DNA of 64,000 bases from Candidatus Pacearchaeota archaeon (lineage in GTDB: Archaea > Nanobdellota > Nanobdellia > Pacearchaeales > GW2011-AR1). The translations under genes were made by a program, and so were the position numbers. Each line of letters opens with the position of its first letter. The first letter of the stretch is position 1. The stretch spans positions 97,494 through 161,493 of the forward strand of contig JAGVWX010000020.1 in assembly GCA_018304105.1 (NCBI GenBank), written 5' to 3'. This document shows positions 1 to 64,000 of this stretch, one piece after another. The notes beneath the pieces are model-generated. The model worked only from the letters and a program-made list of their open reading frames with translations. It ran no database searches and was not told where the DNA came from.

Positions 1-902
1 GCATGTTGTTTCATGCTTTCGAATCTTTTTAAATGTTTTTCGTTGTGGAAACCAATCTTTCTTGAATAATTCTCAATATCTGCTTTTCGAGTTAAAAATA
101 TTTGATTGCCCTTAATAACTTTTGACGGATTAAAACCAAATCTCAATAGTGATTTCCGCACATCATCCAACAATGCAGGAATATAACTCGTGAAGCAAAT
201 TCTCATGTTTCTATTATTTCTCGAGATATAATGAACCGATCCATCTGTGTCAATAAGTCCTCGTATGCATGAAGAAAGATAGGAATCGTTGTCTAAAATC
301 CATTGGGGAATGTCCTGATTATTTGATTTTTTATTCCCCGCCTTTAACCCCTTTCTCTGAAAAAATTTGACCATCTCTCTCCCATGAACTTTTAGGTACA
401 TGGCATTATTATTTTGAACCTTCTTGATTCGAGGAGTTTGTCTAATAGTCTTTCTCATCAACCCGGTCACCCACCCAGATAAGTATTCAAAGTCCTTGAT
501 AGAATGCCCCGTTATTGTCAGCGAGTAAGCTCTTGTCTTCTTATTTGTAGTTATATATTCTAAATGCCCATCCCCCAGTATTATTCCAATCAATTCAGCC
601 AACTTTTCATTTTCTTCCGGCTCTTGAAATGTCTTAGTATTACCATTTGAGTTAGTTCCCCCAACAGATTTTCCCCAATTGTCATCCAATTTTTCAAGGA
701 GGTATTTATCATAGTTTGTTCTTGCAATCTTATTTAATTTATCATATGCCTCTTTTGAGAGCAGTCTTTTTTCATTCTTTAGCTCAAGTGCAAGATATGA
801 CGGGTTCATTTTCAATTTACTCGCAAGTTGATTCCACGTTAAATCTCTTTTAGCATTCAGAATTAATTCCGTTTGCTTTCCTACGACAAGTTTAATTCTC
901 AT
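1..902 (-). CDS. LAGLIDADG-family homing-endonuclease-like protein, free-standing (C-terminus runs off the window edge)
   Basis: My own minus-strand translation from the ATG at 902-900: MRIKLVVGKQTELILNAKRDLTWNQLASKL... It has two LAGLIDADG-type motifs (LAELIGIILGDGHL, IRGLIDTDGSV) after an HTH-like N-terminus. It is missing from the ORF track because there is no stop inside the window. Confidence 0.8.
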   Translation of the reverse strand, partial: MRIKLVVGKQTELILNAKRDLTWNQLASKLKMNPSYLALELKNEKRLLSKEAYDKLNKIARTNYDKYLLEKLDDNWGKSVGGTNSNGNTKTFQEPEENEKLAELIGIILGDGHLEYITTNKKTRAYSLTITGHSIKDFEYLSGWVTGLMRKTIRQTPRIKKVQNNNAMYLKVHGREMVKFFQRKGLKAGNKKSNNQDIPQWILDNDSYLSSCIRGLIDTDGSVHYISRNNRNMRICFTSYIPALLDDVRKSLLRFGFNPSKVIKGNQIFLTRKADIENYSRKIGFHNEKHLKRFESMKQH

Positions 903-959
903 GAATTATTAAGGCAAAACAGTCTTATAAATTTTTCCTAACCACAGAACCATAAAAAC

Positions 960-1196
960 TTATTTCTTCTTCTTCGCCAATCTTTCAGCCCGCTCAATCA
1001 TTTCTTTTTTCAATCCCAAGAAAACTCCGCCATGCTTCGCCCCGACATAAGTATTCTCTCCCGGCTTGATAATCTTGTTCAGCTCATCCAATTCCACATC
1101 AATATGCGTAACCGTCGCACCGGACTCGCCTTTCAAGTGCACGTAAACATCCGCCTTCCCAATTTTTATCTTTCCTTTTCCCGGTCCCGACATCAT
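960..1196 (-). CDS. hypothetical protein (78 aa), last gene downstream of EF-2
   Basis: ORF with a K-rich C-terminus, same strand as the EF-2 operon. No family recognised. Confidence 0.4.
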   Translation of the reverse strand: MMSGPGKGKIKIGKADVYVHLKGESGATVTHIDVELDELNKIIKPGENTYVGAKHGGVFLGLKKEMIERAERLAKKKK

Positions 1197-1223
1197 TCAA
1201 TAATGCGGATTGAGTTTAAATTA

Positions 1224-1571
1224 TTAACTACCTGAAGTTCTATTCGCTTCCTCGTCAGCAATATCCTTAGCTAACTTTGCCAAACCTTCATAAACTAAAA
1301 CTCTGTCTTCCAATTTTAATTCTCCGCCAACATTAACTAATTCTGCAAAAGCATAGGTATTACTTCTGTTTCCTTGCATCATATCATACATGCGTCTGGC
1401 GTCTATTCGTGCGTTTCTTCTTGCTTCATCAAAATCCCTGTCCCCTTGCCTGCTGCTCTCTGCAGTACCTCTGTACAAAGCGCGATTTTCTGGTTTTTTC
1501 CATGCATTAACATCGCCCGATAGTATAATCAACAACTCTGCAAACCTTTTTGGATCAAATTCTTCTCCCAT
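1224..1571 (-). CDS. hypothetical protein (about 115 aa)
   Basis: The track ORF 1224-1580 uses a GTG start. The ATG at 1571 gives MGEEFDPKRF... No family recognised. Confidence 0.45.
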   Translation of the reverse strand: MGEEFDPKRFAELLIILSGDVNAWKKPENRALYRGTAESSRQGDRDFDEARRNARIDARRMYDMMQGNRSNTYAFAELVNVGGELKLEDRVLVYEGLAKLAKDIADEEANRTSGS

Positions 1572-1616
1572 TGAAAACACTCTTTACTTGAATTAAAAAA
1601 CATTTGTGAAACGCCG

Positions 1617-1642
1617 TTATTGATTCTCCGCCAAACCCTTTC
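1617..1642 (-). repeat. 26-nt degenerate copy of the EF-2 3' end (23/26 identical to 1676-1701)
   Basis: Both copies translate as KGLAENQ-stop. The three differences are all synonymous. Confidence 0.85.
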
Positions 1643-1675
1643 ATTTGGCTGAATGAATGTGAAGACGAATGAGGG

Positions 1676-3865
1676 TTACTGATTCTCCGCCAGTCCCTTT
1701 CTATCTCTTATTTTCTTAATCACATCTGCTTGCAATTCTCTAGGCATTCTCTGGAATTCCTGGTCAGCCAAAGACGAAACTCCTCGCCCTTCCGTCGCAG
1801 ACCTTAAGTCATTGCTCCATCCAATCATTTCAGCGACAGGAATCTTTCCTGTAACAATCACAGTTCCTTCTTCCTGCTCGACATTTATCAAAGTTCCTCT
1901 CTTGCTTGAAACAAGCTGTGTAACTATTCCCATAAAGTCCAGCGGCGCTTCAATCCTATGCGTCTGCACTGGTTCAAACATCGAGGCGCCAGCAGTTTTC
2001 ATCGCTTCAACCATCCCCGCCCTGACTGCAGGATAAATCTGCGCCGGCCCTCGGTGCATGTGGTCAACGTGAATCTTACAGTCATGCAGAATGAATTTAG
2101 TTTTCATCAATGGTTCTTTCGACAATGGTCCGTTATCAACTATAAGTTTCCATCCATCCATTATCGAGTCAATTATTTCCCCAAGCAAGACAATTCCCCT
2201 CGTCCTGTCCTCAAAAATATTTCCTTTGTAAATTTCCCTCACTTGTCTCGCCTCATCGTTGCTCATTCCGCATTGTGACAATTTATCCCACACTTGCTCC
2301 GCTCTTTTCTTCAATCTTTCCTCAGGCAAATCTCCTTGCTCAATGGATTTATAGATTTCATCTTCAAGCGGCTCAATGCTGAAGTCAAAAATGTTATGCC
2401 CGTTCGGAGTTCTGATTTCAATAACCGCGCTCTTTTTCGCGACAGTCTCTCTGTAAACAACAATTGGCGGCCCGGTCTTAATTTCAAGCCCTTTCTCGCT
2501 CTTTATCCTTCCTTCAATAATCTCAAGATGCAGTTCTCCCATTCCTGAAATCAAGTTTTCTCCAGTCTCGTCGTTGATTTCAACTTTAATGCTCGGGTCT
2601 TCTTTAGCAACCTTCCTCAAAACTTCAATAAGCTTTGGCAGGTCCGCAGAATGTTTAACCTCAACTGATTTCGTAATTACTGGCTGGAAAATGTGCCTGA
2701 TTTCCTCGAAAGCACGCTGTTCATTTTCTGTTAAAGTCTCTCCAACATCAATATTCATTCCTGAAATAGCAAGAACATTTCCTGCAGGAACTCTTTCCAA
2801 CTGCTCTGGCTTAATCCCATTGTAAACAAATAACTGCTGAACCCTTCCCTTTTTCTTTATATTATTTGCGTAAAGTTCCATCCCATTAGTTATCGTCCCG
2901 GAGTAAAGTCTTCCAGCGCAAATTTCTTTCTTCGATTTTGAATCAATCACAATTCTTGTAACAATAAAAGCAACTTCTCCATTTGGGTTGCAATGCATAA
3001 GGTCTTGCCCAAACTTGCTGTCTATGTCTCCTCTCCAAATTTTCGGAATTCTGTATTTCTGCGCTTCAAGAGGATTTGGCAAATGCTTGACAGCCATGTC
3101 CAAAATAACCTCATTCAATGGTGCGTTCTCCCAAACCCATTTCTTTCTCTCTTCTTCTTCCATCTCGTAAATTCTGTAAACATCTTTGAAACTAACATTT
3201 TTCTTTTTCATAAAAGGTATTGAAAGCGCCCAGTTCTCTCTTGCAGAACCAAAAGCAACGCTCCCGTCTGCGACGTTAACCTGCCATTTCTCTTTGTATT
3301 CCGGCTCGGCAAGTTTCATTATGTGAATATTAAACTCGTTAATCAGCTTCACAAATCTTTCCTGCATTTGTTCCGGCGTTAGCTTCAATTCCTTAATCAA
3401 TCTGTCAACTTTATTGATAAACAAAACCGGCTTGACTCTTTCTCTCAGCGCTTGTTTCAAAACAGTTTCAGTTTGAGGCATAACTCCTTCAACCGCGCAA
3501 ACCAAAACGAAAGTCCCGTCAATCGCCCTCATGGCCCTAGTTACGTTTCCCCCAAAATCAACATGCCCTGGCGTATCAATCAAATTAATAAGGTATTCCT
3601 GTCCAAGATATTCGTGGGCCATCGAAACATTCGCAGCGTCAACTGTCATCAATCTTTCCTGCTCATCTTTGTGCTGCCAGGTTGCCATTCCTTCATCCAA
3701 GTCTCCCGCGTTCTTCTCAGCCATCAAGCCAGCTGCCGCAAGCAAATTATCAGTAAAAGCGGTTTTCCCATGGTGAATGTGCGCAGACGTTGCTACGTTT
3801 CTGATGTTCTCCTGCTTGGACGTTAATCTTTCAATTTTTTGAAGACTCGATTCTTTCTCAACCAT
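1676..3865 (-). CDS. fusA: translation elongation factor 2 (aEF-2)
   Basis: 729 aa with GTPase motifs AHIHHGKT and DTPGHVDF, full-length EF-2 architecture, downstream of S12/S7 as in archaeal str-like operons. Confidence 0.97.
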   Translation of the reverse strand: MVEKESSLQKIERLTSKQENIRNVATSAHIHHGKTAFTDNLLAAAGLMAEKNAGDLDEGMATWQHKDEQERLMTVDAANVSMAHEYLGQEYLINLIDTPGHVDFGGNVTRAMRAIDGTFVLVCAVEGVMPQTETVLKQALRERVKPVLFINKVDRLIKELKLTPEQMQERFVKLINEFNIHIMKLAEPEYKEKWQVNVADGSVAFGSARENWALSIPFMKKKNVSFKDVYRIYEMEEEERKKWVWENAPLNEVILDMAVKHLPNPLEAQKYRIPKIWRGDIDSKFGQDLMHCNPNGEVAFIVTRIVIDSKSKKEICAGRLYSGTITNGMELYANNIKKKGRVQQLFVYNGIKPEQLERVPAGNVLAISGMNIDVGETLTENEQRAFEEIRHIFQPVITKSVEVKHSADLPKLIEVLRKVAKEDPSIKVEINDETGENLISGMGELHLEIIEGRIKSEKGLEIKTGPPIVVYRETVAKKSAVIEIRTPNGHNIFDFSIEPLEDEIYKSIEQGDLPEERLKKRAEQVWDKLSQCGMSNDEARQVREIYKGNIFEDRTRGIVLLGEIIDSIMDGWKLIVDNGPLSKEPLMKTKFILHDCKIHVDHMHRGPAQIYPAVRAGMVEAMKTAGASMFEPVQTHRIEAPLDFMGIVTQLVSSKRGTLINVEQEEGTVIVTGKIPVAEMIGWSNDLRSATEGRGVSSLADQEFQRMPRELQADVIKKIRDRKGLAENQ

Positions 3866-3963
3866 GTAATCAAACCAAGATGTAAAATTGGGTTTTTAAA
3901 GTTTTAGGGCGTTCAGCTTTCAAAATTCACAAACTTCTTAAAACCTCTTCGCTAAAGTAATTT

Positions 3964-5211
3964 ATGGGGTTTTTCGATTTTCTCAGAAAATCTAACGAAA
4001 AAGAAGTCCTAGTTGAAACTCTGAAACTTTCAGAAGTCGAATTTTTCCTGGACAAAAAATTAGAAGAGCTAAATCATAAACTAGGTCTAAGCATTCAGCA
4101 GACAAAAACAGAAATCTCAGAAGAAATAAGCAGGCTAAAAAACAATCTCGAAAATTTAGCAAATGCAGAGCTCAAAAATAAAGAGATTCCTGAAAGAGCA
4201 AAGCAAATCATGGAAGGGAACAGGCAAATATATATTCAGAAAACAAACACGCTTATTGAAAAAATAATATTTCCTGAAAAATCCAGAGACCTTCTCGAGT
4301 TCACAAAAACCTTTGACAAAGAGTTGGACGCTTTCGACAAGGGCATCTCAAAAAGCCATCACATCATGGAGGAATTCTTCGTTGAAAAAGCGAGCGTCAT
4401 TGCTGTCAGCATAAAAAAAATAGACAAACTTTTCAAAGAATTAAAGAGCGCTATAGAAAGCTCAGACATTTGGAAAATAGAAAAACTAAAGGAACAATCT
4501 TCTATCATAATAAAAGAAATAAGCAGAAAAGAAGAAAACAAAAATACCCTTAACATTTTAGACAAGGAAATCATAACTCTCGGGAAAGAAGTAAAAATTA
4601 AGGAAGACCAAATAGCCAAATTTAAACAAGAAGATTCTTACAGGAAGTATACCTCACAGTTAAATTCTAAAGAAAAAGCCCAGCAAGAACTAATCAATCT
4701 CGAGTCAGTTTTAAGGCACTCCTTTTCAGAGATAGAGCCAGCCTTGAAAAAATACGAAAATCTTTCTCAAAACAAACTTGCTAAAAAATATCTTGAAGAC
4801 CCTCTTGGCGCTTTGCTTGAAGACCAAGAGCTCGAAATCTCAACAATATTTGACGCAATAAAGAAAGCCATAATAAAAGGCGAAATTACACTTAAGGATA
4901 CAAAGAAAGACAGGGTAATGAATGAACTTTTTATTTTAAATAAGGAATTTTTCCAGAATTTCCTAAGCAAACGAACAGAACTCCGAGCCAATCTTTCAGA
5001 AACAACTAAGGAAATAGAAAATTCCTTAATAATAAAATCTCTAGACGAGCTAGAAAAATCACTCTTCCAAGACAAGGCATCTCTTCATGAAAAGAAGTCT
5101 GGCTTTGAAAAGTTGAATAAAGACATTGAAACATTAAATCTCTCAGACCTAGTATCCTCGCTTGAAAGTGAGTTTAAAGAAAAATTAAACCTGAATGTTA
5201 AGATAATTTAA
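3964..5211 (+). CDS. K/E-rich coiled-coil protein, unknown function
   Basis: 415-aa ORF with heptad-like low-complexity K/E/L/I composition. It lies on the opposite strand between S7 and EF-2. Confidence 0.55.
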   Translation: MGFFDFLRKSNEKEVLVETLKLSEVEFFLDKKLEELNHKLGLSIQQTKTEISEEISRLKNNLENLANAELKNKEIPERAKQIMEGNRQIYIQKTNTLIEKIIFPEKSRDLLEFTKTFDKELDAFDKGISKSHHIMEEFFVEKASVIAVSIKKIDKLFKELKSAIESSDIWKIEKLKEQSSIIIKEISRKEENKNTLNILDKEIITLGKEVKIKEDQIAKFKQEDSYRKYTSQLNSKEKAQQELINLESVLRHSFSEIEPALKKYENLSQNKLAKKYLEDPLGALLEDQELEISTIFDAIKKAIIKGEITLKDTKKDRVMNELFILNKEFFQNFLSKRTELRANLSETTKEIENSLIIKSLDELEKSLFQDKASLHEKKSGFEKLNKDIETLNLSDLVSSLESEFKEKLNLNVKII

Positions 5212-5819
5212 CGTGCTGAGTCCGCCTGTTTCTCAGCCTCATTCTTCTTTGACATTGCATAGCTTTCCATATTCTGGCTTGCTGCTTTCATTATTTCATC
5301 CGCTAATGAATCAACCATTTTCTTTTTCTTTCCAAAGCATCTGTTGTAAGCTCCCTGAACCATCCATCTTATCGCCAGGTCAACTCTCCTCATCGGCGAA
5401 GTGTCGACTGACTGCGGATATCTTGCGCCTCCGTGCTCAATGACAGTAATCTCGTCTCGTGGCGAGCCGTTCTCAATCGCCCTCACAAGAACCTGAATCG
5501 GATTTTCCCCGGTTTTTTTCTCAACTATCTTCATTATCTCAATCACCATGCTCATATTTTTGTTGTACTTTCCAGACGCCCAGCTTGTTATGATTCTGTG
5601 TTTCTTTCCAACATGCCCTGGAGTTGCAATCCTGTTGGCAAATCTTTCCATCAAGCCGACTCTCGCCTTTCCAAATCTGTTCAAGTTTCTGCCTTGCGAC
5701 TTCAGCAAAAGTCTCGGCTCAAGATTTATGTACGGCTTCAGCGCAGGATCTTTTATCTCGATGTTCGCAACATCAAACATGTCGAATAGTTTCATTTGCT
5801 GGGTTGTTTGTTCTACCAT
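5208..5819 (-). CDS. rps7: 30S ribosomal protein uS7
   Basis: 203 aa with typical archaeal S7 segments (GKKHRIITSWASGKY, ENGSPRDEITVIEHGGARY). Confidence 0.95.
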   Translation of the reverse strand: MVEQTTQQMKLFDMFDVANIEIKDPALKPYINLEPRLLLKSQGRNLNRFGKARVGLMERFANRIATPGHVGKKHRIITSWASGKYNKNMSMVIEIMKIVEKKTGENPIQVLVRAIENGSPRDEITVIEHGGARYPQSVDTSPMRRVDLAIRWMVQGAYNRCFGKKKKMVDSLADEIMKAASQNMESYAMSKKNEAEKQADSAR

Positions 5820-6124
5820 TATGCAACGACCTCCAATTCCTCATAACCTGCCGCTTTTCTCATAGCAATCGGTCCAAAATCTTCTTTTGAAACTAATTGT
5901 TTGTATCTTTGCATTGAAACTTTCGTCACAAAATCAGCAACATTCCTTCCATTTTCGGTTCTCTGATTATAAACCCCTATTACTCTTCCATAATCTACAA
6001 CATTGTCCTCGTGGGGAAACCAATCGCCATCATTTCCAATTCTAAGGACTCTCAGTTTATCTCCAACTCGCGGTATGCTGTCACCTTCAATATCAACAAA
6101 ACTCAAAAAAACACCGATGCTCAT
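5819..6124 (-). CDS. orphan 101-aa ORF inserted between uS12 and uS7
   Basis: Its start ATG overlaps the uS12 stop (ATGA at 6124-6121). Its stop overlaps the S7 start (TAATG at 5819). No family recognised. Confidence 0.5.
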   Translation of the reverse strand: MSIGVFLSFVDIEGDSIPRVGDKLRVLRIGNDGDWFPHEDNVVDYGRVIGVYNQRTENGRNVADFVTKVSMQRYKQLVSKEDFGPIAMRKAAGYEELEVVA

Positions 6125-6545
6125 CTTCTTCCCTTCTCAATCTTTCCTTTGACAAGTCTCTTCAAAGGCTGATCGTTTACTTTAATTACTCTTATCTCCC
6201 TTGGAACGTCCCTGCTTTCCGCCAATTCTTTCGATTATAACTTCATCGTGTTCATCCACAAACTTCTGCGCGAGATTTCCCGGAATGAACGCGCCAACTT
6301 GAATTCCATTTTTAACGAGCTGTACTTTGCAGCATTTCCTCATCGCGGAGTTTGGCTGCGCCGCCTCTTTCTGAAACTTTTCAATCACAATTCCCTTCGC
6401 CTGGCTAGAGCCTCCAAGCGGGTCCGATTTTATTTTGAGATTAAGCATTTTCGCATTATACATCTTATCGGCCCACCTAAACTGTTTTGGCCCACCTAAA
6501 CTGTTTTCTCTTCTTCGCTAATTTTCTAGCTCCCATCAATCCCAT
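6121..6545 (-). pseudogene. rps12: 30S ribosomal protein uS12 with two reading-frame disruptions
   Basis: Three collinear pieces. [18 protein letters not shown] runs from the ATG at 6545. [52 protein letters not shown]...[11 protein letters not shown] is track ORF 6182-6463. [24 protein letters not shown]-stop lies in the +1 frame and ends at 6121. Total length is 425 nt; removing the 19-nt duplication leaves 406 nt, which is 1 mod 3. Confidence 0.85.
6470..6507. repeat. perfect 19-bp tandem duplication (GGCCCACCTAAACTGTTTT x2) inside uS12
   Basis: Read directly. Copies are at 6470-6488 and 6489-6507. Removing one copy restores ...[24 protein letters not shown]. Confidence 0.95.
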
Positions 6546-6614
6546 GTTATATCCTTAAAGAAATTGGTTTTTAAACTTTCTGCTTTGGAATCAGGAAAAT
6601 CAAAAGAGATTTAA

Positions 6615-6827
6615 ATGATGCCGCCATTTAAAATAAGAGAAGCAGAAATGAGGAGCAGAACAAAAAATCTTATTTCATTGATATCAGGAATAATTTTCAT
6701 ACTTGTTGGATTGAGCGGTACAATTATTAATTTACCGGCATCCAAACCAATTATCATAATACCTATTGTATCCCTTGTTATTGGAGCAATCCTTGCTATT
6801 CTTGGCGGATTAGAGAAATGGCAATAA
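6615..6827 (+). CDS. small membrane protein (70 aa)
   Basis: Two hydrophobic helices. Lies on the opposite strand between uS12 and nusA. Confidence 0.45.
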   Translation: MMPPFKIREAEMRSRTKNLISLISGIIFILVGLSGTIINLPASKPIIIIPIVSLVIGAILAILGGLEKWQ

Positions 6828-7108
6828 ATAAGGATTTAGCCTTATTAAATTTAAAATATCAAGATTATTTAACTTATATCGGAGTAATCTGGACTGTTGC
6901 TATTTCCTTTTTTGTCGCAATTGTTTCTTATCTTTTGGTATCCATACCTAATTTATCTTTCTTAAGGATTACAATCGGATTGTTAATTTTAGTTTTTATC
7001 GAGATAGCGTTCATAGCCATTTACTTTTTCTTAAATACTGAAAAGAACCGCATCAAAGAAAAGATTAGCCATCTCTCCTCGGGAGTATATTGTCCTTCTT
7101 ATCCCTAA
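6818..7108 (+). CDS. small membrane protein (96 aa)
   Basis: Two or three hydrophobic helices. Overlaps the previous ORF by 10 nt. Confidence 0.45.
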   Translation: MAINKDLALLNLKYQDYLTYIGVIWTVAISFFVAIVSYLLVSIPNLSFLRITIGLLILVFIEIAFIAIYFFLNTEKNRIKEKISHLSSGVYCPSYP

Positions 7109-7521
7109 ATAATCTTCAAATCCAAATTATAAGTATCATGAATTATTTTCTTCAGTTCTAGAAATCTTCTTTTGTTTCTTCCAATCAAAGAAGCCTTGTT
7201 CTGATTGTTGCCTGCAGTTATTGTGACACAGCCGTCCCTTGCCTCAACAGCTTTCGGCCTGATAGGAGAAACAACATCTTCAATAAATCTCTTGATATCT
7301 TCAACACCCTCATCTTCCCGAATTATTCTAATCTTCTTCCCAATTTGTTCTTGAATTCTCCTTATATTCACCGCAGAAGGCCCGATTGCTTTCGAGACCT
7401 CTTCTCTGTTTACCGCAAAGAAAATAACCCCGTTGTGAACAAAACATTTTCTCGTCTTCACTCTGGATGTTCTGTCTAATAGGTTAATGTACCTCATTGC
7501 AGTCATGTCAATAACGCCCAT
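7105..7521 (-). CDS. nusA: archaeal NusA-like (KH-domain) transcription termination factor
   Basis: 138 aa with two KH-like segments (IGPSAVNIRRIQEQIGKKIRI, LIGRNKRRFLELKKI). Position downstream of rpoA is the conserved one. Confidence 0.9.
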   Translation of the reverse strand: MGVIDMTAMRYINLLDRTSRVKTRKCFVHNGVIFFAVNREEVSKAIGPSAVNIRRIQEQIGKKIRIIREDEGVEDIKRFIEDVVSPIRPKAVEARDGCVTITAGNNQNKASLIGRNKRRFLELKKIIHDTYNLDLKII

Positions 7522-7599
7522 TTTAATTTGTTAGAACCTTTATATCATTCCTTTTCTTGGCGAGTATATAAATTTATCGCAGACGCCGTTGTCTAGTAA

Positions 7600-10500
7600 T
7601 TATTTTTTCTTCTCGCTCTTCTGTTCTCTTGCCAAAGGCCCAGTGACCTTGACCAGCAATCCAGGCAATCCGGTTCCAACTGGAATCGGCTGGTTAAGCA
7701 AAATGTTTTCAATAACGGACTTAAGCTCGTCCTCTGCGCCCTTTATCGTCGCATTAACGAATTGCTTGTCCGGAGTTTCAAAAGTTGCCCTGGCAAGAAT
7801 GCTTGCCTTGTCAGTGATAATTCCCATTCTCGTTACTCCTTTAACCACTCCGGAAGAAGTCATTGCGTCAGCGACAAGCTGCAGATGCCTTTCATTAATG
7901 TCAAGCCCCTGAGTTTGGATAACATTTTTTATTTCATTGATTATGGTCAGCCTTGCCGCCTCAACTCCAAGCACATTTTTGACATCGTGAATATCGTTGG
8001 AAAATACTTTGTCTCTGTTAACTCCTTTTATTTCCAGGATTTCTTTCAAGTTAGAGCCGTTAGTCAAGATGACAAAGTCTCTGTCTCTTTTCGAAACTAT
8101 GACTTGCGGAACTCCTTTGACACCAGAAACTATCGTTTCTTTTAATTTTCCCTTCAGCTTGTACATTTCTTTGAAGCCAATTTCCGGAAGCGGAACAATT
8201 ATTTTATTTCCATTGATATTGACTTTAAACTTCTTGTCTATCAGCTTATCAGCAATTTTCTGGACGCCCGCATGCGTTCTTCTAACCGCTTCAGAATCTA
8301 ATTCTATCTCAATCTTTTTATTTCCAAAGTCAAGATTAATCTCAGACAAAACTTCTTCAAGCTTCACTTCTTTTATTTTTTCTGCCAAAATCCTTGCTTC
8401 CTTTTCATTGTTATGGTCTTTGTCAAGATAAATCTCCATCATCGGAGTTGAAGGTTGTTTTCTCGCGTCAAGAATTTCAATTAATCTCGGCAAACCCAGC
8501 GTAATCTGCATTTGCGCGACTCCAGCGTGGTGGAAAACGTTCAGGACCATCTGAGTTGAAGCCTCGCCAAAAGATTGTGCAGTTACAACGCCGACGGCCT
8601 CGCCAGGACAAATCTTGTCATCCTTCAGGTGAAGCTTGGCAACATCTTTTCCATCATATCCGTACACAAATTGAACAACATTTTCTGAAGCGTCTCTTAC
8701 AGTTCCATCGTATTCAACTTTCAAGTCCTGCAATGCGCTGACAAGTCGTCTGTACAAATAACCGGACTTAGGAGTTCTCAAAGCAGTATCCATCTGGCTG
8801 TCTCTTCCCGTTATCGCTCCAAAGAAAAATTCTGTTGGCTTGAGTCCTTTCAGGTAAGAAGATTTGATGAATCCTCTGGACTCTGAGCTAAGGTCACCTT
8901 TCTTGAAGAAAGATAATGTTCTGTCATTATATCCAAAACTAATTCTTCCATTCCATAAAACCTGCTGTCCGACGCAGCAGCCCATCTGTGTGATGTTCGT
9001 GATTCCGCCGCCGCTTCCGGATTTTATCATCATATTTATGTTTGCCTCCGGAGGCAGATTGACTTTAACAATATCTCCAACATCTGTTCTAACAGCGTTC
9101 AATATCTGCATAATCTTTGTTTCTCTTGTCTCTTCTGCGGTCTTCCCAGGCACAGCTTCCAAATTTCCAGAATTGTATTCTTCAATAACTTCCACCGTTC
9201 TTTTCTCTGCCTTCTCGATAATTTCTTTAGTAATCTCCTTAACTTTGTCCAGTACATCAATGTCGTGAAGTGAAAGAGTGTAGCCAACTCTGCTCAAATA
9301 CGAAGTTCCAAGCGTGAATGCCTTGTTGATTGTGTCTACCGCAACCTCTCTTCCCATCTCTCTATCAACTACTTTTACAAGCTCTCCATCTTCTGCACCA
9401 AACGTTTTGCTTCCGGTAATTATTGAAGGAACTGTAATTTTAGCTCCCTTCGGAATGACCTGCGCAAAAACTTCTGTTCCAGAAATTTCTTTCTTCTTAA
9501 TAGTATTCATCACGTTTGCAGAAAATAGCAGCTGATCTGCAAGACCCTTGTCCACAGTCGCTTTTCCAAGAAGATACGCGCCAGTAACAGCATCGGCAAT
9601 CGTTCCAACAAGGTTGGTATTATTTTTTGATGAGATTATATTCTTATTAATGTCCAACAAAATCTTTGCTTCAGAAAGCGCTTCTTCATTTTGCGGGCTG
9701 TGAATGTTCATTTCGTCTCCATCAAAGTCAGCGTTGTAAGGCGCAGCCGCGGCCGGATTTAGCCTGAAAGTCCTTCCAGGTAAAACTTTAACATAATGTG
9801 CCATCAAGCCCTGCTTGTGCAAGGTCGGGTGTCTGTTGAACAAGACAATATCGCCGTCTCTCAAATGTCTTTCAATTTTATATCCAGGCTGGATTTCGTT
9901 CATGATTTCTTCCTTCAGGTCTTCAGATAATCTCTTTCTTCTTCCGTCTGGTCTTATCACGTTATTCGCTCCAGGGTAATCAGTTCCCCTTTTAACAAGT
10001 TCCTTCATTTCTTCAAGATTTGTCGTCGTCACAGATTCCGCAACAGTGATGATTCTAGCAATCTGCTCAGGCACGCCAATTTCATTAATCTTCAAGTAAG
10101 GGTCTGGCGAAACAACCGACCTCGCAGAATAATTTACTCTCTTGCCAGCAAGATTATGCCTGATTCTTCCTTCTTTGCCTTTGATTCTTTCTGTTATTGT
10201 CTTCAATGGCTGTCCAGACCTGTGTCTCGCAGGGGGAATTCTTGTAACATTATTATCATAAAATGTGGTTATGTGATATTGCAGCAAGTCCCACAAATCT
10301 TCAATGATTACTTCTGGAGCTCCCGCGTTTAGGTTTTCCCACAATCTTTGATTAGCTCTGATTATGTCTGAAAGTTTGTGAGTCAAGTCGTCTTCGCTTC
10401 TTTCTCCGGTGTCAAGAGTAATCGACGGCCTGACAGTAACAGACGGCACAAGAAGCAAAGATATAACTGCTCTCTCCGGCCTCGCGGTCTTAGTGTTAAT

Positions 10501-11037
10501 CCCGATTTTCTTAAGTTCGTCATCAGAAATATTGACAAGTCTTTCTCTCACTTCAATCGGATTCAATCTTTTTTTGTCTATGAAAAAGTTTGTTGGTTTC
10601 TCAAGCTTTACTCTATCGATGTTCTCGTTGCAATGCGGGCATTTCTTCGCGTCTCTTGCTTTCTTCGCCCTTTCAGCAGGCGTCAGTCCTTTCTGCTTTT
10701 CATCTGACAGCGTCAACTTACCGCAATGAGGGCAGAAACTTCTCAAGCACAATTCCATCAAAGGAATATACTTGATATGCAAAACCGGTCTCGCAAGCTC
10801 GATGCTTCCGGGATGTCCGGGACATTCCTTAACTCTCTTCCCGCAAGTCCTGCATCTTACTCCCGGGTCAATCGCTCCAAGCCGCAAGTCCATAAGGCCT
10901 CCATCAACCGGGAAACCGTCAATGTCATAAAGTTCCGGAGTCACAACTTTCACCGCGCTAATTTTCTTAATCTGGTCCGGACTAAGCAAACTGAAACTCA
11001 GGCTTCTGACTTGTTTTCTCGAATATCTATTGCTCAT
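7600..11037 (-). CDS. rpoA: DNA-directed RNA polymerase subunit A, with A' and A'' encoded as one continuous ORF
   Basis: N-terminus has the zinc motifs RCRTCGKRVKECPGHPG, plus NADFDGDEMN. A''-type sequence (KICPGEAVGVVTAQSFGEASTQM...GLPRLIEILDARK...FETPDKQF) follows in frame with no stop or start around 8560-8700. The ATG at 11037 is preferred over the track TTG at 11043. Confidence 0.95.
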   Translation of the reverse strand: MSNRYSRKQVRSLSFSLLSPDQIKKISAVKVVTPELYDIDGFPVDGGLMDLRLGAIDPGVRCRTCGKRVKECPGHPGSIELARPVLHIKYIPLMELCLRSFCPHCGKLTLSDEKQKGLTPAERAKKARDAKKCPHCNENIDRVKLEKPTNFFIDKKRLNPIEVRERLVNISDDELKKIGINTKTARPERAVISLLLVPSVTVRPSITLDTGERSEDDLTHKLSDIIRANQRLWENLNAGAPEVIIEDLWDLLQYHITTFYDNNVTRIPPARHRSGQPLKTITERIKGKEGRIRHNLAGKRVNYSARSVVSPDPYLKINEIGVPEQIARIITVAESVTTTNLEEMKELVKRGTDYPGANNVIRPDGRRKRLSEDLKEEIMNEIQPGYKIERHLRDGDIVLFNRHPTLHKQGLMAHYVKVLPGRTFRLNPAAAAPYNADFDGDEMNIHSPQNEEALSEAKILLDINKNIISSKNNTNLVGTIADAVTGAYLLGKATVDKGLADQLLFSANVMNTIKKKEISGTEVFAQVIPKGAKITVPSIITGSKTFGAEDGELVKVVDREMGREVAVDTINKAFTLGTSYLSRVGYTLSLHDIDVLDKVKEITKEIIEKAEKRTVEVIEEYNSGNLEAVPGKTAEETRETKIMQILNAVRTDVGDIVKVNLPPEANINMMIKSGSGGGITNITQMGCCVGQQVLWNGRISFGYNDRTLSFFKKGDLSSESRGFIKSSYLKGLKPTEFFFGAITGRDSQMDTALRTPKSGYLYRRLVSALQDLKVEYDGTVRDASENVVQFVYGYDGKDVAKLHLKDDKICPGEAVGVVTAQSFGEASTQMVLNVFHHAGVAQMQITLGLPRLIEILDARKQPSTPMMEIYLDKDHNNEKEARILAEKIKEVKLEEVLSEINLDFGNKKIEIELDSEAVRRTHAGVQKIADKLIDKKFKVNINGNKIIVPLPEIGFKEMYKLKGKLKETIVSGVKGVPQVIVSKRDRDFVILTNGSNLKEILEIKGVNRDKVFSNDIHDVKNVLGVEAARLTIINEIKNVIQTQGLDINERHLQLVADAMTSSGVVKGVTRMGIITDKASILARATFETPDKQFVNATIKGAEDELKSVIENILLNQPIPVGTGLPGLLVKVTGPLAREQKSEKKK

Positions 11038-11314
11038 ATTCAAATCCTTCTGGGCTATCCAGAATATCGTCCCACTCTTCTACTATTGAACGAAATTCTC
11101 CAATTAATATTGGTTCATTTTTATAGAGAAGGCCAACTCTTCTAGCCAAGGCAAATTCGTCAGTATCACTATCAACAATTCCAACGCTGTTATTAATTGC
11201 TCTAACAGCAATATGTCTATCCCCGTAGCCTGCTTCTCTTAGCGCCTCTGCATTACCTAATACATATTTTCTTGCTCTTTCAAATTCCATCGCTTTTGTT
11301 CTATTGCTCATATT
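11026..11314 (-). repeat. 15-bp direct repeat pair (AATATGAGCAATAGA on the coding strand) at 11026-11040 and 11300-11314
   Basis: The same 15-mer forms both the rpoB-stop/ORF94-start junction and the ORF94-stop/rpoA-start junction. Period is 274 nt. Confidence 0.95.
11027..11311 (-). CDS. orphan 94-aa ORF inserted between rpoB and rpoA
   Basis: Start overlaps the rpoB stop and stop overlaps the rpoA start. Acidic C-terminus. No family recognised. Confidence 0.5.
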   Translation of the reverse strand: MSNRTKAMEFERARKYVLGNAEALREAGYGDRHIAVRAINNSVGIVDSDTDEFALARRVGLLYKNEPILIGEFRSIVEEWDDILDSPEGFEYEQ

Positions 11315-14300
11315 TGTTCTTCAACTTAAATTTAGTATGTATACCCAATCCCAGTAATTCGTCTACCAAGAGCTTGAATGCATAGGAAAGTTCTATTGGT
11401 TCCGCCTCGCTGCTTCCGCACATCGTGCAGACCGGTTTGTTTCGGATGGCATCTTCATATCCCATATTTCCGCAATCTTGGCAGATGTAGATAATTGTTT
11501 TATCTGAATCGTACCTTTCTTTCAAAAGCAAAGACGCGCCGTGCCCAGCCAAAGCTTGCTGTTCCATTTCTCCAAGTCTTAATCCTCCGCCACGTGCCCT
11601 TCCTTCAATCGGTTGTCTCGTCAGCAAAGCAACTTTTCCGGAAGCCCTCGCATGAATAAGATTCTTTACCATTCTCTTCAGCTTCAAGTAGTACATGCTT
11701 CCGATATAAATCTTGACATCCATTTTCTCTCCGGTTATTCCGTTGTAAGTAGTTTCTTTGCCGTCGTAGCTAAAGCCCATTTCTTGAAGCTGTTCTTCCA
11801 GCTCATTAACTTTAGTTCCCGTAAACGGAGTGCCGTCAACTATTTTTCCAGTTATTGCAGCAGTTTTGCTCGCAAGCAATTCCATTAGGTATCCAACAGT
11901 CATTCTGCTTGGAATTCCGTGTGGATTGAACATCAAGTCAGGTCTTATTCCATTAACTGTGAAAGGAACATCATCATTACATGCAATCATTCCGATAACT
12001 CCCTTCTGTCCGTGCGGTGAAGAATATTTGTCTCCAACTTCTGGAAGCCTGGTGTCTCTGGTTCTGACATCAACAACTTTGTTTCCTTCGCTGTCTACTG
12101 TAATGAAAACCGCGTCCACAGTTCCCCTCTCCCCTTGTCTAACTGCCGAACTAGCTTCCTTCTTAGCTTGTATGCTCAAGTCTCTGGCTTCAGAAAGAAA
12201 TTTCGGCGGCGTAACTTTTCCAATAACCACGTCCCCAGAATCCATGTCGGCTTCAAGATACGCAATCCCATCATCTTCAAGATTTCTATAAACTTCTTCG
12301 GTCCTATATCCCGAAACATCTTTTTCAGGAATAACTATTTCGTCAGATAATCCTCCGGCATATTGCAGTTCGTTTGCAGAATACGGTCTGAAGTATGTGC
12401 TCCTTCCCATTCCTCTGTCAACACTTGCCTTGTTCAGAACAACAGAGTCCTCAATATTGTAACCCTCAAAAGGCATAATCGCTACAACAAGATTTTGTCC
12501 TGAAGGGTAAACATCAAGGGTATCATAAATGAAACTCCTTACCAAAGGTCTCTGCGGATAATGAAGAATCGAAACATCGGTGTCAATTCTCAATAAATAA
12601 TTCGCAGCATAAATTCCTAAGCTCTGCTTATTAGTTTTGCTTCCTCTATGCAGTCTTGGCAGCTGGTCATGGTTAGCATAAGGAACAAGCGAAGTAATCA
12701 CGCCGAATACATCAATAGGATGAACTTCTAAGTGAGTATGTTCAGAATCAAGCTCATCCTCGTCCAGCGAAACATAAGCATTTTCTTCTTCTGCAGCGTC
12801 AATGTATTCGATAATTCCCTTTTCAACCAAATCAGACCACTTGAGTTCTCCCTGTTCCAGTAAAACAATATCTTCACTCTTCAATTTTGAATTTCCGTTT
12901 TCAACGATAATTAATGGCCTCAAAACTCTTCCAACTTCCGAAGAAATCGTAATTTGGTCAAGTGCATCATCATATCTAACACTTATTTGTCCCGGAATTT
13001 CTTTATTCCTCCTTAGTTCTCTCAGTTTCAATGCAAATTCCTTAGGATGCTCGACAAACCCAATAAACTTTCCATTTACAAAAACATCACTTCCCTTAGA
13101 GTTATCTCTTTTCAATCCAGCAGATTCAAACTTCTTGATGGTTGCTTTTTCGTCAAACTCAATCACTGTAGAAATTTTTGCAAGAAGAGCAAGATTCTTT
13201 CTAAGTCCAATTTCAGTTCCCTCCGGAGTTTCAGTTGGGCAGAATCTCCCATAATGTGTCGGATGCAGCGTTCTTGCCTTGAAATTTTCCTGGTCGCCAG
13301 GCAATAGGCTCGTGACTCTTTGCAGCTGCGAAAGAACGTCCAGGTAATTTGTCTTCTGCATGTTTTGCGTAACTCCAGATCTTTCTCCAATCCAGCTTCC
13401 CGTCGCAATCGCGCTTTCAACTCTGTGCGTGAACAGCGTAGACTTAGCAATTGTTTTCAATGAGTAAAATTTCTTTCTCTTTGAAACTTTCTGCAGAGAA
13501 TATTGAATATCCCTAACGAGAATTTTCAGATTGACTCTGAAAAGATCAGACATCAAATCCCCTGAAAGTTTAATTCTTTTGTTAGCATAATGGTCCTTGT
13601 CAGTTCTGATTTTTTTGTCGTCTTTAGCTTTTAGATAGGTTCGCACGAGCCTGCAAAGCGTGATTGCCTTATCTTCTCTGGTCTGTTTGGTAATCCCGAT
13701 GTTCGGCAGCAGGAAAGAATCAATTCTTTGCTTCACCCTGTCAAGAATTTCTTTCTTCGTTCCCTGTATCCCTGATTTTTCCGCTATGAACATCATTGCA
13801 TCTTCAGCATCTTGCAAACTGGCATATTCGTAAAGGTTAACAATCAGGCAATCGTTCTCCATCCCAATGTTCTTTGCAATGTCTGATTCTTTAGTCATGC
13901 CGAGGGCTTTAAGCAAAACCAGAATTGGAATATTCTTCAGCCTGCTGAAAGTCAATTCCAAAATTCCTTCGTTTGTTTCACTGATTGTCGTCGGAATTCT
14001 GTAAGAGCCCCTTTCTGAAAATTCTCTCAAAGTCAGTCCCTGTCTGCCTTCTTCAATAAATGGCTGGTTTGGAGCAAGGTCTTCAGACATAACAATTACT
14101 CTTTCGTTTCCGTTGATTATGAAATATCCGCCCTGGTCAAGCTTGTCCATGTAATTTTTTATAAGGTCTTCTTTGCCCATTCCGTATGTCGCGCACTTGG
14201 AGCTTCGGACCATAATTGGAATTCTTCCAACTTCAACTTCCGAGCTTTCTGCTTGATTTTCATATTTGACGCTTAGCTCGACATAAACTGGCGCGGCATA

Positions 14301-14555
14301 AGTTAAATTTCTCAGCTTTGCTTCGATTGGAGTTATTTTGCTGACACTTCCATCGGCCTCGATTATATCCGGCTCGCCAACGCGCACCTTTCCAAACTTT
14401 ATCTCAACGTCTTGATCAGAAAGGGTTTCGTTAATTTCTTCGACGATTTGCTGAATCCTGTTCCCAATAAAATCATTAAATGAAAGAATGTTAGATTCAA
14501 CTAAAGAATGTTGCTTTAGATATTTCTCCACTAAAATATTTTTTCTTTTATCCAT
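11301..14555 (-). CDS. rpoB: DNA-directed RNA polymerase subunit B (unsplit)
   Basis: 1084 aa with conserved RpoB blocks (GDKYSSPHGQKG, MFNPHGIPSRMTVG, C-terminal Cys4 CQDCG...CTMCG). Confidence 0.97.
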   Translation of the reverse strand: MDKRKNILVEKYLKQHSLVESNILSFNDFIGNRIQQIVEEINETLSDQDVEIKFGKVRVGEPDIIEADGSVSKITPIEAKLRNLTYAAPVYVELSVKYENQAESSEVEVGRIPIMVRSSKCATYGMGKEDLIKNYMDKLDQGGYFIINGNERVIVMSEDLAPNQPFIEEGRQGLTLREFSERGSYRIPTTISETNEGILELTFSRLKNIPILVLLKALGMTKESDIAKNIGMENDCLIVNLYEYASLQDAEDAMMFIAEKSGIQGTKKEILDRVKQRIDSFLLPNIGITKQTREDKAITLCRLVRTYLKAKDDKKIRTDKDHYANKRIKLSGDLMSDLFRVNLKILVRDIQYSLQKVSKRKKFYSLKTIAKSTLFTHRVESAIATGSWIGERSGVTQNMQKTNYLDVLSQLQRVTSLLPGDQENFKARTLHPTHYGRFCPTETPEGTEIGLRKNLALLAKISTVIEFDEKATIKKFESAGLKRDNSKGSDVFVNGKFIGFVEHPKEFALKLRELRRNKEIPGQISVRYDDALDQITISSEVGRVLRPLIIVENGNSKLKSEDIVLLEQGELKWSDLVEKGIIEYIDAAEEENAYVSLDEDELDSEHTHLEVHPIDVFGVITSLVPYANHDQLPRLHRGSKTNKQSLGIYAANYLLRIDTDVSILHYPQRPLVRSFIYDTLDVYPSGQNLVVAIMPFEGYNIEDSVVLNKASVDRGMGRSTYFRPYSANELQYAGGLSDEIVIPEKDVSGYRTEEVYRNLEDDGIAYLEADMDSGDVVIGKVTPPKFLSEARDLSIQAKKEASSAVRQGERGTVDAVFITVDSEGNKVVDVRTRDTRLPEVGDKYSSPHGQKGVIGMIACNDDVPFTVNGIRPDLMFNPHGIPSRMTVGYLMELLASKTAAITGKIVDGTPFTGTKVNELEEQLQEMGFSYDGKETTYNGITGEKMDVKIYIGSMYYLKLKRMVKNLIHARASGKVALLTRQPIEGRARGGGLRLGEMEQQALAGHGASLLLKERYDSDKTIIYICQDCGNMGYEDAIRNKPVCTMCGSSEAEPIELSYAFKLLVDELLGLGIHTKFKLKNKYEQ

Positions 14556-14764
14556 CAGAGAACAACCGCCCTGTAATACGTTTCCAGTTTATCTCCTTCT
14601 TTTCTTTCAAGTCTTATCACGTCGCCGACATTGCATCCTTCCGGCAAAGCCGGGTCATTAGCGTGTATTTTTGGCAGTTGCGAAAGAGAAATATTGTACC
14701 TCTCAAGTAGCCTTTTTACCTCGTCTGCTTTCAATTTTGTATGTTTGGGCTGTAATATGTGCAT
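14555..14764 (-). CDS. rpoH: RNA polymerase subunit H (Rpb5-like)
   Basis: 69 aa with HTKLKADEVKRLLERYNISLSQLPKI...DPALP...GDVIRLER. First gene of the rpoH-B-A operon. Confidence 0.9.
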   Translation of the reverse strand: MHILQPKHTKLKADEVKRLLERYNISLSQLPKIHANDPALPEGCNVGDVIRLERKEGDKLETYYRAVVL

Positions 14765-14845
14765 AGCTGTGACAATCGCGACTATAAATATTTAATTAAC
14801 GACTGGGCGATGATAAATGATTTTGTGAAATGTGGTTTTTAAACC

Positions 14846-14990
14846 TTTCGACTACGATGTTTCGTAGGAGATTATTTCGACTACACCGAAGTGTAGGAGA
14901 TTTTAACTCGACTGCGCCGTTGCGCAAGAGAGGTTTCCTTCGGCTTCTTTGTTTGCCGCAGCGAGTCTCCGAGTTCTGAGGAGATTCGAG
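14846..14990 (-). repeat. array of four stem-loops with conserved flanks (TCGA..AATCTCC + hairpin)
   Basis: Hairpins are at 14852-14867, 14881-14896, 14913-14926 and 14966-14984. On the minus strand the second is CUACAC-UUCG-GUGUAG. The first two stems differ by compensatory changes. Confidence 0.6.
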
Positions 14991-15015
14991 CAAGAGCAAA
15001 TCAAAGATACGCCTG

Positions 15016-15119
15016 AGCGGCCCCGACAAGCAAAATCGCTTTGCGATTTTTCATTCGTTCGTCCAAACTTGGCCAAACGAGGGATTTGAACGCAAATTCT
15101 TATCTTAAGCGGCCCCGAC
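15016..15119 (-). repeat. 12-nt direct repeat of the tRNA-Lys 3' end (GTCGGGGCCGCT), plus a T-arm/acceptor fragment of a second tRNA
   Basis: AGCGGCCCCGAC occurs at 15016-15027 and 15108-15119. GGCCAAACGAGGGATTTGAACGC at 15071-15093 looks like the last 23 nt of another tRNA. Confidence 0.8.
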
Positions 15120-15184
15120 GGGATTTGAACCCGCGACACCTGGCTTAAAAGGCCAGTGCTCTGACCAGGCTGAGCTACGGAGCC
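15110..15184 (-). tRNA. tRNA-Lys (anticodon UUU)
   Basis: Hand-folded cloverleaf: acceptor GGCTCCG/CGGGGCC, D stem GCTC/GAGC, anticodon stem CTGGC/GCCAG with loop CTTTTAA, T arm GCGGG-TTCAAAT-CCCGT. Confidence 0.9.
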
Positions 15185-15239
15185 ACGATTATAAAATTAG
15201 AAAGATAAAGTTTGTTTTTAAAACTTGGCTTTAGAAAAG

Positions 15240-15560
15240 TTATCTAATCTCCTTAACTCTCTTAATCAGCTCTTCTTTCAGCAAAACTCCAACAACCTTA
15301 TCAACTGGCTGTCCGTCTCTAAAAAACATAATTGTCGGTATAGACATTATTCCAAATCTCTGGGCTAAATCAGAACTTTCATCAACATTTACCTTGCCAA
15401 ACTTTGCTTTGTCTTTCAAATCACCAGCAGCCTCTTCAAACACGGGCCCCATCATTTTGCAAGGCCCACACCACGGCGCCCAGAAATCAATCACCGTCTT
15501 GTCGTCTCTGATAAACTTGTCAAACTCATCAGATGAAATCTCTTTAATTTTTCCAGTCAT
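15240..15560 (-). CDS. trxA: thioredoxin
   Basis: 106 aa with the WCGPC active site. Confidence 0.9.
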   Translation of the reverse strand: MTGKIKEISSDEFDKFIRDDKTVIDFWAPWCGPCKMMGPVFEEAAGDLKDKAKFGKVNVDESSDLAQRFGIMSIPTIMFFRDGQPVDKVVGVLLKEELIKRVKEIR

Positions 15561-15722
15561 ATCCTCTCTAAAAAAATTTCATTAATAAAGGTTTTGGATA
15601 TGATGTTAACCGACTTTTATACCGACGACAAAATTTAACTTTCACAATCCAATATAGCCAATAGTTGTGAAATATCAAGATTAAATCTCTTAGAACTTTA
15701 CTATGTTATACAAAACATCATC

Positions 15723-15750
15723 GCCCCAAGTCGGTCTGGTGGATTTGGGC
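15723..15750 (+). repeat. copy of the dispersed G-loop hairpin element
   Basis: GCCCCAA / TTGGGC arms enclose GTCGGTCTGGTGGA. Confidence 0.5.
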
Positions 15751-15833
15751 AAAATAACATTCGAAAATTTTTAGAAAAATCAGATAGTGAGTTTATTACA
15801 AACAAATTAATACTTCAAAACCTTTTCATAAAC

Positions 15834-16427
15834 ATGAACAAAAATCATCTTTTAGTTTCGTTAAAGTCCAATAGTTTTTCAGAGAAGATAGTCAGAGCAT
15901 TTGAAAAAGTTCCTCGGGAAAAATTCATTTCCAATATTTACAAATCTCTTGCTTATGAAGACATTGCCTTGCCATTAGAAAAGAGAGCAACAATCTCTCA
16001 GCCGTATACAATCGCTTTTATGTTAAATCTTCTTGAGCTAAAACCCAAACAAAAAATTCTTGAAATCGGCTCTGGCTCAGGTTACGTTCTTGCGCTCATG
16101 GCAGAAATTTCACCAAAAAATGAAATCCACGGAATAGAAATAATAAAGTCCCTCGCTGCAAAATCAAGGGGATATCTAAAGGGTTACCCAAACATAAAAG
16201 TGATAAGTAAAAATGGTTTTAATGGAATTCCAAACCAAGCGCCGTTCGATAGAATTCTCATTTCAGCAAGCACAGACAAATTGCCAGAACATTTGTACAA
16301 TCAACTTTCCAGCAAAGGAATTCTAGTCGCCCCAGTTAACAATTCAATTTTCCAAGTAAAAAAACAAAACAATAAACTTAAGGTGAAAGAATTTTCCGGT
16401 TTTGTTTTCGTGCCCTTGAAACATTAA
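15834..16427 (+). CDS. pcm: protein-L-isoaspartate O-methyltransferase
   Basis: 197 aa with ISQPYTIAFMLNLLEL and the SAM motif ILEIGSGSGY. Confidence 0.9.
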   Translation: MNKNHLLVSLKSNSFSEKIVRAFEKVPREKFISNIYKSLAYEDIALPLEKRATISQPYTIAFMLNLLELKPKQKILEIGSGSGYVLALMAEISPKNEIHGIEIIKSLAAKSRGYLKGYPNIKVISKNGFNGIPNQAPFDRILISASTDKLPEHLYNQLSSKGILVAPVNNSIFQVKKQNNKLKVKEFSGFVFVPLKH

Positions 16428-16467
16428 TTTTAATTATAATTTTGCTAAGGTTCATAAGCATGGCGCT

Positions 16468-16540
16468 TTAATATTTATTTAATATTTATTTAATATTTAT
16501 TTAATATTTATTTAATATTTATTTAATATTTATTTAATAG
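16468..16540. repeat. 11-bp AT-only tandem repeat (TTAATATTTAT, about 6.6 copies)
   Basis: Read directly in the convergent intergenic region. Confidence 0.95.
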
Positions 16541-16635
16541 GTTAATATTTTATATAATAGAAAACCCACGTCTCTCGGTCTGGCGGGATGGTGCTATATT
16601 TTTTAATTTAAAAAATTTCTTGAGCAATTTTTACT

Positions 16636-16845
16636 TCATCTATCAAAAACAATCGTAATTAAAATTCCAACAGCAACAACGCTCAAGAATCCTGCAATCA
16701 GCGGAGAAACCTTGCTCAAAGTCCCAACGCCCGAAGAAACTTCTCCGTTTTGAACAACCATCGCATTGCTCCATGAACTAAAGAAGAAAAGCGACGCTGC
16801 AACAGCAATCAGCACAATCAATAACGCAAGCCGTTTGTAATTCAT
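16636..16845 (-). CDS. small membrane protein (69 aa)
   Basis: N- and C-terminal hydrophobic helices. Confidence 0.4.
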   Translation of the reverse strand: MNYKRLALLIVLIAVAASLFFFSSWSNAMVVQNGEVSSGVGTLSKVSPLIAGFLSVVAVGILITIVFDR

Positions 16846-16889
16846 ACTTAACTAAACGAGAAGAAGTATTTAATATTATTCCCAGCAGC

Positions 16890-19508
16890 CTACCGCGATT
16901 GGGCTGTTGATTTCAAAATTTGTCCTTTGGACTTTCGTTTATTGCGAATAAATATAATAACAATTACAATTACTAAAATAAAAATCGTTAAAAATAATGC
17001 TATCAAAAAGATATTAGTTAATGAAGAAAGAAGTGTGTTCTGCAGTTTTCCTCCAATAGCTCCCTGCGAACTCGTTTCATTATTCAAGGTCAATGGATTA
17101 TCTAACGAATTACCTTCAAAATTGCAGGCGCGCGTTTCCCCGGCAGGTTTATTTGTTGTTACATTGCAATAGTTTTTGTCATTACACGTTTGATATTGCA
17201 CATTGCCACTGCAGGCCTGCCATGAACAAGTCCAGTTAGGTAAACATCTTTTTCCTCCACCGCCTCCACCGCCCCCGCCGTTCGAACTCCCCTCATTATT
17301 CGATGGCGATTGTGTAATACTTAACATTCTTGTCTCACTTTGCAAAACCCCGCTTGTATTGTTCACACAACCAACATTCCAAGAGTATTCCCCGACTCCC
17401 AATTCGCGTGTTATCGTGTTCACGCCGCTGAGATTTATCTCGCTACCATTAATTCCTGTTTGTTCGCCGTTCAAAGAGAAATTACAACCAATAAATTCCT
17501 CGCCAACTTCAAGGTTTGCAAATCCAAATTGAAAGGGAATTGTCGTCGGTCCAATAGCAGAATAACCTCTTGCAGGATTTGTGAGGGCTACCGCAGGCAC
17601 AACAAGAATAGTAAAGTTTCTCGTCTCAGAAGTATTTGTATTAGGCGTATTGTCTGAGCAGCTTACACGCCACGAATAATTTCCATTTGTGAAATTCTTA
17701 ATAGTATAATTTGTTGCTACTCCGCTTGTCACACTAATTTCTGCAAAATCAGCAGAGCAATATCCATTTCCACCGCTGCCGCCGCCACAACCCCCACCCG
17801 CTATGCCCCCGCTTCCGCTAATGCCACTAAGGGAATTACCCTCTATTGTCAAACTGCAATTCATCATTGCACCAAAATTATCGCTAGCAGTCCAATTAAA
17901 GCTTACGTTTCTCGAATATAAAATCTCATTTCTATCGGGCACATTAAGGGTTATAATAATCGATGTTTTTTCAACTTGCAAATTATTGCTGCAACTTTTG
18001 GCGCTGTAAGCAGTTCCATTAAATACGCGAATGCAAGCAGACCAGTTATCACCGACGGTCAAATAATTCGAAGTTAAAACGTTTGTCAAAGATAGCTGTC
18101 CAGATACCTGATTAATTCTTACAAATCTGTCCTTCATCGATACTAGCCACAATCTAGGGGCCCCATTCAAACTATCACCAGTTCCCATAAAATGAAAATT
18201 CCCAAATGAGTCAAACACTGAAGACCAACCTGCATTCGTTTTGTTCACCGAACTTATCTGTTTCTGGCCAATATAACTGCCGTTTGCATAATAATTATTA
18301 ACAGATACTCCAAAGTCTGTGGGGGAAGGCGTTTGATATGGAAATATCATATTAGAATCCCCAGCACCATTTACAGAAAACCCAGAATGAATATATGAAT
18401 ATTCTGGAGACGGGGCATTGTAGCCTGCTAAAGCAGGCGCACTCCAAACAGGAACACCATTAGAATCAAATTTGGCAATACCTGCTGAAACAATAGTGAT
18501 TGATGTATCAATCTTATTATAGACTTCATAGTAAATGTAAGGATTACCAAACGAATCTACTGAAACATCTGTAAGCCGATGACTATACACTCCTCCACCG
18601 CCATCATAATTAATTCCAACATTGCTAGCATTCCAAATCATAACTCCTGCAAAATCGTACTTAGCAAGATATTCTTTTCCACGGTTAATGCTGTCCCCAA
18701 TTAAATCGCCCGCAACATAAATTGCGTTTTGAAAAATTTTCATGGCATCGTAGTTAATGATTATAGTCCCGGGGATTATTTGGGGATGTATAAGCAAATC
18801 AAAGTTCCCAACTTGATTCAAACCCGAATCAAATTTTCTAATAGAATAACTTGAAGAATTATATGTGAGCAAATACATATCCCCATTAGAATCTAAATCA
18901 ATATCCTTAGGTTTAAACATCGAGGGCATAGTTATATTCTTTTCTAAGGTACCATTATCTAAAAAGACGCGCAATGAAGGTGGCGCACCGTATAAATTGT
19001 ATGTTAAAAATATCCTATTCGAATATGGGTCTCTTTTAACAAAGAGATTTTCAACATTATTTAACGTTTCCTTCGGCCACTGGTTAGCCCATAAAACATT
19101 TCCCGACGAATCAATTTTTGAGAGAAAGATATGGTCTTGCCCAGGCACACTGCTTAAACCCCCAACATACATATTTCCATTGTCGTCAGCATCTAAATCA
19201 TAACCGTAAGTATCTGAGCCAGAAAACGAAATTTTCTTATCCAACGTTACAACCGGCCCAAACTTAACTCCGTTCTTGTACCAATCTCCAACAAGAACGA
19301 GCTGTCCATCACCAGAAGCATTAACAAACAGCGTCAGATTCTGATTAGCACCGTAATATTGGCTTGATGCACTCAAAATAATCTGATTAACCACCAGCTC
19401 TTCTCCAGGCCCGAAAAGAACTTCTTTCTTAATCTCCATCACCAAAAATATGCTAACAACTAACGCAACTACAATAGAAAGATAAACTATTACAACCCCC
19501 CTTTTCAT
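16890..19508 (-). CDS. large surface protein with beta-propeller (SBBP-like) repeats, Ig-like modules, Gly runs and a C-terminal TM anchor
   Basis: 872 aa with an N-terminal TM/signal. Recurring D-S-x-G-N-x-Y/W motifs (DSSGNVLW, DSNGDMYLL, DSFGNPYIYY, DSNGVPVW, DSFGNFHF), poly-G linkers and a terminal hydrophobic helix. Confidence 0.65.
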   Translation of the reverse strand: MKRGVVIVYLSIVVALVVSIFLVMEIKKEVLFGPGEELVVNQIILSASSQYYGANQNLTLFVNASGDGQLVLVGDWYKNGVKFGPVVTLDKKISFSGSDTYGYDLDADDNGNMYVGGLSSVPGQDHIFLSKIDSSGNVLWANQWPKETLNNVENLFVKRDPYSNRIFLTYNLYGAPPSLRVFLDNGTLEKNITMPSMFKPKDIDLDSNGDMYLLTYNSSSYSIRKFDSGLNQVGNFDLLIHPQIIPGTIIINYDAMKIFQNAIYVAGDLIGDSINRGKEYLAKYDFAGVMIWNASNVGINYDGGGGVYSHRLTDVSVDSFGNPYIYYEVYNKIDTSITIVSAGIAKFDSNGVPVWSAPALAGYNAPSPEYSYIHSGFSVNGAGDSNMIFPYQTPSPTDFGVSVNNYYANGSYIGQKQISSVNKTNAGWSSVFDSFGNFHFMGTGDSLNGAPRLWLVSMKDRFVRINQVSGQLSLTNVLTSNYLTVGDNWSACIRVFNGTAYSAKSCSNNLQVEKTSIIITLNVPDRNEILYSRNVSFNWTASDNFGAMMNCSLTIEGNSLSGISGSGGIAGGGCGGGSGGNGYCSADFAEISVTSGVATNYTIKNFTNGNYSWRVSCSDNTPNTNTSETRNFTILVVPAVALTNPARGYSAIGPTTIPFQFGFANLEVGEEFIGCNFSLNGEQTGINGSEINLSGVNTITRELGVGEYSWNVGCVNNTSGVLQSETRMLSITQSPSNNEGSSNGGGGGGGGGKRCLPNWTCSWQACSGNVQYQTCNDKNYCNVTTNKPAGETRACNFEGNSLDNPLTLNNETSSQGAIGGKLQNTLLSSLTNIFLIALFLTIFILVIVIVIIFIRNKRKSKGQILKSTAQSR

Positions 19509-19557
19509 CGCAAGACTATATTGTCAATAATTTATATAGGTTTCGTAATTATCATTC

Positions 19558-20403
19558 TTACTCGCCACAGCCTGAGCGAGTCGTCTGCTTGCAGCTCGTG
19601 CACATTATCGCGCAGTTTCCTACTCTCTTTGCAACTCCTCCGCAAATCGGGCAGGTGATTCCTTCATCGGCAGAAAATTCCTCAAGCGAAGATTGCTGTT
19701 CGTTCATATCAATTTCATGCACATCAGATAAATCCACTTGAATTCCTCCAGCCCCCTCGCCAAAATTATTCATCATGAACTGGGCAACGTAATCCACAAT
19801 CGAAGAGGCGGTCCTGATTTGTTTGATATTCTGGTCAATTTCTCCTCCGGCAAGGTTCTTCACAAATCCCGCTGGCTCAAACTTCTGGTGCCTGAATCTT
19901 TTGAACAAGTCATTTACTGTTGCGCCGTATTGCAAATTTACTGAAACAGAAGTCGCCCACGCATCAAACAATCCCCTCGTTGTAGAGCCTTGTTTGTGCA
20001 TCGTCACAAAAATTTCTCCGGGCTTTCCATCATCATAAAGCCCAACTGTAAGATAACCTTCATGTCCCGCAATCTCAAACTTGTGCGTAATAGATTTTCG
20101 CGTCTGCGGCAGTTTCACCCTCTCGCCAATTTTCACAGTCTCTTTTTTCTTTACAACCTCTCCTTCAGTCTTCTGCGTATTTAACGGCTGCGACCTCTTG
20201 CTGTTCTCCCGGTAAATTGCAACGGCTTTCAGTTTCTGTTCCCATGCATAAATATAAGCTTGCATAATTTCATCGGCATTAGACTCTTCTGGCATGTTTA
20301 TTGTCTTCGAAATCGCCCCCGAGATAAACGGTTGAACCGCCCCCATCATTTTAATATGCCCTTTATATTGTATTGCCCTTTTTCCCTTAGCCGCCTTGAA
20401 CAA
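19558..20403 (-). CDS. nrdJ: class II (B12-dependent) ribonucleotide reductase, C-terminal fragment
   Basis: GHIKMMGAVQPFISGAISKTINMP and a C-terminal Cys cluster CPICGG...CTSCK. It continues the upstream ORF after a frame change near 20400. Confidence 0.85.
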   Translation of the reverse strand: MFKAAKGKRAIQYKGHIKMMGAVQPFISGAISKTINMPEESNADEIMQAYIYAWEQKLKAVAIYRENSKRSQPLNTQKTEGEVVKKKETVKIGERVKLPQTRKSITHKFEIAGHEGYLTVGLYDDGKPGEIFVTMHKQGSTTRGLFDAWATSVSVNLQYGATVNDLFKRFRHQKFEPAGFVKNLAGGEIDQNIKQIRTASSIVDYVAQFMMNNFGEGAGGIQVDLSDVHEIDMNEQQSSLEEFSADEGITCPICGGVAKRVGNCAIMCTSCKQTTRSGCGE

Positions 20404-22424
20404 ATGTGCGGAGCGCCTTCAATAGTTTCATTCTTATCTATGTGCGCAATAATCTCTTCAATCTGCCCATTGTCATATCCAAGCTTTCTCAACCCTCTTC
20501 TCACGCTGTTGTTTACAATTTTCAGCATCCCGCCTCCAGCCAGAACTTTGTATTTAACAAGCGCAATATCTGGCTCGATTCCAGTAGTGTCACAATCCAT
20601 CATGAACGCAATCGTTCCTGTCGGTGCAAGAACCGTCGCCTGCGCATTTCTATAACCATACTTCTGTCCAAACTCAACTGCATCAGCCCAGGAATCCCAT
20701 GCGTCATTGACAAGATATCTCAACGAAGAAGGCATCACCTCGACATTAATCCCCTTTACAGATTCTTGGTGCATCCTCATGACTTCCATCATTGGTTCTT
20801 TGTTCTTCGCAAATCCTGGAAATGGTCCGACCAAACCTGCAAGCTCCGCCGAGGTTTTGTAAGCTTCTCCAGTCATTACCGCAGTTATTGCGGCAGCAAC
20901 GGCTCTTCCAGCATCAGAATCGTAAGGCAATCCTAAACTCATTAACAGCGCACCCAAGTTTGCGTAGCCCAAACCCAACGGCCTGTAATCGTGAGCGTTC
21001 TGCGTGATTTTTGCCGTCGGATAACTTCCTCCATCGACAATCAAGTCCATCGCAATGACAAATGTTTTAACAACTCTTCTAAACTTTTCAATATCAAACT
21101 TTCCATCTTCACCCAAAAATTTCATTAGATTAATTGACGCTAAGTTGCACGCAGAATCATCAAGAAACATATACTCGCTGCACGGATTGCTTGCGTTAAT
21201 CCTTCCAGAGTTCTTGCAAGTATGCCACCTATTTATTACCGAGTCAAATTGCATTCCAGGATCTCCGCATATATGAGTTCCTTCCGCAATTTTTTTCAAT
21301 ATCTGTTTGGCCTTGAAAGTTTCGCAAGCCATTCCATCCTTTACAAATTTAGTTGACCATTGCCCATCGGCTTTTACAGCTTGCATAAATTCATCTTGCG
21401 CCCTCACAGACATATTGCAATTCTGGAATGCAACGCTGGCATAGGCTGCGCCATTCATCCCGCCATCGTATCCTGCTTCGATAAGTGCCCAGGCTTTTTT
21501 TTCTTCAGTTGGCTTGGCGTCAATAAAGTCCATTACATCCGGATGGTCAACATTTAAGATTTCCATCTTTGCAGCTCTCCGTGTCTTTCCCCCAGACTTT
21601 ATGACTCCAGCATAAGCATCATATCCTTTCATGAAACTAACCGGCCCGGAAGCTCTTCCTCCGCCTGTTAAAGTTTCTCTCGAGCTTCTTAATGGGGAGC
21701 GATTCGTTCCGGTTCCGCTCCCAGCTTTGAACAGATTCGCCTCAGCAACTTGCACTTCCATGATTGAATCCATATCATCCTTAATGCTCTGGATGAAACA
21801 CGCAGAACATTGCGGCCTGTCGCTTTGTTTTATTGATTTTACAACGTTGTTGCTTGCACTATCCCAAACATAAATCGAAACCCCTCCGGCATTCTTGTCA
21901 TATTCTTGAATCCCTGCATTGAACCACACCGGAGAATTAAACACGGCCATCTGATTCAAACAAATAGCCGCAATCTCATCCTTCAAAACAACCGCTTCTT
22001 CTTCGTTGAAATATTTCTGCTTTACCGCCTGCCTTCCAAAAAATCTCGAAACCCTTCCAATAAGCATTTCAACGGAATTTTCTCTTTCATTTTTTTTCTG
22101 GTCTCCCCAAAAATATTTGCTCGCAACAACTTTTATTGCAAGCGGCGACCAAAAGTCCGGCCTTCTAACTCCTTCCTGGGTGAAAACAACTTTCCCGGAA
22201 TCATCATTAACTGAAACAACGTCTGAAACCCATCTAATCGGATTCCCATAAATATCAAACTCAAAAGGATTCTTTCCTTCCTGCGTCAAAAATCTAACTA
22301 ATGGCATTTTATATTTTGCAAAAGAAGAATTCATTCTTTGGTCAGTTGATTTAGGCTCATGGTTAAATCCGTTCTCCTGGCCATTCCATCCATTTCCGTT
22401 TATCTCAAATCCGTTTTCTTTCAT
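20346..22424 (-). CDS. nrdJ: class II (B12-dependent) ribonucleotide reductase, N-terminal 692-aa fragment
   Basis: Typical NrdJ blocks (NSPVWFNAG, CSACFI, ASNPCSEY, VLAPTGTIAFMMDCDTTGIEP). Ends ...TIEGAPH and then goes out of frame. Confidence 0.9.
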   Translation of the reverse strand: MKENGFEINGNGWNGQENGFNHEPKSTDQRMNSSFAKYKMPLVRFLTQEGKNPFEFDIYGNPIRWVSDVVSVNDDSGKVVFTQEGVRRPDFWSPLAIKVVASKYFWGDQKKNERENSVEMLIGRVSRFFGRQAVKQKYFNEEEAVVLKDEIAAICLNQMAVFNSPVWFNAGIQEYDKNAGGVSIYVWDSASNNVVKSIKQSDRPQCSACFIQSIKDDMDSIMEVQVAEANLFKAGSGTGTNRSPLRSSRETLTGGGRASGPVSFMKGYDAYAGVIKSGGKTRRAAKMEILNVDHPDVMDFIDAKPTEEKKAWALIEAGYDGGMNGAAYASVAFQNCNMSVRAQDEFMQAVKADGQWSTKFVKDGMACETFKAKQILKKIAEGTHICGDPGMQFDSVINRWHTCKNSGRINASNPCSEYMFLDDSACNLASINLMKFLGEDGKFDIEKFRRVVKTFVIAMDLIVDGGSYPTAKITQNAHDYRPLGLGYANLGALLMSLGLPYDSDAGRAVAAAITAVMTGEAYKTSAELAGLVGPFPGFAKNKEPMMEVMRMHQESVKGINVEVMPSSLRYLVNDAWDSWADAVEFGQKYGYRNAQATVLAPTGTIAFMMDCDTTGIEPDIALVKYKVLAGGGMLKIVNNSVRRGLRKLGYDNGQIEEIIAHIDKNETIEGAPHICSRRLREKGQYNIKGILK

Positions 22425-22425
22425 T

Positions 22426-22869
22426 TTATTTCTTTACCAATTCTTTTATTTCCTTGTTAAAATCTTCCAATTCCGCAAAATCCCTGTAAACTGATGCGAA
22501 CCGAATGTATGCAACCTTGTCAATTTTCTTAAGCTCGCTTGAAACAATATCCCCAATCAGGCTGGACTTAACTTCCCTTCCGCGTTTCCTTAATCTTTCT
22601 TCTGTTTTAGCGAGCATCTTTTCAATCTTTTCAGAGCTTACTGGCCTTTTTTCGCAAGCCTTAAGCACACCTCGTTTTAGTTTCTCGTAGTCAAAGTTTT
22701 CGCGCCGACCATCTTTTTTTATCACCCGAAAATCGGGCCTATCAACAGCCTCCAGAGTGTTAAATCTTCTCGAACACTTCAGGCATTCGCGCCTTCTTTT
22801 CGTCAAACTTTCATTATCCCTTTTATCTATAACCTTCGTTTCATCGCTTAGACAGTAGGGACAGAGCAT
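22426..22869 (-). CDS. nrdR: transcriptional repressor NrdR (zinc ribbon + ATP-cone)
   Basis: MLCPYCLSDETKVIDKR...RRRECLKCSRRFNTLE followed by an ATP-cone. The ATG at 22869 is preferred over the track GTG at 22881. The stop abuts the nrdJ start. Confidence 0.9.
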   Translation of the reverse strand: MLCPYCLSDETKVIDKRDNESLTKRRRECLKCSRRFNTLEAVDRPDFRVIKKDGRRENFDYEKLKRGVLKACEKRPVSSEKIEKMLAKTEERLRKRGREVKSSLIGDIVSSELKKIDKVAYIRFASVYRDFAELEDFNKEIKELVKK

Positions 22870-22877
22870 GTTAGTAA

Positions 22878-22893
22878 ACACAATATCTTGTGT
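22878..22893 (-). promoter_or_regulatory. NrdR box 1 (ACACAATATCTTGTGT)
   Basis: 16-bp palindrome matching the bacterial NrdR-box pattern acaC-AT-rich-Gtgt, 9 nt upstream of the nrdR ATG. Confidence 0.7.
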
Positions 22894-22908
22894 TTTTCTC
22901 TTTTTTTA

Positions 22909-22924
22909 TCACAATCTATTGTGC
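22909..22924 (-). promoter_or_regulatory. NrdR box 2 (TCACAATCTATTGTGC)
   Basis: Second palindrome, 31 bp centre to centre from box 1. An A/T-rich TATA-like run (22901-22908) lies between the boxes. Confidence 0.65.
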
Positions 22925-23083
22925 AATTCTAAGTTTTAGCTTTAAACGTATTTAAACATTTCCGTGCTATTTTTTTTATCGTCGCTAAAAATCAAGAAGC
23001 AAGGAGTCTTACTTTTCCAGTAGCAAATCGCAAGTTCTTGTTAATCTTTAGATTAATAATAACGATTAATAAAAAGTAGTTGC

Positions 23084-23836
23084 CTATCTAACTTTTCTGT
23101 ACTTATTTCTTAAATATTCATAAGCGCCACTAACAAGATTAGTTGCGATAGGTAAAATAGTTAGTATTCCCATTGGAACAAAGGCGAACGCTTCTTCTGC
23201 AGGACTCGGAGAAATATTTCTAATGCCCCACGATACACCTACTCCTAAACTGGTAAAAGCTCCAATTACAACATGAGGCACTACCGTTGAAGCAGCAATA
23301 TCAATTGCCAACTCTTCGCCAGATCGCAATATTCTTTGCATTCTTTCGTAAGTAGGTCTTAGATAAATCTTCTGCGTCCACTCCAAAACATCTCTTGTAA
23401 TGCTCTTCGTAACGTTAAGACTCTTTGAAATTCCAGTTCCTTCTTCCTTATTAGCTCTATTTTCCAACTCCGAACTTCTTTCTCTTTCTTTCACAATTCC
23501 TATCCTTCTCAATAACTCGTCGCTAACTCCAAACTGTTTAAAATCTTGATATGTTCGTATTCCGGCCACAGCGTAATCAGCACGAATTTCTCCAGGTTTA
23601 ATATCTTTAAATGTATCCATAACTGGCCCAAGCACCTGTTCAATTTCTTCCCTCATTGTATCTCCGTATTCTTGGTCTGTCAAAGGGTGGCGGATTGTTT
23701 CTGTTCTCGCAGCAGTTTTCTGTACTGATTCTTCAACTTCCAAAGGTGCTTCTTTTACTTCATCATCTCTTATAACTTTCGTCTCAACAGGTTTTTCCCG
23801 AACCTTCATTCCTTCGTCTTCATATTCTCTGCTCAT
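23084..23836 (-). CDS. hypothetical protein with an acidic N-terminal half and C-terminal TM helices
   Basis: 250-aa ORF directly downstream of the nuclease gene on the same strand. Confidence 0.5.
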   Translation of the reverse strand: MSREYEDEGMKVREKPVETKVIRDDEVKEAPLEVEESVQKTAARTETIRHPLTDQEYGDTMREEIEQVLGPVMDTFKDIKPGEIRADYAVAGIRTYQDFKQFGVSDELLRRIGIVKERERSSELENRANKEEGTGISKSLNVTKSITRDVLEWTQKIYLRPTYERMQRILRSGEELAIDIAASTVVPHVVIGAFTSLGVGVSWGIRNISPSPAEEAFAFVPMGILTILPIATNLVSGAYEYLRNKYRKVR

Positions 23837-23900
23837 CTAAATCGCATCAACATCCACTATAAAAACTCTTCGTTTAGTTACTCTAAAGTAACAGAAAATC

Positions 23901-24716
23901 TCACATCCACTTTCCCAAGCTATCATTCAAAGTAAAAACTTTTCTTGACTCTTCGCCCTGATTTTTGTCAATTGTTCCATGAATTTTCTTGTAAGAGCAC
24001 CAGTCGCACCACGGCTTTCCGCATGCAGGCCATTCTCTCGTTTTGTTTATTTTTTCAATAAGTTCAAGAGTTTCCTCCTTCAATTTTTCAAGTTGTTCCT
24101 GCGTCCTGAAAGAATGAACTTTCCGGTTATGCGCCAGAAAATGCCAAGTTAAATTTATTTTCGCATTCTCTCCAAAAACGTCCTGCAGTCCAAGATGATA
24201 GAACGCGAGTTGTCTGTCTTTGTCCACATCTTCCTGGCTTTTCATTCTGTCGTTCGTCTTGTAATCATGAACTTCGTAACTTCCGTTTTCATGCTTCTCC
24301 AATCTGTCAATATATCCCACAATAAAAATACCTTCTTCAATCGGAAAATAAATTTTCTTTTCCAGTTCAATCGTATCTTTTGAAAAAGGCAAGTTGTTTT
24401 GATAATAATCAACTAGAAACTTTACGCCTTTATTAAAAAAATCTTCAACTTTTTCTCCAGTTGGAACTCTAATGTCTAACGTATACTGCTCGTGCCAGCT
24501 CTTCGCGAAATATTCAATTACTTCATCCAAATCAAGAACCTTCCCGCTTATCAGCATTCTGTACAAGTTTTCAAGCGCATCATGCACAGCGCTCCCCAAA
24601 AACGCGTGGATGCTTTGCGGCAGTTCAGGAAAAGTTTTGTCTATATATTTTATTTTGTAAGCTTCGGGACAGTTCTCGTACAGCGACAGTTTGGAATGCG
24701 AAAAAACTTCTACCAT
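23901..24716 (-). CDS. PD-(D/E)XK nuclease, Cas4/RecB-like, with a Cys4 cluster
   Basis: 271 aa with an N-terminal Cys (LYENCPEAY), nuclease core GYIDRLE...YEVHDYKT, and C-terminal CGKPWCDWCSYK. Confidence 0.75.
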   Translation of the reverse strand: MVEVFSHSKLSLYENCPEAYKIKYIDKTFPELPQSIHAFLGSAVHDALENLYRMLISGKVLDLDEVIEYFAKSWHEQYTLDIRVPTGEKVEDFFNKGVKFLVDYYQNNLPFSKDTIELEKKIYFPIEEGIFIVGYIDRLEKHENGSYEVHDYKTNDRMKSQEDVDKDRQLAFYHLGLQDVFGENAKINLTWHFLAHNRKVHSFRTQEQLEKLKEETLELIEKINKTREWPACGKPWCDWCSYKKIHGTIDKNQGEESRKVFTLNDSLGKWM

Positions 24717-24768
24717 TTTCCCTCAAACTATTGAAGATATTTAAATACTTTCAAGATATTTAACAACA

Positions 24769-25005
24769 ATGCAAACCCTCTTCAAAAAACACCAGAAAGT
24801 CCGCCTTCTCGTAGACCCTGACCCAGAATATATAGAATATCATACAGAAAACACGGACGACGAGCAAGTCCCAATAAAAAAAGGAATGTTCGGAGAAATC
24901 AATATGATTCTTCCAAACGGTCAATATCATGTTAAAATCTTAGACGGCAAAGGCAGAGAATTCGCTTACGTTCTCATGAGCGAAGAATTTTTGGAAGCCG
25001 CATAA
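24769..25005 (+). CDS. hypothetical protein (78 aa)
   Basis: ORF only. Confidence 0.4.
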   Translation: MQTLFKKHQKVRLLVDPDPEYIEYHTENTDDEQVPIKKGMFGEINMILPNGQYHVKILDGKGREFAYVLMSEEFLEAA

Positions 25006-25075
25006 CTAAGCAACTCTAAAGCTCACACTAATAAATTTAAATAATCTCTTAACATCTGTTTTGAGTTGAAAGGAG

Positions 25076-25366
25076 GTGCGCATGGTAAAAATAAGGAGAA
25101 TAGGAGTTCTTTCACTTGCAAAGTTTCAAGCAATCTTATTAGCTATAATTGGCCTTCTCATAGGAATATTTTACGCTATTTTAGGTACGGCCCTGGGAGC
25201 TATTTTTGGTTCAATTGGTTTGGGCGCTGGCCTCGGAATTCTTGCAATAATCATAATGCCAATAATCTATGCAGTTCTTGGCTTTGTCGGCGGAGCCGTT
25301 GGAGCTTTTATCTACAATCTTGTCGCAGGATGGGTTGGAGGAATAGAAATAGAACTCACAAAATAA
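25076..25366 (+). CDS. small Gly-rich membrane protein (96 aa)
   Basis: Three hydrophobic G/A/I/L helices. Preferred over the overlapping frame 25066-25404. Confidence 0.5.
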   Translation: MRMVKIRRIGVLSLAKFQAILLAIIGLLIGIFYAILGTALGAIFGSIGLGAGLGILAIIIMPIIYAVLGFVGGAVGAFIYNLVAGWVGGIEIELTK

Positions 25367-25429
25367 ACTCCCAACTAATTTTTTCTTTTCTTTATAATAA
25401 ATAAAAACAAAAAATAAAATAAAACTATT

Positions 25430-25765
25430 TTAATGTCTTGCTAATGTAAAGACATGCTTCAGCGCAACGATTATAGTTGCAGGCACGAATAGCATCGTCA
25501 AGGCTTGCAATGTTACGAAAAAGATTGTCACGCTTTTAAGAACGCCCTGTCCAAAGTATGACACAATAACCAACACTGTACCAGACATCAAGAATGGCGA
25601 GACTTCTTCGTTAGCAATATTCAATAGACCAATGACAATACCAAGCACGACTAATACGTAAGTCACGCCTGGGCTAAGATTGCCCATCAGACCAAAGACC
25701 AATGCTAAAATCACGCCGATCAAGAAAGACCAGCCCCCTAGCATGCTTCCGCTTTTTTTAGGCAT
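25430..25765 (-). CDS. small membrane protein (111 aa)
   Basis: Four predicted hydrophobic helices. Confidence 0.5.
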   Translation of the reverse strand: MPKKSGSMLGGWSFLIGVILALVFGLMGNLSPGVTYVLVVLGIVIGLLNIANEEVSPFLMSGTVLVIVSYFGQGVLKSVTIFFVTLQALTMLFVPATIIVALKHVFTLARH

Positions 25766-25861
25766 TTTAACCTCCTTTTTGTATATTCTAATATGAATTT
25801 TCTTTTATATATGTTTCTTTTTGGGCATAACGTTTTTTAACTTCTTTTTACATAACTCGAT

Positions 25862-28552
25862 ATGAAAAAAGAGGAAACATTCTTCGGTTCTGAGTTATCA
25901 ACGGGGGCGGGTGGTGGAAAAAGAGGATTATCCGAAGAAGAATCAAAAAAACGGAAAATAAAATACGGCCCAAATGAATTAAGGGACATTTCAAAAAGAA
26001 CTCCTCTCAAAATTCTAATGAGCCAGATAAAAAGTAACTTCATAATTTATCTGCTCTTCGCTGCAATCGCAATTTCTTTCTTTGTTGGGAAGCCGCTCAC
26101 AGCATACACAATTCTCGCAGTGATTTTCTTGGTTGTGATTGTGGGATTTGTCCAGGAATATAAATCAGAAAAAGCGATTGAATCTCTCAAAAAAATGCTC
26201 GTCCCGGTTTCCATAGTCATTCGTGATGGAAAAGAAAAAGAAATTCCTTCAGCCGAAATTGTTCCAGGCGATATTATTGTTCTGCGTAACGGGGAAAAAA
26301 TTCCTGCGGATTGCATTGTCTTGGAAGAGAAGGAGCTCAGTGTAAACGAATCCGTTTTGACAGGAGAGTCGCACGAAATAAAAAAATTTGCTGTAAAGAA
26401 TACTAATGAATACAAAGAGAAAAATCAGATATTCATGGGAACCTTTGTTGTGAGCGGTCGCTGCCTCGCGCAAGTCACTCACACCGGAATGAACACACGA
26501 TTCGGCAAAATCTCCGGCATAATCTCAACAGCTGAAAAAGACCTGCCTCTGCAAAAGAAAGTCAATAAAATCGCAAAGGTCATGGCTATAATTGCGGTTA
26601 CGGTTTCGGTTTTAACAGGCGCAATGATATTAATTGAAAGCGAGACAATTGATTCAGATTTGCTGATTAACGTTTTAATTTTAGTTATTGCATTGTCTGT
26701 TTCGGCATTTCCCGAGGGATTTCCTGTTGTTTTGATTACCTCTCTTGCTTCAGGCGCTCGCAAAATGGCAAAACAAAACGCCATCGTGAACAGGATGTCT
26801 ATAATAGAAACACTCGGAGAGACAACAGTAATATGCACAGACAAGACAGGAACACTAACAAAAGGCGAAATGACCGTAAAGAAAATATTTCTGGACAATT
26901 CTCTTATTGAAGTTTCCGGAGCGGGCTATGAAGCCGAAGGCAAATTCTTATTGTATGGCAAAGAAGTCACTGCAGAAAACAAAACCCTAAGCATATTGCT
27001 GAAAGGCAGTGTTATTTGCAATGACTCCAGCATAGAAAGGACAGGCGAGGACTCTATTTATCACGTGCGCGGAAGCCCAACAGAATCCGCCTTGCTGATA
27101 CTGGCTGCAAAAGCCGGCATCTTTAAAGAAGACTTAAAGTTCATAAGAAGAGAAGAAATTCCATTCAGCTCTGAAAGGAAAATCATGGCTGTTTCATGCA
27201 AAACTCCCCAAGGCAATTTTGTTTATGCCAAAGGCGCAATCGAATTCCTTCTTAAAAAATGCAAATACATCCAGAACAAAGATAGTCTAATTAGGTTAAC
27301 AGAAAAGGAAAAGGAAAAAATATTGAGCGCCAATGCGAAAATCACTTCAGCTTCCTTTAGAACTCTCGGTATGGCTTATAAAAAAATAGAAAGTCCGAAA
27401 GAAGAGCTGTTGGATAGCGATCTTGTTTTCATTGGTTTTGTTGCAATGGAAGACCCGCCGCGGGAAGAAGTTCGGGCGTCGTTGGAAACCTGTCGCAAGG
27501 CAGGAATCTCTGTCAAGATGATAACCGGAGACAACAAAGAAACAGCCCTTGCAATAGCAAATCAAATTGGCTTGAAAGGCAGGGTAATGACCGGAGAAGA
27601 GCTTGACAGCATAACTGATGACGAACTAGAAAAAATAATTCGGAACATAACTATTTTTGCCAGGGTAAAGCCAGAAGATAAGTTAAGGATTGTAAAAGCT
27701 CTCAAAAACAACGGTGAAGTTGTGACGATGACTGGCGACGGTGTTAACGACGCCCCTGCCCTGAAAGAAGCGCACATTGGTGTTGCCATGGGAAGAAACG
27801 GCACGGACGTCTCTCGCTCTGTAGCAGACCTCACACTTAAAGACGACAATTTTGCAACAATTGTAACGGCAATAAGAGAAGGCAGAACTATCTTCAAGAA
27901 CATCAGAAAATTTGTCACCTACGAATTGTCTTGCAACACCGCAGAAATTTCAATCCTCTTTTTCGGAGTAGCGCTCGCTCCGCTTCTCGGCTGGCAAGTG
28001 CCGCTTCTTCTGGCTCTGCAAATTTTATTTATGAACCTTGTGACAGACAACTTGCCGGCAATCACGCTGGGTTTTAATCCTTACTCTGGCGACGCTATGG
28101 AACAAAAACCAAGAAAAAACAGAGATATTCTAAACCGCCGCATGATTTGTCTGCTTCTCTTCAACGGAGCATTGCTGGCCTTGTTCACACTTTCGGCTTA
28201 TTTCATAAGTTTCAATATCGAAGGAAACGACGCGGCTTATGCTCGCACAACTGCCCTCGTATCTCTAATCATTTTAGAAATCGTTTCTGCATTCAACTTC
28301 CGCTCATTCAGAAAAGGCGTTTTGAACCGCTCGCCGTTAGTAAATCCTTATCTGTTCTTTGCGTCTCTGATTTCATTGCTCGCAACAGTACTAATAATCT
28401 ACACGCCGCTAAGCAATATTTTTGAGACCGTCCCAATCGGAATCAAGGGCTGGCTTGTCGCAATTCTTTTATCTCTTCTCTTAATACTGATTTATGATGT
28501 TCTCAAGGCGATTAACAACAAAAAAAGGTTTATTGATTTAGATAGTTCTTAA
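25862..28552 (+). CDS. cation-transporting P-type ATPase (type II, Ca2+/Mg2+-like)
   Basis: 896 aa with TGES, the phosphorylation site ICTDKTGTLT, and the hinge MTGDGVNDAPALK. Confidence 0.95.
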   Translation: MKKEETFFGSELSTGAGGGKRGLSEEESKKRKIKYGPNELRDISKRTPLKILMSQIKSNFIIYLLFAAIAISFFVGKPLTAYTILAVIFLVVIVGFVQEYKSEKAIESLKKMLVPVSIVIRDGKEKEIPSAEIVPGDIIVLRNGEKIPADCIVLEEKELSVNESVLTGESHEIKKFAVKNTNEYKEKNQIFMGTFVVSGRCLAQVTHTGMNTRFGKISGIISTAEKDLPLQKKVNKIAKVMAIIAVTVSVLTGAMILIESETIDSDLLINVLILVIALSVSAFPEGFPVVLITSLASGARKMAKQNAIVNRMSIIETLGETTVICTDKTGTLTKGEMTVKKIFLDNSLIEVSGAGYEAEGKFLLYGKEVTAENKTLSILLKGSVICNDSSIERTGEDSIYHVRGSPTESALLILAAKAGIFKEDLKFIRREEIPFSSERKIMAVSCKTPQGNFVYAKGAIEFLLKKCKYIQNKDSLIRLTEKEKEKILSANAKITSASFRTLGMAYKKIESPKEELLDSDLVFIGFVAMEDPPREEVRASLETCRKAGISVKMITGDNKETALAIANQIGLKGRVMTGEELDSITDDELEKIIRNITIFARVKPEDKLRIVKALKNNGEVVTMTGDGVNDAPALKEAHIGVAMGRNGTDVSRSVADLTLKDDNFATIVTAIREGRTIFKNIRKFVTYELSCNTAEISILFFGVALAPLLGWQVPLLLALQILFMNLVTDNLPAITLGFNPYSGDAMEQKPRKNRDILNRRMICLLLFNGALLALFTLSAYFISFNIEGNDAAYARTTALVSLIILEIVSAFNFRSFRKGVLNRSPLVNPYLFFASLISLLATVLIIYTPLSNIFETVPIGIKGWLVAILLSLLLILIYDVLKAINNKKRFIDLDSS

Positions 28553-28568
28553 TAATTGACAAATACAA

Positions 28569-28874
28569 TCACGCCGCTTGGCGATAACTTCCCGCTCGTG
28601 CTTGCATCTTAGCAGAATATTCATCCAAACTCATCGTTGGAGTATCTTCAAAATTTGAGCGTTTGTTTTTCTTTAACAAATCTTCATAAGGAAGCGAAAT
28701 CCTCACAATTTTGTATCTTGGAAATTGTGCAGTCGGCAAGGCTCTACTTTCAGATAGTTTCTGCCCTTGAAAATGGCTTGCTCTAAATAATTGTCTGCCT
28801 TCCTCAAGGTCTTGTTCTTCATCTCCCAACTGTCTGCCCATATAATTTTCCATTTTTTTACAAAGGCTTTCCAT
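28569..28874 (-). CDS. hypothetical protein (about 101 aa)
   Basis: The ATG at 28874 (MESLCKK...) is preferred over the track GTG start. Confidence 0.4.
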   Translation of the reverse strand: MESLCKKMENYMGRQLGDEEQDLEEGRQLFRASHFQGQKLSESRALPTAQFPRYKIVRISLPYEDLLKKNKRSNFEDTPTMSLDEYSAKMQARAGSYRQAA

Positions 28875-28899
28875 ATAAAAACCTTTCTTCACAGTAGAT

Positions 28900-28981
28900 T
28901 GTCATGGACCCGCTGGCTGCCTCTCTCAATAACGATTGAAAGATTTAGTTCCGAGGCGGGGACAAACTGTCATGGACCCGC
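28900..28981 (-). repeat. 14-nt direct repeat of the tRNA-Ala 3' end plus trailer (GCGGGTCCATGACA)
   Basis: TGTCATGGACCCGC occurs at 28900-28913 and 28968-28981 (period 68). Confidence 0.9.
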
Positions 28982-29043
28982 CGAGAATCGAACTCGGGCC
29001 TCTTCCTTGCGAAGGAAAAATTCTGCCACTATAATACGGGCCC
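28973..29043 (-). tRNA. tRNA-Ala (anticodon CGC)
   Basis: Acceptor GGGCCCG/CGGGTCC with G3:U70, anticodon stem TTTCC/GGAAG with loop TTCGCAA, T arm CCCGA-GTTCGAT-TCGGC-like. The D arm is weak when folded by hand. Confidence 0.8.
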
Positions 29044-29184
29044 ATTTTGCTTGCAGATACGAGGAACCGCGCAGCGTAAGCGAGCAGGTCCGCAGTGATA
29101 GCAAGTCAAAATTCGTTATCTTATCCGCAAAATAAATCAAAATTCTTTATGTTATAAACCTTGACAAATCAGCTGAAAAGTTAT

Positions 29185-29230
29185 CTCGCTCTAAGACGGT
29201 CTGGGGCGGTGGTTACTTAATTTAAGCGAG
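29185..29230 (+). repeat. copy of the dispersed G-loop hairpin element (longest stem)
   Basis: CTCGCT(C)TAAG ... TTTAAGCGAG arms enclose ACGGTCTGGGGCGGTGG. Lies about 70 nt upstream of groES. Confidence 0.55.
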
Positions 29231-29300
29231 CGCAGCGAGCCCAATTAAATGGATTTATCATCACAGTAACTTTTATAAATCCCAAGTTAGGGTTAATCTC

Positions 29301-29566
29301 ATGAGACTTACTCCGATTGGCGAACGCGTGGTCTTGAAGCAGACTGCGAAAGAAGAACGAACAAGGTCAGGAATTTACCTTCCGAAATCAGAAGATAAAA
29401 AAGAAGGAATTATAGTAGAAGTCGGAACATTAAAAGACGGCTCATTAATTCCGTTAAGAAAAGGCGACAAAGTTATTTACGGCGGCTACTCAAGCGAGGA
29501 ATACGAAGTCAACGGAGAAAAGCTTTTAATAGTTGACTTCAAAGATATTTTAGCAAAGATTGAAGG

Positions 29567-29570
<4 letters not shown>
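29301..29570 (+). CDS. groES: co-chaperonin GroES
   Basis: 89 aa with PIGERVVLK...SGIYLP...GDKVIYGGY. Confidence 0.95.
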
Positions 29571-31531
<1,961 letters not shown>

Positions 31532-31546
31532 GTCAATAATCAGATT

Positions 31547-31963
31547 TTACTTTAGCGTGTTCTTTACCCTTCTTGATTTTGTTAGATACGCCGCAACCAA
31601 GATATTTATAGAAATATTAACAATAACAATTATCAGATTTGAGATAATAGGAACGTTCGGGTTGTAAATCAATTGTGCTACGATATAATACCAAATAAGG
31701 AAAACCGTCCCAACGATTGCAGCAATAATAAAACTCTTTACCGCAAATTTTTTCTTTGTCAAAATCATAAAAATTGTTATTCCAATGAAGATGCAGTACA
31801 CCAACAAAAGAAATGCCGAGAGATAAACTCCTTGCAGAACGTTTAGAGTAAAGATGTTTGTGATTTTCTGGACCAGAAGTATGAAATTAGATATTCCCGA
31901 CAGAATGCACATCAGTAGCACAACCAAAAGCCAACCGCCGATTCCTTTAGTCGAATTTCTCAT
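31547..31963 (-). CDS. membrane protein (138 aa, four TM helices)
   Basis: Hydrophobic profile only. Confidence 0.5.
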   Translation of the reverse strand: MRNSTKGIGGWLLVVLLMCILSGISNFILLVQKITNIFTLNVLQGVYLSAFLLLVYCIFIGITIFMILTKKKFAVKSFIIAAIVGTVFLIWYYIVAQLIYNPNVPIISNLIIVIVNISINILVAAYLTKSRRVKNTLK

Positions 31964-32062
31964 ATTTTCCCTCTATAAAATAATAATGCAACGACCTTTA
32001 TTAATTCTTCTTATTAACCAAGCTGAAATAACCATTGAGTCATACAAATATCAAAATAATAT

Positions 32063-32818
32063 CTAAGAATTCAATTCCGCATCAATAACTTGTTTAATCT
32101 GCGAATAAGGCACAGCGCCGCTTATTAGTTTGCCGTTAACAAAAAATGCCGGAGTTCCTCTCACGCCAGCGTTAGTGCTTTCTGTTTGTTCTTTATCAAA
32201 CCTTGAATCGAATTTGTTTGAGTCAAGGCATTCATTAAGCTTTGTCATATCAGCTCCAGCAATGCCTTCTGCTAGAATTTTCATTTTGCTTAAATCTTCA
32301 ACGTCTCCTTGGTTGGCGTAAGCCAGCGGATAAAACTTCCAATATAACTCAGAGTTCTGGTCGTTCAAGCACCACGCAACAAGCTGTGCTGGATGCCCTC
32401 CGCTGTGTCCGTAAGAATATTTTACAACAAACCTGACTTTTCCCGTGTCAACATAATCCCTCATCATGTTTGTAACAATCGGCTGCCATTCGGGACTTCT
32501 TTGCTGCATGTAAGAAACTAATTCCGCATTATCTCCTGAAGCCGCTGCACAAAATGGACATGAGAAATCAGCAAATTCCACGACGGTAACTTTCGCGTTT
32601 GAATTTCCTGTTTGCGGATCATCCGCGCCTATCGGAATATTTACCGCTCCAGTTTGTACTCCCAGCTGTCCGCCCGCCTGATTTCCTCCAGAAGTTGTGT
32701 TCTTGTTTTGCGAAAAGTAAACAAACGCAGAGATAACTATCAAAGCTATAAGAACGAGAGTTGAATACTTCCATAGGCTGTCCTTCTTTATCGTTATAGT
32801 GCCCTTAACCATAAACAA
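32063..32818 (-). CDS. DsbA-like thiol:disulfide oxidoreductase, membrane-anchored
   Basis: 251 aa with an N-terminal TM and the thioredoxin-fold CxxC (FSCPFCAAA). Confidence 0.8.
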   Translation of the reverse strand: MFMVKGTITIKKDSLWKYSTLVLIALIVISAFVYFSQNKNTTSGGNQAGGQLGVQTGAVNIPIGADDPQTGNSNAKVTVVEFADFSCPFCAAASGDNAELVSYMQQRSPEWQPIVTNMMRDYVDTGKVRFVVKYSYGHSGGHPAQLVAWCLNDQNSELYWKFYPLAYANQGDVEDLSKMKILAEGIAGADMTKLNECLDSNKFDSRFDKEQTESTNAGVRGTPAFFVNGKLISGAVPYSQIKQVIDAELNS

Positions 32819-33111
32819 AAAGAAATAAACTTCTATATAAACACTTCTGTTAACGCCGAATTGGCTCCAAATTATTTCTGGATACTAATGCTCGGTTCTT
32901 ATCCGAAGATTGTTATGTTATTAAATCTGTTAATCGTCTCGTGATGATAATTTTTCGGGCGAGGCGTGGCACTCATCGTTAAGGCTTTAGCTCAAACGTT
33001 TGCTAAATCATTCTATGGAACATTCACGCGTTAACATTGATACAAATAATATCCCAGAAACGAGATAAATTTATATACTCCCCTCTCGAAAGACAAAGAT
33101 AAAAAGAGAAA

Positions 33112-33462
33112 ATGGCAAAACGTTGTATTTATTGTAAGGTTGATCTTTCTGAGGATTCCGTTGTGGACGTTTGTCGTAGATGCGGCATCGGCGTCTGGGG
33201 AGAAAAAATGTTCAATGCGATAATCGAAAACATGGAAGGCGCAAAGAAAAACGGCAACCTCTATCAGGGAAGCGTCAGTTATTCACCAGACAAAAAAGCC
33301 GCCCCTAAAAAATCAGCACTCGGCTCAATCGCACAAGAAGCTCTCGCAACACAGACATCAAAGCCGGTAGAAAGGCAGCTTGATTCTTACTCGACTCAAA
33401 AGGCAGAAATTTCTGAAGAAGATTCCGCAGATTTTCTAGTCGACAAGATTGACAGGTATTAA
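33112..33462 (+). CDS. zinc-ribbon protein (116 aa)
   Basis: CIYCK...CRRCG motif. The rest is low complexity. Confidence 0.5.
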   Translation: MAKRCIYCKVDLSEDSVVDVCRRCGIGVWGEKMFNAIIENMEGAKKNGNLYQGSVSYSPDKKAAPKKSALGSIAQEALATQTSKPVERQLDSYSTQKAEISEEDSADFLVDKIDRY

Positions 33463-33576
33463 TAAAACATAAAACGCTTTGTCTAAAACTCAATCCTTCT
33501 CAAAAGTCAAACAAATTATTATTCTAAATTAAATATTATTATATCCTTCATCACTTTATCTGTTGCAAGAAATCCA

Positions 33577-33808
33577 ATCACAAGTCGGTTCGGGGTGGTA
33601 GCGTGATATTTTCCGCCGGCGAGGCGAGACCCGAGCGAACATTCTTTCAGTCCAATGTATTAGTATGATAACTTTCAGGGTGGCGGGGCGGAGAGTTATA
33701 ATCTAAGTCGGTTCTGATAATTCACGCCAGCTACAAGTTAACAATAGAAAACCCACAACAAGTCGGTTTGGGGTGGGTAAATAATTTTTGAGATGGTAGG
33801 GCGGGGAG
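33577..33808 (+). repeat. cluster of three G-loop hairpin elements with associated G-rich boxes
   Basis: Hairpins at 33577-33607 (ATCAC/GTGAT), 33698-33721 (ATAATC/GATAAT) and 33751-33778 (ACCCAC/GTGGGT), each enclosing AAGTCGGTT. G boxes at 33678-33695 and 33795-33808. Confidence 0.6.
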
Positions 33809-33887
33809 TTATAAGTTCACCAGCAATCTCATCATAGGAAACTTTAAATAATTCGTTTGCGCTAATGCATAATCAAAAAGAGGACGA

Positions 33888-34910
33888 ATGAAAATTAGTT
33901 TTGAGTTCCGCAAGGCATACCTTATTGTAGTTCTTGCATTAGCTGTTGTTTTGAGTGCTGGTTATGTTTTTGCAAGTCTTATAACGCCAATCCGAAATCC
34001 AGGACATTATGCTAGCGAACTTCAAAAGTGCAGCGATGGCGAGATTTTAAAGATGGTTGGTGGGACATGGGCATGTGATCCTGGAATAAGCAGCCAATGG
34101 ACAAACGTCGCAGGTGGAATTAATTATGCTGGCGGTAATGTGGGAATTGGCACGACGACGCCAGGTCAGCCATTAACTGTTAAGAGCGATGCGGGTATGG
34201 GTTTGCAATCCGAAAACAGCGGGGACGGAGGAAAACAGATTACGTTTATTAATTCTGATGGAACGGCTAAGAGCATTGTTGGGCGAGGAAATGATAATCA
34301 AGAGTGGACAGGAATTACTTCTCTCGGTGCAAGCAGCTGGCAGTTTGTCGTAATGGATACCGGCAAGGTGGGAATCGGAACAGAGGTGCCCCAAGCGAAA
34401 TTGGAAGTTTATGATTCTGGCACATTTAATCCTGCAGACATAGGAAACGGAGCGCATATCGCAATTGGACACATCAATGGCATTTTAAGTTCTGGTGGAA
34501 ATTGGGATGCTGTAGGTTTTTGTTCAGGGACTAATGATCCCGCTAATCCGGGCACCCCAGCCCAAATTGGGTGCCAAGGCGTCAATCTCGTGGGAAATAT
34601 GTATTGGGCAACTAGAAACTCGGACAACAAAATGACTAATTTAATGACATTATACAAGAACGGAAATTTAGGCGTTAATGGAGTGAAACTTGCGCCACAA
34701 ACTTCTCTTCCTGCATGTAACTCTGCAAACAACGGTTTAATCGTCTATGTGAGCGGCACTAATTGGGTTCGCTCAGAAGGCGGTTGCAACTACTATTCAA
34801 TCGAACACTGTCCGAATATTTGCACGTATTATACCGATCAGAACGGCAACACTGTTAGCAACTGGATTGATATGGGAAATTGTGGCGCAATTGAAGTAGA
34901 CGATTGTTAA
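33888..34910 (+). CDS. secreted or membrane-anchored protein, unknown function (340 aa)
   Basis: N-terminal TM/signal, G/N/T-rich, C-terminal Cys-rich tail. Confidence 0.5.
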   Translation: MKISFEFRKAYLIVVLALAVVLSAGYVFASLITPIRNPGHYASELQKCSDGEILKMVGGTWACDPGISSQWTNVAGGINYAGGNVGIGTTTPGQPLTVKSDAGMGLQSENSGDGGKQITFINSDGTAKSIVGRGNDNQEWTGITSLGASSWQFVVMDTGKVGIGTEVPQAKLEVYDSGTFNPADIGNGAHIAIGHINGILSSGGNWDAVGFCSGTNDPANPGTPAQIGCQGVNLVGNMYWATRNSDNKMTNLMTLYKNGNLGVNGVKLAPQTSLPACNSANNGLIVYVSGTNWVRSEGGCNYYSIEHCPNICTYYTDQNGNTVSNWIDMGNCGAIEVDDC

Positions 34911-35019
34911 CAAAATATCTAACTCCCTATTATCTTAATCTTTTTTATTCTGCCATCCCACTAATCCAAATAACAAAGTCCATCAAAACGTTTAAAAACT
35001 AATTCCCTCAGTAAATTCT

Positions 35020-35316
35020 ATGTTGAAACACAAGTCTCCAAGACAGAAAGGAAAGTTCTCATTCACTAGATTTTTCCAGAAATTCAAGCCAGGCGACAGC
35101 GTTGCTGTAGTCAGAGAGCTAAGCATTCCATTGGGTTATTCAAAGCGAATCCAGGGCAGAACAGGCAAAGTCCTAGAAAAGCGCGGCACAGCATACTATG
35201 TTGAAATCAAAGACCTCCACAAGCCCAAAAGATATTTAATCAAGCCAATTCATCTAAAGAGAATTGAAGATATGCCAATACACACACAATCAACAACCGT
35301 CGGAGGAAGAAAGTAA
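35020..35316 (+). CDS. rpl21e: 50S ribosomal protein L21e
   Basis: 98 aa with FKPGDSVAVV...GRTGKVLEKRGTAYYVEI...IKPIHLK. Confidence 0.9.
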   Translation: MLKHKSPRQKGKFSFTRFFQKFKPGDSVAVVRELSIPLGYSKRIQGRTGKVLEKRGTAYYVEIKDLHKPKRYLIKPIHLKRIEDMPIHTQSTTVGGRK

Positions 35317-35317
35317 A

Positions 35318-35614
35318 ATGGCGTCACAACCACAAACGCAAGTAGAGCAAGTAGCACAACTAAGAATGAGCAGAGAGTCATTTTCATTAGTTGTTAAAGG
35401 TCTATCCGAAGGGGCACGTGCTTTAGCAGACGCAGAGGATTTTGAGGGTGCAATCTTGGGAATAAATAGAACGAACGTGATATGCAGTAGAGTTTATTTA
35501 GGTCTAGCTACACAAGAGAAAAGAGAATTATTATCTTATTTTACTAAGATGCAAGGCACCATAGATGATGCGGCTAGTTATGTGGTAAGGAAGAGAGGGG
35601 AAGCTCAAAGATGA
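35318..35614 (+). CDS. orphan 98-aa ORF inserted between L21e and rpoF
   Basis: The ATG is one base after the L21e stop. Its stop overlaps the rpoF ATG (ATGA). A/Q/R-rich, unlike its K/E/I-rich neighbours. Confidence 0.45.
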   Translation: MASQPQTQVEQVAQLRMSRESFSLVVKGLSEGARALADAEDFEGAILGINRTNVICSRVYLGLATQEKRELLSYFTKMQGTIDDAASYVVRKRGEAQR

Positions 35615-35922
35615 CAATCCATACAAAACAATTCTTAACACTCGCAGAAGTCAAAGAAATAGTTGACAAAATGGAAGATGGCGAAAAGAATGAGGAAATA
35701 AAATCTTATCTCAAGAAATTCACAAAGCTCTCTAAGAAAGATGCGGCCAAGTTAAAAGAAGAGTTAACAGCTCTCAACAATGTCAAAGTCAGAGAAGAAA
35801 ACATAATCAAGCTCGTCGACATCGTCCCTAAGGACGCAGAAGATGTTAACAAAATTTTCGTTGACACCAGCTTGACCGAAGAGGAAACAAATGCAATTTT
35901 GGAGATTACTAAGAAGTATTAA
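35611..35922 (+). CDS. rpoF: RNA polymerase subunit F (Rpo4)
   Basis: 103 aa with an HRDC-like C-terminus (IIKLVDIVPKDAEDVNKIF...EEETNAILEI). Conserved L21e-rpoF-DUF655 context. Confidence 0.75.
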   Translation: MTIHTKQFLTLAEVKEIVDKMEDGEKNEEIKSYLKKFTKLSKKDAAKLKEELTALNNVKVREENIIKLVDIVPKDAEDVNKIFVDTSLTEEETNAILEITKKY

Positions 35923-36016
35923 CAAAGAAAATGACAGAAGCAACATTATCAATAGCAAAGCTAGAAAGAACATATAGTTTTAACTTTAATTCTATTTTAA
36001 TTTTGCGAGGTGCGCA

Positions 36017-36346
36017 ATGATTGCGCAAAGAGCACCAAGGCAAAGAACGCTTTTATATGAAGAATTTCAGGGTAGAAAGATGATTGCTATTATGGGTCTT
36101 CTGGAAGGCGAGACTAATGGAGTTATGTATGTTGCTTGCGATTCGGACGGAATGGAAAGAGAATGGAATTGCGGAACGCTTGAAAGAGGTAATGAGAGTT
36201 TGGCGGGGGAGATAGCAGACATCGTTAGCAAAGGATACGAACCAATATTTGATTACACATTAGGCGGAGCTTTAAGGCCCGTGCCAGAAGGGCCAAGACA
36301 GATCATATTAAATTTATTAAATCAAAGAGACCGAGGAGGAAAGTAA
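36017..36346 (+). CDS. orphan ORF (109 aa)
   Basis: ORF only. Lies between rpoF and the DUF655 gene. Confidence 0.4.
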   Translation: MIAQRAPRQRTLLYEEFQGRKMIAIMGLLEGETNGVMYVACDSDGMEREWNCGTLERGNESLAGEIADIVSKGYEPIFDYTLGGALRPVPEGPRQIILNLLNQRDRGGK

Positions 36347-36351
36347 GTAAA

Positions 36352-36672
36352 ATGAGAGTATACGATGACTCAAACAGATACGTAGGAGAATATGACATAT
36401 TAATCCCAGCAGAACAAGTTGATAAATTCGTAAAAAAAGTTATGGCCCTTTCTAAAAAGAAGATAGATCAACTTTGGCACGAAACAAGATATATCTACAG
36501 CGAGAAAGATAATAATTTAGCATTGCCAAATGAAAGGATAAATAAAATAAAGAACGATTTTGATTTTGCTAAAAAGGATTTTCTTGGTGTAATAGGAGAC
36601 ATACCAGGAGATGAGTTGGAAGTTATTAGTATCTTTTTAAATAGTCTAAAAAACATCGAGGCTAAGAAATAA
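36352..36672 (+). CDS. orphan ORF (106 aa)
   Basis: ORF only. Its stop is one base before the DUF655 ATG. Confidence 0.4.
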   Translation: MRVYDDSNRYVGEYDILIPAEQVDKFVKKVMALSKKKIDQLWHETRYIYSEKDNNLALPNERINKIKNDFDFAKKDFLGVIGDIPGDELEVISIFLNSLKNIEAKK

Positions 36673-36673
36673 A

Positions 36674-37213
36674 ATGTCCGAGAAAGAAGACTATGCGATA
36701 GTATTGGATTACCTGCCGTACGGTTATCCAATGGAAAAGCACACTAATCCCATAGCTCAAGCCATAGGCATAAAAACTTTTTCCCTTCTCGAATTAATTC
36801 CTCGGAGAGGCGTTACTCTCGAAACAAAAGAAAAAGTTTATATAGGCCCAGATAAGAGAGATAAGATATACTACATCGCAGGTAGGCTCCATCGTGAGAA
36901 GCTTACAGAAACTGCAAAGATCCAACTGCAAGAGTTCGTTGAGGCAGTGGTTGGGGAGCAGGAGAAAACCTTCGTGGAATTCTTCAACAATGCTCAAGCC
37001 ATCAACACCCGCCTACATCAACTTGAACTCCTGCCAGGTTTTGGAAAAAAACACACAAAGGAAGTTATGGATGCGCGAAAAGAAAAAGCGTTTGAAAGCT
37101 TCGAAGACATCAAGGCAAGGGTCAAATCAGTTCCCGATCCAAAGAAAGCCATTGAAAAACGGTTCATCGAAGAGCTTACAGTAAGGCAACGCTTCAATCT
37201 GTTCACGCACTAA
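36674..37213 (+). CDS. DUF655-family archaeal protein (OB fold + HhH, putative RNA/nucleotide binding)
   Basis: 179 aa with AIVLDYLPYGYP..., ...FFNNAQAINTRLHQLELLPGFGKKH. Usual neighbour of L21e/rpoF. Confidence 0.8.
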   Translation: MSEKEDYAIVLDYLPYGYPMEKHTNPIAQAIGIKTFSLLELIPRRGVTLETKEKVYIGPDKRDKIYYIAGRLHREKLTETAKIQLQEFVEAVVGEQEKTFVEFFNNAQAINTRLHQLELLPGFGKKHTKEVMDARKEKAFESFEDIKARVKSVPDPKKAIEKRFIEELTVRQRFNLFTH

Positions 37214-37228
37214 ACACATAAATCAATA

Positions 37229-37633
37229 ATGACAAGAGACCAATCAACAACAGGAGAAGCACAAACACAAAATCCCATGAGGGTAGAAGAGCTTCTAGCA
37301 AATAATCCAAATTATACTATTTCAGACGGTTTTATCAGGCCAGTAACGGGCGGATCTGCTAATAGGCTTGTTGACCTTGCTGTAGTTGGTAAAGACAGAA
37401 TTCCTGTAATAACTTATTCCCCGGCCAGAGGACTTTTAGTTGCTCTTGGACAATCAAATCTGGCAGGTTATCTAATGAGATTTGGAATCCAAACAAGAGA
37501 GCAAATGACAGGCTCGAACGTTCCAGATATATACGCAGGATTTGGAAGTCAACTATTAGCTTTGGCACATAGACTCCGACCAGAACAGGATAGAATGGTA
37601 TCAGAAGAATTACAAAGAGGTCAACAAGGATAA
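37229..37633 (+). CDS. orphan ORF (134 aa), G/R/Q-rich
   Basis: ORF only. Its stop is one base before the S13 ATG. Confidence 0.4.
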   Translation: MTRDQSTTGEAQTQNPMRVEELLANNPNYTISDGFIRPVTGGSANRLVDLAVVGKDRIPVITYSPARGLLVALGQSNLAGYLMRFGIQTREQMTGSNVPDIYAGFGSQLLALAHRLRPEQDRMVSEELQRGQQG

Positions 37634-37634
37634 A

Positions 37635-38216
37635 ATGGCCGGCCGAGAAAAACAATCGCCAAAAGAAGACCAGAAGCAGCAGAAGCAGAAAGAAGAGTCT
37701 GCTGAAAAGAAAAAGCAAAGCATGCGTCATGAAGAAGAAAGCGAAGAGATGCTCATCAGAATTTCTGGCTACGATATTCCGGGAAGCAAAAAACTTCTCG
37801 CTGGCCTCACCAGAATAAAGGGTGTCGGCTGGGCAATATCGAACGCGGCCTGCTTAAAGCTCGGTTTCTCGAGAGACAAAAAAATTGCCGAATTATCAAA
37901 AGATGAAATAAAAAAGATAGAAGAATTTTTGAAAAATCCAAGCGTTCATGACTATATGAAAAATCGCCAGAAAGACGAAGAGACCGGCGAAACGCATCAT
38001 TTTGTTGGAACAGACCTTGAGATGAGAAAAGACTTCGACATCAGAAAGATGAAGAAAATCCGTTCTTACAAAGGAATCCGTCACACTTCAGGCCAGCCAG
38101 TCCGCGGTCAGAGAACTCGTTCGCACTTCAGAAAGAAAGGCCAGCTCGTCGCAGTCAGAAAAAAGACAGAAGCCGCGCCAGCAGCAAAGCCAAAGCCAGC
38201 AGGAGGCAAGAAGTAA
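37635..38216 (+). CDS. rps13: 30S ribosomal protein uS13 with a charged N-terminal extension of about 40 aa
   Basis: IRISGYDIPGSKKLLAGLTRIKGVGWAISNA...YKGIRHTSGQPVRGQRTRS. Confidence 0.95.
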   Translation: MAGREKQSPKEDQKQQKQKEESAEKKKQSMRHEEESEEMLIRISGYDIPGSKKLLAGLTRIKGVGWAISNAACLKLGFSRDKKIAELSKDEIKKIEEFLKNPSVHDYMKNRQKDEETGETHHFVGTDLEMRKDFDIRKMKKIRSYKGIRHTSGQPVRGQRTRSHFRKKGQLVAVRKKTEAAPAAKPKPAGGKK

Positions 38217-38507
38217 ATGGCTTGGGGAAGTAGAATTCACGGGGCGATAACAAGAAGGTTAAGGGAATTAATAACTCATAGAAAAGTTGTAACTTTAAAT
38301 GTTTTTGATGAACAATCCACCAAAGTACCAAGATACTCTCATGAAGGAAAATTAATTTATAGCGGCCGAGGATATTTCCTTGTACCTAATGAGGGCAGCG
38401 AGAGAATAAAAATTGATGTTCGTTCTGTTACCGCTATTCAAGGCCAGGTCATAAATAGAGATGCAAGTTATCTGACTAGTCATGTTGAAGGGGCAAGTGC
38501 AAGATGA
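38217..38507 (+). CDS. orphan 96-aa ORF inserted between uS13 and uS4
   Basis: The ATG immediately follows the S13 stop. Its stop overlaps the S4 ATG (ATGA). Confidence 0.45.
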   Translation: MAWGSRIHGAITRRLRELITHRKVVTLNVFDEQSTKVPRYSHEGKLIYSGRGYFLVPNEGSERIKIDVRSVTAIQGQVINRDASYLTSHVEGASAR

Positions 38508-39049
38508 TACGCAAAAAAAATCTTTACCGAAGGCCATTAAAGCCGTTTGAATCTGTAAGAATCAAGGAAGAGAACGAGATAGCTAAAAAATACGGCCTGA
38601 AAAACAAAAGGGAAATTTGGAAAGCGATAGCAAAGGTAAATTATTATCGCGGAAGGGCAAAGGCACTCGCGAACATGCCTCATGAAGAGCAAAACGTCCT
38701 GTTCAAAAAACTCCAAGCTCTTGGTTTGAAAGTTGAAACCATTGCCGATGTTCTCGACCTTAACGTCGAGAGCCTTCTCCAAAGAAGACTTCCCACAATA
38801 ATGGTCCAAAAGAAACTCGCAACAACTCCAAAGCAGGCTCGCCAGATGGTTACTCACAAATTAGTGAAGATAAATTCCAGCACGGTTAATTCCCCAAGTT
38901 ATCTCGTTCCTGTTTCAGAAGAAAATAAAATAGAAATAAAAAAAGCAACAAGGAAAGCAAAGCCGGTTGCCGAAGATGCAGTAACAGAACCCCAACCTGA
39001 AGCCTTGTCAGAAGAAGAACTCGAAGAAGCTGAAGGAGTAGAAGAATAA
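38504..39049 (+). CDS. rps4: 30S ribosomal protein uS4 with an acidic C-terminal tail
   Basis: KKYGLKNKREIWK...RRLPTIMVQKKLATTPKQARQMVTHKLVKIN. Confidence 0.95.
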   Translation: MIRKKNLYRRPLKPFESVRIKEENEIAKKYGLKNKREIWKAIAKVNYYRGRAKALANMPHEEQNVLFKKLQALGLKVETIADVLDLNVESLLQRRLPTIMVQKKLATTPKQARQMVTHKLVKINSSTVNSPSYLVPVSEENKIEIKKATRKAKPVAEDAVTEPQPEALSEEELEEAEGVEE

Positions 39050-39618
39050 TGGCAGAAGAAGAAACAAAAGAAAATGCGAAAGAAGAAATCGTTCAGGATG
39101 CAGCTGATATCAGTTCGCCAAAGCGAGGAGCTTCGCAGCAAAGCGAGAAAGCCCGCAGCAAGAGCGAATCTGAGACAGAAGAACATGCAGAAGATATCCA
39201 AGAAATAGATTTATCTGAAGAAAAGGAATCTAAGTCGAAAGCAAAAGACGAAAAAGTCGGCATCGCTTACATCAAAAGCTCGGGCAACAACACGATGGTT
39301 CACATTACTGACCTTGCGGGCAGCACAATCTCGCGAGTTTCCGGCGGAATGATAACAAAGCATTCAAGATTAAAATCAAATCCAACTATCGCAATGTTCG
39401 TCGCCAAGCGCGCAGCAGAAAGGCCGCGTGACCTGGGCTTTACAAAATTGTATGTCCGGATGAAAGGCAAAACCGGCGAAAACCACGGTCCCGGAGCGAA
39501 CGCAGCAATAAAAAGTCTGAACAAAGAGGGCTTCGACATAATAAGCATATTAGACACAACTAAAGTCCCGCGCGGAGGCCCAAAGAAGAAAGGCGGAAGA
39601 AGGGGAAGAAGAGTCTAA
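39049..39618 (+). CDS. rps11: 30S ribosomal protein uS11 with an acidic N-terminal extension of about 65 aa
   Basis: GIAYIKSSGNNTMVHITDLAG...GPGANAAIKSL...PRGGPKKKGGRRGRRV. Confidence 0.95.
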   Translation: MAEEETKENAKEEIVQDAADISSPKRGASQQSEKARSKSESETEEHAEDIQEIDLSEEKESKSKAKDEKVGIAYIKSSGNNTMVHITDLAGSTISRVSGGMITKHSRLKSNPTIAMFVAKRAAERPRDLGFTKLYVRMKGKTGENHGPGANAAIKSLNKEGFDIISILDTTKVPRGGPKKKGGRRGRRV

Positions 39619-39655
39619 CAGTAAACCTTAAAATCCCAAATTCATAATCATAATC

Positions 39656-40351
39656 ATGGAAACAATACAAAACATAAACGAGATGCTTGTCTTGAGGATA
39701 GACGCGAACCTTCCTTTAGCAAACGCAATTCGCCGGTCTCTTTCTGATGTTCCAACTCTCGCGATTGACGATGTCGAGGTTTACAAGAACGATTCCGCGC
39801 TTTACGACGAGATAATCGCAAATCGTTTGGGAATGGTCCCATTGAAAACAGAAAAGTCAATGTCCCCAAAGACAAAAATCGACATGAAACTTTCAAAAAA
39901 AGGTCCTGGCCAGGTTTATTCTGGCGATCTTGAAGGCCCAGCCACAGTCATCTATCCAAAAATTCCAATAACTCTTCTTGGTGAAGGTCACAAACTCGAA
40001 TTAATGGCAACAGCAACTCTCGGCATCGGAAGAAGCCACGCCAAGCACATTCCAGGACTCTGCTACTATCGTTACATCCTCGAAGTAAAGTCGTCTCCTC
40101 AAATTGACGAAATAGTTGAAAAGTCAAAAGGATTAATCAAACCGGAAAAAAAAGTAAGCAAGTGGCTATGCGACATAAACGAAGCAATAATAAAAGAAAT
40201 TGAAAAGCTTGACAAGGGCGCAGTGACCGACAGCTCAGAAATTCTGTTCATAATCGAATCTTACGGCAACATGCCCGCAAAAGATATTTTGTCTGAAGCC
40301 GTCAAAGCTCTCGAGCACAATTTGGATGAGTTCGAAAAAGAACTTAAGTAA
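39656..40351 (+). CDS. rpoD: RNA polymerase subunit D (Rpo3)
   Basis: 231 aa with ANAIRRSLSDVPTLAIDDVEVYKNDSALYDEIIANRLGMVPL. Follows S11 as in archaeal alpha operons. Confidence 0.9.
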   Translation: METIQNINEMLVLRIDANLPLANAIRRSLSDVPTLAIDDVEVYKNDSALYDEIIANRLGMVPLKTEKSMSPKTKIDMKLSKKGPGQVYSGDLEGPATVIYPKIPITLLGEGHKLELMATATLGIGRSHAKHIPGLCYYRYILEVKSSPQIDEIVEKSKGLIKPEKKVSKWLCDINEAIIKEIEKLDKGAVTDSSEILFIIESYGNMPAKDILSEAVKALEHNLDEFEKELK

Positions 40352-40374
40352 ATTAAGATTTATTCTAAAATAAT

Positions 40375-40935
40375 TTAACTTGCAACTCTTTGTATTTCCG
40401 GTTGAGCAAATCCTCTCAAATTTTCATCAGCATAAACTCCCAAGTAAATGGGAGTTCTCTTTTCTGCTGTCCCGCGCCAAAAATTTGTCCAATTTGGTTT
40501 TACAATTTCAGTCGGCACAATCACATAGTCGCGACCCCTGTCTCCGAAAGGACCATCTTCGCGAATATCCCAACCAAATTCCGTTTTATCTGAGGGCAGC
40601 ATAGAGCCAGCATAACCTTCATTAAGCCTTTTTATAAATCCAGTTCCTCGCCGTGCAAATTCGACACTATCGTTTATCTCTTTACATAATTTCCATGCTC
40701 CCTCTGGGTCATAAGTAGAATCAATAGTTATCCCAGAATAAGTCCAGCTTCTTCCCAAACCCAGATTATCAACTAAACTTCCTCCAAGAAATAGTCTTGG
40801 TCTTGCAAATTTAGTAACTCTGGTAAATTCGTTATCACGTAAGACACTAACAACTCTTCTCATCGATTCTCTGTCTTCTGGTCTAAATAATCCTTCAAAC
40901 GCTCTGAAATCATCATTCGTAACATCAATGTGCAT
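40375..40935 (-). CDS. hypothetical protein (186 aa)
   Basis: ORF only. Confidence 0.45.
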   Translation of the reverse strand: MHIDVTNDDFRAFEGLFRPEDRESMRRVVSVLRDNEFTRVTKFARPRLFLGGSLVDNLGLGRSWTYSGITIDSTYDPEGAWKLCKEINDSVEFARRGTGFIKRLNEGYAGSMLPSDKTEFGWDIREDGPFGDRGRDYVIVPTEIVKPNWTNFWRGTAEKRTPIYLGVYADENLRGFAQPEIQRVAS

Positions 40936-40995
40936 AAATTCTCATCTTGCTTCAATTATTTAAACATTTATATCCTTAATCTCATTTCTCAAAAA

Positions 40996-41724
40996 TTAAT
41001 TCTTATACGTCACTTCTAATCTCGGTCCGGAACCAGTTCCGAGTTCACTCGAATAAAATGGCGCGTATGCGTTATTATTTACATTTGCAAGGTTTCTTGT
41101 GCTTAACATAAATCCGCAGTTCGTTGTTGAGCCACTTACCCATCTGTTAACCGCAGTGGTCACATCAAATTCAACAGAACTGGCAACATCAAATTTTATT
41201 TGTCGTGCAGCAATATATATGCCGCTCGACGGGCTGTTCAGCCAGGTCAAACTTCCTTCATTCCAGCTTTGATCATTGACGTAACTCAGCGTAGTTGTCC
41301 CAATAGGTTTTAAATCTGTATTGTTAAATGCCGTCGTTAGCAAAAGTTCAGCATCAGTAATTGTAGCTCCCCGTGGAATACTTCCAACATTAAATTTAAT
41401 GAATGCAGTATAATAGTCGTCTCTTCCCGCTCCGAAATTAACTTTTCCTGTATTTAAAGTCCCACCTGAACCGTAATTTTTTTCAGGACTAAGCGTGCTA
41501 GTGTAAGCATCATCGCTCGGATACAGTGTTATTGTCTTCCCGGAACTCGGCGATGGCGTGCTCGGAGTGTTAGGTGTACTCGGCGTGCTTGGAGTACTCG
41601 GCGTAGAAGGCGTATATGAATTAGGATCACTTCCACCAGATTGATCGGCATAATATGGAACTATACATCCTCCGACAGACAGTGTTGCACCCGCCAAAAG
41701 CGCAACCAATCCATTTCTTTTCAT
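40996..41724 (-). CDS. secreted lipoprotein-like protein with a PST linker and a DNRLRE-like domain
   Basis: Signal plus Cys (LSVGGC), a (PSTPST)n linker, then LYPSDDAYTS...NYGSGGTLNTG...AFIKFNVGSIPRGATITDAELLL. Confidence 0.6.
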   Translation of the reverse strand: MKRNGLVALLAGATLSVGGCIVPYYADQSGGSDPNSYTPSTPSTPSTPSTPNTPSTPSPSSGKTITLYPSDDAYTSTLSPEKNYGSGGTLNTGKVNFGAGRDDYYTAFIKFNVGSIPRGATITDAELLLTTAFNNTDLKPIGTTTLSYVNDQSWNEGSLTWLNSPSSGIYIAARQIKFDVASSVEFDVTTAVNRWVSGSTTNCGFMLSTRNLANVNNNAYAPFYSSELGTGSGPRLEVTYKN

Positions 41725-41776
41725 AACAAACTAAATGCTAAGATATTTATATACTTTTTGCAGAAATTAACTAAAT

Positions 41777-41860
41777 GCGGGATTGCCGGAGCGGTCAAAC
41801 GGGCTGCCTCGAGGTGGCAGTAGCTTAGTGCTTGCACAGGTTCGATTCCTGTATCCCGCA
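41777..41860 (+). tRNA. tRNA-Leu (anticodon GAG), type II with a long variable arm
   Basis: Acceptor GCGGGAT/ATCCCGC, anticodon stem CTGGC-like CTGCC/GGCAG with loop TCGAGGT, 15-nt variable arm, T arm ACAGG-TTCGATT-CCTGT. Position 33 reads C. Confidence 0.8.
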
Positions 41861-41956
41861 TATCAAATCGAAGATTTGATTATTCGCGACAGCGAATCGC
41901 GGCCGCTGGGTTCGCTAAGACCCGCAGGAGGTCTTGGCTATTCCTGTATCCCGCAT
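41845..41956 (+). repeat. 17-nt direct repeat of the tRNA-Leu(GAG) 3' end (ATTCCTGTATCCCGCAT)
   Basis: Copies at 41845-41861 and 41940-41956 (period 95). The spacer has three short hairpins. Confidence 0.9.
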
Positions 41957-41983
41957 CATCTCACTCAACAAAAATCCCCCGTC

Positions 41984-44443
41984 TTACTCAACAAAAATCC
42001 CAGGCCGTCCAGGTTTGACCTTGGCAGATTTATTCTGCGGGTCATACTTCTTCGCATCGTTAACCGCAAACACGAAAACCTCCCTGCTCACGCGCCGTGA
42101 AATCTCAGAAGCAGAATAAAATTTAACTTCATGAGGCAAAACATAAACATACACGCGCTCACCATTAACAATTCGTAATATATTCAAAACATCTGCAACA
42201 GTCTTTTCAACAGCCTGCTCTTCTTTCTCAAACTCTTCATTTATCTTCTTCTCGTCAACTTTCGGCCAAGACTCCAACGAAATAAATCCATTATTTCCCA
42301 GCTTAGACCAAAGTTCTTCTGTCAAAAACGGGCAATAGATATGCAGCAGTTTCAAAAAGCTCTCCGCTGTTTTTTTGTCAATTTCTTTTCCTGAAAAATA
42401 ATCAAACAACTCTCTCAGCTTAATCACCGCAAGATTATGCTTGAAATTTTCAACATATTCTGTGACTTCTTTTATCGTCTTATTCAGTTTGCTTTCTACT
42501 CTCGCATCCGCTTTTCCAAATTTCACATTATCAAAATAATCATAAATCCTGCTCAGAAATTTATTGCTTCCAAGAACAATCTTCTCATCCCACGAGCTGT
42601 CCTTATCCGGACTTGCCAAGCTGACAAGCGCCAGCCTTAGTGTATCTGCCCCAGATTTCTCTATAGTTTCAAAAGGCTCAACGATATTTCCTCTCGACTT
42701 GCTCATCTTCTCTCCATCTGCTCCATGAACAATTCCTTGCGTGAAATACCTCAACGCAGGCTCATCAAACTTCAAAAGTCCAAGGTCTCGCAAAAACTTT
42801 GTGTAAAACCGAATGTAAATCAAATGCATCGTGATGTGCTCCGGCCCGCCAATATACTGGTCAATCGGCGCCCAATAATTTGCTTTCTTCTCATCAAAAA
42901 TTTTCTTATCATTTTTTGGGTCCGTATATCTAAGATAATACCACGATGAATTTGCAAAAGTATCCATCGTGTCAGTTTCCCTTCTCGCCTTTTCTCCGCA
43001 CTTCGGACATTTCGCGTCAATAAATTTTTTATTAGTTGTAAGAGGATTTCCTTCGCCAAATTTTACATCTTTGGGCAATTCAACTGGCAGCTCTTTTTCA
43101 GGCACAGGAACAATTCCGCACTTCTCGCAATAAACAATTGGAATCGGAGTTCCCCAATATCTCTGTCTCGAAATCAGCCAATCTCTAAGCTTATAGTTGA
43201 AAGTTTTCTTCCCTAGCTTCTTCTTTTCCATCCACGTCGTAATTTCTTCAATCGCTTCTCTGCTGTTTGAATAATCAAACTCTCCAGAGTTAATCAACTC
43301 ACCTTCTTCGGTAAAAGCGCGAGACATTTTCTCAGCATTCAATTCATATTCAAACGGTTTCACTACAACTCTTATTGGAATTTTGTACTTTTTAGCGAAC
43401 TCAAAATCTCTCTGGTCATGCGCAGGCACAGCCATAACCATCCCGCATCCATAATCAGCGACGACAAAATTTCCTGTATAGACCGGAACTTTCTCTCCAT
43501 TCACAGGATTTATTGCATAGCTTCCCGTGAAAGCGCCTTCCTTCTCCAGATTCTCAATATCTTTCTCGCTTGTCGATTTAACTTTCTTCAAGAAAGCATC
43601 AACTTCTTTCTTCTGCTTTTCAGTCACTAGCTCAATAAGTTTAGGATGCTGCGCAGACACAACCATGAAAGTCACACCAAAAATTGTATCCGGACGAGTT
43701 GTGAAGATTGACCACTTTTTTCCGTTTATATCAAAATCAATCTCCGTCCCGTAGCTCTTGCCAATCCAGTTCAGCTGTCTTTTCTTCGCGTTCTCAGGCC
43801 AATCAAGTTTCTCCAGACCATTAATCAGCTCTTCCGCATAATCTGTTATCTTGAGAAACCATTGTTCAAGATGTTTTATTTCTACGTTAGTATCCTCATG
43901 TCTCCAGCATTTTCCGTCCACAACTTGCTCGTTCGCCAGAACAGTATTGCACTTTCTGCACCAATTCACAGGCGCTTTTTTTCTGTAAGCAAGTCCTTTT
44001 TTTAACATCTGAAGAAAAATCCATTGGTCCCATCTATAAAATTCCGAATCGCTCGTCTTTACCATTCTGCTCCAGTCATAACTCCATCCCATCGCCCTTT
44101 GTTGTCTCATAAAGTTAGCAATTGACTTCTTTGTGTATTCCTCTGGGTGCGTTCCTGCTTTTATCGCCGCATTCTCCGCAGGCAGTCCTAAAGAATCATA
44201 TCCTATCGGATACAAAACATTGTACCCTTGCATTCTCTTGAACCTTGCAAAAATATCTCCCAGGGAAAATACAAAAGCATGACCGATATGCAATCCTTCG
44301 CCAGAAGGATAAGGAAACATATCAAGAACATAAAACTTTTTCTTCCCTTTTTCTTCCTTGATCTCGAAAATCTTTTCTTTCTCCCATTTGTCCTGCCATT
44401 TTTTTCCTATTTTAGAAAAATCAGTTCTTACCATGCTAAACAA
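41984..44443 (-). CDS. leuS: leucyl-tRNA synthetase, bacterial-type sequence
   Basis: 819 aa with DMFPYPSGEGLHIGHA, PIGYDSLGLPAENAA, VNWCRKCNTVLANEQV and KMSKS. Confidence 0.97.
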   Translation of the reverse strand: MFSMVRTDFSKIGKKWQDKWEKEKIFEIKEEKGKKKFYVLDMFPYPSGEGLHIGHAFVFSLGDIFARFKRMQGYNVLYPIGYDSLGLPAENAAIKAGTHPEEYTKKSIANFMRQQRAMGWSYDWSRMVKTSDSEFYRWDQWIFLQMLKKGLAYRKKAPVNWCRKCNTVLANEQVVDGKCWRHEDTNVEIKHLEQWFLKITDYAEELINGLEKLDWPENAKKRQLNWIGKSYGTEIDFDINGKKWSIFTTRPDTIFGVTFMVVSAQHPKLIELVTEKQKKEVDAFLKKVKSTSEKDIENLEKEGAFTGSYAINPVNGEKVPVYTGNFVVADYGCGMVMAVPAHDQRDFEFAKKYKIPIRVVVKPFEYELNAEKMSRAFTEEGELINSGEFDYSNSREAIEEITTWMEKKKLGKKTFNYKLRDWLISRQRYWGTPIPIVYCEKCGIVPVPEKELPVELPKDVKFGEGNPLTTNKKFIDAKCPKCGEKARRETDTMDTFANSSWYYLRYTDPKNDKKIFDEKKANYWAPIDQYIGGPEHITMHLIYIRFYTKFLRDLGLLKFDEPALRYFTQGIVHGADGEKMSKSRGNIVEPFETIEKSGADTLRLALVSLASPDKDSSWDEKIVLGSNKFLSRIYDYFDNVKFGKADARVESKLNKTIKEVTEYVENFKHNLAVIKLRELFDYFSGKEIDKKTAESFLKLLHIYCPFLTEELWSKLGNNGFISLESWPKVDEKKINEEFEKEEQAVEKTVADVLNILRIVNGERVYVYVLPHEVKFYSASEISRRVSREVFVFAVNDAKKYDPQNKSAKVKPGRPGIFVE

Positions 44444-44506
44444 ATACGAAAAAGGAATTTAAATCTTGCTCTATGGAATGATTTATATATGAAATAGATT
44501 TCATGT

Positions 44507-45520
44507 ATGCCAATTATGAAAATAGCATTTTTCGAGATAAAAGGGTGGGAAAAGGAAATACTTAAGCGCGCTTTCAAGAAAGACAAACCATTATTTTTTA
44601 GCGAGCCATTATCTGAGGAGAATCTATCAAAGATTAAAGACTTCGAAACAGTCTCTGTCTTTATAGGCTCAAAAATAAATAAGAGTATCATCTCGCGCCT
44701 TAAAAAATTAAAATTAATTGTTACTCGTTCAACAGGATTCGATCACATCGAGATAAAAGAATGCAAGAAAAGAAAAATCGCAGTTTTCAATATTCAATCT
44801 TACGGAGAAAATACCGTCGCTGAACACACCTTTGCGTTGATTCTTGCTCTTTCCAGAAATGTTCACAAATCTTATCTCAGAAATCTCAACCACGATTATT
44901 CCATTGAAGGTCTAAAAGGATTTGACCTCAAAGGCAAAACACTCGGTGTCATCGGAGCAGGAAGCATCGGGAAGCACGTCATAAGGATTGCCCGCGGATT
45001 TGAAATGAACGTCCTGGTATATGACCATCACGTTGACGAATTCCTTGCCGAGCAATTAGATTTCAGTTACGTTCCTTTAGACAAGCTTCTGGAAAAATCT
45101 GATATCATCACATTGCACATTCCATACAGCAAAGAAAACCACCACCTCATAGGCGACAAAACAATAAAGAAAATGAAGAAAGGGGCGATTTTGATAAACA
45201 CTTCTCGAGGAGGAATAGTCGATACAGAATCTTTAATCAAAGCACTAAACTCAAAACAGCTCTCCGGAACGGGCCTTGACGTTTTGGAAGGCGAAGAACT
45301 AATAAAAGAAGAGAAACAGCTTCTTTACGACGAGAAAAATCTCAAGTCGTTGCAGCAGCTCGTCGAAGATCACATCTTGCTTTCAAAAGACAACGTCGTA
45401 TTCACTCCCCATATCGCATTTTATAGTCAGGAAGCTCTTGAGCGCATAGTTCACGAAACAATAAACATCATCCAAAATTTCTTGCAAAACAAGTCAGATA
45501 CCAAAGGAAAAGTCTGCTAA
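44507..45520 (+). CDS. D-isomer-specific 2-hydroxyacid dehydrogenase (NAD-binding)
   Basis: 337 aa with GVIGAGSIGKHV, and TSRGGIVDT...GLDVLEGE. Confidence 0.9.
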   Translation: MPIMKIAFFEIKGWEKEILKRAFKKDKPLFFSEPLSEENLSKIKDFETVSVFIGSKINKSIISRLKKLKLIVTRSTGFDHIEIKECKKRKIAVFNIQSYGENTVAEHTFALILALSRNVHKSYLRNLNHDYSIEGLKGFDLKGKTLGVIGAGSIGKHVIRIARGFEMNVLVYDHHVDEFLAEQLDFSYVPLDKLLEKSDIITLHIPYSKENHHLIGDKTIKKMKKGAILINTSRGGIVDTESLIKALNSKQLSGTGLDVLEGEELIKEEKQLLYDEKNLKSLQQLVEDHILLSKDNVVFTPHIAFYSQEALERIVHETINIIQNFLQNKSDTKGKVC

Positions 45521-45522
45521 TC

Positions 45523-45753
45523 TTAATCCTTCTCCAACTTCTCAATTCTCTTCTCCAATTCTCTGAATTTCTCAAGCAATTCTTTGTGCCCTTTTCCAAT
45601 CTCCTCATCCATTGACTTTACAAAGTCAGTAAGGTAAGCGTTAAACAAAGTGCTAAGCTTCCCGCCAAACAAGCCAAGCTTTTTCTTCGCCTGCTTCAGC
45701 AATTCAGAATCAACAGTTACATTAACTCTTATCTTTCTTGCCATGCACATCAA
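45523..45753 (-). CDS. small ribbon-helix-helix-like protein (76 aa)
   Basis: RKIRVNVTVDSELLKQAKK followed by helical K/E-rich sequence. Weak call. Confidence 0.4.
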   Translation of the reverse strand: MMCMARKIRVNVTVDSELLKQAKKKLGLFGGKLSTLFNAYLTDFVKSMDEEIGKGHKELLEKFRELEKRIEKLEKD

Positions 45754-45820
45754 TACACACTTTGGTATAAAAACCTTTTCCTTCAGTTAGGTTTAAATAC
45801 CGCAGAAGTTCCGTCTTGGA

Positions 45821-46195
45821 ATGCACAAATTAAGCAAGACAAAACTAAAAGAGCGTTTAAGAAAAAAAACTAATCCAGTTTTAGTTGAAACCCTGGACGC
45901 AGCAATTAGAAATCCAAGTTGGAGAGACGTCGCAAAAATCATATCTGGCTCAACAAGAAACTACGCATCAAAAAACTTATTTGAAATAGACGAGGTAACA
46001 AAAACTGGCGATACTGTCATTATCGTAGGAAAGATTCTGAGCAAAGGCGAATTAACAAAGAAAATCAGAATCTGTGCTCTCGCGATTTCAGAAAAAGCAA
46101 AAGAAAAACTCAAATCATCCAAGTCAGAAATCGTCTCAATCCTCGAAGAGATAACTAAAAATCCAAAAGCTGAAGGAATTAAGGTGTTAAGATGA
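45821..46195 (+). CDS. rpl18e: 50S ribosomal protein L18e
   Basis: 124 aa with TGDTVIIVGKILSKGELTKKIRICALAISEKAKEKL. Precedes L13-S9. Confidence 0.85.
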   Translation: MHKLSKTKLKERLRKKTNPVLVETLDAAIRNPSWRDVAKIISGSTRNYASKNLFEIDEVTKTGDTVIIVGKILSKGELTKKIRICALAISEKAKEKLKSSKSEIVSILEEITKNPKAEGIKVLR

Positions 46196-46596
46196 CAGAA
46201 AAAATAATAATCGATGCAGAAGGCGGAGTAATGGGAAGGATTGCAGCATTCGCTGCGAAGCAAGCCCTCTTCGGAAAAGAAGTTGTAATCGTTAACTGCG
46301 AGCACGCTGCAATTACCGGCAGTCCAAGAAGAATAATTGAAGGCTATCAGCAGAAAAGAGGTCGCGGCGGCACAGCCCAAAGAGGTCCATACTTTCCAAA
46401 AAGTCCAGAAAGAGTAATGAAACGAACAGTCCGCGGAATGCTTTCCCACACGCAATTTCGAGGCAGGGCTGCTTTCAAAAGAGTAATTTGTTACGACGCT
46501 GTTCCAGCAGAATATCAAGCTTCAAAAAAAACCTCAATGAAAAGAGAAATCAAAACTAAATCAATCAATCTGGCAAGATTGAGCAGGGAATTATAA
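46192..46596 (+). CDS. rpl13: 50S ribosomal protein uL13
   Basis: IIDAEGGVMGRIAAFAAKQAL.GKEVVIVNCE...RTVRGML. Confidence 0.95.
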   Translation: MTEKIIIDAEGGVMGRIAAFAAKQALFGKEVVIVNCEHAAITGSPRRIIEGYQQKRGRGGTAQRGPYFPKSPERVMKRTVRGMLSHTQFRGRAAFKRVICYDAVPAEYQASKKTSMKREIKTKSINLARLSREL

Positions 46597-47021
46597 TGGC
46601 TAAGAAATTAAAATCTCCGGAACAAATGATTTTCGCAGGAAAGAGAAAGACTGCCGTCGCAAAAGTTAGAGTCCACCCAGGCAATGGTTTAATTTATTTT
46701 AATTACCTCCCGCATATCGAATTAGGAATGTTTCACAAGCTCGCATTGATAGAGCCAATCAGAATTTATCAGCAAGTCCTTGGCGAAGAGCCAAAATATG
46801 ATTTTCACGTTAAGGCAGTCAGCGGCGGAAAAGAAGCGCAAATTCAGGCAGCAAGACTCGCGATTGCAAGAGCATTGCTTGAAATTTCTGGCTCAGACAT
46901 TCTTAAGAAAGCATACATTAGCTACGACAGAAACATAATCGTCCAGGACTCAAGAAGAAAGGAAGCTTGTAAGCCCGGCGACTCAAAGGCAAGAGCAAGA
47001 AGGCAGAAGTCGTATAGATAA
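46596..47021 (+). CDS. rps9: 30S ribosomal protein uS9
   Basis: GKRKTAVAKV...GGKEAQIQAARLAIARAL...RRKEACKPGDSKARARRQKSYR. Confidence 0.95.
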   Translation: MAKKLKSPEQMIFAGKRKTAVAKVRVHPGNGLIYFNYLPHIELGMFHKLALIEPIRIYQQVLGEEPKYDFHVKAVSGGKEAQIQAARLAIARALLEISGSDILKKAYISYDRNIIVQDSRRKEACKPGDSKARARRQKSYR

Positions 47022-47071
47022 CTACTTTGCAGTATAATTTATTTTATAAACTACATAACTCGTTTATTTTT

Positions 47072-47530
47072 ATGCAAACAAATCATCCATTGGACGCTGT
47101 AGAAATAAGAGGAAACGACCCAGAAAAAGTGCGCGGTTTATTGAGACTTTTACCTGTAAATACATTTCCGTTTGTTAGAGAATTTCAAAAAGGTTCTGCC
47201 GAACTTAAGGAAGAGTATTGTGGGCAGATTGGAATATATGCTCAAGAATCGCCCTATGTTGGAAAAAACGGGGGAGTCATGCTAATCATAATAAATGAAC
47301 ATTTATTTGGCAATCCAACAACTTCAGAGGACAATCCTTTATTGAGAGTTCCAAATGGGGCCACAAATATTTTGATTGTCCCTCCAAGACAGTCCCCTTT
47401 AAAGAAAGATCATCCTTTCATGGGCACAGAATTTTCATATCGAGGAGTAGATTATCTTCTCGGATATGAATTAAGCGGTGGAGCACATGCAGCGATCATT
47501 AATACTTTAGTTGCCGCTCAACGGAATTGA
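47072..47530 (+). CDS. hypothetical protein (about 152 aa)
   Basis: The ATG at 47072 (MQTNHPLD...) is preferred over the track TTG at 47027. It occupies the position where rpoN/rpoK usually follow S9. Confidence 0.4.
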   Translation: MQTNHPLDAVEIRGNDPEKVRGLLRLLPVNTFPFVREFQKGSAELKEEYCGQIGIYAQESPYVGKNGGVMLIIINEHLFGNPTTSEDNPLLRVPNGATNILIVPPRQSPLKKDHPFMGTEFSYRGVDYLLGYELSGGAHAAIINTLVAAQRN

Positions 47531-47580
47531 TTTTCTCCATCACCCAATATCTATAAAAACCCTTTCCCCTAAAAACAAAA

Positions 47581-49290
47581 ATGGAAAAAGAGATGATAAA
47601 CTTTATAGAATCAAATAATTTGCAGCCATTCAATAGAACCAAGACTCCAACAAAAGTCGCAGACCAAGCCATCTTCAAAACCAAAGACGCAAAATCAGTC
47701 CACAATCGCGCGCTACAAGTAATTTCAAGGCAGTTCGCTTTTTCTGAAACATCTAATCTCCTGGATTATTTTGACACTTTCCCAAATGAAAAAGAAATCG
47801 CAACAAAACAAAATTTCTTCAAACAACTTTCTTCACAAAGCAATGAATTTCTCTTTCAACTAAAACAACCAAAGTCATTCTGGAATCCAGATTACGGAAT
47901 CGTCGTTGTAACCGAAGAAGATTCAACTTTTCAAACTTTGCAAAAACTCGGCTGTAGTGTCAAGTTTCTCATAGATGAAACCGACTTGGCCGATTTAGAA
48001 AGATACGACATCGTTCAGGTTTTGGACTGCGAAAATTTCTCTCTCGCATTGGAAAAACTTCCTCAAACTGTTTTTCTAAAATCCTCTGAAGAAGCTTATC
48101 TCGAGCGGCACGTCCGCACTCTTTCCGGCTGGAAAGAAAATCTCGAGCTTCTAAAACAAATTCAATCTTCCGAAATTAAATCTCTCGTCAAAGAATTATC
48201 TTCTCTTTCATACTTGTTCAATAAGACAGAAAGCAAAAAACTGACACGAGAATTTGTAGAACAAAAACTAGAAGAGATTAAATCTGAAATCGCAAAAAAA
48301 GTCAAGGAGTTCAACATCTCGGGAGATTTGCTTCTCGAAGTCCTAAATAAAGGCACTCTCCCAGTAGAATTAAAAAAAATCGTCAAGGAAGCAATTTCAA
48401 AGTCAGGTCTTCAGGAGAATATCTTTTTGCAGCAAATTCCAGTTCAGATAGATGAGAAAGAGCTTGAAAAAGAAATTCGAAATCAGGATTTGAACAAATT
48501 CGCAAACTCTGCTGAAGAAATAAAAAAGAATTCAAAGATTCTTGTTCAAATTCCAAGGAAAATTCGCGAGCTCGAGATTCAACTTTTATTGTACGACTTC
48601 AAAAGCACGCTCTCCGAATGGATGCAGAAAAAGAGTTTTCCAACCATTTCAAATGAGTTATCTCTTGAAGAATCCGCAAATGAATTTCTTGAAGCTCCTC
48701 TTCCAATCAGCTTCTATCTTAACGATAAATCTAGATGCTCAATGCTCACCGGCGCGAACTCCGGAGGCAAGACAACTCTAGTTGAGCATATCATTCAGTT
48801 GCTTTCTTATACTTATCTGGGCCTGCCTGTCAATGGAAAATTCACCTCTCCGTTATTCACAGAGCTTTACTACTTCGCAAAAAATAAAGGCAGCATGAAC
48901 AAGGGCGCATTCGAAACTCTTCTCACTCAACTCTCAAAAATTACTCCCGGAGATAAAACATTAATTTTAGCAGACGAGATTGAAGCAGTTACCGAGCCTG
49001 GCGTCGCAGGAAAAATTATCGCCGCATCAGCTCAGTATTTCATAAAACAAGGTTGTTTCATCGTCTTCGCAACTCACCTCGGCCAGGAAATACAAAAAAT
49101 CCTCCCGGACAATGCAAGAATCGACGGCATTGAAGCAAAAGGCCTTGACGAATTCAACGAATTAATTGTTGACCACAATCCAGTCATCGGCAAACTCGCA
49201 AGTTCAACTCCAGAGTTAATCGTAGAAAAAATGTCAAAGAACTCCAAGGGAGATTATCTAAATTTCTTGAATGATTATTTGAAGAAGTAA
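47581..49290 (+). CDS. MutS-family (domain V, MutS2-like) ATPase
   Basis: 569 aa with Walker A MLTGANSGGKTT and Walker B TLILADEIEAVTEP. Coiled N-terminal half. I saw no mismatch-binding domain or Smr domain. Confidence 0.75.
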   Translation: MEKEMINFIESNNLQPFNRTKTPTKVADQAIFKTKDAKSVHNRALQVISRQFAFSETSNLLDYFDTFPNEKEIATKQNFFKQLSSQSNEFLFQLKQPKSFWNPDYGIVVVTEEDSTFQTLQKLGCSVKFLIDETDLADLERYDIVQVLDCENFSLALEKLPQTVFLKSSEEAYLERHVRTLSGWKENLELLKQIQSSEIKSLVKELSSLSYLFNKTESKKLTREFVEQKLEEIKSEIAKKVKEFNISGDLLLEVLNKGTLPVELKKIVKEAISKSGLQENIFLQQIPVQIDEKELEKEIRNQDLNKFANSAEEIKKNSKILVQIPRKIRELEIQLLLYDFKSTLSEWMQKKSFPTISNELSLEESANEFLEAPLPISFYLNDKSRCSMLTGANSGGKTTLVEHIIQLLSYTYLGLPVNGKFTSPLFTELYYFAKNKGSMNKGAFETLLTQLSKITPGDKTLILADEIEAVTEPGVAGKIIAASAQYFIKQGCFIVFATHLGQEIQKILPDNARIDGIEAKGLDEFNELIVDHNPVIGKLASSTPELIVEKMSKNSKGDYLNFLNDYLKK

Positions 49291-49407
49291 ATTTGATTAA
49301 CAAATTAAAACCCATTAATAAAAATGCCCAAATCATTAACCGTTCCGTCATGATATTTTTTGGTGGGGTGGTGGGGCAATTATTCAGATAAATTATCATA
49401 AAAGTAG

Positions 49408-49884
49408 CTATTCGCTCCAACCATTATTCACTTTCTTCATTATTTTGAGAACTCCGGGCTTGAACTTTTCTTTCCAGAATTCAGTAGAGCCATCAATAAA
49501 TTCTCGTTCCAGCTTCGCGTCTTTTGTCAAACCTGCAAGAGCATTTGAACTGCTCAACGCCAAAGCACCCTTGATTAAATCTTGAATTTCCTTTCTTTCT
49601 TTCTCGTCAAATAAATTCGCTTCAGTTATGTTTATCAGATACTGCGGATTTGGCATCAGCAAACTGTGAAGGTAATTCACCCAGACATTAAAAGTGTCTC
49701 TGATTCTCGCGCACATCTGTCTTGAAAAATGGTCGCTTACAAATCCTTCGCTCAAAACATAATCTACAATAAAAAATATGTCATCAACTTCCTTGAAATC
49801 AGCTTTAAACCCAAGCTCTCTTTTTACCTCTTCAAATTCTTCTTTCGTCTGTCTAATCAGCTCTTCTTTTTCTTGTTTGTTCAT
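49408..49884 (-). CDS. hypothetical protein (158 aa)
   Basis: ORF only. Confidence 0.45.
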   Translation of the reverse strand: MNKQEKEELIRQTKEEFEEVKRELGFKADFKEVDDIFFIVDYVLSEGFVSDHFSRQMCARIRDTFNVWVNYLHSLLMPNPQYLINITEANLFDEKERKEIQDLIKGALALSSSNALAGLTKDAKLEREFIDGSTEFWKEKFKPGVLKIMKKVNNGWSE

Positions 49885-49964
49885 CTTCCAAGATATTTCT
49901 AACTCTATTTAAAGAATTCTATTTACCTAGAAAAACTTAAAAATCTTCTTTCTTTATTCTTTCA

Positions 49965-50195
49965 ATGAGAACAAAAATCATTCGTCTTTTTAGCTATGAA
50001 GGATTTATCCTTATAGGCATCTTAATGAGTTTCGGCGTAATAATCAAGCTCTTAGGAGTTTACAGCTTCTCATCCGATTGGTTCTGGCTTCTCGCCGGAA
50101 TCGGCTTGGTTGTGGAAGGAACAATTTCTATGGTAAAGCAAAGACGTTTTGACAAAAAATACAAGGTTATTGAAGTTAGTCAAGACGAAAAATAA
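49965..50195 (+). CDS. small membrane protein (76 aa)
   Basis: Two hydrophobic helices. Confidence 0.4.
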   Translation: MRTKIIRLFSYEGFILIGILMSFGVIIKLLGVYSFSSDWFWLLAGIGLVVEGTISMVKQRRFDKKYKVIEVSQDEK

Positions 50196-50332
50196 ATTCA
50201 TATAATCCGTTAACGCAGAGGACAGGCTTTCTGAGATATGGAACAAAAGACAATATCGCACATTTCAACAACGAATTAATTTTTATTTATTCACTGAAAA
50301 TTTAAGCTATCTTATTTTTACTATCTTAATTC

Positions 50333-51196
50333 CTAGTTCTCCTTAACATTATCTCGTTCCATCAAAATGTCAAACGGATTCTTGACTTTCTTTAGCTGAT
50401 CGCTCGATACATGCGTGTAAACCTGCGTTGTGCTCAACGACGAATGTCCCAGCATTGCCTGAATAACCCTAATGTCAATTCCCTGCTCAAGCAGGTGCGT
50501 CGCAAAACTGTGCCTCAATGTGTGCGGAGTTGTCTTCTTGGTTATCCCAGACCTCCCGCTCGCACCCTTAATAATCTTCTGAATATTTCTCGTCGTTAAA
50601 GGTTTGTTTTTAGAAAATACAAATTCATTTTCTTTTCCTTTGCTTTCAAAATATTCTTTCAACTCTTTTGACAAACTTTCTGACATCATAAAAAGTCTGT
50701 CCTTGCTTCCTTTTCCTCGTCGAACCCATCCGGTCTTGTCCTCGAGATTCAAATCAGACATTTTTAGGTTCACAAGTTCAGAAACTCTCAGCCCGGTCGA
50801 ATAAAGCAGCGAAACAATCAGCCTCGACTTTACAGTATCCGTTGACTCAATTAAATCCCTTACCTCATTTTTAGTCAGAACCTCCGGAAGTTTCTTGTCT
50901 TTTTTTGGCAGCGGCACGCCCACAAAATCTTTTTTCAAAACTTCTTTATAGAAAAATTTCAGCGCAGCCGCAGCAAGCATAATCGTGTTCTTCGATTTCG
51001 AATCGAACATATCAGATAAGTACATTTTGACATCATCTTCGTTCAATTCTCCAGGAGATTTTTTAGACTGATTCAGAAATTTCTCTACGAAAAACGTATA
51101 GTTCCGAACAGTCAGCGGCGAAAACCCGCGAATTTTCAACTCAGCTTTTAGCTTGTTAACGACCCCCATTAACACCTCATTTGACTCCAGCCTCAT
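50333..51196 (-). CDS. xerA: tyrosine recombinase, XerA/XerCD-like
   Basis: 287 aa with an N-terminal SAM-like domain and a catalytic region ...GLRVSEL...HTLRHSFATHLLEQGIDIRVIQAMLGHSSLSTTQVYTHV. Confidence 0.9.
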   Translation of the reverse strand: MRLESNEVLMGVVNKLKAELKIRGFSPLTVRNYTFFVEKFLNQSKKSPGELNEDDVKMYLSDMFDSKSKNTIMLAAAALKFFYKEVLKKDFVGVPLPKKDKKLPEVLTKNEVRDLIESTDTVKSRLIVSLLYSTGLRVSELVNLKMSDLNLEDKTGWVRRGKGSKDRLFMMSESLSKELKEYFESKGKENEFVFSKNKPLTTRNIQKIIKGASGRSGITKKTTPHTLRHSFATHLLEQGIDIRVIQAMLGHSSLSTTQVYTHVSSDQLKKVKNPFDILMERDNVKEN

Positions 51197-51232
51197 TAAA
51201 ACGAACCTCTATTTAAAAGTTATTGCTCTGGC

Positions 51233-51430
51233 ATGTATACAAATCCTTATATATCTATTTCAATACAACCGATTATGGCAGACAGTGAAAAGCTAAGGCT
51301 GGCGGTCATTGCTGGCGCATCTCATGCGCTGAAATACCGAGAGGAAAATCCAAGAGCAGACGACAGAGAAGCCCTGAAGTTCGTCACGGAAAAAATAAAC
51401 GCAATTCTAAATGAAATCGAAGAAGATTAA
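51233..51430 (+). CDS. hypothetical small protein (65 aa, or 51 aa from the ATG at 51275)
   Basis: ORF only. Confidence 0.35.
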   Translation: MYTNPYISISIQPIMADSEKLRLAVIAGASHALKYREENPRADDREALKFVTEKINAILNEIEED

Positions 51431-51526
51431 CCATGTCCTAGCTCAATTCCCTCGCTCATTAATCTTTTTCCTAAAGCGTCGTATAGAAATCTTCTCGCAT
51501 CAAATTCATAATAATTAGGTTTGAAA

Positions 51527-51657
51527 TGCGGGGAGTAGGATTCGAACCTACGAAGGCACTAAGCACACAAGATTTCTCGCGAAATCCTATCTTAACTCTT
51601 CCTCGCGGAAAAGCGACGTCTTAAGTCTTGCCCGTTTGACCACTCCGGAATCCCCGC
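51527..51657 (-). tRNA. tRNA-Leu (anticodon UAA) with an intron of about 46 nt at the canonical 37/38 position
   Basis: Exon 1 (51657-51620) ends CAAGA-CTTAAG. Exon 2 (51573-51527) is A-TCTTG + 16-nt variable arm + GTAGG-TTCGAAT-CCTAC + TCCCCGC-A. The intron is roughly 51619-51574. Confidence 0.85.
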
Positions 51658-51707
51658 ATGATGAAGAGATTCTGGAGAATCGTTAGATTCATCCGGAATC
51701 CCCGCAT
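51644..51707 (-). repeat. 16-nt direct repeat of the tRNA-Leu(UAA) 5' end (ATGCGGGGATTCCGGA)
   Basis: TCCGGAATCCCCGCAT occurs at 51644-51659 and 51692-51707 (period 48). Confidence 0.9.
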
Positions 51708-51751
51708 TACATTCTCGAAAGAAGTTACTATTTTAAAGGTTACTAATCTCT

Positions 51752-51775
51752 TACATTGTAAAGTTAGCGGTTGGT
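51752..51775 (+). repeat. left terminal inverted repeat
   Basis: See the mobile element entry. Confidence 0.9.
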
Positions 51776-51847
51776 GAAGCAGATTACAAAAATATTTAAA
51801 CGCAGGTCTCATAGTTTTATCATGGTTACGGCACAGGGAGATTTCTG

Positions 51848-51960
51848 CTAACTTTAACATCCTAAATTAAGTTAGTTCTAATCTTTCTGTGCTGATTTCC
51901 AAACCACCAAAACCTTTAAATATATAATATATATCTATTTCTCAAGGATGTTAAAGTTAG
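51848..51960. repeat. internal 15-bp perfect inverted repeat (CTAACTTTAACATCC / GGATGTTAAAGTTAG) with an 83-bp spacer
   Basis: Read directly. The spacer contains TCTAATCTTTCTG, which resembles the target duplication, and an (AT)n run. Confidence 0.8.
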
Positions 51961-52055
51961 AATAGCAACTACAAATTTGTTGTTGCTTGTAGCTTGACAA
52001 TCTTATGTTTGCCAAAGAGGTGAACATTAAACTAAATTGCAGGAGGAAAAAATAA

Positions 52056-52997
52056 ATGCAAAAACAAATAGAAGTTAAGACAGAGCAAGGCATTAATTTA
52101 AGCCAAAGAATAATTATGCCGACACACAGAGAGCTGTTGAAATCCAAGCAGTATAATTTGCCGATAGTTTCTCTAAGTCCATTCGCTGTTTTCGTCAAGA
52201 AAATGGCTTCAACTCAAAGGCATAATTGGATTGGTAATATTAATGTTGATAAGCAGGCAATACAGGATATATGCAAGGATTTTGGTTCATACGATTTCTT
52301 AATAAATTTTCAATTTAAAAAACAAACCGACTTTAATCAAAATGAAACGGATTATTTTGAGCAAGTTCAACAAATTCCAGAGCTATCGTATATTTGCATG
52401 AATGAAAAAAGTGTAAATCAGACGACACAAGAATTTGAGCAACAGCTTAAAGGTTGGAAATTGCGAAATGCTGAAAAGTTCGTTGTTCCAGTAATAGAAT
52501 CTGCAACTAACGAAAAAGTGAAGAAAATCGCAATAATGAAAAGAGAAGATATAAAGCGATGTGCTGTTATTTTCCGAAGTTTTATAACTGAAGAAGATAG
52601 AGCAAATTTAAGCCGTATATTAGCCAACCTAAGAATAGCCAAAATCTACTCAATAGTTTTCGGAGTTAATCCGAAGAAATGGTCTAAAACTGCAGTTTCA
52701 ATGTATCTTCCGCCATTACAATTTGAAGCAAACGCCATATCATCTTGGATTGCGTGGGGCGGAGCCAAAGTTCCATTAGAGCTTTTGTGTTCCGACTGGA
52801 TTTATAGGTTGTCCAATTTTGCCGATAGTGGTCTTGCGAGTTACAATGGTTCTGGTAGAAAGAATTTTCTTACTGGAAATTCAAGCGTATCTTTTAATAC
52901 TGCATTAAGCCAAATTGACACCGTAAACCAAGCGAGCTTATTAGCACAGAGTTTTGTCTTAATACCCGAAGTTCAATTTAAACGCCTCTTCAATTAA
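52056..52997 (+). CDS. hypothetical protein (313 aa), transposon cargo
   Basis: ORF only. No family recognised. Confidence 0.5.
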   Translation: MQKQIEVKTEQGINLSQRIIMPTHRELLKSKQYNLPIVSLSPFAVFVKKMASTQRHNWIGNINVDKQAIQDICKDFGSYDFLINFQFKKQTDFNQNETDYFEQVQQIPELSYICMNEKSVNQTTQEFEQQLKGWKLRNAEKFVVPVIESATNEKVKKIAIMKREDIKRCAVIFRSFITEEDRANLSRILANLRIAKIYSIVFGVNPKKWSKTAVSMYLPPLQFEANAISSWIAWGGAKVPLELLCSDWIYRLSNFADSGLASYNGSGRKNFLTGNSSVSFNTALSQIDTVNQASLLAQSFVLIPEVQFKRLFN

Positions 52998-53189
52998 TGG
53001 GTTTTTGTCTGGGTAGTAATCCCAAAGCTGAATCCATAATTTATTGAGGTATTTTTTTACTTTAATTTTTTCTTTCTTTTTTATTTCATTATTTTTAAAC
53101 TTTCTTTCCAATTCTGCATCCGCTAAGTCTAAAGCAAAAACTCTTTTTTTCCATTCAAAATATCTATCATCGTCTTTTCTTATTTCCAT
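52959..53189 (-). CDS. hypothetical small protein (76 aa) downstream of the RHH gene
   Basis: The ATG at 53189 (MEIRKDDDRYFEW...) overlaps the RHH ORF 3' end by 23 nt. Confidence 0.4.
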   Translation of the reverse strand: MEIRKDDDRYFEWKKRVFALDLADAELERKFKNNEIKKKEKIKVKKYLNKLWIQLWDYYPDKNPLIEEAFKLNFGY

Positions 53190-53343
53190 TTTCAATTAAT
53201 TTAAGTTTATTAGAAAATAGCCAAGCATGGACTATTTCTTGTAATAACTTAGATTTATTCATAACATATTTCTCCAATGCTTTATTGAACAAGTCAAAAT
53301 CTTCTTGCTTTAATGTAAATTTTATTTGTCGGTCTGATGGCAT
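53167..53343 (-). CDS. ribbon-helix-helix (CopG-like) protein, 58 aa
   Basis: My own translation (below the track length cut-off): MPSDRQIKFTLKQEDFDLFNKALEKYVMNKSKLLQEIVHAWLFSNKL... This fits a beta-strand plus two-helix pattern. Confidence 0.5.
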   Translation of the reverse strand: MPSDRQIKFTLKQEDFDLFNKALEKYVMNKSKLLQEIVHAWLFSNKLKLIENGNKKRR

Positions 53344-53446
53344 TATTTAAAGTAGCTACATTAATATATAAAAGTATCTACCTTTAAAATTAAAAGTAAC
53401 TACGCAGTATAGAAAGATTTATATACTACATATATCTATTATATAC

Positions 53447-53614
53447 ATGGAGAATAAAGTTAGAGAAGCAAAAAAAATTAAAGATGAGTTAGACAAACTC
53501 GGTATTGAAGTTATTTTAGACATAGAAGTAACTGCTTTCGGAACATCAGCCCATATTCCAATATCAAAAAAATTTATCGGGAGGAAAGTGTCAATAATAG
53601 TGCCAAAAGAATAA
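53447..53614 (+). CDS. AbrB/SpoVT-like small protein resembling archaeal transposon-encoded DUF2080 proteins, 55 aa
   Basis: My own translation: MENKVREAKKIKDELDKLGIEVILDIEVTAFGTSAHIPISKKFIGRKVSIIVPKE. It sits directly upstream of the transposase and is followed by the GGGGAGC-CGAA-GCTCCCC hairpin (53630-53647). Confidence 0.5.
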   Translation: MENKVREAKKIKDELDKLGIEVILDIEVTAFGTSAHIPISKKFIGRKVSIIVPKE

Positions 53615-53671
53615 TCATATTAAATTAGAGGGGAGCCGAAGCTCCCCATATCCACCTAACGCTTAAATCAG

Positions 53672-54625
53672 ATGAGATACAAAAATCAGAACCAAGATAA
53701 GTATAAAAAAGTATTGTGCCCTAATTGTAATTCTAATGATGTAATAAAATGGTGCAAGAGAAAAACCAAGAATAGAGGAGAGATACAGAGATATAAATGT
53801 AAGTCCTGCAAGTCTTATTTTACTATTGATGATGGATTTTTCCGAATGAGAAATACACCTCAAAAGATAACTCAATCTGTAGATTTATTTTACAGAGGCG
53901 TTTCAACAAGAAAAGTACAAGAGCATTTAGCGATTTTTCATCCGCATAATGCCTCACACATGAGCGTCTATAATTGGATTGTAAAATACTCAAAGATGAT
54001 AAGTAAGTTTACAAATAAGTTAAAAGTTAGTGTTGGAGAAGAAGCACAAATAGATGAGATAGAATTTCATAGAAGGCAATACCATGAAAAAGGAATGAAA
54101 GGAACAGAAAAGAACTTTTTTATTGACAGCATAGACCCCGATACTAAATTCTTAATTTCTTCTGAATACTCCAAGACAAGAGGAAGCCAGAACATAAAAG
54201 CAGTAGTCAAAAGAATAAAAGAAAAAACAGACGACCAAATTAAAACAGCTACAACTGACGGATGGAATGCTTATGGAAAAGTAATAAAGAAAGTCTGGGG
54301 TTATAATAACAAATTAGGAAGATACAATGTTTTTCATAATAGAGTTATTGTTTCAGAGAAAGACGAGACTTTTAACTATCCTATTGAGAGATTGCATAAT
54401 TCAGTAAGAGCAAGAACAAAGGTAATGAGGGGCTTTCATGGTTCGATTAATTCTGCTAATGCCATTATGAAGGGCTACGAAATTTACTATAACTTCGTAA
54501 CTAAACATCAACAAATAAAATGCTGTCCTTACGAGCTGGCTATTCCAGAATTGGCAGAGATACTAAAGGAAAATAAAAATAAATGGGTGGCTTTGATAAA
54601 CATGGCAAACCAACAAAGCATATAA
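53672..54625 (+). CDS. DDE transposase with an N-terminal zinc ribbon (IS6/IS1-like; family not resolvable by eye)
   Basis: 317 aa with CPNCNS...YKCKSCKSYF and candidate DDE residues in AQIDEIEF, TTDGWNAYGK and PIERLHNSVRARTKVMRGF. Confidence 0.8.
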   Translation: MRYKNQNQDKYKKVLCPNCNSNDVIKWCKRKTKNRGEIQRYKCKSCKSYFTIDDGFFRMRNTPQKITQSVDLFYRGVSTRKVQEHLAIFHPHNASHMSVYNWIVKYSKMISKFTNKLKVSVGEEAQIDEIEFHRRQYHEKGMKGTEKNFFIDSIDPDTKFLISSEYSKTRGSQNIKAVVKRIKEKTDDQIKTATTDGWNAYGKVIKKVWGYNNKLGRYNVFHNRVIVSEKDETFNYPIERLHNSVRARTKVMRGFHGSINSANAIMKGYEIYYNFVTKHQQIKCCPYELAIPELAEILKENKNKWVALINMANQQSI

Positions 54626-54661
54626 AAATGGCAGTTATGTTTAATATTTTGGAGATTGAAA

Positions 54662-55990
54662 ATGGTGCTGTATAAAAAATTTAAGAAGAACAACTGTTTT
54701 GAAAAGACAAAGTATAAAGAATTTTTTAAAGAAAAATTAGACTTCGGGAAACTTGTAAATTTTGGTACAAACAAAAAACTGCCAATATATAACTGGTTCA
54801 AATATAAAGAAGCTTTTTCTAAAGAATTAGTAGAAAGAATTATTACAAACTTTAATATGAAAAAAGAGGATAAGGTTATATTTGACCCATTTTGTGGTAT
54901 CGGGACAACCTTGTTAGCATCTAAACAACTTGGATTGAATTATTTAGGAAGCGATTTAAGTCCACTATGTCAGTTTATCACAAGAGCAAAATTAGATTTC
55001 AATAGGTATAATACAAAGGAGTTAAAACGAGAGTTAGAAAAAATAAAAAAATGGGATATTAAAGAAATGAGAAGTGAGATTAAAGAAGAAGATAGTAATC
55101 TTATGAAATATTCGATTTTTGATAAATCCTTTTTAGACAAAGATAATTTAAGAGAACTATTTGGATTAAAAAATAAAATAGAAAATGAATATACGAATAG
55201 ACCGTTTGTGAAACAAATATTAAACTTAGCATTGATTAGTATTCTTGAAGAAGTTAGCGATACAAAAAAAGACGGGGCTTTTTTTAGACTTATCCGAAAG
55301 GACAATAAACCAAACGTGATTAACGCATTTGTTAAAAAAGTAAACAGTTTGATAAACTCTTTAGAAGAATATAATTTTTCTTTAACAAATTTTTTATCTG
55401 AAAAGAAAGAGTATGGGGATGGAGATGTAAAAATTGCAGATTCAAGGAAATTACCATTTGAAACAAACTCGGTTGATATAACTATAACCTCACCACCATA
55501 TTTGAATAGATATGATTACACAAGAATTTATCAACTTGAGTTATACCTTTTATTTTGTAAATCTTTTGAAGAACTTAGGAATATAAGATATAACACGATT
55601 AGGTCTCATGTTGAAGCTAAGTATAAAGACTTTGGTATATTTAATTCAGAGATATTAAAAGAAAGATTAGAAAAACTTTCAAAAAGAGAGCTTAACAACC
55701 AGAGAATACCTTATATGATACAAGGATATTTTGACGATATGTTTCTAACTATGAAAGAATTATACAGAGTTACTAAGAAAAAAGGAATAATTGTTTTTGT
55801 AGTGGGAAGTACAAGATTTTCTGGTGTTTCTATTCCAGTTGATACTATTCTGCTTGAAATAGGAGAACAATCAGGATTTACACCTGTTGAAGTATGGATA
55901 ACACGATATAAAGGAAATACCCCTCAACAAATTCAGAAATACGGATTAGAAGCTGTAAGAGAGAGTATTGTTATTTTGAGAAAAGATTAA
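54662..55990 (+). CDS. DNA methyltransferase (N6-adenine or N4-cytosine), alpha-like motif order
   Basis: SAM motif FDPFCGIGTT near the N-terminus and catalytic ITSPPY about 200 aa later. The ATG at 54662 follows GGAG. Confidence 0.85.
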   Translation: MVLYKKFKKNNCFEKTKYKEFFKEKLDFGKLVNFGTNKKLPIYNWFKYKEAFSKELVERIITNFNMKKEDKVIFDPFCGIGTTLLASKQLGLNYLGSDLSPLCQFITRAKLDFNRYNTKELKRELEKIKKWDIKEMRSEIKEEDSNLMKYSIFDKSFLDKDNLRELFGLKNKIENEYTNRPFVKQILNLALISILEEVSDTKKDGAFFRLIRKDNKPNVINAFVKKVNSLINSLEEYNFSLTNFLSEKKEYGDGDVKIADSRKLPFETNSVDITITSPPYLNRYDYTRIYQLELYLLFCKSFEELRNIRYNTIRSHVEAKYKDFGIFNSEILKERLEKLSKRELNNQRIPYMIQGYFDDMFLTMKELYRVTKKKGIIVFVVGSTRFSGVSIPVDTILLEIGEQSGFTPVEVWITRYKGNTPQQIQKYGLEAVRESIVILRKD

Positions 55991-57252
55991 TTGTTTAGTT
56001 TTACTTGTTCTATTTTTTCACATCCTATTTCCTCAAGATACTTAACCAAATCACAATTATAATTTGGATTTAAATCCTCATTTACCAAATCTTCAGCATT
56101 GTAAATTTTTGTTGCTCCCGCAAATTGAAGATTGTGGATATATTTCAGTTTATAATCTTCAGGAGTTCTCCATTTCCCATCTAAGATGTATATTAAAATA
56201 AATCTGTCTTTCTTTGAGATAAGTTCCTTTGAATTCTGTTCAAAAGAACAACGAGCAAATAAAGAGCGAGTTATTTGTTCTCTCGCTCTACTTGGTAGTG
56301 CTTTAGTGTGGAGTTCCATCCCGCCAGCAGAAGCTTTACATTGAATGTGAACAGGCATATTAAACTTCCTTGAAAATAAAACAAAATCCTCCGATATTTT
56401 TGTATTTTTAATTCCAAATTCATGAAGCAAGTTTGGTTTTACTTCAATATCTTTTAACAAGTCTCCCTCAAACTTGAAATTATGTTTATCTAATAAACAA
56501 TATACTATCGCCTCCATAGGATTAAAAAAACTTCTTTCTTGCCAAATTTTGTCATATTTTCCTTCCGTCAAATAACTCCAAAATAAACCCTTTTCATTGT
56601 TATAAGAACACAAAGCCATATACTGTAATGCGTCGTTTTTTATCATTCTTGGATGTCCGACTTTTAGATATTTTTTAATGACTTCTTTGTAAAATTTTAT
56701 CCGCAAAGTTGAGATTGGAGCATTATCATCTTTACTTTCTAACTTAATAGCATCTCTCCTTTCTTTTTCTTTTCTCCAAAAATCAGTATTTTTTAATGGA
56801 CATTTTAGAGAAGCCAATAACTTCTCGTCAAAATCTGAATCCCATAAGGTAACCACCTCATCAAAAAACAATCTAAACACTTTTTCAACATAAGACAACC
56901 ACGCTTCCTTTTTTCCACCCATCACCAGAATAATTCGCAAATTAGGATTGTAGGTTTTCCATAGATACAAAGCACCAATTTTCTGATGTAATTTGTTTTC
57001 ATTACTATGCCCAGGTTTATCTGGATTTGTATGGGTTATTTCCATAATCGTATGGGGATTTTCAAAAGATGGAATAGATACATCAGCTTGAACATTCGCA
57101 TTTGAGTTTATATCAGAATACAAAACAACTGATTTTTCCCCTTTGTTATACACAATATTGATATTCTCAAGAACGCCCTTTATGTGATTCTCTAATTCCC
57201 TACCATTTTTTTGAGTAGCAATAAGAGACTTTTTCTGTAAGTCGTAAGCCAT
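55987..57252 (-). CDS. putative type II restriction endonuclease (context-based call)
   Basis: 421-aa ORF convergent with the MTase and overlapping it by 4 nt. Possible PD-(D/E)XK-like ADVSIP...IMEITH. No family recognised. Confidence 0.5.
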   Translation of the reverse strand: MAYDLQKKSLIATQKNGRELENHIKGVLENINIVYNKGEKSVVLYSDINSNANVQADVSIPSFENPHTIMEITHTNPDKPGHSNENKLHQKIGALYLWKTYNPNLRIILVMGGKKEAWLSYVEKVFRLFFDEVVTLWDSDFDEKLLASLKCPLKNTDFWRKEKERRDAIKLESKDDNAPISTLRIKFYKEVIKKYLKVGHPRMIKNDALQYMALCSYNNEKGLFWSYLTEGKYDKIWQERSFFNPMEAIVYCLLDKHNFKFEGDLLKDIEVKPNLLHEFGIKNTKISEDFVLFSRKFNMPVHIQCKASAGGMELHTKALPSRAREQITRSLFARCSFEQNSKELISKKDRFILIYILDGKWRTPEDYKLKYIHNLQFAGATKIYNAEDLVNEDLNPNYNCDLVKYLEEIGCEKIEQVKLNN

Positions 57253-57288
57253 GAGAAATCAAAGAAAAAGCCCCTTTTATTGTTTTCT

Positions 57289-57312
57289 ACCAACCGCTAA
57301 CTTTACAATGTA
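57289..57312 (-). repeat. right terminal inverted repeat
   Basis: See the mobile element entry. Confidence 0.9.
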
Positions 57313-57372
57313 CTAATCTCTCTGAAAGTTAGGCGTATAAGATTTTATAAATATCGTTCTCCTTTCTAAAAG

Positions 57373-57702
57373 ATGTTTGACCCAAACAAAATAAAAAAGA
57401 AAATTCCAGTTAATGATTTTATAGCTCTAATAAGAAAATACCTGCCAGAAAACATAGAGGACAGCGGTCACACTTTCAAGAGGTTAAGTCAGAAGCAGAG
57501 AGAATTATTTACAATAGAAGAATTGAGCGATATCTTGCTTAAAGATAAGCCATTTCTCGTCGGGATTCAAGAAAACGACAACTATGCTGTTTTTTACAAA
57601 CATCAAGGCAAGAATCTGAGAGTTATAATCAAGCAAGAAATACAAAAGATTAAAATAGTAACATTTTATAACATATTGGAATGGCAGATACCAAAAATAT
57701 GA
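57373..57702 (+). CDS. small protein, possible DUF4258-like toxin
   Basis: 109 aa with SGHTFKRLSQKQRELFTIEELSDIL. Overlaps the next ORF by 22 nt. Weak call. Confidence 0.35.
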   Translation: MFDPNKIKKKIPVNDFIALIRKYLPENIEDSGHTFKRLSQKQRELFTIEELSDILLKDKPFLVGIQENDNYAVFYKHQGKNLRVIIKQEIQKIKIVTFYNILEWQIPKI

Positions 57703-58079
57703 CGGATAATGAAAGAAAGTTGGAAGCAGAAGGCGAAATGGATTACGACTATGCAGAAGATATTCTCTTGTTCAAGGTGAAGGATAGAGAATACGATTTC
57801 TCTATGGAGTTCCAAAATATGGTTGTAGACGTAGACAAAGAGCAATTTATTGTTGGAATTCAGATTTTTGATGCTTCTAAATTTCTAAAAATGGGAAAGG
57901 AACATCTGAGAAAAATCACGAATTGGCAGTTCAAAGCAAAACTCCAAGATAATGAATTCAGAATTGATTTGTATTATCAGGTTGTTGTAAGAAATAAAAC
58001 CGTGAATAACAATATTTATCCAATCATCGTTCAGCAGGATATGGGTTTACCAAGTCCCCAAACAGTTTCTACAATTTAA
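57681..58079 (+). CDS. DUF2283-like protein, possible antitoxin partner
   Basis: 132 aa with MDYDYAEDILLFKVKD, typical of DUF2283 N-termini. Confidence 0.45.
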   Translation: MADTKNMTDNERKLEAEGEMDYDYAEDILLFKVKDREYDFSMEFQNMVVDVDKEQFIVGIQIFDASKFLKMGKEHLRKITNWQFKAKLQDNEFRIDLYYQVVVRNKTVNNNIYPIIVQQDMGLPSPQTVSTI

Positions 58080-58146
58080 TATAGAATATCGAAGTACTAA
58101 TTATCCCATAGCAAAATGTTATAAATAATATTCAATATACAAATCT

Positions 58147-58512
58147 ATGAAACCTGAAGAAATAGCTCTCAAGTTTAACAGTTGCATAAATTCTCAGAAT
58201 ATTAAGGGCCTTTCTAATTTAATGTCCCCAAATCACAGATTCATAGACTCCGAAAATGGAGGATTCCAAGGCAAAGAAAAAGCCATAAAAATCTGGAAAG
58301 AATTTTTTAAAAAATATCCCGAATATAGAAACAACCTTGAAATCATTAAAAGTAGAAGTAATTTAATAATAATGGTCGGGCACTCAATTTGTTCCAACAA
58401 GAAATTAGAAGGAGATGGTATTTGGACAGCGAAGATAGAACATAACAAGGTCGCAGAGTGGAAAGTTTATTACAATACTAAAGACAATAGGAAACTGTTG
58501 GGAATTGAGTAG
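58147..58512 (+). CDS. SnoaL/NTF2-like fold protein
   Basis: 121 aa with the pattern FNSCINSQNIKGLSNLMSPNHRFIDS...KVAEWKVYYN. Confidence 0.6.
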   Translation: MKPEEIALKFNSCINSQNIKGLSNLMSPNHRFIDSENGGFQGKEKAIKIWKEFFKKYPEYRNNLEIIKSRSNLIIMVGHSICSNKKLEGDGIWTAKIEHNKVAEWKVYYNTKDNRKLLGIE

Positions 58513-58519
58513 GAATCAT

Positions 58520-58837
58520 TCAAGGCCAAATCGGCGCACACTTTTGATTTATACATTTGCAGCTTCCGGCTTCGCCAGAATTCTTGCATCCTAAAAACTT
58601 TTCGTCAAAACTTCCGCATCCCGGGGCGCAAATAACTCCGCTGCATTCCGGCGCTTCATCGAGAGGCGCGCACAAGTCCGCATCGCAGCATTCATTCGGA
58701 ACGCAATCAGCATCAATAGAGCATTCTTTTTCTTCAACTATGGGCTGCTCAACAGATTTCAGCCAGACAAATAAAATAATTGCTCCAACAAAAAACAAAC
58801 TCACTAAAATGAAAATTGCTACCTGTCCCTTTTTCAT
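58520..58837 (-). CDS. small secreted Cys-rich protein (105 aa)
   Basis: N-terminal TM/signal, 13 Cys in the mature part. Confidence 0.5.
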   Translation of the reverse strand: MKKGQVAIFILVSLFFVGAIILFVWLKSVEQPIVEEKECSIDADCVPNECCDADLCAPLDEAPECSGVICAPGCGSFDEKFLGCKNSGEAGSCKCINQKCAPIWP

Positions 58838-59175
58838 AGCATCTACAGCACCATTATCTTTTTAACTTTATCCTTATGAGAAGTTAAACTTATCAAAAGG
58901 GACTTCGTGTTAATTAACTTCGTTGCGCAAATCACAGAGCAAAAATGTTCGCACAACGTTAAAGTTAATTAGTTTGAAGTGACGACAAAAATATTGCGTC
59001 GAAATGCAATAGTGTTTATATAACTCCCGTCATACTCCAAATGATAATTGCCTAAAAGAGGCTCACTTATGGATTACATCAAAAATAACCCACTAGAGAA
59101 TTACAAACCTTACTTCATAGTCATCACTGTATCACATGTGATGCTATTAGCTGAAAGGAGGTTTGAATAAAGATT

Positions 59176-60324
59176 ATGAGATCCATACTAACAATATTAG
59201 TAATGGCTGCTCTCGTAATCTCCGTAGTACCAGGCGTCTTCGCTGCTGATGTAGGGGGCGGAATCACACCAGACATTGAAACTGAAGATTTCGAACCTCT
59301 TGTCTGGCTATGCGACCAAAGAGTTGTCTATGATGACGCAACAGAACCTGGAAGATACTCTCAAGATGGCGAAGAAATGTTGGAAAGAATCAACAACTAC
59401 GCTTTCGAAGGAGAACAAATCCACTGGCTCACATTAGTCATGGACAAAAACGGCATCGAAAAAGTTTCTGATGTCTATGGAACACTTGGTTCCTCGCAAG
59501 GCGCAGGAAACGACATCGAAGTTAACTGTGACCGACTTGCTGGCGTTCCATATATTAGGGAAGTAAAATACTTCACTGATGATGGAAGACACGATGGAAA
59601 AAAGTTGCCAAGTTCATGTAATGCAAGAATTCAGGAAGAAATACTAAGAGAATTCGATTCTGAAACAATGGCATTCTATGAGTGTACATTAACTGTCGAG
59701 ACAACTGAAAGCATGTATGGCGAATACTGGATAACAGTAGAAGCCGAAGACCTTGATGGAATGCAAGGTACAATGGATGAGAATGAGTACTGGTTCTTTA
59801 ACCCGGTAATTGCTTTAAGCATTACCGGCGATATGACATTTGAAAATGTCAGGCCAGGCACATCATCTTATTCAGATACTTTGCTTATTGAAAATGACGC
59901 AGATGTTAGCTCCGGCGTGATGATGGATATGTTTATCACAGGAACTGACTTCTACGACTCCTCAAGCAGTGGTGCGAAATGCCCAACATCCAATCAGTTG
60001 GAACTTGAAGCATTCAGATATTTTGCAACAAATGGGGCATACTCCACCTACCAGGACGCTGAAGACGACAGCGCAGGCTCTGTAACAAGAGACAAGGACA
60101 GTGAAGGTTACGTTAACATAGAATATGGTGATGCGTTTAACAACCCATTTCCATTCTATGACGACGCTGAAATCCTTCAGGCACAACCTGTTGGACCTTA
60201 CTGGACAGCAAACTTGTTGACTCCAGGCGCTGATATGGCAGTAACATTCAGGCTAGACTTGCCTGAACCATGTAACGGAGATTTCGACACCGGAAGTATT
60301 TACTTCTGGGGAGAAGCTATCTAA
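59176..60324 (+). CDS. secreted acidic protein (382 aa)
   Basis: Signal peptide, D/E-rich. GGAGG 8 nt upstream of the ATG. Confidence 0.55.
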   Translation: MRSILTILVMAALVISVVPGVFAADVGGGITPDIETEDFEPLVWLCDQRVVYDDATEPGRYSQDGEEMLERINNYAFEGEQIHWLTLVMDKNGIEKVSDVYGTLGSSQGAGNDIEVNCDRLAGVPYIREVKYFTDDGRHDGKKLPSSCNARIQEEILREFDSETMAFYECTLTVETTESMYGEYWITVEAEDLDGMQGTMDENEYWFFNPVIALSITGDMTFENVRPGTSSYSDTLLIENDADVSSGVMMDMFITGTDFYDSSSSGAKCPTSNQLELEAFRYFATNGAYSTYQDAEDDSAGSVTRDKDSEGYVNIEYGDAFNNPFPFYDDAEILQAQPVGPYWTANLLTPGADMAVTFRLDLPEPCNGDFDTGSIYFWGEAI

Positions 60325-60372
60325 TAACAAATTTTATTTTTATTTTTTTCTTTCCTTTTATACTCACCGCGC

Positions 60373-62682
60373 ATGAAGCGCACTCACAAAATGAAAACAA
60401 AAACAGAAATGAAAATCATCTTGGGAATCCTTGCAGTACTCGTAGCTTTGCCTCTTGTTGCGGCAGATTCTCATCAGCTTTGGTGCCTTTACGATGGCGA
60501 GTCTGTCAATTTCGGGCAGCTTTGCGCGCCGGGAAGGCCAACAGTAACCGCGCCCAATCATGGCTCTACATCCATCTGTGTCCATCTTCTTGATAACGGT
60601 AAAATTTGTCATGCTTCGCTTAGTAAATGTTACGGCCTGGGCTTAAGCTGTTCAAATAGCACCACCGGAGGCAACACCACCATTGATATTACTCCTCCAA
60701 CGCTTGAAATCTCCTCGCCTCTCAATGGTTCAACATTCACTTCAAGAAATGTTCTTCTTGAAATGCTTTCAGACGAAACAGTAGCACTTAGTTACCAGAA
60801 AGATTCCAATCCAGGAAAGTGGAATACTCTCTGTTCAAACTGCGGCTCTTATAGTAAGGAAAGAAGCTTTGACGAAGGCCTAAACGAAATAACCATCCGC
60901 GCAGTCGACAAAGCGAATAACGAAGCGCTCTACGCAAGATTATTCTATGTCGACAGCAAGAAGCCAAAAATAAATTCTCTTGAACCAAGCGAAGGCTTTG
61001 CATCTGGAACTTTCCGCGTGACTTTCACAGAAGACAATCCAAAAGAATTAGTCCTTCACTACGGTAATTCAGAAACAGGTTTCAGAAACAAAAGTTTCGG
61101 TCTTTCAACAGACTGCATACAATTAGATGGAGAAGCCGAATGCGCAACCACGGTAAACCTTGCAGATTACGAAGGCGAGCAGATAGAAGTCTACGCAACT
61201 TTATTAGACGCAGCAGGAAACCTGGATGAAACGTCACACGCCCAATTAGCCATAGACAACACCGCTCCAATAATTTCTAATTTCAGCTACTTGGTTCAAG
61301 GAAAGAAAGTGACTTTCACTCTTGAAATTAATGAGCCATATCTTTCAGAAGTCACATACATTGACAATTCAGAAAACAATCCAAAAGAAAAATCCCTATG
61401 CAGCAAGCTAGTAAACAACGTGTGCGAAAAGCAGGTAAACCTCAAGAGCGAGGGAAGTCACAATGTTCAAGTAATTGTAAGAGACCTTGCTGGAAACGAG
61501 GCAGCACAAAACTTCACGCTTTTCGCTGATTCAAAGAAGCCAAAAATTAAAGATGTTCTTCCATCAGACGGATTCACATCTGGATTATTCGAAGTTACTT
61601 TTGAAGAGCAGAATCCAATGTCTGTAGTTCTCGAATACGGAAACGTTCAGACAGGATTTAGAACCCAAAATGTTCAGTTATCTGGGTGTTCCAAAGACGG
61701 TGACGAATATTACTGTTCCACATCAGTAGCTCTCGGAGATTTCGACGGGCAGGAAATAGAATACAAGTTCACAGTCACAGACCTAGCTGGCCAAACTGAT
61801 GAAAAACAGCAGAAAGGATTGGCAGTAGACATTTCTTTCCCGGTCATAAAATCATTGAACTACACAGTTAACGGAAAAGATGTTTTCTTCTTAATAAATG
61901 TAGACGAGCCATACTTGAAGGAAATCTCATACATTGACAACTCGGATCCTAAACTGCAGGTAAAAAAACTCTGCTCTAAATTAACAAACGAGTTTTGCGA
62001 AAAGAAAGTTTCATTCAGGAACGACGGGCTTCATGAAGTCACTTTGGAAGTAACTGACCTTGCCGGCCACGCCGTATCGCAGAACATAGAATTTTTCACA
62101 GACTCAAAGAAACCAAAGATAAAGAGTATCTTTCCGGAAAAGGATTCCACCTTCGGACTTTTTGATATAAGCTTTGAAGAGCAGAATCCAACGTCGTTGA
62201 TTTTAGAATACGGTAACAATGCCCTTGGCTTCAGAACGGCCGCTCTTTCTCTTGCAAACGACTGCACTTCCGATAATGGAAAATACTCTTGCTCAATCAA
62301 TGTTGACCTTTCAGATTACGACGGCTACGAAATAATGTATGACTTTACTTTAACTGACAGAGTCGGCCAAACCGCTTCTGACGGCGCAGCAGAACTCTTG
62401 GTGGACATAACCTTCCCAGAATTTGATTCATTGACCTACAATCTGACAAGCAGCACGAAAGCAAAGGTTATTCTCCAGGCAACCGAGCCAAACGTCGAGG
62501 TAGTCACATACATAAACCTTGATGATTCAAAACCAAGGCAGCAAACATTCTGCTCACGATTGAGCGCAGAAGGAATTTGTGAAAAGAAGCTCAGCATCAA
62601 CCCTGGAACAAACAGGATTGACTTCGTAATCATCGACAAAGCAGGAAATTCTGCAGTTCAGCAGCTAGTGATTGCGAACTAA
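60373..62682 (+). CDS. secreted surface protein with about 3.5 tandem repeats of roughly 190 aa
   Basis: 769 aa. The repeat boundary DSKKPKI recurs three times, and each repeat carries conserved Cys pairs (LCSKL..C.K). Confidence 0.65.
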   Translation: MKRTHKMKTKTEMKIILGILAVLVALPLVAADSHQLWCLYDGESVNFGQLCAPGRPTVTAPNHGSTSICVHLLDNGKICHASLSKCYGLGLSCSNSTTGGNTTIDITPPTLEISSPLNGSTFTSRNVLLEMLSDETVALSYQKDSNPGKWNTLCSNCGSYSKERSFDEGLNEITIRAVDKANNEALYARLFYVDSKKPKINSLEPSEGFASGTFRVTFTEDNPKELVLHYGNSETGFRNKSFGLSTDCIQLDGEAECATTVNLADYEGEQIEVYATLLDAAGNLDETSHAQLAIDNTAPIISNFSYLVQGKKVTFTLEINEPYLSEVTYIDNSENNPKEKSLCSKLVNNVCEKQVNLKSEGSHNVQVIVRDLAGNEAAQNFTLFADSKKPKIKDVLPSDGFTSGLFEVTFEEQNPMSVVLEYGNVQTGFRTQNVQLSGCSKDGDEYYCSTSVALGDFDGQEIEYKFTVTDLAGQTDEKQQKGLAVDISFPVIKSLNYTVNGKDVFFLINVDEPYLKEISYIDNSDPKLQVKKLCSKLTNEFCEKKVSFRNDGLHEVTLEVTDLAGHAVSQNIEFFTDSKKPKIKSIFPEKDSTFGLFDISFEEQNPTSLILEYGNNALGFRTAALSLANDCTSDNGKYSCSINVDLSDYDGYEIMYDFTLTDRVGQTASDGAAELLVDITFPEFDSLTYNLTSSTKAKVILQATEPNVEVVTYINLDDSKPRQQTFCSRLSAEGICEKKLSINPGTNRIDFVIIDKAGNSAVQQLVIAN

Positions 62683-62686
62683 TTGC

Positions 62687-63286
62687 TCAACCCAAACAAT
62701 CCCGATATTTCAGCATTCCTCGATATTTCCACATCAAAGCCGTTTGAGAAGAGTGTATCTCAACTCCCAGTTCTTTGTTCTGGCTCGCTTTTCTTGCCAT
62801 CTCGCACAGCCCTGAAGAAATCTGGCCCGCGTAGCTTGCAGGAAGTGTTATTGTCAAGTCTGGGCTTGAGGCTTTTCCGACACTTACCGAATCTCTCGAA
62901 ACAGTGTAATATTTTTCTCCCAACTTTAGTTCAATGACAGCATTCTTAGGAAGGTCTTTAACGATGTCGTTGTCCAGCAAATCAGAAATATCATAACTCA
63001 ATTCCTGGAAGTTTAATTTTCCGTAATTTCCAATATCTTTTTTGACAGTAGAAGCAGCACTATTTCCAGTTTCAGTTTTCGCGTCGTTTGAAACCAAGCT
63101 TTCTTTCTCAAGAATTATGTTCCTCTCAATTGTTAAAACGCCAACTAAAGCGGCCAGGCAAACCGCAAACACAATTACTTTAATCATCGGCTTACGATTT
63201 TTAATCATTACCTTCTCATTGCCTTTTTCATCTAAAACCATTCTTTTTGTAGAAAATTTATGTTTAAAAAACCATCTCCCAATCAT
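62687..63286 (-). CDS. membrane-anchored protein, unknown function (start uncertain)
   Basis: The N-terminal 19 codons of the track ORF are read through a repeat element. An internal Met at 63286, 63241 or 63208 is more likely. One TM helix (VIVFAVCLAALVGVLTI). Confidence 0.5.
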   Translation of the reverse strand: MIGRWFFKHKFSTKRMVLDEKGNEKVMIKNRKPMIKVIVFAVCLAALVGVLTIERNIILEKESLVSNDAKTETGNSAASTVKKDIGNYGKLNFQELSYDISDLLDNDIVKDLPKNAVIELKLGEKYYTVSRDSVSVGKASSPDLTITLPASYAGQISSGLCEMARKASQNKELGVEIHSSQTALMWKYRGMLKYRDCLG

Positions 63287-63330
63287 TAGCACCCATTCAC
63301 AAGTTATAATCTTGTTCACAAGTCGGTCTG

Positions 63331-63492
63331 GGCGAGCAGTCACGCGCCACCGAAGTTAAATCAAATAAGGCACGTGGCTGCGAGCAGAGCATGTTACGCA
63401 TCACCAATAATTAATCAATTAAGATGCGTGGCTGCGAGCAGAGCATGTTACGCGCCACCGAAGTTAAATCAAATAAGGCACGTGGCTGCGAG
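63331..63492 (+). repeat. 54-bp tandem repeat, about 2.7 units (26-nt GTGGCTGCGAGCAGAGCATGTTACGC plus 28-nt linker)
   Basis: Units start at 63374, 63428 and 63482. The linkers at 63346-63373 and 63454-63481 are identical, and the middle linker is about 60% identical to them. Confidence 0.9.
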
Positions 63493-63667
63493 AAGGTGGT
63501 TTAATATTTTTTGGGCGGGGATGGGGGTTGAGCAACTATATGCCCTCAAAATTAATTGCATTAGTTCATTCGCAAAACTTCATACATCCTGTCTAATTTA
63601 CGTCGGTTAATTCCTCAACTCTAAGTGGTAAATCACATTTAAATAAAACATCTTGCTGTAAAATTCC

Positions 63668-64000
63668 ATGAAAAAAGAGACAATCTTTCTTTTAGCAGGC
63701 ACTATCATGATTTTGTTAATTGCTGGTGCATCTGCTGCGAAAAATGAAACGAACAGAATTTTGATTAACGAGTTTGTCACAGATTCGCAGACTGATTGGG
63801 ATGCGAGCGGGCAGACCAGCTCTTCAGACGAATGGTATGAACTTCATAACCCTGAAGCAGGTTCAATCATCGTCGACAATTGGTATCTTAAGCTGATTGA
63901 TTCATCTATCGAAACACAGAACTTAACCGGAACGATTCCCGCAGGCGGCTACTTAACAGTCATAAATCCTGCAGGAAATCAAAATGACGGCGGGCGGATT
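63668..64000 (+). CDS. secreted lamin-tail-domain (LTD) protein, partial
   Basis: My own translation: MKKETIFLLAGTIMILLIAGASAAKNETNRILINEFVTDSQTDWD...SDEWYELHNP. It runs off the window edge. Confidence 0.65.
   Translation, partial: MKKETIFLLAGTIMILLIAGASAAKNETNRILINEFVTDSQTDWDASGQTSSSDEWYELHNPEAGSIIVDNWYLKLIDSSIETQNLTGTIPAGGYLTVINPAGNQNDGGRI

Follow-up and report, generated by a model that had tools for sequence, protein, structure and literature searches.

The gene rps12 is broken into three frames as it is written in the window, i.e., in the whole stretch of 64,000 nucleotides that was analyzed here. Judging from the comparison with public sequences, these breaks are most likely an artefact specific to this record, namely local assembly errors, and not the sign of pseudogenization, gene splitting or recoding. 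Three lesions were found in the window, and all of them are private to this one record and lie in a background without any substitution relative to the sister contigs of the same population. The feature is almost certainly simply rps12, with breaks that are a property of the record rather than of the organism. As written, the gene and its lesions comprise the following features:

6121..6545 (-), rps12 gene (archaeal/eukaryotic-type uS12), as written broken into three frames
6477..6545 (-), N-terminal fragment of uS12 with 22 aa, from ORF translation
6470..6507 (unstranded), perfect 19-bp tandem duplication with the minus-strand unit AAAACAGTTTAGGTGGGCC, from TRF and sister alignments
6182..6463 (-), middle fragment of uS12 with 93 aa (MYNAK...GRSKGDKSN∗), including the QPNSA motif of the decoding loop, which is conserved
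6192..6193 (-), junction of a 17-bp deletion, the minus-strand sequence TTAGAGGAATCAGGTTT being missing, from sister alignments
6121..6195 (-), the C-terminal 24 codons of uS12 in a third frame, from ORF translation and tblastn

The gene starts with the ATG at position 6545 of the minus strand, and its last stop codon, which ends at position 6121, shares bases with the start codon of the following ORF (ATGA). The original prediction described 18 residues read from this ATG and then a stop. The frame and the stop were found, but the 18 residues are followed by AKTV, which gives an ORF of 22 aa. The middle frame, said to stop at position 6182, was recovered as the ORF 6182-6463, whose start is an internal methionine codon of the normal rps12, and the C-terminus lies in another frame ending at position 6121, as had been proposed. 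The pieces of uS12 as written have a length of 22, 93 and 34 aa, the last one with TTG as its sole possible start. The 93-aa fragment reaches 100.4 bits with PF00164 and 125.7 bits with TIGR00982 (profile positions 22-110 of 139), the latter score being below the cut-off of 140.2. The largest uS12 ORF of the window is therefore below the equivalog cut-off, and a full-length product is impossible as written.

The first frameshift results from the extra copy of the 19-bp unit, which is present only once in the sister contig. TRF reported 2.0 copies of GGCCCACCTAAACTGTTTT at 6470-6507, with matches of 100%, in agreement with the duplication described before, and the junction between the copies is 6488|6489. 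It is the sole perfect tandem duplication of at least 19 bp that TRF found in the window, with about 2e-7 of them expected by chance in 64 kb. The claim that the removal of one copy restores the canonical N-terminal frame also holds true, and the repaired stretch equals the sister contig base for base. The shortening noted for the GD-IPGVR segment comes from 17 bp that are missing at 6193/6192 relative to the sister contig, the motif of this lineage being GDIRGIRF. The deletion shifts the frame and takes out most of the conserved GD-IRGIRF motif, which is present in the sister contigs, whereas the QPNSA motif is retained in the 93-aa fragment of the window. The two lesions are 296 bp apart, and their net effect relative to the intact gene is +2 bp.

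Sister contigs were located via the exact protein products of two neighboring genes, the intact rps7 and a 101-aa ORF between rps12 and rps7, both of which lie outside the lesions:

5208..5819 (-), rps7 (uS7), intact, identical in the sister contigs, used as search anchor in the protein look-up
5819..6124 (-), ORF101, orphan gene of 101 aa between rps12 and rps7

The sister loci originate from at least five independent assemblies, and the overlapping loci jointly cover positions 1-64000 of the window. These assemblies are ENA ERZ28564264, JGI 3300002105 with two contigs, ENA ERZ4903072 with a k141 contig, JGI 3300025121, and ENA ERZ27254729 with a k141 contig. In ENA ERZ28564264, scaffold_97 of ANAN16-1_SAMN03202994 (117.8 kb) encodes an uninterrupted S12 of 140 aa. 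The intact rps12 of the sister contigs has a length of 423 nt, and the locus of the window is nucleotide-identical to it except for the 19 additional and the 17 missing bases. A megablast comparison of all 64,000 bases gave 100.000% identity, with 0 mismatches and no 1-bp indels. Exactly three differences remained, i.e., +19 and -17 in rps12 and -31 at 20401/20402.

The identical intact 140-aa uS12 was found on 46 public contigs, and the 90% identity cluster of the intact protein comprises 58 contigs with full-length forms. Contigs carrying the intact protein include per-run Logan assemblies. In contrast to these intact forms, neither the 93-aa and 34-aa products nor the products expected from the duplication only (119 aa) or the deletion only (114 aa) were found among approximately 15 billion proteins. 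When genome_contigs and metagenome_contigs were scanned for exact DNA patterns of the locus, both in the form with the duplication and in the form without it, no match was obtained. The comparison with sister assemblies, which had been proposed as a check, thus yielded an intact uS12 in independent assemblies that are otherwise identical to the window. It had also been stated that the feature would simply be rps12 if reads supported an uninterrupted ORF, and an uninterrupted ORF was found at the level of independent assemblies.

One other truncated member of the uS12 90% cluster, P0007, was identified. It derives from another Rifle aquifer scaffold of this population, scaffold_6113 of ANAN16-1_SAMN03203000 (ENA ERZ28564383; L092, positions 4983-5331), in which rps12 carries a different, clean deletion of 74 bp with a 3-bp GAA microhomology, leading to gene calls of 87 aa and 43 aa. 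This scaffold shows neither of the two rps12 lesions of the window and differs from the other contigs by 2-3 SNPs. It shows that such lesions arise in rps12 in assemblies of this kind.

The identity of the gene is clear in its intact form. The repaired 140-aa protein, which equals that of the sister contigs, reaches 191.2 bits with TIGR00982 (uS12_E_A; cut-off 140.2) over positions 1-139 of 139, and 196 bits with NF003254 (cut-off 196). According to the sister gene tables and Pfam, rps12 is located in the canonical order nusA-rps12-rps7-fusA. The position within the archaeal cluster rpoH-rpoB-rpoA-nusA-rps12-rps7-fusA was found as expected, and the window is collinear with the sister loci. In each of the 80 related species that were compared, S12 is encoded once and without interruption, with a length of 138-141 aa, and the motif GD-I[RP]G[IV]RF is conserved at the C-terminal position across these 80 proteins. 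The closest species representatives are MAGs assigned to Pacearchaeota, Woesearchaeota or 'Nanoarchaeota'. The best S12 identity among GTDB representatives is 93% at the amino acid level, therefore the species of the window is not among the GTDB representatives. A second rps12 was not found by tblastn within the 64-kb window.

The small gene ORF101 overlaps both of its neighbors, with ATGA at rps12 and TAATG at rps7. It has no match in Pfam or NCBIfam, and among 1.84 billion representatives just two proteins, 101-105 aa long and 45% identical, turned out to be real homologues. Of 78 related species, 40 have an ORF on the same strand, with a length of 58-147 aa, in the slot between rps12 and rps7, and these ORFs show no detectable mutual similarity. 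In 36 of the 78 species, rps12 and rps7 abut. In view of the related loci (L008-L087; L094, positions 3423-3728), the position of ORF101 looks like a hypervariable slot for small proteins within the str operon.

Furthermore, two small hydrophobic ORFs of 70 and 96 aa without a Pfam match are located at 6615-7108 (+). They lie on the opposite strand, break the usual adjacency of nusA and rps12 and are identical in the sister contigs. The RNA polymerase subunit A at 7600-11043 (-) is encoded by a single ORF of approximately 1145 aa containing the Rpb1 domains 1-5. Most archaea have separate genes for the A′ and A″ parts of this subunit, and single-ORF forms of 1130-1162 aa are present in the related loci as well. 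A 94-aa ORF at 11027-11311 (-) overlaps the rpoB/rpoA junction.

The third lesion of the window is located in a gene for a class II (B12-dependent) ribonucleotide reductase (RNR):

20401..20402 (-), junction of a 31-bp deletion in the class II ribonucleotide reductase gene, the minus-strand sequence CTGAAGAGCACCTGCCAGTTTTTGACTGCGC being missing

The RNR gene (19558-22424) is split into the ORFs 20346-22424 (692 aa) and 19558-20403 (281 aa), both of which match Pfam. In the sister contigs the protein has 965 aa, and three independent sister assemblies lack the deletion, which removes the conserved segment ...SEEHLPVFDCA... of the protein. The broken 692-aa product was not found in the searched collection of approximately 15 billion proteins. 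The original prediction had argued from the intact long genes in the neighborhood (rpoA, rpoB, EF-2) that random sequencing error is an unlikely explanation. These genes are indeed intact, but the argument is weakened by the RNR gene, which is split by a further multi-base lesion in the same window.

Taken together, the three lesions are long and frame-disrupting, and the genes that they hit are highly conserved, with one being essential in all organisms. Dozens of other assemblies of this clonal population carry the normal genes. Three long indels of this kind without any point change do not resemble the natural mutation spectrum. Local assembly errors would account for them if short pieces had been wrongly joined in assembly, scaffolding or gap closure, both at the RNR gene and at the two sites in rps12. 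One join would have left a 19-bp overlap unmerged, while 17 and 31 bases, respectively, would have been lost at two others. The organism itself, a DPANN archaeon of the Pacearchaeota type from the groundwater of the Rifle aquifer, would then have a single, uninterrupted rps12 of 140 codons. We infer a production step behind the lesions, be it assembly, scaffolding, gap closure or a subsequent change to the record. If three lesions are placed at random, two of them lie within 315 bp of each other with a probability of 0.029, and because of this closeness, one local event with two bad junctions is suggested. The two rps12 lesions are probably both ends of one misplaced short piece.

Several more specific causes were considered and rejected. 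No microhomology is present in the sequence context of the +19, -17 and -31 junctions, which does not fit replication slippage or a shortcut in the graph from one direct repeat to another. A TAGAG repeat near the 17-bp deletion would delete 15 bp instead of 17. A tangle of the assembly graph with a related strain is likewise unsupported, as the rps12 DNA of the relatives is 83-85% identical and was sampled elsewhere. None of these relatives shares with the window a long exact block that ends at a lesion boundary. The length of 19 bp would fit a k-1 overlap at k=20, the default of IDBA-UD, and was dropped as an explanation since the Rifle assemblies used a mink of 40. The missing 17 and 31 nt could not be explained as excised archaeal bulge-helix-bulge introns or as structured recoding signals either, as they are unstructured and their removal destroys conserved motifs.

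The window could alternatively show real DNA variants, i.e., defective alleles that belong to a subpopulation, to part of the chromosome copies in a polyploid cell or to relic DNA, which were followed by the assembler in one sample. The clean junctions without Ns and without any shortcut mediated by repeats are what would be seen if the reads truly contained the junctions. The sequence context of the deletion junctions has no repeats able to create a shortcut in a de Bruijn graph, and a scaffold-free k-mer assembler would therefore need reads that contain these junctions. The different frame-breaking deletion in scaffold_6113 could likewise be read as recurrent real damage to rps12. However, given about 50-70 assemblies of the locus and one error per 50-90 kb (PMC7111523), about one further error is predicted in a gene of 423 bp. 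Moreover, the broken or hybrid products occur on no other contig, compared with 46-58 contigs having intact forms, and three long indels stand against zero substitutions over 64 kb. A cell that has lost uS12 and the sole RNR found in this analysis would not be expected to survive, and one type of defective molecule would have to gather three independent hits and yet dominate the sample. Real variants are thus rather unlikely. It is more doubtful still that the lesions are real on one class of DNA molecules, such as defective copies in a polyploid, host-dependent DPANN cell or the relic DNA of a dying clone. If this were true, the record would capture essential genes being lost through long indels on a background free of point mutations.

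A true pseudogene with a functional second copy elsewhere in the genome is very improbable. The only point in its favor is that the gene is unreadable as written. Against it, the broken copy occupies the canonical position nusA-rps12-rps7-fusA, the 64-kb window holds no second copy by tblastn, and relatives match as a single, uninterrupted copy at the rps12 locus. The gene shows no sign of relaxed selection because it is nucleotide-identical to the functional sister allele except for the two indels, with no substitution in 64 kb.

The expression of rps12 despite the breaks, by two programmed frameshifts or as a protein split into three pieces, can be practically dismissed: an SD-like AGGTGG does lie upstream of the internal ATG of the 93-aa piece, but it is the same in the intact gene, the frameshift sites are absent from all relatives and all sister contigs, the gene is uninterrupted in 80 of 80 relatives and in the 58 contigs of the 90% cluster, no stable RNA structure was found at any lesion (folding z-scores of +0.3 to +1.8), any product would be without the conserved GDIRGIRF motif, and the last of the three pieces (22, 93 and 34 aa) has a TTG start only. 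Real split or recoded genes are kept as such among relatives and have their own signals for each piece. Of the four options that the original prediction had listed, local misassembly is the one supported here, a population variant keeps a small chance, and a pseudogene as well as split or recoded expression are unsupported by the sister contigs and the 80 relatives.

Outside of the lesions, further observations were made in the window. At 29301-31531 (+), genes for a GroES-like Cpn10 (89 aa), a 114-aa ORF and a member of the Cpn60/TCP1 family (537 aa) follow in series, an arrangement pointing to a GroES/GroEL pair of the bacterial type in a DPANN archaeon. A low-GC island (29-32% compared with approximately 40% elsewhere) extends from about 50300 to 58000 and adjoins a gene for a phage-type integrase (50333-51196). 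The genes on the island include one for a DDE transposase (53672-54625) and one for an N6/N4 DNA methyltransferase (54656-55990), and the island is likely an integrated mobile element. A 131-nt tRNA match from Rfam at 51527-51657 was missed by ARAGORN, and this tRNA gene probably contains an intron. In addition, TRF identified a perfect tandem array of the 11-mer TTTAATATTTA with 6.6 copies at 16467-16539 and an intergenic 54-bp unit repeated three times (79% matches) at 63334-63492, both of which are also present in the sister contigs.

The main value of these results lies in quality control. If the record is taken at face value, the universal marker uS12 is missing and the RNR is split, which would lower completeness estimates and drop a marker from phylogenomic alignments. 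Such a reading also invites false claims of pseudogenization, of split genes or of recoding in a DPANN archaeon. Where reads are lacking, look-ups of public assemblies via identical neighbors can substitute for read mapping. In the unlikely case that the lesions are real, the loss of essential genes would be documented in a natural archaeal population.

Compared with archaeal uS12 as described by TIGR00982 and PF00164, the repaired gene of the window matches end to end and lies in the canonical str operon context, while the gene as written differs in that its largest ORF falls under the equivalog cut-off. The locus resembles the split genes of Nanoarchaeota and other DPANN archaea as well as programmed frameshifting, since a conserved gene of a DPANN genome is found in several frames or pieces. 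In contrast to these systems, rps12 is plain and uninterrupted in all relatives and in all other assemblies of the same strain.

A closer parallel is given by published scaffolding errors. Local assembly errors are prominent in IDBA-UD, and duplicated sequence at scaffold joins was described, with 13 errors in a genome of 1.13 Mb (Chen, 2020, Genome Res, PMC7111523). Such local scaffolding errors were also described for the Rifle aquifer dataset (Anantharaman, 2016, Nat Commun, PMC5079060). Like these errors, the lesions of the window are short, clean, located in otherwise perfect sequence and, judging from the contigs compared, private to one assembly (PMC7111523; PMC5079060). Published duplicate overlaps usually have Ns between the copies, unlike the copies in the window, where no Ns are present. 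One lesion of the window would be a duplicated overlap at a join, as in the published cases, and the others would be bases missing at joins. The error density is of the same order, with 13 errors per 1.13 Mb in the published genome and 2-3 events per 64 kb in the window, and the organism of the window belongs to a population from the Rifle aquifer dataset, for which errors of this type have been published.

Follow-up and report, generated by a model that had tools for sequence, protein, structure and literature searches.

Few gene arrangements of archaea are as stable as the core RNA polymerase operon, and its B/A junction is recurrently occupied in a whole order of DPANN. The locus described here, from the genome of a member of the Pacearchaeota (DPANN), raises the question of how a small gene, ORF94, came to lie between rpoB and rpoA, bracketed by an exact repeat of the junction itself, and whether its product has anything to do with the polymerase. 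We propose that ORF94 belongs to a protein family of which one member was inserted into the operon and may now have an accessory role; taken as a whole, this explanation strikes us as evenly poised between being right and being wrong.

Locus organization and the 15-bp repeat

In the window, by which we mean the whole 64-kb stretch of DNA that was analysed, rpoH, rpoB, ORF94, rpoA and a nusA-like gene are all on the minus strand. The features are as follows.

14555..14764, minus strand: rpoH (Rpo5), the first operon gene (Pfam RNA_pol_Rpb5_C, E=5e-16)
11301..14555, minus strand: rpoB (Rpo2, unsplit, 1084 aa), ending ..KNKYEQ-TAG (Pfam Rpb2 domains 1-7; translation)
11300..11314, minus strand: repeat copy 1 (AATATGAGCAATAGA), in which the stop of rpoB and the start of ORF94 overlap (exact match; its left flank is the left flank of the L002/L003 empty site)
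11027..11311, minus strand: ORF94, DUF5678-related small protein, MSNR..EYEQ-TAG (translation; family HMM; AF2)
11041..11299, minus strand: unique inserted segment of 259 bp, missing from L002/L003 (three-way DNA alignment; family alignment)
11026..11040, minus strand: repeat copy 2, in which the stop of ORF94 and the start of rpoA overlap (exact match; its right flank matches the L003 empty site, and that of L002 less closely)
7600..11037, minus strand: rpoA (Rpo1, A'+A'' fused in one gene), starting MSNRY with the ATG at 11037 and the stop at 7600 (Pfam Rpb1 domains 1-5; translation)
7105..7521, minus strand: nusA-like KH-domain gene, a downstream operon member (Pfam KH_5, E=4e-7)

The repeat, TCTATTGCTCATATT on the plus strand and AATATGAGCAATAGA on the coding strand, has exactly two copies in the window, at 11026-11040 and 11300-11314, where about 0.0004 extra exact copies would be expected from base composition. 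The copies start 274 nt apart, the 274-bp unit consisting of 259 bp of unique sequence and one copy of the repeat. A sequence-only reading of this DNA had described both the repeat and its spacing correctly, and had the rpoB stop overlapping the ORF94 start and the ORF94 stop overlapping the rpoA start; the translations agree, with 11 nt for each overlap, and the stop/start arrangement is intact at both copies, as would be needed for its proposal of a 274-bp unit with coupling kept on either side. Codons 1-4 of ORF94 (MSNR) derive from the duplicated rpoA start, and the last three codons with the stop (YEQ-stop) from the duplicated rpoB end. When first and second junctions were paired across different loci, none of the 756 pairs had 15 nt or more in common.

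The duplication is not an assembly artefact, the explanation that could have undone that reading, because 76 indexed assembly blocks of ENA, JGI, NCBI and Logan contain the identical protein and because a 15-bp repeat is shorter than any assembler k-mer. Contigs with ORF94 were also read (n=24), and the single locus returned has the gene between rpoB and rpoA, as in the window.

Empty sites and the history of the insertion

Among the sampled relatives the two nearest, L002 (UBA73) and L003, have one uninterrupted copy of the junction, aacaAATATGAGCAATAAatat, which gives the window the appearance of a filled site beside empty sites and bears out the earlier idea that an ancestral rpoB-stop/rpoA-start overlap was duplicated. 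In a three-way DNA alignment, the match of both to the window extends as far as the edges of the repeat. The two window copies carry a G (TAG / AGA) where L002, L003, the second junction of L004, L005 and L008 have an A; since this same lineage-specific G is found in both copies, the duplication would be later than the substitution, and the shared base points to a recent duplicative insertion. The direction of the event is a parsimony inference, since at about 78% DNA identity the nearest relatives do not make a close empty/filled pair with the window. A metagenome search for an empty-site allele of the window lineage found only the species of L003 itself, no donor copy of the insert was found (the best homologue is 41% identical), and neither terminal inverted repeats nor a transposase were seen at the insert.

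Our data suggest that a promoterless coding segment of 259 bp was inserted into the 11-nt overlap between the rpoB stop and the rpoA start, in the window lineage and after its split from the nearest sampled relatives, and that the event duplicated 15 bp of the junction. As an insertion into overlapping genes would be viable only with the overlap duplicated, the repeat would be at once the footprint of the event and the reason for its survival. Ribosomes ending rpoB would re-initiate on ORF94, and those ending ORF94 would do so on rpoA, in a sequence context that the insertion left unchanged; such coupling would give ORF94 a co-ordinated synthesis at roughly the level of the RNA polymerase.

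ORF94 could also have long resided at the junction by vertical descent, in which case the window would be the ancestral state and L002 and L003 would have lost the gene by precise recombination between the repeats, which would leave exactly the sequence that they have. Two species of the same clade, L005 and L008, carry homologues at the junction, where junction 1 likewise has an overlap of 11 nt, and given the fast evolution of junction genes an identity of 27-29% between ORF94 and these two genes is compatible with orthology. However, an identity of 15/15 positions between the copies is unlikely to last over such a time, given that the L005 copies differ at 4/13 positions and the junctions of L001 to L005 at 1-4 of 15 positions, and the derived G, missing from L002, L003 and the outgroups, would require parallel changes or gene conversion. 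ORF94 is also placed apart from the L005 and L008 genes in the family tree, which is weakly resolved. We consider such an old residence improbable.

Far less probable still, in our judgement, is the acquisition of the whole cassette from another Pacearchaeote by homologous recombination in the rpoB and rpoA flanks, the repeat being inherited from the donor. The conserved flanks could mediate an exchange of this kind, the family is patchy across hosts, and the best matches of ORF94 (P0008-10, 39-41% identity) are in hosts that, with 74-80% RpoB identity, are more distant than the neighbours of the window. Yet no block of extra divergence from L002 and L003 lies beside the insert, both repeat copies match the junction sequence of the window's own lineage, and the DNA identity between lineages (~78% or less) is low for homologous recombination; moreover, a duplicative insertion would still be needed at the origin. 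An origin of ORF94 by tandem duplication of the rpoB 3' end or the rpoA 5' end was rejected as well, the similarity of the ORF94 core to either being no higher than that of shuffled controls.

ORF94 and its protein family

ORF94 is a genuine protein-coding gene of 94 codons. It had been taken for an orphan that matches nothing, a view that can be abandoned: a profile of 23 relatives, from which ORF94 was left out, matches it over its full length with 63.5 bits (E=1e-12 at Z=1.8e9). Judged by its sequence, ORF94 is a divergent representative of a family of 85-100-aa proteins that is related to Pfam DUF5678 (PF18929), evolves fast and occurs across the Pacearchaeota. The family alignment is full-length, with the motifs YV..N...LR..YG..YIAV, V.D.D.DEF.LA.R, VLIGTI and SPE, and 10 of its 24 members match PF18929 over a helix-strand-strand-helix core (ORF94 residues ~23-62). 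One relative, P0013, scores above the gathering score of that model (32 bits vs 23.2), while ORF94 itself has no Pfam family at E<=1, so that the 23.2 bits are not reached. DUF5678 groups uncharacterised small proteins of archaea and bacteria; the Pacearchaeota proteins are about twice as long as the model (49 positions), which they exceed by two helices at the N-terminus, a third strand, a third helix and an acidic tail with the SPE motif. NCBIfam, PHROGs, PADLOC and Pfam returned DUF5678 alone for ORF94 or for 22-24 of its relatives, and word-indexed protein searches with the family alignments gave no members beyond those already found. The paralogues that the sequence-only reading had thought worth looking for are missing from the 64-kb window, which holds no second copy of the family.

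The ORF94 product has a pI of 4.7 and is modelled as a compact acidic α/β domain with a disordered acidic tail carrying the SPE motif. Structure prediction, one of the checks proposed earlier, yielded a confident α/β fold with the family alignment as AF2 input (pLDDT 85, pTM 0.72; a single sequence gave a poor model, with pLDDT 59) but brought no relative to light, since Foldseek had no structural match at E<0.1 in the PDB or BFVD. Likewise, a profile search of PDB sequences with the family gave nothing significant, no solved DUF5678 structure was found, and no nuclease or other catalytic domain was found in ORF94.

The family is under purifying selection (dN/dS ~0.26), the values in two orthologous junction pairs being 0.26-0.27, and it evolves rapidly, with junction genes 65-81% identical where RpoB is 93-95% identical. 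Among carriers, host identity and ORF identity are related with r=0.13, a saturated comparison that does not separate vertical from horizontal history. Within the ORF94 insert, a further in-frame ATG encodes Met8, the position at which homologues of the family usually start.

Two other assignments were discarded. In a phmmer search, many repeats of giant TPR proteins (TPR_10 / TPR_12) aligned with residues 9-58 of ORF94, a resemblance that we judged spurious, as the family profile without ORF94 gives no match to these proteins even with filters off; it also conflicts with the beta strands of the confident α/β model. A non-coding RNA in the ORF94 insert was rejected with no match in Rfam.

Occupancy of the rpoB-rpoA junction in related species

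Among 80 related species, the junction is uninterrupted in 52, including the two nearest to the window, and is occupied by an insert of at least 100 nt in 24, of which 15 (the window's own counted) are members of the ORF94 family. Five further members on contigs that include metagenome finds (P0008, P0009, P0010, P0030 and P0031) are also at this junction. For the sequence-only reading, a homologue present in all sister lineages and flanked by no junction repeat would have meant an old subunit, and the outcome is divided: the nearest relatives are empty and the carriers are scattered over the host tree, but homologues do recur at the junction, most of them without a repeat. In-register repeats are present in two other occupied loci of the clade with the overlapping junction, L004 (10 nt) and L008 (12 nt, one mismatch). 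Uninterrupted relatives have either the 11-nt overlap of the window or ATGA / TAAnATG arrangements, and a Shine-Dalgarno-like GGAGG for rpoA is found in the tail of the insert at 21 of 32 occupied junctions vs 0 of 52 empty ones.

In regards to the genomic context of the family at large, five of the ten phmmer matches that were looked up are in the RNA polymerase operon, and the remaining half of this unbiased sample is in unrelated contexts, with some members standing alone. One MAG with an empty junction carries a family copy beside an IS240 transposase. The link of the family to the RNA polymerase operon is strong but not obligatory. A location in this operon is not a described property of DUF5678, and we found no literature on DUF5678/PF18929 or on DPANN whose RNA polymerase operon has an additional gene. 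With this junction, DUF5678-type proteins have a first reproducible genomic association.

Accessory factor or hitchhiker

Our leading guess, which we hold with somewhat less than even confidence, is that the ORF94 product is a dispensable accessory or regulatory protein acting on RNA polymerase or its assembly. The gene has the operon position of an RNA polymerase factor, flanked by rpoB and rpoA and overlapping each by 11 nt, and lacks the conserved presence of a subunit, as the many uninterrupted junctions show. No fold or family match ties ORF94 to transcription in Pfam, NCBIfam, PHROGs, Foldseek or the PDB profile search. Against a polymerase role are the empty junctions, the unrelated contexts, the other cargo of the junction and a species with five tandem copies.

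These same observations would fit an identical insertion history in which ORF94 is a hitchhiker, or 'moron'-type accessory gene, unrelated to RNA polymerase. A promoterless mini-gene would be expressed only inside an operon, an insert between essential coupled genes would be hard to lose cleanly, and the rpoB-rpoA junction would be a tolerant landing pad for assorted small genes. Indeed, unrelated small membrane proteins occupy it in L004, L006 and L060, and other small ORFs in L030, L045, L053/54, L056 and L070, while the short spacers of 49-72 nt at some junctions look like decayed inserts. The scattered carriers, the tandem family arrays at L049, L021 and L091, and the atypically low GC3 of ORF94 (0.23 vs a background of 0.39) point the same way. 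A second coupled orphan, between S12 and S7 in the same 64-kb window, is in keeping with a hitchhiker as well. However, family matches in the loci surveyed are nearly all at rpoB-rpoA, with only one elsewhere in ~11 kb per locus; a further member, P0023, is at a second RNA polymerase junction, between rpoH and rpoB; none of the unbiased matches is in a ribosomal-protein operon, where junctions are far more numerous; and the protein is under purifying selection. Taken by itself we find a hitchhiker somewhat unlikely and, in summary, roughly as likely as the accessory role. A type II toxin-antitoxin or defence module was rejected, the neighbours being rpoB and rpoA and PADLOC, NCBIfam and PHROGs giving no relevant match for 22 members.

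To return to the accessory role, its broadest form is more doubtful than either: that the DUF5678-related 'junction proteins' as a group are a factor of Pacearchaeota (DPANN) that associates with RNA polymerase, has so far gone unrecognised, is dispensable and evolves rapidly, and is synthesised along with the two largest subunits, between whose genes it is threaded. If true, their patchiness, tandem amplification and fast evolution could reflect conflict over the polymerase, such as protection from viral or host inhibitors, or else the proteins could be lineage-specific assembly helpers for reduced genomes. The ORF94 family is a candidate, open to testing, for a lineage-specific subunit or transcription factor of organisms that are as yet uncultured; should the protein be unrelated to RNA polymerase, operon junctions would still serve very small genomes as sites from which new small genes are expressed.

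Comparison with known systems

Small RNA polymerase subunits that are neither universal nor indispensable include the archaeal Rpo13 and Rpo8, the delta subunit of Firmicutes (RpoE), which has an acidic disordered tail, and the bacterial epsilon; to our knowledge, none of them is encoded between the B and A genes. ORF94 is like them in its small size and non-universal presence, and like delta in its acidic disordered tail. Unlike them it lies between the genes of the two largest subunits and is coupled to both, it is missing at the locus in most species, and its family has copies outside the operon. There is no sequence or fold similarity.

The seg/mob homing endonuclease genes of T4-like phages are free-standing mobile genes between conserved genes. 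ORF94 is comparable to these and to 'morons' in its patchy presence between two conserved genes, in the varied cargo of the hotspot and in its expression from a host operon, but it has no nuclease domain, belongs to a cellular archaeal genome and shows no evident homing mechanism.

The exact 15-bp direct repeat, with a single copy at the empty site, and the discrete insert missing from relatives also recall the target-site duplication of a transposable element or MITE. Such an element was rejected, since there are no terminal inverted repeats and the insert encodes the 94-aa protein alone; nor is there a transposase or another copy in 64 kb. Furthermore, 15 bp is long for a target-site duplication, and, unlike one, the repeat is functionally required, rebuilding both overlapping gene ends. 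As the overlap must itself be duplicated, the repeat may be explained without a dedicated mobile-element mechanism.

Finally, the 11-nt stop/start overlap kept on both sides resembles the termination-reinitiation coupling of many prokaryotic operons, with the difference that here the coupling signal has been copied and one more cistron linked in, whereas at most of the other occupied junctions a Shine-Dalgarno-like GGAGG for rpoA has arisen in the insert tail. The window copy is a clean example of a gene threaded into an overlapping stop/start junction.

The duplicated rpoB-rpoA junction

ORF94 separates rpoB from rpoA on the minus strand, and one copy of a 15-bp repeat lies at each of its ends.

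RNA polymerase operon, junction repeat and neighbouring small ORFs in the window
14555-14764, minus strand: rpoH, archaeal RNA polymerase operon
11301-14555, minus strand: rpoB, unsplit, 1084 aa, same operon
11027-11311, minus strand: ORF94, 94 codons, between rpoB and rpoA
ATG 11037 to stop 7600, minus strand: rpoA, single fused A'+A'', same operon
Minus strand: nusA-like KH gene, same operon
11026-11040 and 11300-11314: exact 15-mer repeat TCTATTGCTCATATT (plus-strand form), 274 nt apart
6615-6827 and 6818-7108, plus strand (opposite): two overlapping small ORFs, 70 and 96 aa, between nusA and S12
5819-6124, minus strand: 101-aa orphan ORF (MSIGVFLSFVDIEGD...), the second small orphan within a conserved operon, between the ribosomal protein genes S12 and S7, overlapping both by about 4 nt

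The sequence-only reading had described two copies of the repeat, 274 nt apart; exactly two are present, and all its other sequence details were confirmed as well; about 0.0004 extra copies of TCTATTGCTCATATT are expected from composition. Translation also bore out the role assigned to each copy of the coding-strand form AATATGAGCAATAGA: copy 1 joins the rpoB end (..KYEQ-TAG) to the ORF94 start (ATG AGC AAT AGA = MSNR) and copy 2 joins the ORF94 end (..EYEQ-TAG) to the rpoA start (MSNRY), with a stop/start overlap of 11 nt in both cases. An assembly artefact can be ruled out as the origin of the duplication, since a 15-bp repeat is too short to mislead an assembler. The protein (NCBI MBS3077791.1, annotated as 'hypothetical protein' of Candidatus Pacearchaeota archaeon) was found in 76 indexed assembly blocks drawn from four sources; 24 contigs with it were read, and the one locus returned places it between the same neighbours as in the window.

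We compared 80 Pacearchaeota loci, one genome per species, at 72-92% RpoB C-terminal identity. The two nearest relatives, L002 (UBA73) and L003, have a direct rpoB/rpoA overlap, aacaAATATGAGCAATAAatat (KYEQ-TAA over ATG AGC AAT AAA), and their three-way alignment with the window contains a clean 274-bp indel, with homology reaching the repeat edges on both sides. The reading of the repeat as a duplicated junction was correct. DNA identity of the window to L002 and L003 is 0.78-0.84 beside the insert, not below the overall 0.78-0.79, which gives no hint that the flanks were imported. Nor is ORF94 a diverged tandem duplication, because its core resembles neither the rpoB C-terminus nor the rpoA N-terminus. 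A search for an empty-site allele closer than these two (about 78% DNA identity to the window) found none.

The window lineage (7600-11037, minus strand) and its relatives have A' and A'' fused in one rpoA gene of about 1145 aa. In one related metagenome contig, L091 (24-2769), rpoB is instead split into two genes. As for the other small ORFs of the window, the 101-aa ORF at 5819-6124 has a low GC3 (0.29) and no Pfam match, and the 70- and 96-aa ORFs, with only weak sub-threshold Pfam matches, are probably membrane proteins.

A family related to DUF5678

ORF94 had been called an orphan, which is wrong: its residues 2-89 score 63.5 bits against a DUF5678-related family profile built without it. 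A word-indexed search with ORF94 returned only itself; an exhaustive phmmer search of 1.84 billion representatives gave 22 matches; 13 are small proteins, of 66-159 aa (mostly 84-103 aa), that can be aligned over their full length. The conserved pattern of the family is YV..N...LR..YG..YIAV ... V.D.D.DEF.LA.R ... VLIGTI ... SPE. Pfam DUF5678 (PF18929) is matched by 10 of 24 family members, one of them above the gathering score, and ORF94 itself does not match it. The resemblance of ORF94 residues 9-58 (window about 11138-11287) to TPR_10/TPR_12 was judged spurious because the family profile gives no such match. This applies to all the high-scoring phmmer matches to giant TPR proteins; the E=3e-28 obtained with one of them, of 2285 aa, is summed over 15 repeats.

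An AF2 model from a 22-sequence family alignment is confident (pLDDT 85, pTM 0.72) and predicts two N-terminal helices and a β-hairpin, then a helix, strand three and a final helix; the tail beyond these is acidic and disordered. The protein has a pI of 4.7, and 8 of its last 22 residues are acidic. Nothing informative came from Foldseek (PDB, BFVD), from a PDB-sequence profile search or from PADLOC, PHROGs or NCBIfam, and we found no paper treating DUF5678 in a relevant way.

Occupancy of the junction in Pacearchaeota

The rpoB-rpoA junction of Pacearchaeota is occupied recurrently, and this family is its most frequent occupant. Inserts of 100 nt or more are present there in 24 of the 80 species, 15 of which carry a same-family ORF (L001, which is the window, L005, L008, L009, L018, L021, L025, L026, L039, L043, L044, L049, L059, L067 and L073), and carriers occur in every major clade of the RpoB neighbour-joining tree, each next to non-carriers. 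Six-frame searches of about 11 kb per locus, from rpoH to beyond rpoA, placed 20 family domains at this junction across all loci; the sole domain elsewhere lies antisense just after rpoA in L029, and the window holds no second copy. Five tandem domains occupy 1.4 kb in L049 (4709-6125; four ORFs, one a two-domain fusion), and tandem pairs occur in L021 (6203-6644) and L091 (2774-3261).

Other cargo is found at the same junction. L004 (6190-6569) and L006 (6190-6459) carry an unrelated 89-94-aa predicted membrane protein (..ILNALFWVFLIISIILIVWKIF..), L060 another unrelated membrane protein, and L030, L045, L053/54, L056 and L070 other small ORFs. Spacers of 49-72 nt resemble what decayed inserts would leave behind. 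In L004 the membrane-protein ORF is preceded by a 32-aa ORF from the ancestral ATG. The rpoH-rpoB junction has an insert in only 4 of 78 loci; those of L032, L043, L053 and L054 (150-400 nt) are not family members.

Origin, direction and age of the probable insertion

In the clade of the window the rpoA start lies within the last codons of rpoB, so any insertion that fails to duplicate at least the 11-nt overlap destroys rpoB or rpoA, both of them essential. Those that survive must therefore carry a junction duplication, whether they arose by staggered-break repair, template switching or something else. Consistent with this, in-register repeats of the host's own junction occur in the same clade in L004 (ATGAACAATA, 10 nt), L008 (12 nt, one mismatch) and L005 (a diverged copy); non-overlapping TAAnATG junctions are mostly without repeats. 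Terminal inverted repeats, a transposase and an RNA family are all absent. Homologues begin at the position of an in-frame Met8 within the 259-bp insert, so what came in was probably almost a whole coding segment, to which the duplicated ends supplied the rest. The 8-mer AGAACAAA (window 11296-11322, minus strand) occurs just upstream of the TATG of copy 1 and again across the repeat/insert boundary (..AGAACAAATATGAGCAATAGAACAAAAGC..), an arrangement that AT-rich DNA could produce by chance or that the mechanism of insertion could have left behind.

The gene could instead have been lost from L002 and L003, and several observations speak against this. None of the 15 positions differs between the window copies, whereas comparing the junctions across L001 to L005 shows 1-4 differences, and L005's own two copies disagree at 4 of 13 positions. 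Both window copies have a G (rpoB TAG; rpoA codon 4 AGA) where L002, L003, L004 junction 2, L005 and L008 have A (TAA / AAA); a single substitution before the duplication accounts for this, whereas loss requires parallel changes or gene conversion. In the tree ORF94 falls apart from the genes of L005 and L008, which is weak evidence, and its GC3 (0.23) ranks among the lowest 4% of 94-codon windows from the genome's long ORFs. The comparison favours insertion in the window lineage, with the caveat that even the nearest relatives share only about 78% DNA identity and that there is no known donor.

Expression and selection

ORF94 and rpoA are probably expressed by termination-reinitiation at both overlaps, and rpoA initiation should be unchanged because copy 2 recreates its ancestral context. 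Another arrangement is common at other loci: 21 of 32 occupied junctions, against 0 of 52 empty ones, have a Shine-Dalgarno-like GGAG/GGAGG 4-20 nt ahead of rpoA. It is often made by the SPE codons themselves (CCG GAG GT), so that the conserved SPE(V) protein motif may partly be a signal that acts at the nucleotide level on the gene that follows. The presence of GGAGG within the 3′ end is not tied to one type of inserted ORF (rpoA upstream regions, L004-L089; motif sites include L083 1440-1457 and L098 650-667). The GGAG/GGAGG motif is absent upstream of rpoA in the window, which fits a young insertion still relying on the copied overlap.

Two pairs of orthologous junction genes gave dN/dS of 0.26 and 0.27, a dN 4-5 times as high as in the neighbouring rpoB and rpoA genes, and ORF identities of 81% and 65% at RpoB identities of 95% and 93%. 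These rates indicate that the junction ORFs are real, selected, fast-evolving proteins. ORF identity is saturated at inter-carrier distances (r=0.13 with host identity) and therefore trees cannot separate vertical from horizontal history.

Possible function

Nothing known matches ORF94, and genomic context gives the only functional lead, the association with the RNA polymerase operon. Among 10 phmmer matches not obtained via RNA polymerase loci, P0008, P0009, P0010 and P0015 (= L059) are at the rpoB-rpoA junction, P0023 (L098 392-664) is between rpoH and rpoB with TAAAATG coupling on both sides, and P0006, P0013, P0018, P0020 and P0024 are in other contexts; P0030 and P0031 are additional junction copies. 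Half of this unbiased sample thus lies in the operon, at two different junctions, and none in ribosomal-protein operons. On this basis the family is tentatively a putative dispensable RNA-polymerase-linked accessory protein, a reading to which we give somewhat less than even chances.

A hitchhiker unrelated to RNA polymerase is about as likely, given the family copies in unrelated contexts, the absence of the family from the rpoB-rpoA junction in most species, the unrelated cargo at that junction and the tandem arrays. P0020 (L086 1337-1624) adjoins an IS240-type DDE transposase and directly precedes an AAA ATPase, with Fic and UPF0175/DUF3368 genes nearby. Its MAG, H51-bin114_1, is also the source of L065, which has an empty rpoB-rpoA junction. 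We found no description of the recurrent occupation of the Pacearchaeota rpoB-rpoA junction, and the case requires no new category, since the kinds of event that underlie it, duplicative insertion, operon hitchhiking and lineage-specific small proteins, are known.

What the first reader, a model, noticed from the sequence alone, without database searches (positions are those of the whole stretch)
22426..22924. Bacterial-type NrdR regulon on an archaeal promoter: two NrdR boxes 31 bp apart
nrdR (zinc ribbon plus ATP-cone) is directly coupled to the class II RNR. Upstream are two palindromes, ACACAATATCTTGTGT (22878-22893) and TCACAATCTATTGTGC (22909-22924). Their centres are 31 bp apart, which is the spacing and consensus known for bacterial NrdR operators. 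An A/T run suitable as a TATA box lies between them, and box 1 ends 9 nt from the ATG. So the operator appears to overlap a leaderless archaeal promoter. This is a clear case of a bacterial repressor-operator system apparently working on archaeal basal machinery.
Basis: partly seen in the sequence, partly recalled or inferred. Interest (0 to 1): 0.6.

Follow-up and report, generated by a model that had tools for sequence, protein, structure and literature searches.

The report
NrdR operator in DPANN archaeal promoter

Summary
Two NrdR boxes lie at 22878-22893 and 22909-22924, separated by a 15-bp linker. They sit upstream of nrdR (22426-22869, minus strand), whose stop codon is 1 nt from the start of class II RNR nrdJ. 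The host is a DPANN archaeon (Pacearchaeota/Nanoarchaeota).

A profile built only from distant relatives finds this site as the single significant hit in 64 kb (E=5e-9). The box pair recurs upstream of nrdR in 28 of the 31 related archaeal species retrieved.

The promoter model is not supported. A conserved BRE/TATA (GGAAATG-TTTAAATA, 22949-22963) lies upstream of both boxes, always 24-26 nt (once 28) before the distal box. The linker shows no conserved TATA. In this genome TATA boxes sit exactly 21 nt before the ATG of leaderless genes. That predicts the nrdR transcription start at about 22927, with the boxes at about +4..+19 and +35..+50 and a leader of about 58 nt.

Most likely mechanism (inferred, not shown): dATP/ATP-loaded NrdR binds the initially transcribed region and blocks RNA polymerase loading, which auto-represses nrdRJ.

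NrdR in archaea is already reported, and bacterial-like regulators on archaeal promoters are the norm. I rate this a new member of a known kind, of modest interest.

The parts
22957..22963 (-). Putative BRE (GGAAATG on the minus strand), immediately upstream of the TATA box
   Evidence: Read. GAAAT[G/C] precedes TTTAAATA in nearly all DPANN nrdR promoters. Its function is inferred.
22949..22956 (-). TATA box TTTAAATA of the nrdRJ promoter
   Evidence: One search finds the exact motif. The same motif class lies 21 nt before the ATG of 9 other ORFs in the window. It is conserved 24-26 nt upstream of the distal box in 28 of 29 promoters, and 28 nt in the other.
22927..22927 (-). Predicted transcription start (A), uncertain by about 3 nt (22924-22928)
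   Evidence: Inference: the TATA 3' end plus 22 nt, calibrated on the 21-nt TATA-to-ATG gap of the window's leaderless genes. It has not been mapped.
22909..22924 (-). Distal NrdR box (box 1 in the direction of transcription), GCACAATAGATTGTGA, predicted at +4..+19
   Evidence: It matches 5 of 6 conserved positions. The distal box has a non-T at position 9 in 25 of 29 DPANN sites.
22894..22908 (-). 15-bp A-rich linker, TAAAAAAAGAGAAAA
   Evidence: Linker length is 15 bp in 21, 16 bp in 7 and 14 bp in 1 of 29 promoters. The sequence is variable, with 63% A on the sense strand.
22878..22893 (-). Proximal NrdR box (box 2), ACACAAGATATTGTGT, predicted at +35..+50
   Evidence: It matches 6 of 6 conserved positions.
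22426..22869 (-). nrdR coding sequence (147 aa, stop included). The true start is the ATG at 22869, not the GTG at 22881
   Evidence: Pfam Zn_ribbon_NrdR plus ATP-cone. It is 100% identical to NCBI 'transcriptional regulator NrdR [Candidatus Pacearchaeota archaeon]'. PDB NrdR matches at E=1e-38 (E. coli) and 5e-27 (S. coelicolor), with D15, R17 and the four Cys conserved.
19558..22424 (-). nrdJ (class II, B12-dependent RNR), here broken into two ORFs (20346-22424 and 19558-20403) by a 31-nt deletion between 20402 and 20401
   Evidence: Pfam Ribonuc_red_lgC, Ribonuc_red_2_N and TSCPD. An otherwise 100% identical contig, L081, has an intact 965-aa gene. The gene is in a single frame in relatives.

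Best explanation
This is the autoregulated nrdR-nrdJ operon of a DPANN (Pacearchaeota-type) archaeon, controlled by a canonical NrdR operator. The operator is two 16-bp NrdR boxes with a 15-bp linker. It lies immediately downstream of a near-consensus archaeal BRE/TATA promoter. The boxes are predicted at about +4..+19 and +35..+50 relative to a transcription start at about 22927, inside a leader of about 58 nt. By analogy with S. coelicolor and E. coli NrdR, when dATP rises relative to ATP the protein should form a tetramer that binds both boxes and bends the DNA. At this position it would leave TBP/TFB free to bind BRE/TATA but would occupy the DNA that archaeal RNA polymerase must load (about -10 to +20). 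That would block polymerase recruitment or open-complex formation and shut down synthesis of both the RNR and NrdR itself. High ATP would drive non-binding oligomers and derepress the operon.

Shown here: the boxes, their spacing, the gene identities, the archaeal host, conservation of the boxes and of the TATA-to-box distance, and conservation of the DNA-contact residues.

Inferred: the transcription start position, binding by NrdR, the nucleotide dependence and the step of initiation that is blocked.
For: Boxes and spacing. Match to the experimentally defined positions C4/A6/A8/T9/T11/G13 and to the 15-16-bp linker: PMC13584703; a middle AG is tolerated. NrdR domains. D15, R17, the basic patch and the 2xCxxC motifs align with S. 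coelicolor 7p37 and E. coli 9fvr (roles of D15/R17 from PMC9110341). nrdJ lies directly downstream here and in at least 27 related loci. Specificity: a profile from distant relatives gives one hit in the window (E=5.1e-9), and across 31 archaeal loci every significant hit lies just upstream of nrdR. Conservation: C4, T11 and G13 are present in 29 of 29 sites in both boxes, and box identity is 0.77 against 0.44 for the TATA-to-box spacer. Geometry: the TATA-to-distal-box gap is 24, 25 or 26 nt in 12, 9 and 7 promoters (28 nt in one), whereas the box 2-to-ATG gap ranges from 6 to 25 nt. The constraint is therefore relative to the promoter, not the start codon. TSS calibration: a 21-nt TATA-to-ATG gap in 9 window genes. 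Archaeal identity of the contig. GC content is even across the locus.
Against: No transcription start, binding or expression data exist for any archaeal NrdR. The TSS is extrapolated from leaderless neighbours. The distal box deviates at position 9, so the published regex for box pairs misses this site. There is no Shine-Dalgarno sequence between box 2 and the ATG in this window, so how the leadered mRNA is translated is open. In this particular assembly nrdJ carries a 31-nt frameshifting deletion. Three of 31 relatives (L015, L028, L030) lack a clear pair or the standard geometry.
Confidence: 0.8

Rival explanations
1. One reading: the A/T run in the linker is the TATA box, transcription starts at or near the ATG (leaderless), and NrdR flanks the TATA box and competes with TBP/TFB.
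For: The linker is A-rich in the window and in many relatives. In the closest bacterial (CPR) relatives a promoter element (TTGACA, the -35 box) does sit inside the linker, so this would mirror the bacterial layout.
Against: TAAAAAAA matches the genome's TTTAWATA motif at only 5 of 8 positions. Several relatives have no TATA-like linker. The distance from the linker to the ATG varies by about 19 nt among relatives (box 2-to-ATG 6-25 nt), which is incompatible with a fixed 21-nt TATA-to-ATG leaderless geometry. A much better and conserved BRE/TATA exists upstream at fixed spacing.
Confidence: 0.07
2. The palindromes act mainly at the RNA level: as hairpins in the transcribed leader that affect mRNA stability, termination or translation, not as a protein operator.
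For: If the TSS is at about 22927, both palindromes are transcribed. The leader folds at -13.2 kcal/mol, z=-2.35. Box 2 ends only 8 nt from the ATG.
Against: The sequence itself is conserved, not merely the pairing, and it equals the DNA consensus bound by NrdR in bacteria. Spacing is constrained relative to TATA, not to the ATG. The 15-16-bp linker equals the three-helical-turn requirement of the NrdR tetramer. Any pair of similar palindromes will fold, so the z-score is uninformative. No Rfam family matches.
Confidence: 0.04
3. Relic operator: the boxes came with a horizontally acquired bacterial nrdRJ cassette and persist without function on the archaeal promoter.
For: A crude NJ tree places the main DPANN NrdR clade next to CPR/Patescibacteria sequences, which is compatible with interdomain transfer.
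Against: The boxes are retained in 28 species whose NrdR has diverged to about 53-65% identity, while adjacent spacer DNA has diverged to 44% identity. The promoter-operator geometry differs from that of the bacterial relatives and is tightly fixed, which implies selection after acquisition.
Confidence: 0.03

Closest known systems
Streptomyces coelicolor nrdRJ operon and its NrdR operator (Borovok/Grinberg; Rozman Grinberg et al. 2022, PMC9110341; PDB 7P3F)
   Same: Same gene order: nrdR first, class II nrdJ second, so the operon is autoregulated. Two 16-bp partially palindromic boxes with a 15-bp linker. The operator lies at the transcription start region. The protein has a Zn-ribbon plus an ATP-cone, with D15 and R17 conserved.
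   Different: The host basal machinery is archaeal (BRE/TATA, TBP/TFB, Rpb1/2-type RNAP). Both boxes lie downstream of the core promoter element instead of overlapping the -35/-10 boxes. The protein is only distantly related (E=5e-27) and lacks the C-terminal extension (147 vs 195 aa). The boxes are AT-rich (ACACAAnAnnTTGTGT).
E. coli NrdR and the nrdAB/nrdHIEF/nrdDG operators (PMC12176259, PMC13584703; PDB 9FVR)
   Same: This is the best structural match (E=1e-38). The box consensus and linker length are the same. A middle AG in one box occurs naturally in E. coli nrdAB box 2, and altered middle dinucleotides leave binding affinity largely unchanged.
   Different: In E. coli, nrdR is not in an RNR operon and controls three operons. 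Here only one operator is seen in the 64 kb examined.
NrdR boxes in the nearest bacterial relatives retrieved (Candidatus Daviesbacteria and other CPR loci L033, L035, L038)
   Same: NrdR is 50-53% identical. A box of the same type lies upstream of nrdR.
   Different: In these bacteria a TTGACA (-35) lies inside the linker, so the boxes flank or overlap the sigma-70 promoter (three loci only). In the archaeal clade the promoter element lies wholly upstream of both boxes.
Archaeal repressors that bind at or just downstream of the TATA box and block RNAP recruitment (for example MDR1, LrpA, Phr, NrpR, TrmB family; from general knowledge and PMC4158304)
   Same: The operator is placed over the transcription start, downstream of BRE/TATA. 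The regulator is bacterial-like and acts on eukaryote-like basal machinery.
   Different: These are different protein folds (wHTH/Lrp/TrmB versus Zn-ribbon plus ATP-cone). NrdR needs two boxes three helical turns apart and senses dATP/ATP.
Haloarchaeal nrdR-nrdA/B operons (Lundin et al. 2010, PMC3019208)
   Same: nrdR is the first gene of an RNR operon in an archaeon, attributed to transfer from bacteria.
   Different: Those are class I RNRs in Halobacteria. No operator or promoter analysis appears in the passages I read. The lineage is different.

Membership tests
NrdR repressor protein | N-terminal Zn-ribbon with two CxxC motifs | tested here: met
   PF22811 E=2.5e-14, residues 1-40. C3, C6, C29 and C32 align with the cysteines of E. 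coli and S. coelicolor NrdR.
NrdR repressor protein | ATP-cone domain following the Zn-ribbon | tested here: met
   PF03477 E=2.1e-22, residues 48-132, covering 2-86 of 88 profile positions.
NrdR repressor protein | Base-specific DNA-contact residues (S. coelicolor D15 and R17) and the basic backbone-contact patch | tested here: met
   D15 and R17 are identical. R12 is K12. R26-29 correspond to K24-R25-R26-R27. R37 corresponds to R35 (alignment; residue roles from PMC9110341).
NrdR repressor protein | dATP/ATP-dependent switch between a DNA-binding tetramer and non-binding higher oligomers | not testable with these tools
   This needs purified protein (MST/EMSA, SEC, cryo-EM).
NrdR operator (NrdR-box pair) | Two 16-bp partially palindromic boxes with conserved C4, A6, A8, T9, T11 and G13 | tested here: met
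   The proximal box matches 6 of 6 and the distal box 5 of 6 (G at position 9). A middle AG or AA is tolerated in binding assays.
NrdR operator (NrdR-box pair) | Linker of 15-16 bp (about three helical turns between box centres) | tested here: met
   The linker is 15 bp in the window. In 28 of 29 DPANN promoters it is 15 or 16 bp.
NrdR operator (NrdR-box pair) | Located in the promoter region of an RNR operon, overlapping the RNA polymerase binding site or transcription start | tested here: inconclusive
   Its position upstream of nrdRJ is shown. Overlap with the transcription start is inferred from TATA position and leaderless-gene calibration. The TSS has not been mapped.
NrdR operator (NrdR-box pair) | Conserved upstream of nrd genes in related genomes | tested here: met
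   28 of 31 DPANN loci keep it. All significant profile hits lie only upstream of nrdR.
NrdR operator (NrdR-box pair) | Bound by the cognate NrdR | not testable with these tools
   This requires EMSA or MST.
Archaeal BRE/TATA promoter | TATA box (TTTAWATA) preceded by a purine-rich BRE, about 22-27 nt upstream of the start site | tested here: met
   GGAAATG-TTTAAATA lies at 22949-22963. The same TATA class lies 21 nt before the ATG of 9 window ORFs. The start site itself has not been mapped.
   The linker is not TATA-like in several relatives, and the distance from linker to ATG varies by about 19 nt.

The most novel reading that the evidence does not exclude
In DPANN archaea the NrdR operator may have been re-positioned after acquisition from bacteria. 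In bacteria it flanks or overlaps the -35/-10 boxes. In DPANN it occupies a rigidly phased slot 24-26 bp downstream of the TATA box, has an A-tract linker, and has a systematically asymmetric distal box (non-T at position 9). This could reflect a mechanism specific to the archaeal pre-initiation complex. For example, NrdR might trap or clash with TFB/RNAP at a defined rotational setting rather than simply occluding DNA. If so, this clade would be a natural model for how a bacterial repressor is re-engineered to control a eukaryote-like initiation complex.
Probability: 0.15. Interest if true: 0.5.

Novelty: new member of a known kind. Interest (0 to 1): 0.3.

Why it matters
This gives the sequence-level anatomy of an NrdR-controlled promoter in archaea. 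NrdR is reported there from gene presence only ('some archaea', '22% of archaeal genomes'), and one recent preprint still calls it absent. The published surveys of NrdR boxes whose methods I read covered bacterial genomes only.

The fixed TATA-to-box distance gives a concrete and testable prediction of where and how NrdR interferes with archaeal initiation. It also shows that the published box regex misses these sites because of the AG/AA middle of the distal box.

It is not a new principle. Bacterial-like repressors sitting over the start site of archaeal promoters are well known.

Tried and rejected
(1) The published regex for NrdR-box pairs (C.[AT].A[AT].[AT].G with a 20-23-nt spacer, PMC12051234). 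In this AT-rich window it gave 4 unrelated chance pairs, about what Markov simulations give (mean 3.5). It missed the real site because of G at position 9 in the distal box. I replaced it with a profile built from relatives.

(2) Loose consensus scans with mismatches are not significant by count alone. Only the exact core and the paired arrangement are informative.

(3) Rfam gave no riboswitch or leader family in the region.

(4) Folding the leader as RNA gave a structure that follows trivially from two similar palindromes. I did not pursue it.

(5) The NJ tree of NrdR covers 147 aa, has no support values and uses a sample biased by how the loci were retrieved. I use it only as a hint of a link to CPR bacteria, not as evidence for a transfer event.

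(6) I did not run an NrdJ homologue search or phylogeny. The top hits would all be DPANN, so it would not resolve the origin.

(7) Methanobrevibacter (L034) shows no boxes within 300 nt upstream of nrdR. Methanosarcinales (L032) has a pair with a different TATA distance, about 14-16 nt. I did not follow these up.

(8) I could not scan the rest of this genome for further box pairs. Only the 64-kb window and 8-kb loci were available.

Full report
**Observation**

The + strand carries ACACAATATCTTGTGT at 22878-22893 and TCACAATCTATTGTGC at 22909-22924. The two are separated by 15 bp, so their centres are 31 bp apart.

Both lie upstream of a minus-strand ORF. Its biologically sensible start is the ATG at 22869 (MLCPYC...), not the GTG at 22881 that the mechanical ORF list reports. 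This 147-aa protein has the NrdR Zn-ribbon (PF22811, E=2.5e-14) and an ATP-cone (PF03477, E=2.1e-22). Its stop codon is 1 nt from the ATG of a class II ribonucleotide reductase, which carries Ribonuc_red_lgC, Ribonuc_red_2_N and TSCPD domains.

The experimentally defined NrdR box has six conserved positions (C4, A6, A8, T9, T11, G13), and the two boxes are 15-16 bp apart (PMC13584703). Read in the direction of transcription:
- The promoter-proximal box ACACAAGATATTGTGT matches 6 of 6 positions.
- The distal box GCACAATAGATTGTGA matches 5 of 6. Its AG middle also occurs naturally in E. coli nrdAB box 2 and is tolerated in binding assays.

**Is it more than chance?**

Loose scans are not significant by count: 5 matches against 2.9 expected, and 3 against 2.2 expected. 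The published box-pair regex gives only chance pairs in this AT-rich window and misses the true site.

The exact core CACAANNNNTTGTG, however, occurs only at these two places. An nhmmer profile built solely from the sites of 21 relatives (NrdR at most 72% identical, window excluded) gives a single significant hit in 64 kb: 22923-22879 on the minus strand, E=5.1e-9.

**Host**

The contig is archaeal. The evidence is:
- Rpb1- and Rpb2-type RNA polymerase subunits, EF-2, a thermosome, DUF655, and an S13-S4-S11-RpoD cluster.
- An intron-containing tRNA.
- The identical NrdR is named 'Candidatus Pacearchaeota archaeon' by NCBI and occurs on 46 contigs.
- GC content is even across the locus, and the nrdRJ genes sit among these archaeal core genes. 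Contamination or mis-binning is therefore unlikely.

**Conservation**

A scan of GTDB species representatives returned 31 DPANN loci (Pacearchaeota, Woesearchaeota, Nanoarchaeota; 53-87% identity). It also returned two other archaea and many bacteria at 53% identity or less.
- nrdJ follows nrdR in at least 27 of the DPANN loci.
- In 28 of the 31, a box pair lies just upstream of nrdR.
- Across 29 promoters (the window plus these 28), C4, T11 and G13 are present in 29 of 29 in both boxes. A6 is present in 29 and 28.
- The linker is 15 bp in 21 promoters, 16 bp in 7 and 14 bp in 1.
- Across about 230 kb of these loci, every significant profile hit lies immediately upstream of nrdR.
- Mean pairwise identity of the boxes is 0.77, against 0.44 for the adjacent spacer.

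**Promoter anatomy**

The alignment of upstream regions shows a near-invariant GAAAT[G/C]TTTAAATA upstream of both boxes. In the window it is GGAAATG-TTTAAATA at 22949-22963 on the minus strand.

The gap from the 3' end of this TATA box to the distal box is 24, 25 or 26 nt in 12, 9 and 7 promoters, and 28 nt in one. The intervening sequence is not conserved. The gap from the proximal box to the ATG ranges from 6 to 25 nt. Selection therefore fixes the operator relative to the promoter, not relative to the start codon.

Several relatives have no TATA-like linker.

Within the window, TTTAWAWA-type motifs sit exactly 21 nt before the ATG of 9 ORFs, and 22 nt before the start codon of 2 more. This is the signature of leaderless genes whose transcription starts about 22 nt after the TATA box. 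Applying that calibration to nrdR gives:
- a transcription start at about 22927;
- the distal box at about +4..+19;
- the proximal box at about +35..+50;
- a leader of about 58 nt.

So nrdR is a leadered exception in a largely leaderless genome. The extra leader is essentially the operator.

**Mechanism**

What is shown: the NrdR here keeps the residues that read the bases in the S. coelicolor complex (D15, R17), the basic backbone-contact patch, and the four zinc-binding cysteines (roles from PMC9110341).

What is inferred: in bacteria, dATP/ATP-loaded NrdR forms a tetramer that binds two boxes about three helical turns apart and bends the DNA sharply, while ATP-loaded NrdR forms non-binding oligomers. 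I infer the same switch here.

At +4..+50 the tetramer would not cover BRE/TATA. It would occupy the DNA that archaeal RNA polymerase must engage. The likely blocked step is therefore polymerase recruitment or open-complex formation after TBP/TFB binding. This is the usual mode of archaeal repressors (general knowledge; PMC4158304).

Because nrdR is the first gene of the operon, the circuit is negatively autoregulated, as in the S. coelicolor nrdRJ operon.

**Comparison with bacteria**

In the closest bacterial relatives retrieved (CPR: Daviesbacteria L033 and L035, plus L038), a TTGACA -35 element lies inside the linker, so the boxes flank the sigma-70 promoter. This rests on three loci only.

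The archaeal clade instead places the whole operator downstream of the core promoter element.

A crude NJ tree puts the main DPANN clade beside CPR sequences. That hints at interdomain transfer, but the tree is short, has no support values and comes from a biased sample.

**What is already known**

Presence of NrdR in archaea is already in the literature:
- haloarchaeal nrdR-nrdA/B operons (PMC3019208);
- 'most bacteria and some archaea' (PMC9110341);
- '22% of archaeal genomes' (PMC13584703).

One 2025 preprint still states that NrdR is absent from archaea.

Two of the published NrdR-box surveys (PMC12051234, PMC13584703) state that they searched bacterial genomes only. The earlier profile search (PMC9110341) covered GTDB species-representative genomes. 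My searches found no paper combining NrdR with DPANN taxa or with TATA/TFB terms.

The operator-promoter anatomy in archaea therefore appears undescribed, but it is an expected instance of a known system. My verdict is a new member of a known kind, of modest interest.

**Caveat on this assembly**

nrdJ is split into two ORFs here. The cause is 31 nt missing between window positions 20402 and 20401, relative to contig L081. L081 is otherwise 100% identical over 8.4 kb and encodes an intact 965-aa NrdJ. This looks like an assembly or population variant, not programmed frameshifting.

Noticed in passing
window 20401-20402 (nrdJ, minus strand): nrdJ is split into two overlapping ORFs (20346-22424 and 19558-20403). 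The cause is 31 nt (CTGAAGAGCACCTGCCAGTTTTTGACTGCGC in L081 6469-6499) missing from the window. The window is otherwise 100% identical to ENA contig L081 over 8.4 kb, and L081 and L082 encode an intact 965-aa NrdJ. No flanking direct repeat is evident.
   Followed up: yes
L006 5765-6873 and L019 5607-6712: Two related Woesearchaeota/Nanoarchaeota loci carry an in-frame insertion of about 1.1 kb in nrdJ, at the position of residue ~415 of the window protein. This is probably an intein.
   Followed up: no
window 24738-24747: A palindromic TATTTAAATA acts as a shared bidirectional TATA box. It lies exactly 21 nt before the ATG of the PD-(D/E)XK/Cas4-like gene (24716, minus strand) and 21 nt before the ATG at 24769 (plus strand). 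Overall, 9 ORFs in the window have a TATA motif exactly 21 nt before the ATG, so the genome is largely leaderless.
   Followed up: partly
window 22894-22908 and the equivalent linkers in L001-L031: The linker between the two NrdR boxes is strongly A-rich on the sense strand (278 A, 73 T, 72 G and 18 C over 29 promoters), and often contains AAAGAGG. Bacterial linkers are described as unconserved. The cause could be A-tract bending or leader composition; it is unexplained.
   Followed up: partly
distal NrdR box, position 9 (window 22916) and the equivalent in relatives: There is a systematic asymmetry between the boxes. The distal box has T9 in only 4 of 29 promoters (A in 14, G in 10), whereas the proximal box has T9 in 23 of 29.
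   Followed up: partly
window 50333-55990: A tyrosine recombinase (50333-51196) lies next to a 131-nt intron-containing tRNA (51527-51657), which Rfam found but ARAGORN did not. It is followed by a low-GC (0.31) stretch with a DDE transposase (53672-54625) and a DNA methylase (54656-55990). This may be an integrated mobile element.
   Followed up: no
window 7600-11043: A single 1147-aa ORF covers Rpb1 domains 1-5. No separate A'' ORF of 150 aa or more lies downstream (5819-7600). The large RNAP subunit therefore appears unsplit, unlike the usual archaeal A'/A'' pair.
   Followed up: no
window 41984-44443: The leucyl-tRNA synthetase (819 aa) carries the tRNA-synt_1_2 editing-domain architecture (PF13603). 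I recall this as typical of bacterial-type LeuRS, so it may be another gene of bacterial origin. I did not verify this.
   Followed up: no
L032 (Methanosarcinales) and L034 (Methanobrevibacter), upstream of nrdR: L032 has a box pair only about 14-16 nt after a TTTATATA motif, a different geometry from DPANN. L034 shows no boxes within 300 nt of nrdR.
   Followed up: no

Follow-up and report, generated by a model that had tools for sequence, protein, structure and literature searches.

Operons for ribosomal proteins and RNA polymerase subunits in a Candidatus Pacearchaeota MAG are interrupted by small orphan ORFs. We judge it probable, with some reserve, that these are taxonomically restricted accessory genes riding core operons by translational coupling, at recombination-hotspot junctions of one Pacearchaeota subclade. 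The whole stretch analysed, hereafter the window, is 64 kb long and contains the string L21e-rpoF-DUF655-S13-S4-S11-rpoD, whose junctions are numbered J1 to J6 in operon order. Five ORFs in this string (ins1 to ins5, Table 1) have flanking genes that were assigned by Pfam. An earlier note had described the five as tightly coupled orphans interrupting syntenic operons, a reading that our results support. All five are present at the positions it gave, on the operon strand (+), between L21e, rpoF, DUF655, S13 and S4. The cases it added at rpoB/rpoA, S12/S7 and groES/groEL are also real, giving at least eight inserts in 64 kb, and two additional low-GC3 orphans were found after EF-2 and S9.

Table 1. 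Inserted ORFs and neighbouring features, in order along the window.
Feature	Coordinates	Strand	Remarks
Low-GC3 orphan ORF, 115-118 aa, downstream of EF-2	1224..1580	-	Homologue in L175, E 3e-7
Orphan ORF, 101 aa, S12/S7	5819..6124	-	ATGA overlap onto true S12 stop
Orphan ORF, 94 aa, rpoB/rpoA	11027..11311	-	Homologues at rpoB/rpoA in L176, at L21e/rpoF in L091
Orphan ORF, 114 aa, groES/groEL	29572..29916 (alternative start 29560)	+	Conserved in two other species
L21e ribosomal protein	35020..35316	+	Pfam PF01157
ins1, orphan ORF, 98 aa, J1 (L21e/rpoF)	35318..35614	+	GC3 0.28
rpoF, RNA polymerase subunit F (Rpo4/Rpb4-like)	35611..35922	+	Pfam PF03874; homologues in relatives
Conserved island, ~40-60 nt, just past rpoF	35931..35990	+	Common to L161, L170, L001, L002, L084
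ins2, orphan ORF, 109 aa, first of pair at rpoF/DUF655	36017..36346	+	GC3 0.35
ins3, orphan ORF, 106 aa, second of pair at rpoF/DUF655	36352..36672	+	Pfam: none above threshold
DUF655 protein	36674..37213	+	Pfam PF04919, E 4e-60
ins4, orphan ORF, 134 aa, J3 (DUF655/S13)	37229..37633	+	Family at same junction in several species
S13 ribosomal protein	37635..38216	+	Pfam PF00416
ins5, orphan ORF, 96 aa, J4 (S13/S4)	38217..38507	+	No known family
S4	38504..39049	+	Pfam
S4, S11, rpoD (uninterrupted rest of operon in window genome)	38504..40351	+	S4 by Pfam; S11, rpoD by Pfam of relatives' orthologues
L13 (comparison case)	46192..46596		TIGR01077, E 5e-37
Low-GC3 orphan ORF downstream of L18e-L13-S9	47027..47530	+	167 aa from TTG, ~152 aa from ATG at 47072

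The earlier note had every boundary of the five ORFs as a gap of 0-5 nt or an overlap. This was correct for eight of the ten boundaries. For example, ins1 starts 1 nt past the L21e stop and runs into the rpoF start through an ATGA overlap, the ins3 stop lies 1 nt upstream of the DUF655 start, and ins5 begins 0 nt from the S13 stop and shares an ATGA overlap with the S4 start. The exceptions are rpoF/36017, where a 94-nt AT-rich spacer precedes ins2, and DUF655/37229, where the spacer before ins4 is 15 nt. The described contrast between A/G/R/Q-rich inserts and K/E/I-rich neighbours was likewise recovered for the inserts named (A/G/R/Q fraction 0.29-0.35 vs 0.09-0.27 in the neighbours), but ins3 (ORF 36352) is K/E/I-rich, as are its neighbours. 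The GC3 comparison that had been proposed separated the inserts (0.22-0.35, with GC1 of 0.42-0.56 and GC2 of 0.21-0.45 in the five ORFs) from their neighbours (0.37-0.47; most genes in the window are near 0.4).

As the earlier note had maintained, the five ORFs belong to no family we could recognize in Pfam, NCBIfam, PHROGs or PADLOC, and the ribosomal and RNAP models of Pfam and NCBIfam did not match the inserts. No tblastn match to the five was obtained in 160 related loci, in which all seven core genes remain syntenic, and no similarity was detected among the inserts or between the inserts and the rest of the window. When ins4 was run through an exhaustive phmmer search, its small full-length relatives all came from DUF655/S13 of close relatives; the remaining matches were partial and fell onto repeats of large repeat proteins. 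For ins1, ins2, ins3 and ins5, tblastn against the fetched loci and close-relative scans of viral contigs revealed no homologue outside the species, which is weak evidence because a word-indexed protein search overlooked a 55%-identical ins4 homologue. Strain variants of these four ORFs are 99.9% identical.

The ORFs look like real genes: they show codon-position bias, pN is lower than pS in those with orthologues, and the ins4 family yields a confident model. At each of seven junctions no more than 0.2% of shuffles produced a same-strand ORF filling the gap (P ~0.001 for each of the five ORFs), and base composition by codon position was non-random in nine of ten ORFs. The ins4 homologues P0044, P0045 and P0048 all lie between DUF655 and S13, a position the family occupies in no fewer than four species and probably in six or more. 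Two families allowed a test, ins4 and the groES/groEL insert, and pN was lower than pS in each, with values of 0.32-0.46 vs 0.57-0.70 for ins4. The dN of these families was 2-8 times that of their neighbours (0.68 for the groES/groEL insert vs 0.08 for groES and groEL), dN/dS values being rough because synonymous sites are saturated between the compared species. Residue patterns are conserved in the ins4 family, and its AlphaFold model (pLDDT 82, pTM 0.68) predicts a compact alpha/beta protein. Foldseek returned no significant structural match to ins4 (best E 0.05-0.8), and nuclease-like folds appeared only among these non-significant matches.

These data bear on whether the inserts are non-functional filler, that is, junk kept stop-free for ribosome read-through to the next gene, or chance ORFs and annotation artefacts. 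Such an origin would fit the four of five ORFs without detectable homologues, the extreme sequence turnover described below, the low GC3 (expected without codon selection) and the weak codon-position bias of ins2 (p=0.14, not significant). We consider it very improbable, since shuffling excludes chance ORFs of such length, stop avoidance alone does not yield position-specific composition, and both testable families have pN below pS, with the conserved residues and confident fold of ins4 in addition. The earlier note had also weighed a lack of coding signal; codon-position bias, selection and fold were found instead.

We compared the operon across relatives by using DUF655 as the anchor (loci L001-L160). 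Of about 150 related Pacearchaeota loci, most have a compact L21e-rpoF-DUF655-S13-S4-S11-rpoD string, and a core-protein tree confines the inserts to one subclade, within which occupancy varies between close relatives. The interruptions are thus more numerous than expected of such syntenic operons, as had been suggested. Conservation of the ORFs across distant archaea, which the note had also considered, was not found, the inserts being missing from most Pacearchaeota operons; they are therefore not overlooked subunits. Alignment with compact relatives gave clean insertion boundaries, and the compact ancestral junctions measure only 0-20 nt. Aligned in the same way against L170-L172 and L002, whose junctions here are compact, L21e proved to end in 15 codons (from ~35272, MPIHTQSTTVGGRK and the stop) that relatives do not have and that resemble the rpoF N-terminus MTIHTK.

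Close relatives in which rpoF is 77-85% identical differ widely in occupancy. L082 carries no inserts (its contig covers only J1-J4), L171 and L172 have one at S13/S4 only (220 and 93 aa), L170 has inserts at J2 and J6, L002 at J3 and J6, and L161 at J1, J2, J3 and J6. S4/S11 and S11/rpoD also hold inserts in relatives. L170, L161 and L002 are compact at S13/S4, and the ORFs that L171 and L172 carry there are unrelated. Similarly, S12/S7 is compact in L176 and occupied in L175 (101 aa) and L173 (74 aa) by unrelated ORFs, while ins1 is missing in compact relatives and has no similarity to the L21e/rpoF ORFs of L161, L004, L084 and others. A given interval between orthologous core genes therefore holds differing accessory ORFs in related genomes, although with synonymous sites saturated some "unrelated" ORFs may be orthologues diverged past recognition and not replacements.

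Three ORF families were found at different junctions in different genomes. The rpoB/rpoA insert of the window is 32% identical over 85 aa (E 1e-8) to the L21e/rpoF insert of L091, the rpoF/DUF655 insert of L087 matches the ins4 family, and the J1 insert of L161 matches both the second J3 ORF of L097 and the J3 ORF of L168. Replacement at a single junction was seen in L168, where the flanks are 100% and 99.7% identical to the window and an unrelated 118-aa ORF body follows ins4 codon 13, although this swap comes from a metagenome assembly and may be a chimera of two co-occurring populations. The adjoining 5' part of S13 carries a cluster of SNPs in L168, and ins4 variant P0010 combines the window and L168 forms in a mosaic. 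The junctions thus behave as turnover hotspots, with gain, loss and replacement between close relatives and, apparently, between near-identical genomes.

The location of the ORFs raises the alternative that in this lineage they serve the ribosome or RNA polymerase as accessory subunits or assembly factors, co-located for stoichiometric supply. Their position and apparent translational coupling within r-protein and RNAP operons would suit such a role, as would the persistence of the ins4 family between DUF655 and S13, its purifying selection and predicted good folding, and the unusual charged extensions on the r-proteins of this clade; S13 carries a 40-aa K/E/Q-rich N-terminal extension. We nevertheless regard this alternative as unlikely. 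L082, L171 and L172 manage wholly or partly without inserts, one family occupies functionally unrelated sites (rpoB/rpoA vs L21e/rpoF), and an equivalent insert separates groES from groEL. In addition, dN exceeds that of the neighbours, a near-identical strain has a non-homologous body at the same junction, and no predicted or sequence match points to ribosomal or RNAP structures. Most likely, the inserts are dispensable accessory proteins and not parts of the ribosome or RNA polymerase.

Some junctions retain signs of how the ORFs may have arrived. On both sides of the rpoB/rpoA insert the stop-start junction is repeated perfectly over 15 nt in direct orientation (11026-11040 and 11300-11314), and L173 and L175 have the empty site with a single repeat copy. 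The first four codons of this insert (MSNR) duplicate the rpoA start, and the homologous body begins directly past the duplicated codons both in the window (MSNR/TKAMEFERAR) and in L091 (MT/DD...TDRADYERAR). At groES/groEL the insert start region and the groEL start form a 24-nt direct repeat that is 83% identical (29564-29587 and 29910-29933), and at J1 and J2 the left edge of the insertion repeats the beginning of the gene downstream. Over 57 junctions boundary repeats were about 4-fold enriched vs controls, a figure to be read with the common motif ATAAAATG in mind, which raises boundary similarity. The repeats are 12-24 nt long and suggestive at groES/groEL and at a few junctions in relatives; most junctions are without one, and the duplication is individually strong at one site only.

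These repeats would be accounted for by a selfish promoter-less mobile ORF cassette that targets the starts of highly expressed genes, duplicates the stop-start junction as a target-site duplication, captures the start codon and hops between junctions and genomes. The rpoB/rpoA site argues for this, since the perfect duplication flanks an ORF whose relatives are only ~30% identical, closer relatives have the empty site, and homologous bodies start directly past the duplicated codons; the three relocated families, the copied edges at J1 and J2 and the enrichment of boundary repeats point the same way. Against it, domain searches of 58 inserts detected neither a transposase or integrase nor a reverse transcriptase or nuclease, and no terminal inverted repeats or common end sequences were found. 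The variable repeat length, the many junctions without a repeat and the inflating effect of the motif weigh in the same direction, and ordinary recombination in conserved flanks accounts for the patchiness without dedicated machinery (PMC5635113). On balance we hold such a cassette to be rather unlikely.

The copied left edges at J1, J2 and rpoB/rpoA could also reflect gene birth in place, de novo or from duplicated neighbour ends, with rapid divergence and no foreign DNA. The low-complexity extensions that neighbouring r-proteins are growing, and scans of viral contigs that yielded no donor for the inserts, are compatible with this. Beyond the first 12-25 nt, however, the inserts resemble neither their neighbours nor any other part of the window, at the DNA level or in six-frame translation, the compact ancestral junctions supply little raw material, and the same families occur at different junctions and genomes. 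Birth in place is thus extremely improbable.

We therefore return to accessory genes that ride core operons. They would be genuine protein-coding genes that entered core information-processing operons at their stop-start junctions, presumably with no promoter of their own, barring a possible conserved element past rpoF. This island opens with an ATG at the ancestral DUF655 start position and had no Rfam match. Its third codon positions are conserved equally to the others, and it is therefore probably a nucleotide-level element; the AT-rich sequence there is possibly an internal promoter. Judging from spacing, expression would come from read-through transcription and from termination-reinitiation coupling (ATGA, TAAATG, TAAAATG), and the inserts would consequently ride the strong expression of their neighbours. 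Homologous recombination in the flanking genes, which are highly conserved, may account for spread and replacement. Primary insertions, or at least some of them, appear to duplicate the stop-start junction; the newcomer would thereby begin with the start codon and initial codons of the gene downstream, and the leftover direct repeats would permit precise excision. In this reading the proteins change rapidly, held in check by weak purifying selection.

Even the most conserved operons can, it appears, take in new genes. Should the cassette explanation be true, the inserts would represent a so-far undescribed class of non-autonomous mobile ORFs in DPANN archaea, entering a few codons into a host gene such that both keep a start codon and coupling, and core operons would be a nursery for new small proteins.

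Several known systems resemble these inserts in part. Like free-standing homing endonuclease genes and phage morons, they are small, patchy and same-strand, they lie between conserved highly expressed genes, and the site is empty or filled among related genomes. Unlike homing endonuclease genes, the 58 inserts have no Pfam nuclease domain (LAGLIDADG, GIY-YIG, HNH and PD-(D/E)XK were all absent), and neither a D...(D/E)xK motif nor catalytic residues are conserved in the ins4 family. Morons, in contrast, come with a promoter and terminator of their own. Rickettsia palindromic elements and MITE-like repeats are selfish DNA tolerated in essential genes and operons of a reduced-genome symbiont, with reading frames preserved; they are palindromic and present in many similar copies per genome, whereas the inserts are unique sequences without terminal inverted repeats.

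Closer parallels are found in core-flanked horizontal-transfer hotspots diversified through homologous recombination (Oliveira et al., 2017, Nat Commun, PMC5635113), which share differing accessory genes per interval, rapid turnover, no recognizable mobile-element genes and possible signs of import in the core flank (here the S13 SNP cluster of L168). Classical hotspots are multigene regions situated between transcription units, unlike the single intra-operon stop-start junctions described here, each with one or two ORFs of ~100 aa that must preserve translational coupling, in a DPANN archaeon and not a bacterium. ORFans are known to join native operons by insertion, after which the native promoter presumably expresses them (Price, Arkin and Alm, 2006, PLoS Genet, PMC1480536). 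E. coli operons gained genes at their ends far more often than internally, a familiar operon with an ORFan inside it is sdhCDAB-b0725-sucABCD, and some ORFans are under purifying selection (PMC1480536). The Pacearchaeota inserts are similarly restricted to a narrow clade, share the strand of the native genes that they closely adjoin and presumably arrived by a single insertion, and relatives without the gene keep the operon intact (most Pacearchaeota, and the close relatives L082 and L170-L172). They differ from E. coli ORFans in filling internal junctions of r-protein, RNAP and chaperonin operons densely, and in their stop-start overlaps, turnover, relocation and junction duplication. ORFan insertion into operons and core-flanked transfer hotspots are already known, and the Pacearchaeota inserts vary on these.

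The plus strand of the window between 35020 and 40351 carries, in order, L21e, ins1, rpoF, ins2, ins3, DUF655, ins4, S13, ins5, S4, S11 and rpoD, where ins1 to ins5 are orphan open reading frames (ORFs) at the junctions of the core genes. Pfam searches of the window proteins (MBS3077791 to MBS3077833, Candidatus Pacearchaeota MAG) identified L21e, rpoF, DUF655, S13 and S4; S11 and rpoD were assigned via the Pfam families recorded for the orthologues of relatives. The earlier note had described every insert boundary as a 0-5-nt gap or an ATGA/TAAATG-type overlap. This description holds for eight of the ten boundaries, the exceptions being a 94-nt spacer 5' of ins2 and a 15-nt spacer 5' of ins4. 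Three additional inserts that had been counted without coordinates, at rpoB/rpoA, S12/S7 and groES/groEL, were all located, and two similar orphans lie after EF-2 and S9. The ORF at 46192-46596 was ruled out as an S12/S7 insert or orphan; it encodes ribosomal protein L13 (TIGR01077, E 5e-37) and sits tightly coupled between L18e and S9, in a block that is separate from S13-S4-S11-rpoD in this genome. Two more orphans outside operon junctions have a GC3 of 0.26-0.28 and a composition like that of the junction inserts.

Inserts and neighbouring features in the window
Feature	Position	Strand	Description
ins1	35318-35614	+	98 aa, between L21e and rpoF
ins2	36017-36346	+	109 aa, first of two ORFs between rpoF and DUF655
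ins3	36352-36672	+	106 aa, second of two ORFs between rpoF and DUF655
ins4	37229-37633	+	134 aa, between DUF655 and S13
ins5	38217-38507	+	96 aa, between S13 and S4
rpoB/rpoA insert	11027-11311	-	between rpoB and fused rpoA
S12/S7 insert	5819-6124	-	between S12 and S7
groES/groEL insert	29572-29916		between groES and groEL
Orphan of same kind	1224-1580		follows EF-2
Orphan of same kind	47027-47530		follows S9
Other orphan	40375-40935	-	186 aa
Other orphan	23084-23836	-	250 aa
Conserved island	35931-35990		just after rpoF
S12 gene	6121-6463	-	appears frameshifted
S12 ORF	6182-6463		93 aa
Fused rpoA' and rpoA''	7600-11037	-	one ORF, ~1145 aa
GroES/GroEL pair	29301-31531		bacterial type
S13 extension	37635-37760		N-terminal, K/E/Q-rich, ~40 aa
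S11 extension	39049-39260		N-terminal, K/E/Q-rich, ~70 aa
S4 tail	38960-39049		C-terminal, acidic

The inserts carry a coding signal. At each of seven junctions, a same-strand ORF filling the gap was obtained in at most 0.2% of shuffles. Composition varies by codon position in nine of the ten ORFs, with G-rich first and A/T-rich third positions. The comparison of GC3 with neighbouring genes that the earlier note had proposed placed the inserts (0.22-0.35) below their neighbours (0.37-0.47) and below most window genes (~0.4), and ins3 is the only insert without normal or high GC1 and GC2. The statement that the ORFs match no known family was borne out, as Pfam, NCBIfam, PHROGs and PADLOC gave no match for the window inserts; Pfam, PHROGs and PADLOC likewise gave none for any of 58 inserts from the window and its relatives. 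All-against-all comparison by phmmer and by Smith-Waterman with shuffling did not unite the inserts in one overall family; it yielded only some pairs and three small families. blastn and tblastx gave no sign that the inserts derive from neighbouring genes by frame shift or in antisense, or that they have paralogues elsewhere in the window. IMG/VR scans, which are sensitive to close relatives only, revealed no viral relatives, and Rfam had no match across 34900-40500.

Synteny across the lineage was compared using loci anchored on DUF655 (80 species-representative and 80 metagenome loci, 60-96% identical). The seven core genes are syntenic in every fetched locus, and tblastn with ins1-ins5 found no match in any of them. 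Junctions are designated J1 (L21e/rpoF), J2 (rpoF/DUF655), J3 (DUF655/S13), J4 (S13/S4), J5 (S4/S11) and J6 (S11/rpoD). They are compact (0-100 nt) in most Pacearchaeota, and inserts of 170-850 nt are limited to one clade and one neighbour in a neighbour-joining tree of core proteins. Occupancy within the insert-bearing clade is patchy. Between species the flanks align well and the insert DNA is unalignable; alignment with compact relatives shows insertions with clean edges. The rpoB-rpoA-NusA-S12-S7-EF-2 string behaves in the same patchy manner: rpoB/rpoA is occupied in the relative L176 and compact in L173 and L175, and S12/S7 is compact in L176 but filled by unrelated ORFs in L175 and L173.

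Junction occupancy in the window and in related loci
Locus	Identity to window	Occupied junctions
window		J1, J2 (two ORFs), J3, J4
L161		J1, J2 (two ORFs), J3, J6
L004		J1, J3 (two ORFs), J4, J5
L002		J3, J6
L170	rpoF 84%	J2, J6
L171	rpoF 83%	J4 only (220 aa)
L172	rpoF 80%	J4 only (93 aa)
L082	DUF655 91%	none at J1-J4; J5 and J6 off contig

Several other features of these operons were observed. By eye, the N-terminal part of the J4 ORF of L171 (4025-4687) includes a hydrophobic, signal-like stretch, and its C-terminal tail, hydrophobic plus basic, resembles a sorting signal; a putative secreted-type protein would be unusual within a ribosomal operon. Large reverse-strand ORFs are present at J6 in two loci (L005, 2965-4176; L038, 3690-4910), and the same-species contig L174 encodes a LAGLIDADG-domain ORF (10306-11220) downstream of the EF-2 region, indicating that classical mobile genes also visit these operons. 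A conserved island of ~40 nt, ATCATCAAGAAGAAAGCTAGAAAGAACATTTAGTTTTAAC, is common to six species just after rpoF (the window; L161, 3583-3645; L170, L001, L002 and L084) and is absent from compact relatives. Its third codon positions are as strongly conserved as the first and second, so that conservation seems to act at the DNA or RNA level, possibly on an internal promoter; the island forms no more than a weak hairpin, which lacks covariation, and it has no Rfam match. The canonical C-terminus of the window S12 lies just downstream of the S12 ORF in another frame. Because S12 is intact (140 aa) in L174, the apparent frameshift stems either from mutation in the strain or from faulty assembly. 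The fused rpoA has the same length in all 120 Pacearchaeota/Nanoarchaeota homologues among the matches listed, which makes the fusion a lineage trait. The bacterial-type GroES/GroEL pair, here in a DPANN archaeon with an orphan ORF wedged between its genes, is kept in L002 and L172. The lengths of the S13, S11 and S4 extensions differ among relatives.

A word-indexed protein search with ins4 returned the same species only. Exhaustive phmmer added three homologues that are small and full-length, with identities of 55%, 46% and 35%, and every one of them sits at the DUF655-S13 junction of a relative; the other matches were partial, to repeats within large repeat proteins. Since the indexed search had overlooked the 55%-identical homologue, its negatives are weak for short, fast-evolving proteins. 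Weaker ins4 relatives were found at this junction in L001, L003 and L084, and homologues of the groES/groEL insert occupy the same site in L002 and L172. Synonymous sites are saturated between the species compared (four-fold-site identity 0.42-0.56, pS 0.5-1.0), and at this saturation pN is below pS both in the ins4 family (0.32-0.46 against 0.57-0.70) and in the groES/groEL insert (0.45 against 0.68). These substitution patterns indicate purifying selection on both families. Their dN is 0.4-0.7, compared with 0.05-0.27 for neighbouring genes. Strains of the window species are 99.9% identical and give no power for within-species pN/pS. For ins1, ins2, ins3 and ins5 no homologue was found beyond their own species, nor at the same junctions of L161, and saturation makes replacement and extreme divergence indistinguishable for these four.

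AlphaFold with a five-sequence alignment predicted ins4 to be a compact alpha/beta protein (pLDDT 82, pTM 0.68); the single-sequence prediction (pLDDT 42) was uninformative. Foldseek gave no significant match in the PDB or BFVD, and the family profile gave nothing significant against PDB sequences. Nuclease-like folds recur among the weak, non-significant structural matches, and the ins4 family lacks a conserved catalytic motif. The codon-position composition, the excess of pS over pN and the confident predicted ins4 fold make it very improbable that the inserts are stop-free filler or an artefact.

Some inserts have relocated. The rpoB/rpoA insert of the window is homologous to the rpoB/rpoA insert of L176 and also to the L21e/rpoF insert of L091 (32% over 85 aa, E 1e-8). 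A member of the ins4 family lies upstream rather than downstream of DUF655 in L087, and a third family, with the motif YHFRDTT, is found at J1 in L161 and at J3 in L097 and in the same-species contig L168. Accessory subunits of the ribosome or RNA polymerase would not be expected to move between unrelated operons, to be missing from close relatives and to evolve this fast, and we consider such a role improbable.

The rpoB/rpoA junction was clearly duplicated. A perfect 15-nt direct repeat, AATATGAGCAATAGA, containing the overlapping rpoB stop and rpoA start, is present on both sides of the insert, and the empty sites of L173 and L175 have one copy. Codons one to four of the insert are consequently those of rpoA (MSNR), and the part homologous to the L091 protein begins directly after them. 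The start of the groES/groEL insert and that of groEL share a 24-nt repeat with 83% identity, the left edge of the J1 insertion supplies L21e with the tail MPIHTQ, which resembles the rpoF start MTIHTK, and the J2 insertion opens with a copy of the DUF655 start. Among 57 junctions such repeats were found at 17.5%, compared with 4.3% for controls (about four-fold, p ~0.03), and most junctions are without them. Start duplication as a universal rule was rejected because only this modest enrichment is significant. Birth of the inserts in place from their flanks is hardly credible, as similarity to the flanks ends after the first 12-25 nt. Junction duplication and relocation speak for an active mobile ORF cassette of a new kind, but the lack of an enzyme, of shared ends and of a consistent repeat makes such a cassette unlikely.

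An apparent replacement is seen in L168, which matches the window at 100% up to 37269 and at 99.7% from 37630 on. Between these positions this metagenome assembly has an unrelated 118-aa ORF body, and the ORF retains the first 13 codons of ins4; because of the nature of the assembly, the swap needs read-level confirmation. SNPs are clustered in the 5' part of S13 adjoining the swapped segment, and P0010, a variant of ins4, combines the window and L168 forms as a mosaic. Taken together, the inserts are probably real, taxonomically restricted accessory genes that have entered core operons where one gene stops and the next starts. They would be expressed with the operon, by read-through transcription and translational coupling, and they are probably dispensable. 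The junctions appear to act as small hotspots of gain, loss and replacement; exchange would run through recombination in the highly conserved flanking genes, and some primary insertions would duplicate the junction.

Ribosomal protein and RNA polymerase operons are regarded as the most stable gene strings of archaea and serve as markers in phylogenetics and binning. Within such operons, the internal junctions of one DPANN lineage accommodate orphan genes that are renewed again and again, which suggests that tiny, promoter-poor genomes may express new genes via existing strong, translationally coupled units. With filled, empty and swapped sites in one lineage, the origin and fixation of prokaryotic orphan genes become directly testable. 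In DPANN genome bins, such inserts can also disrupt the concatenation of marker genes and any annotation that relies on synteny.

Species-specific orphans of gut bacteria combine purifying selection with poor codon optimisation (PMC11293555). The closest descriptions to the present case are the insertion of ORFans into native operons, rarely at internal positions (PMC1480536), and core-flanked transfer hotspots, in which homologous recombination brings about diversification and mobile-element genes are lacking (PMC5635113). The inserts described here differ from both in their density and in their position at internal junctions of ribosomal protein, RNA polymerase and chaperonin operons, where stop-start overlaps are preserved and where relocation and junction duplication are seen.
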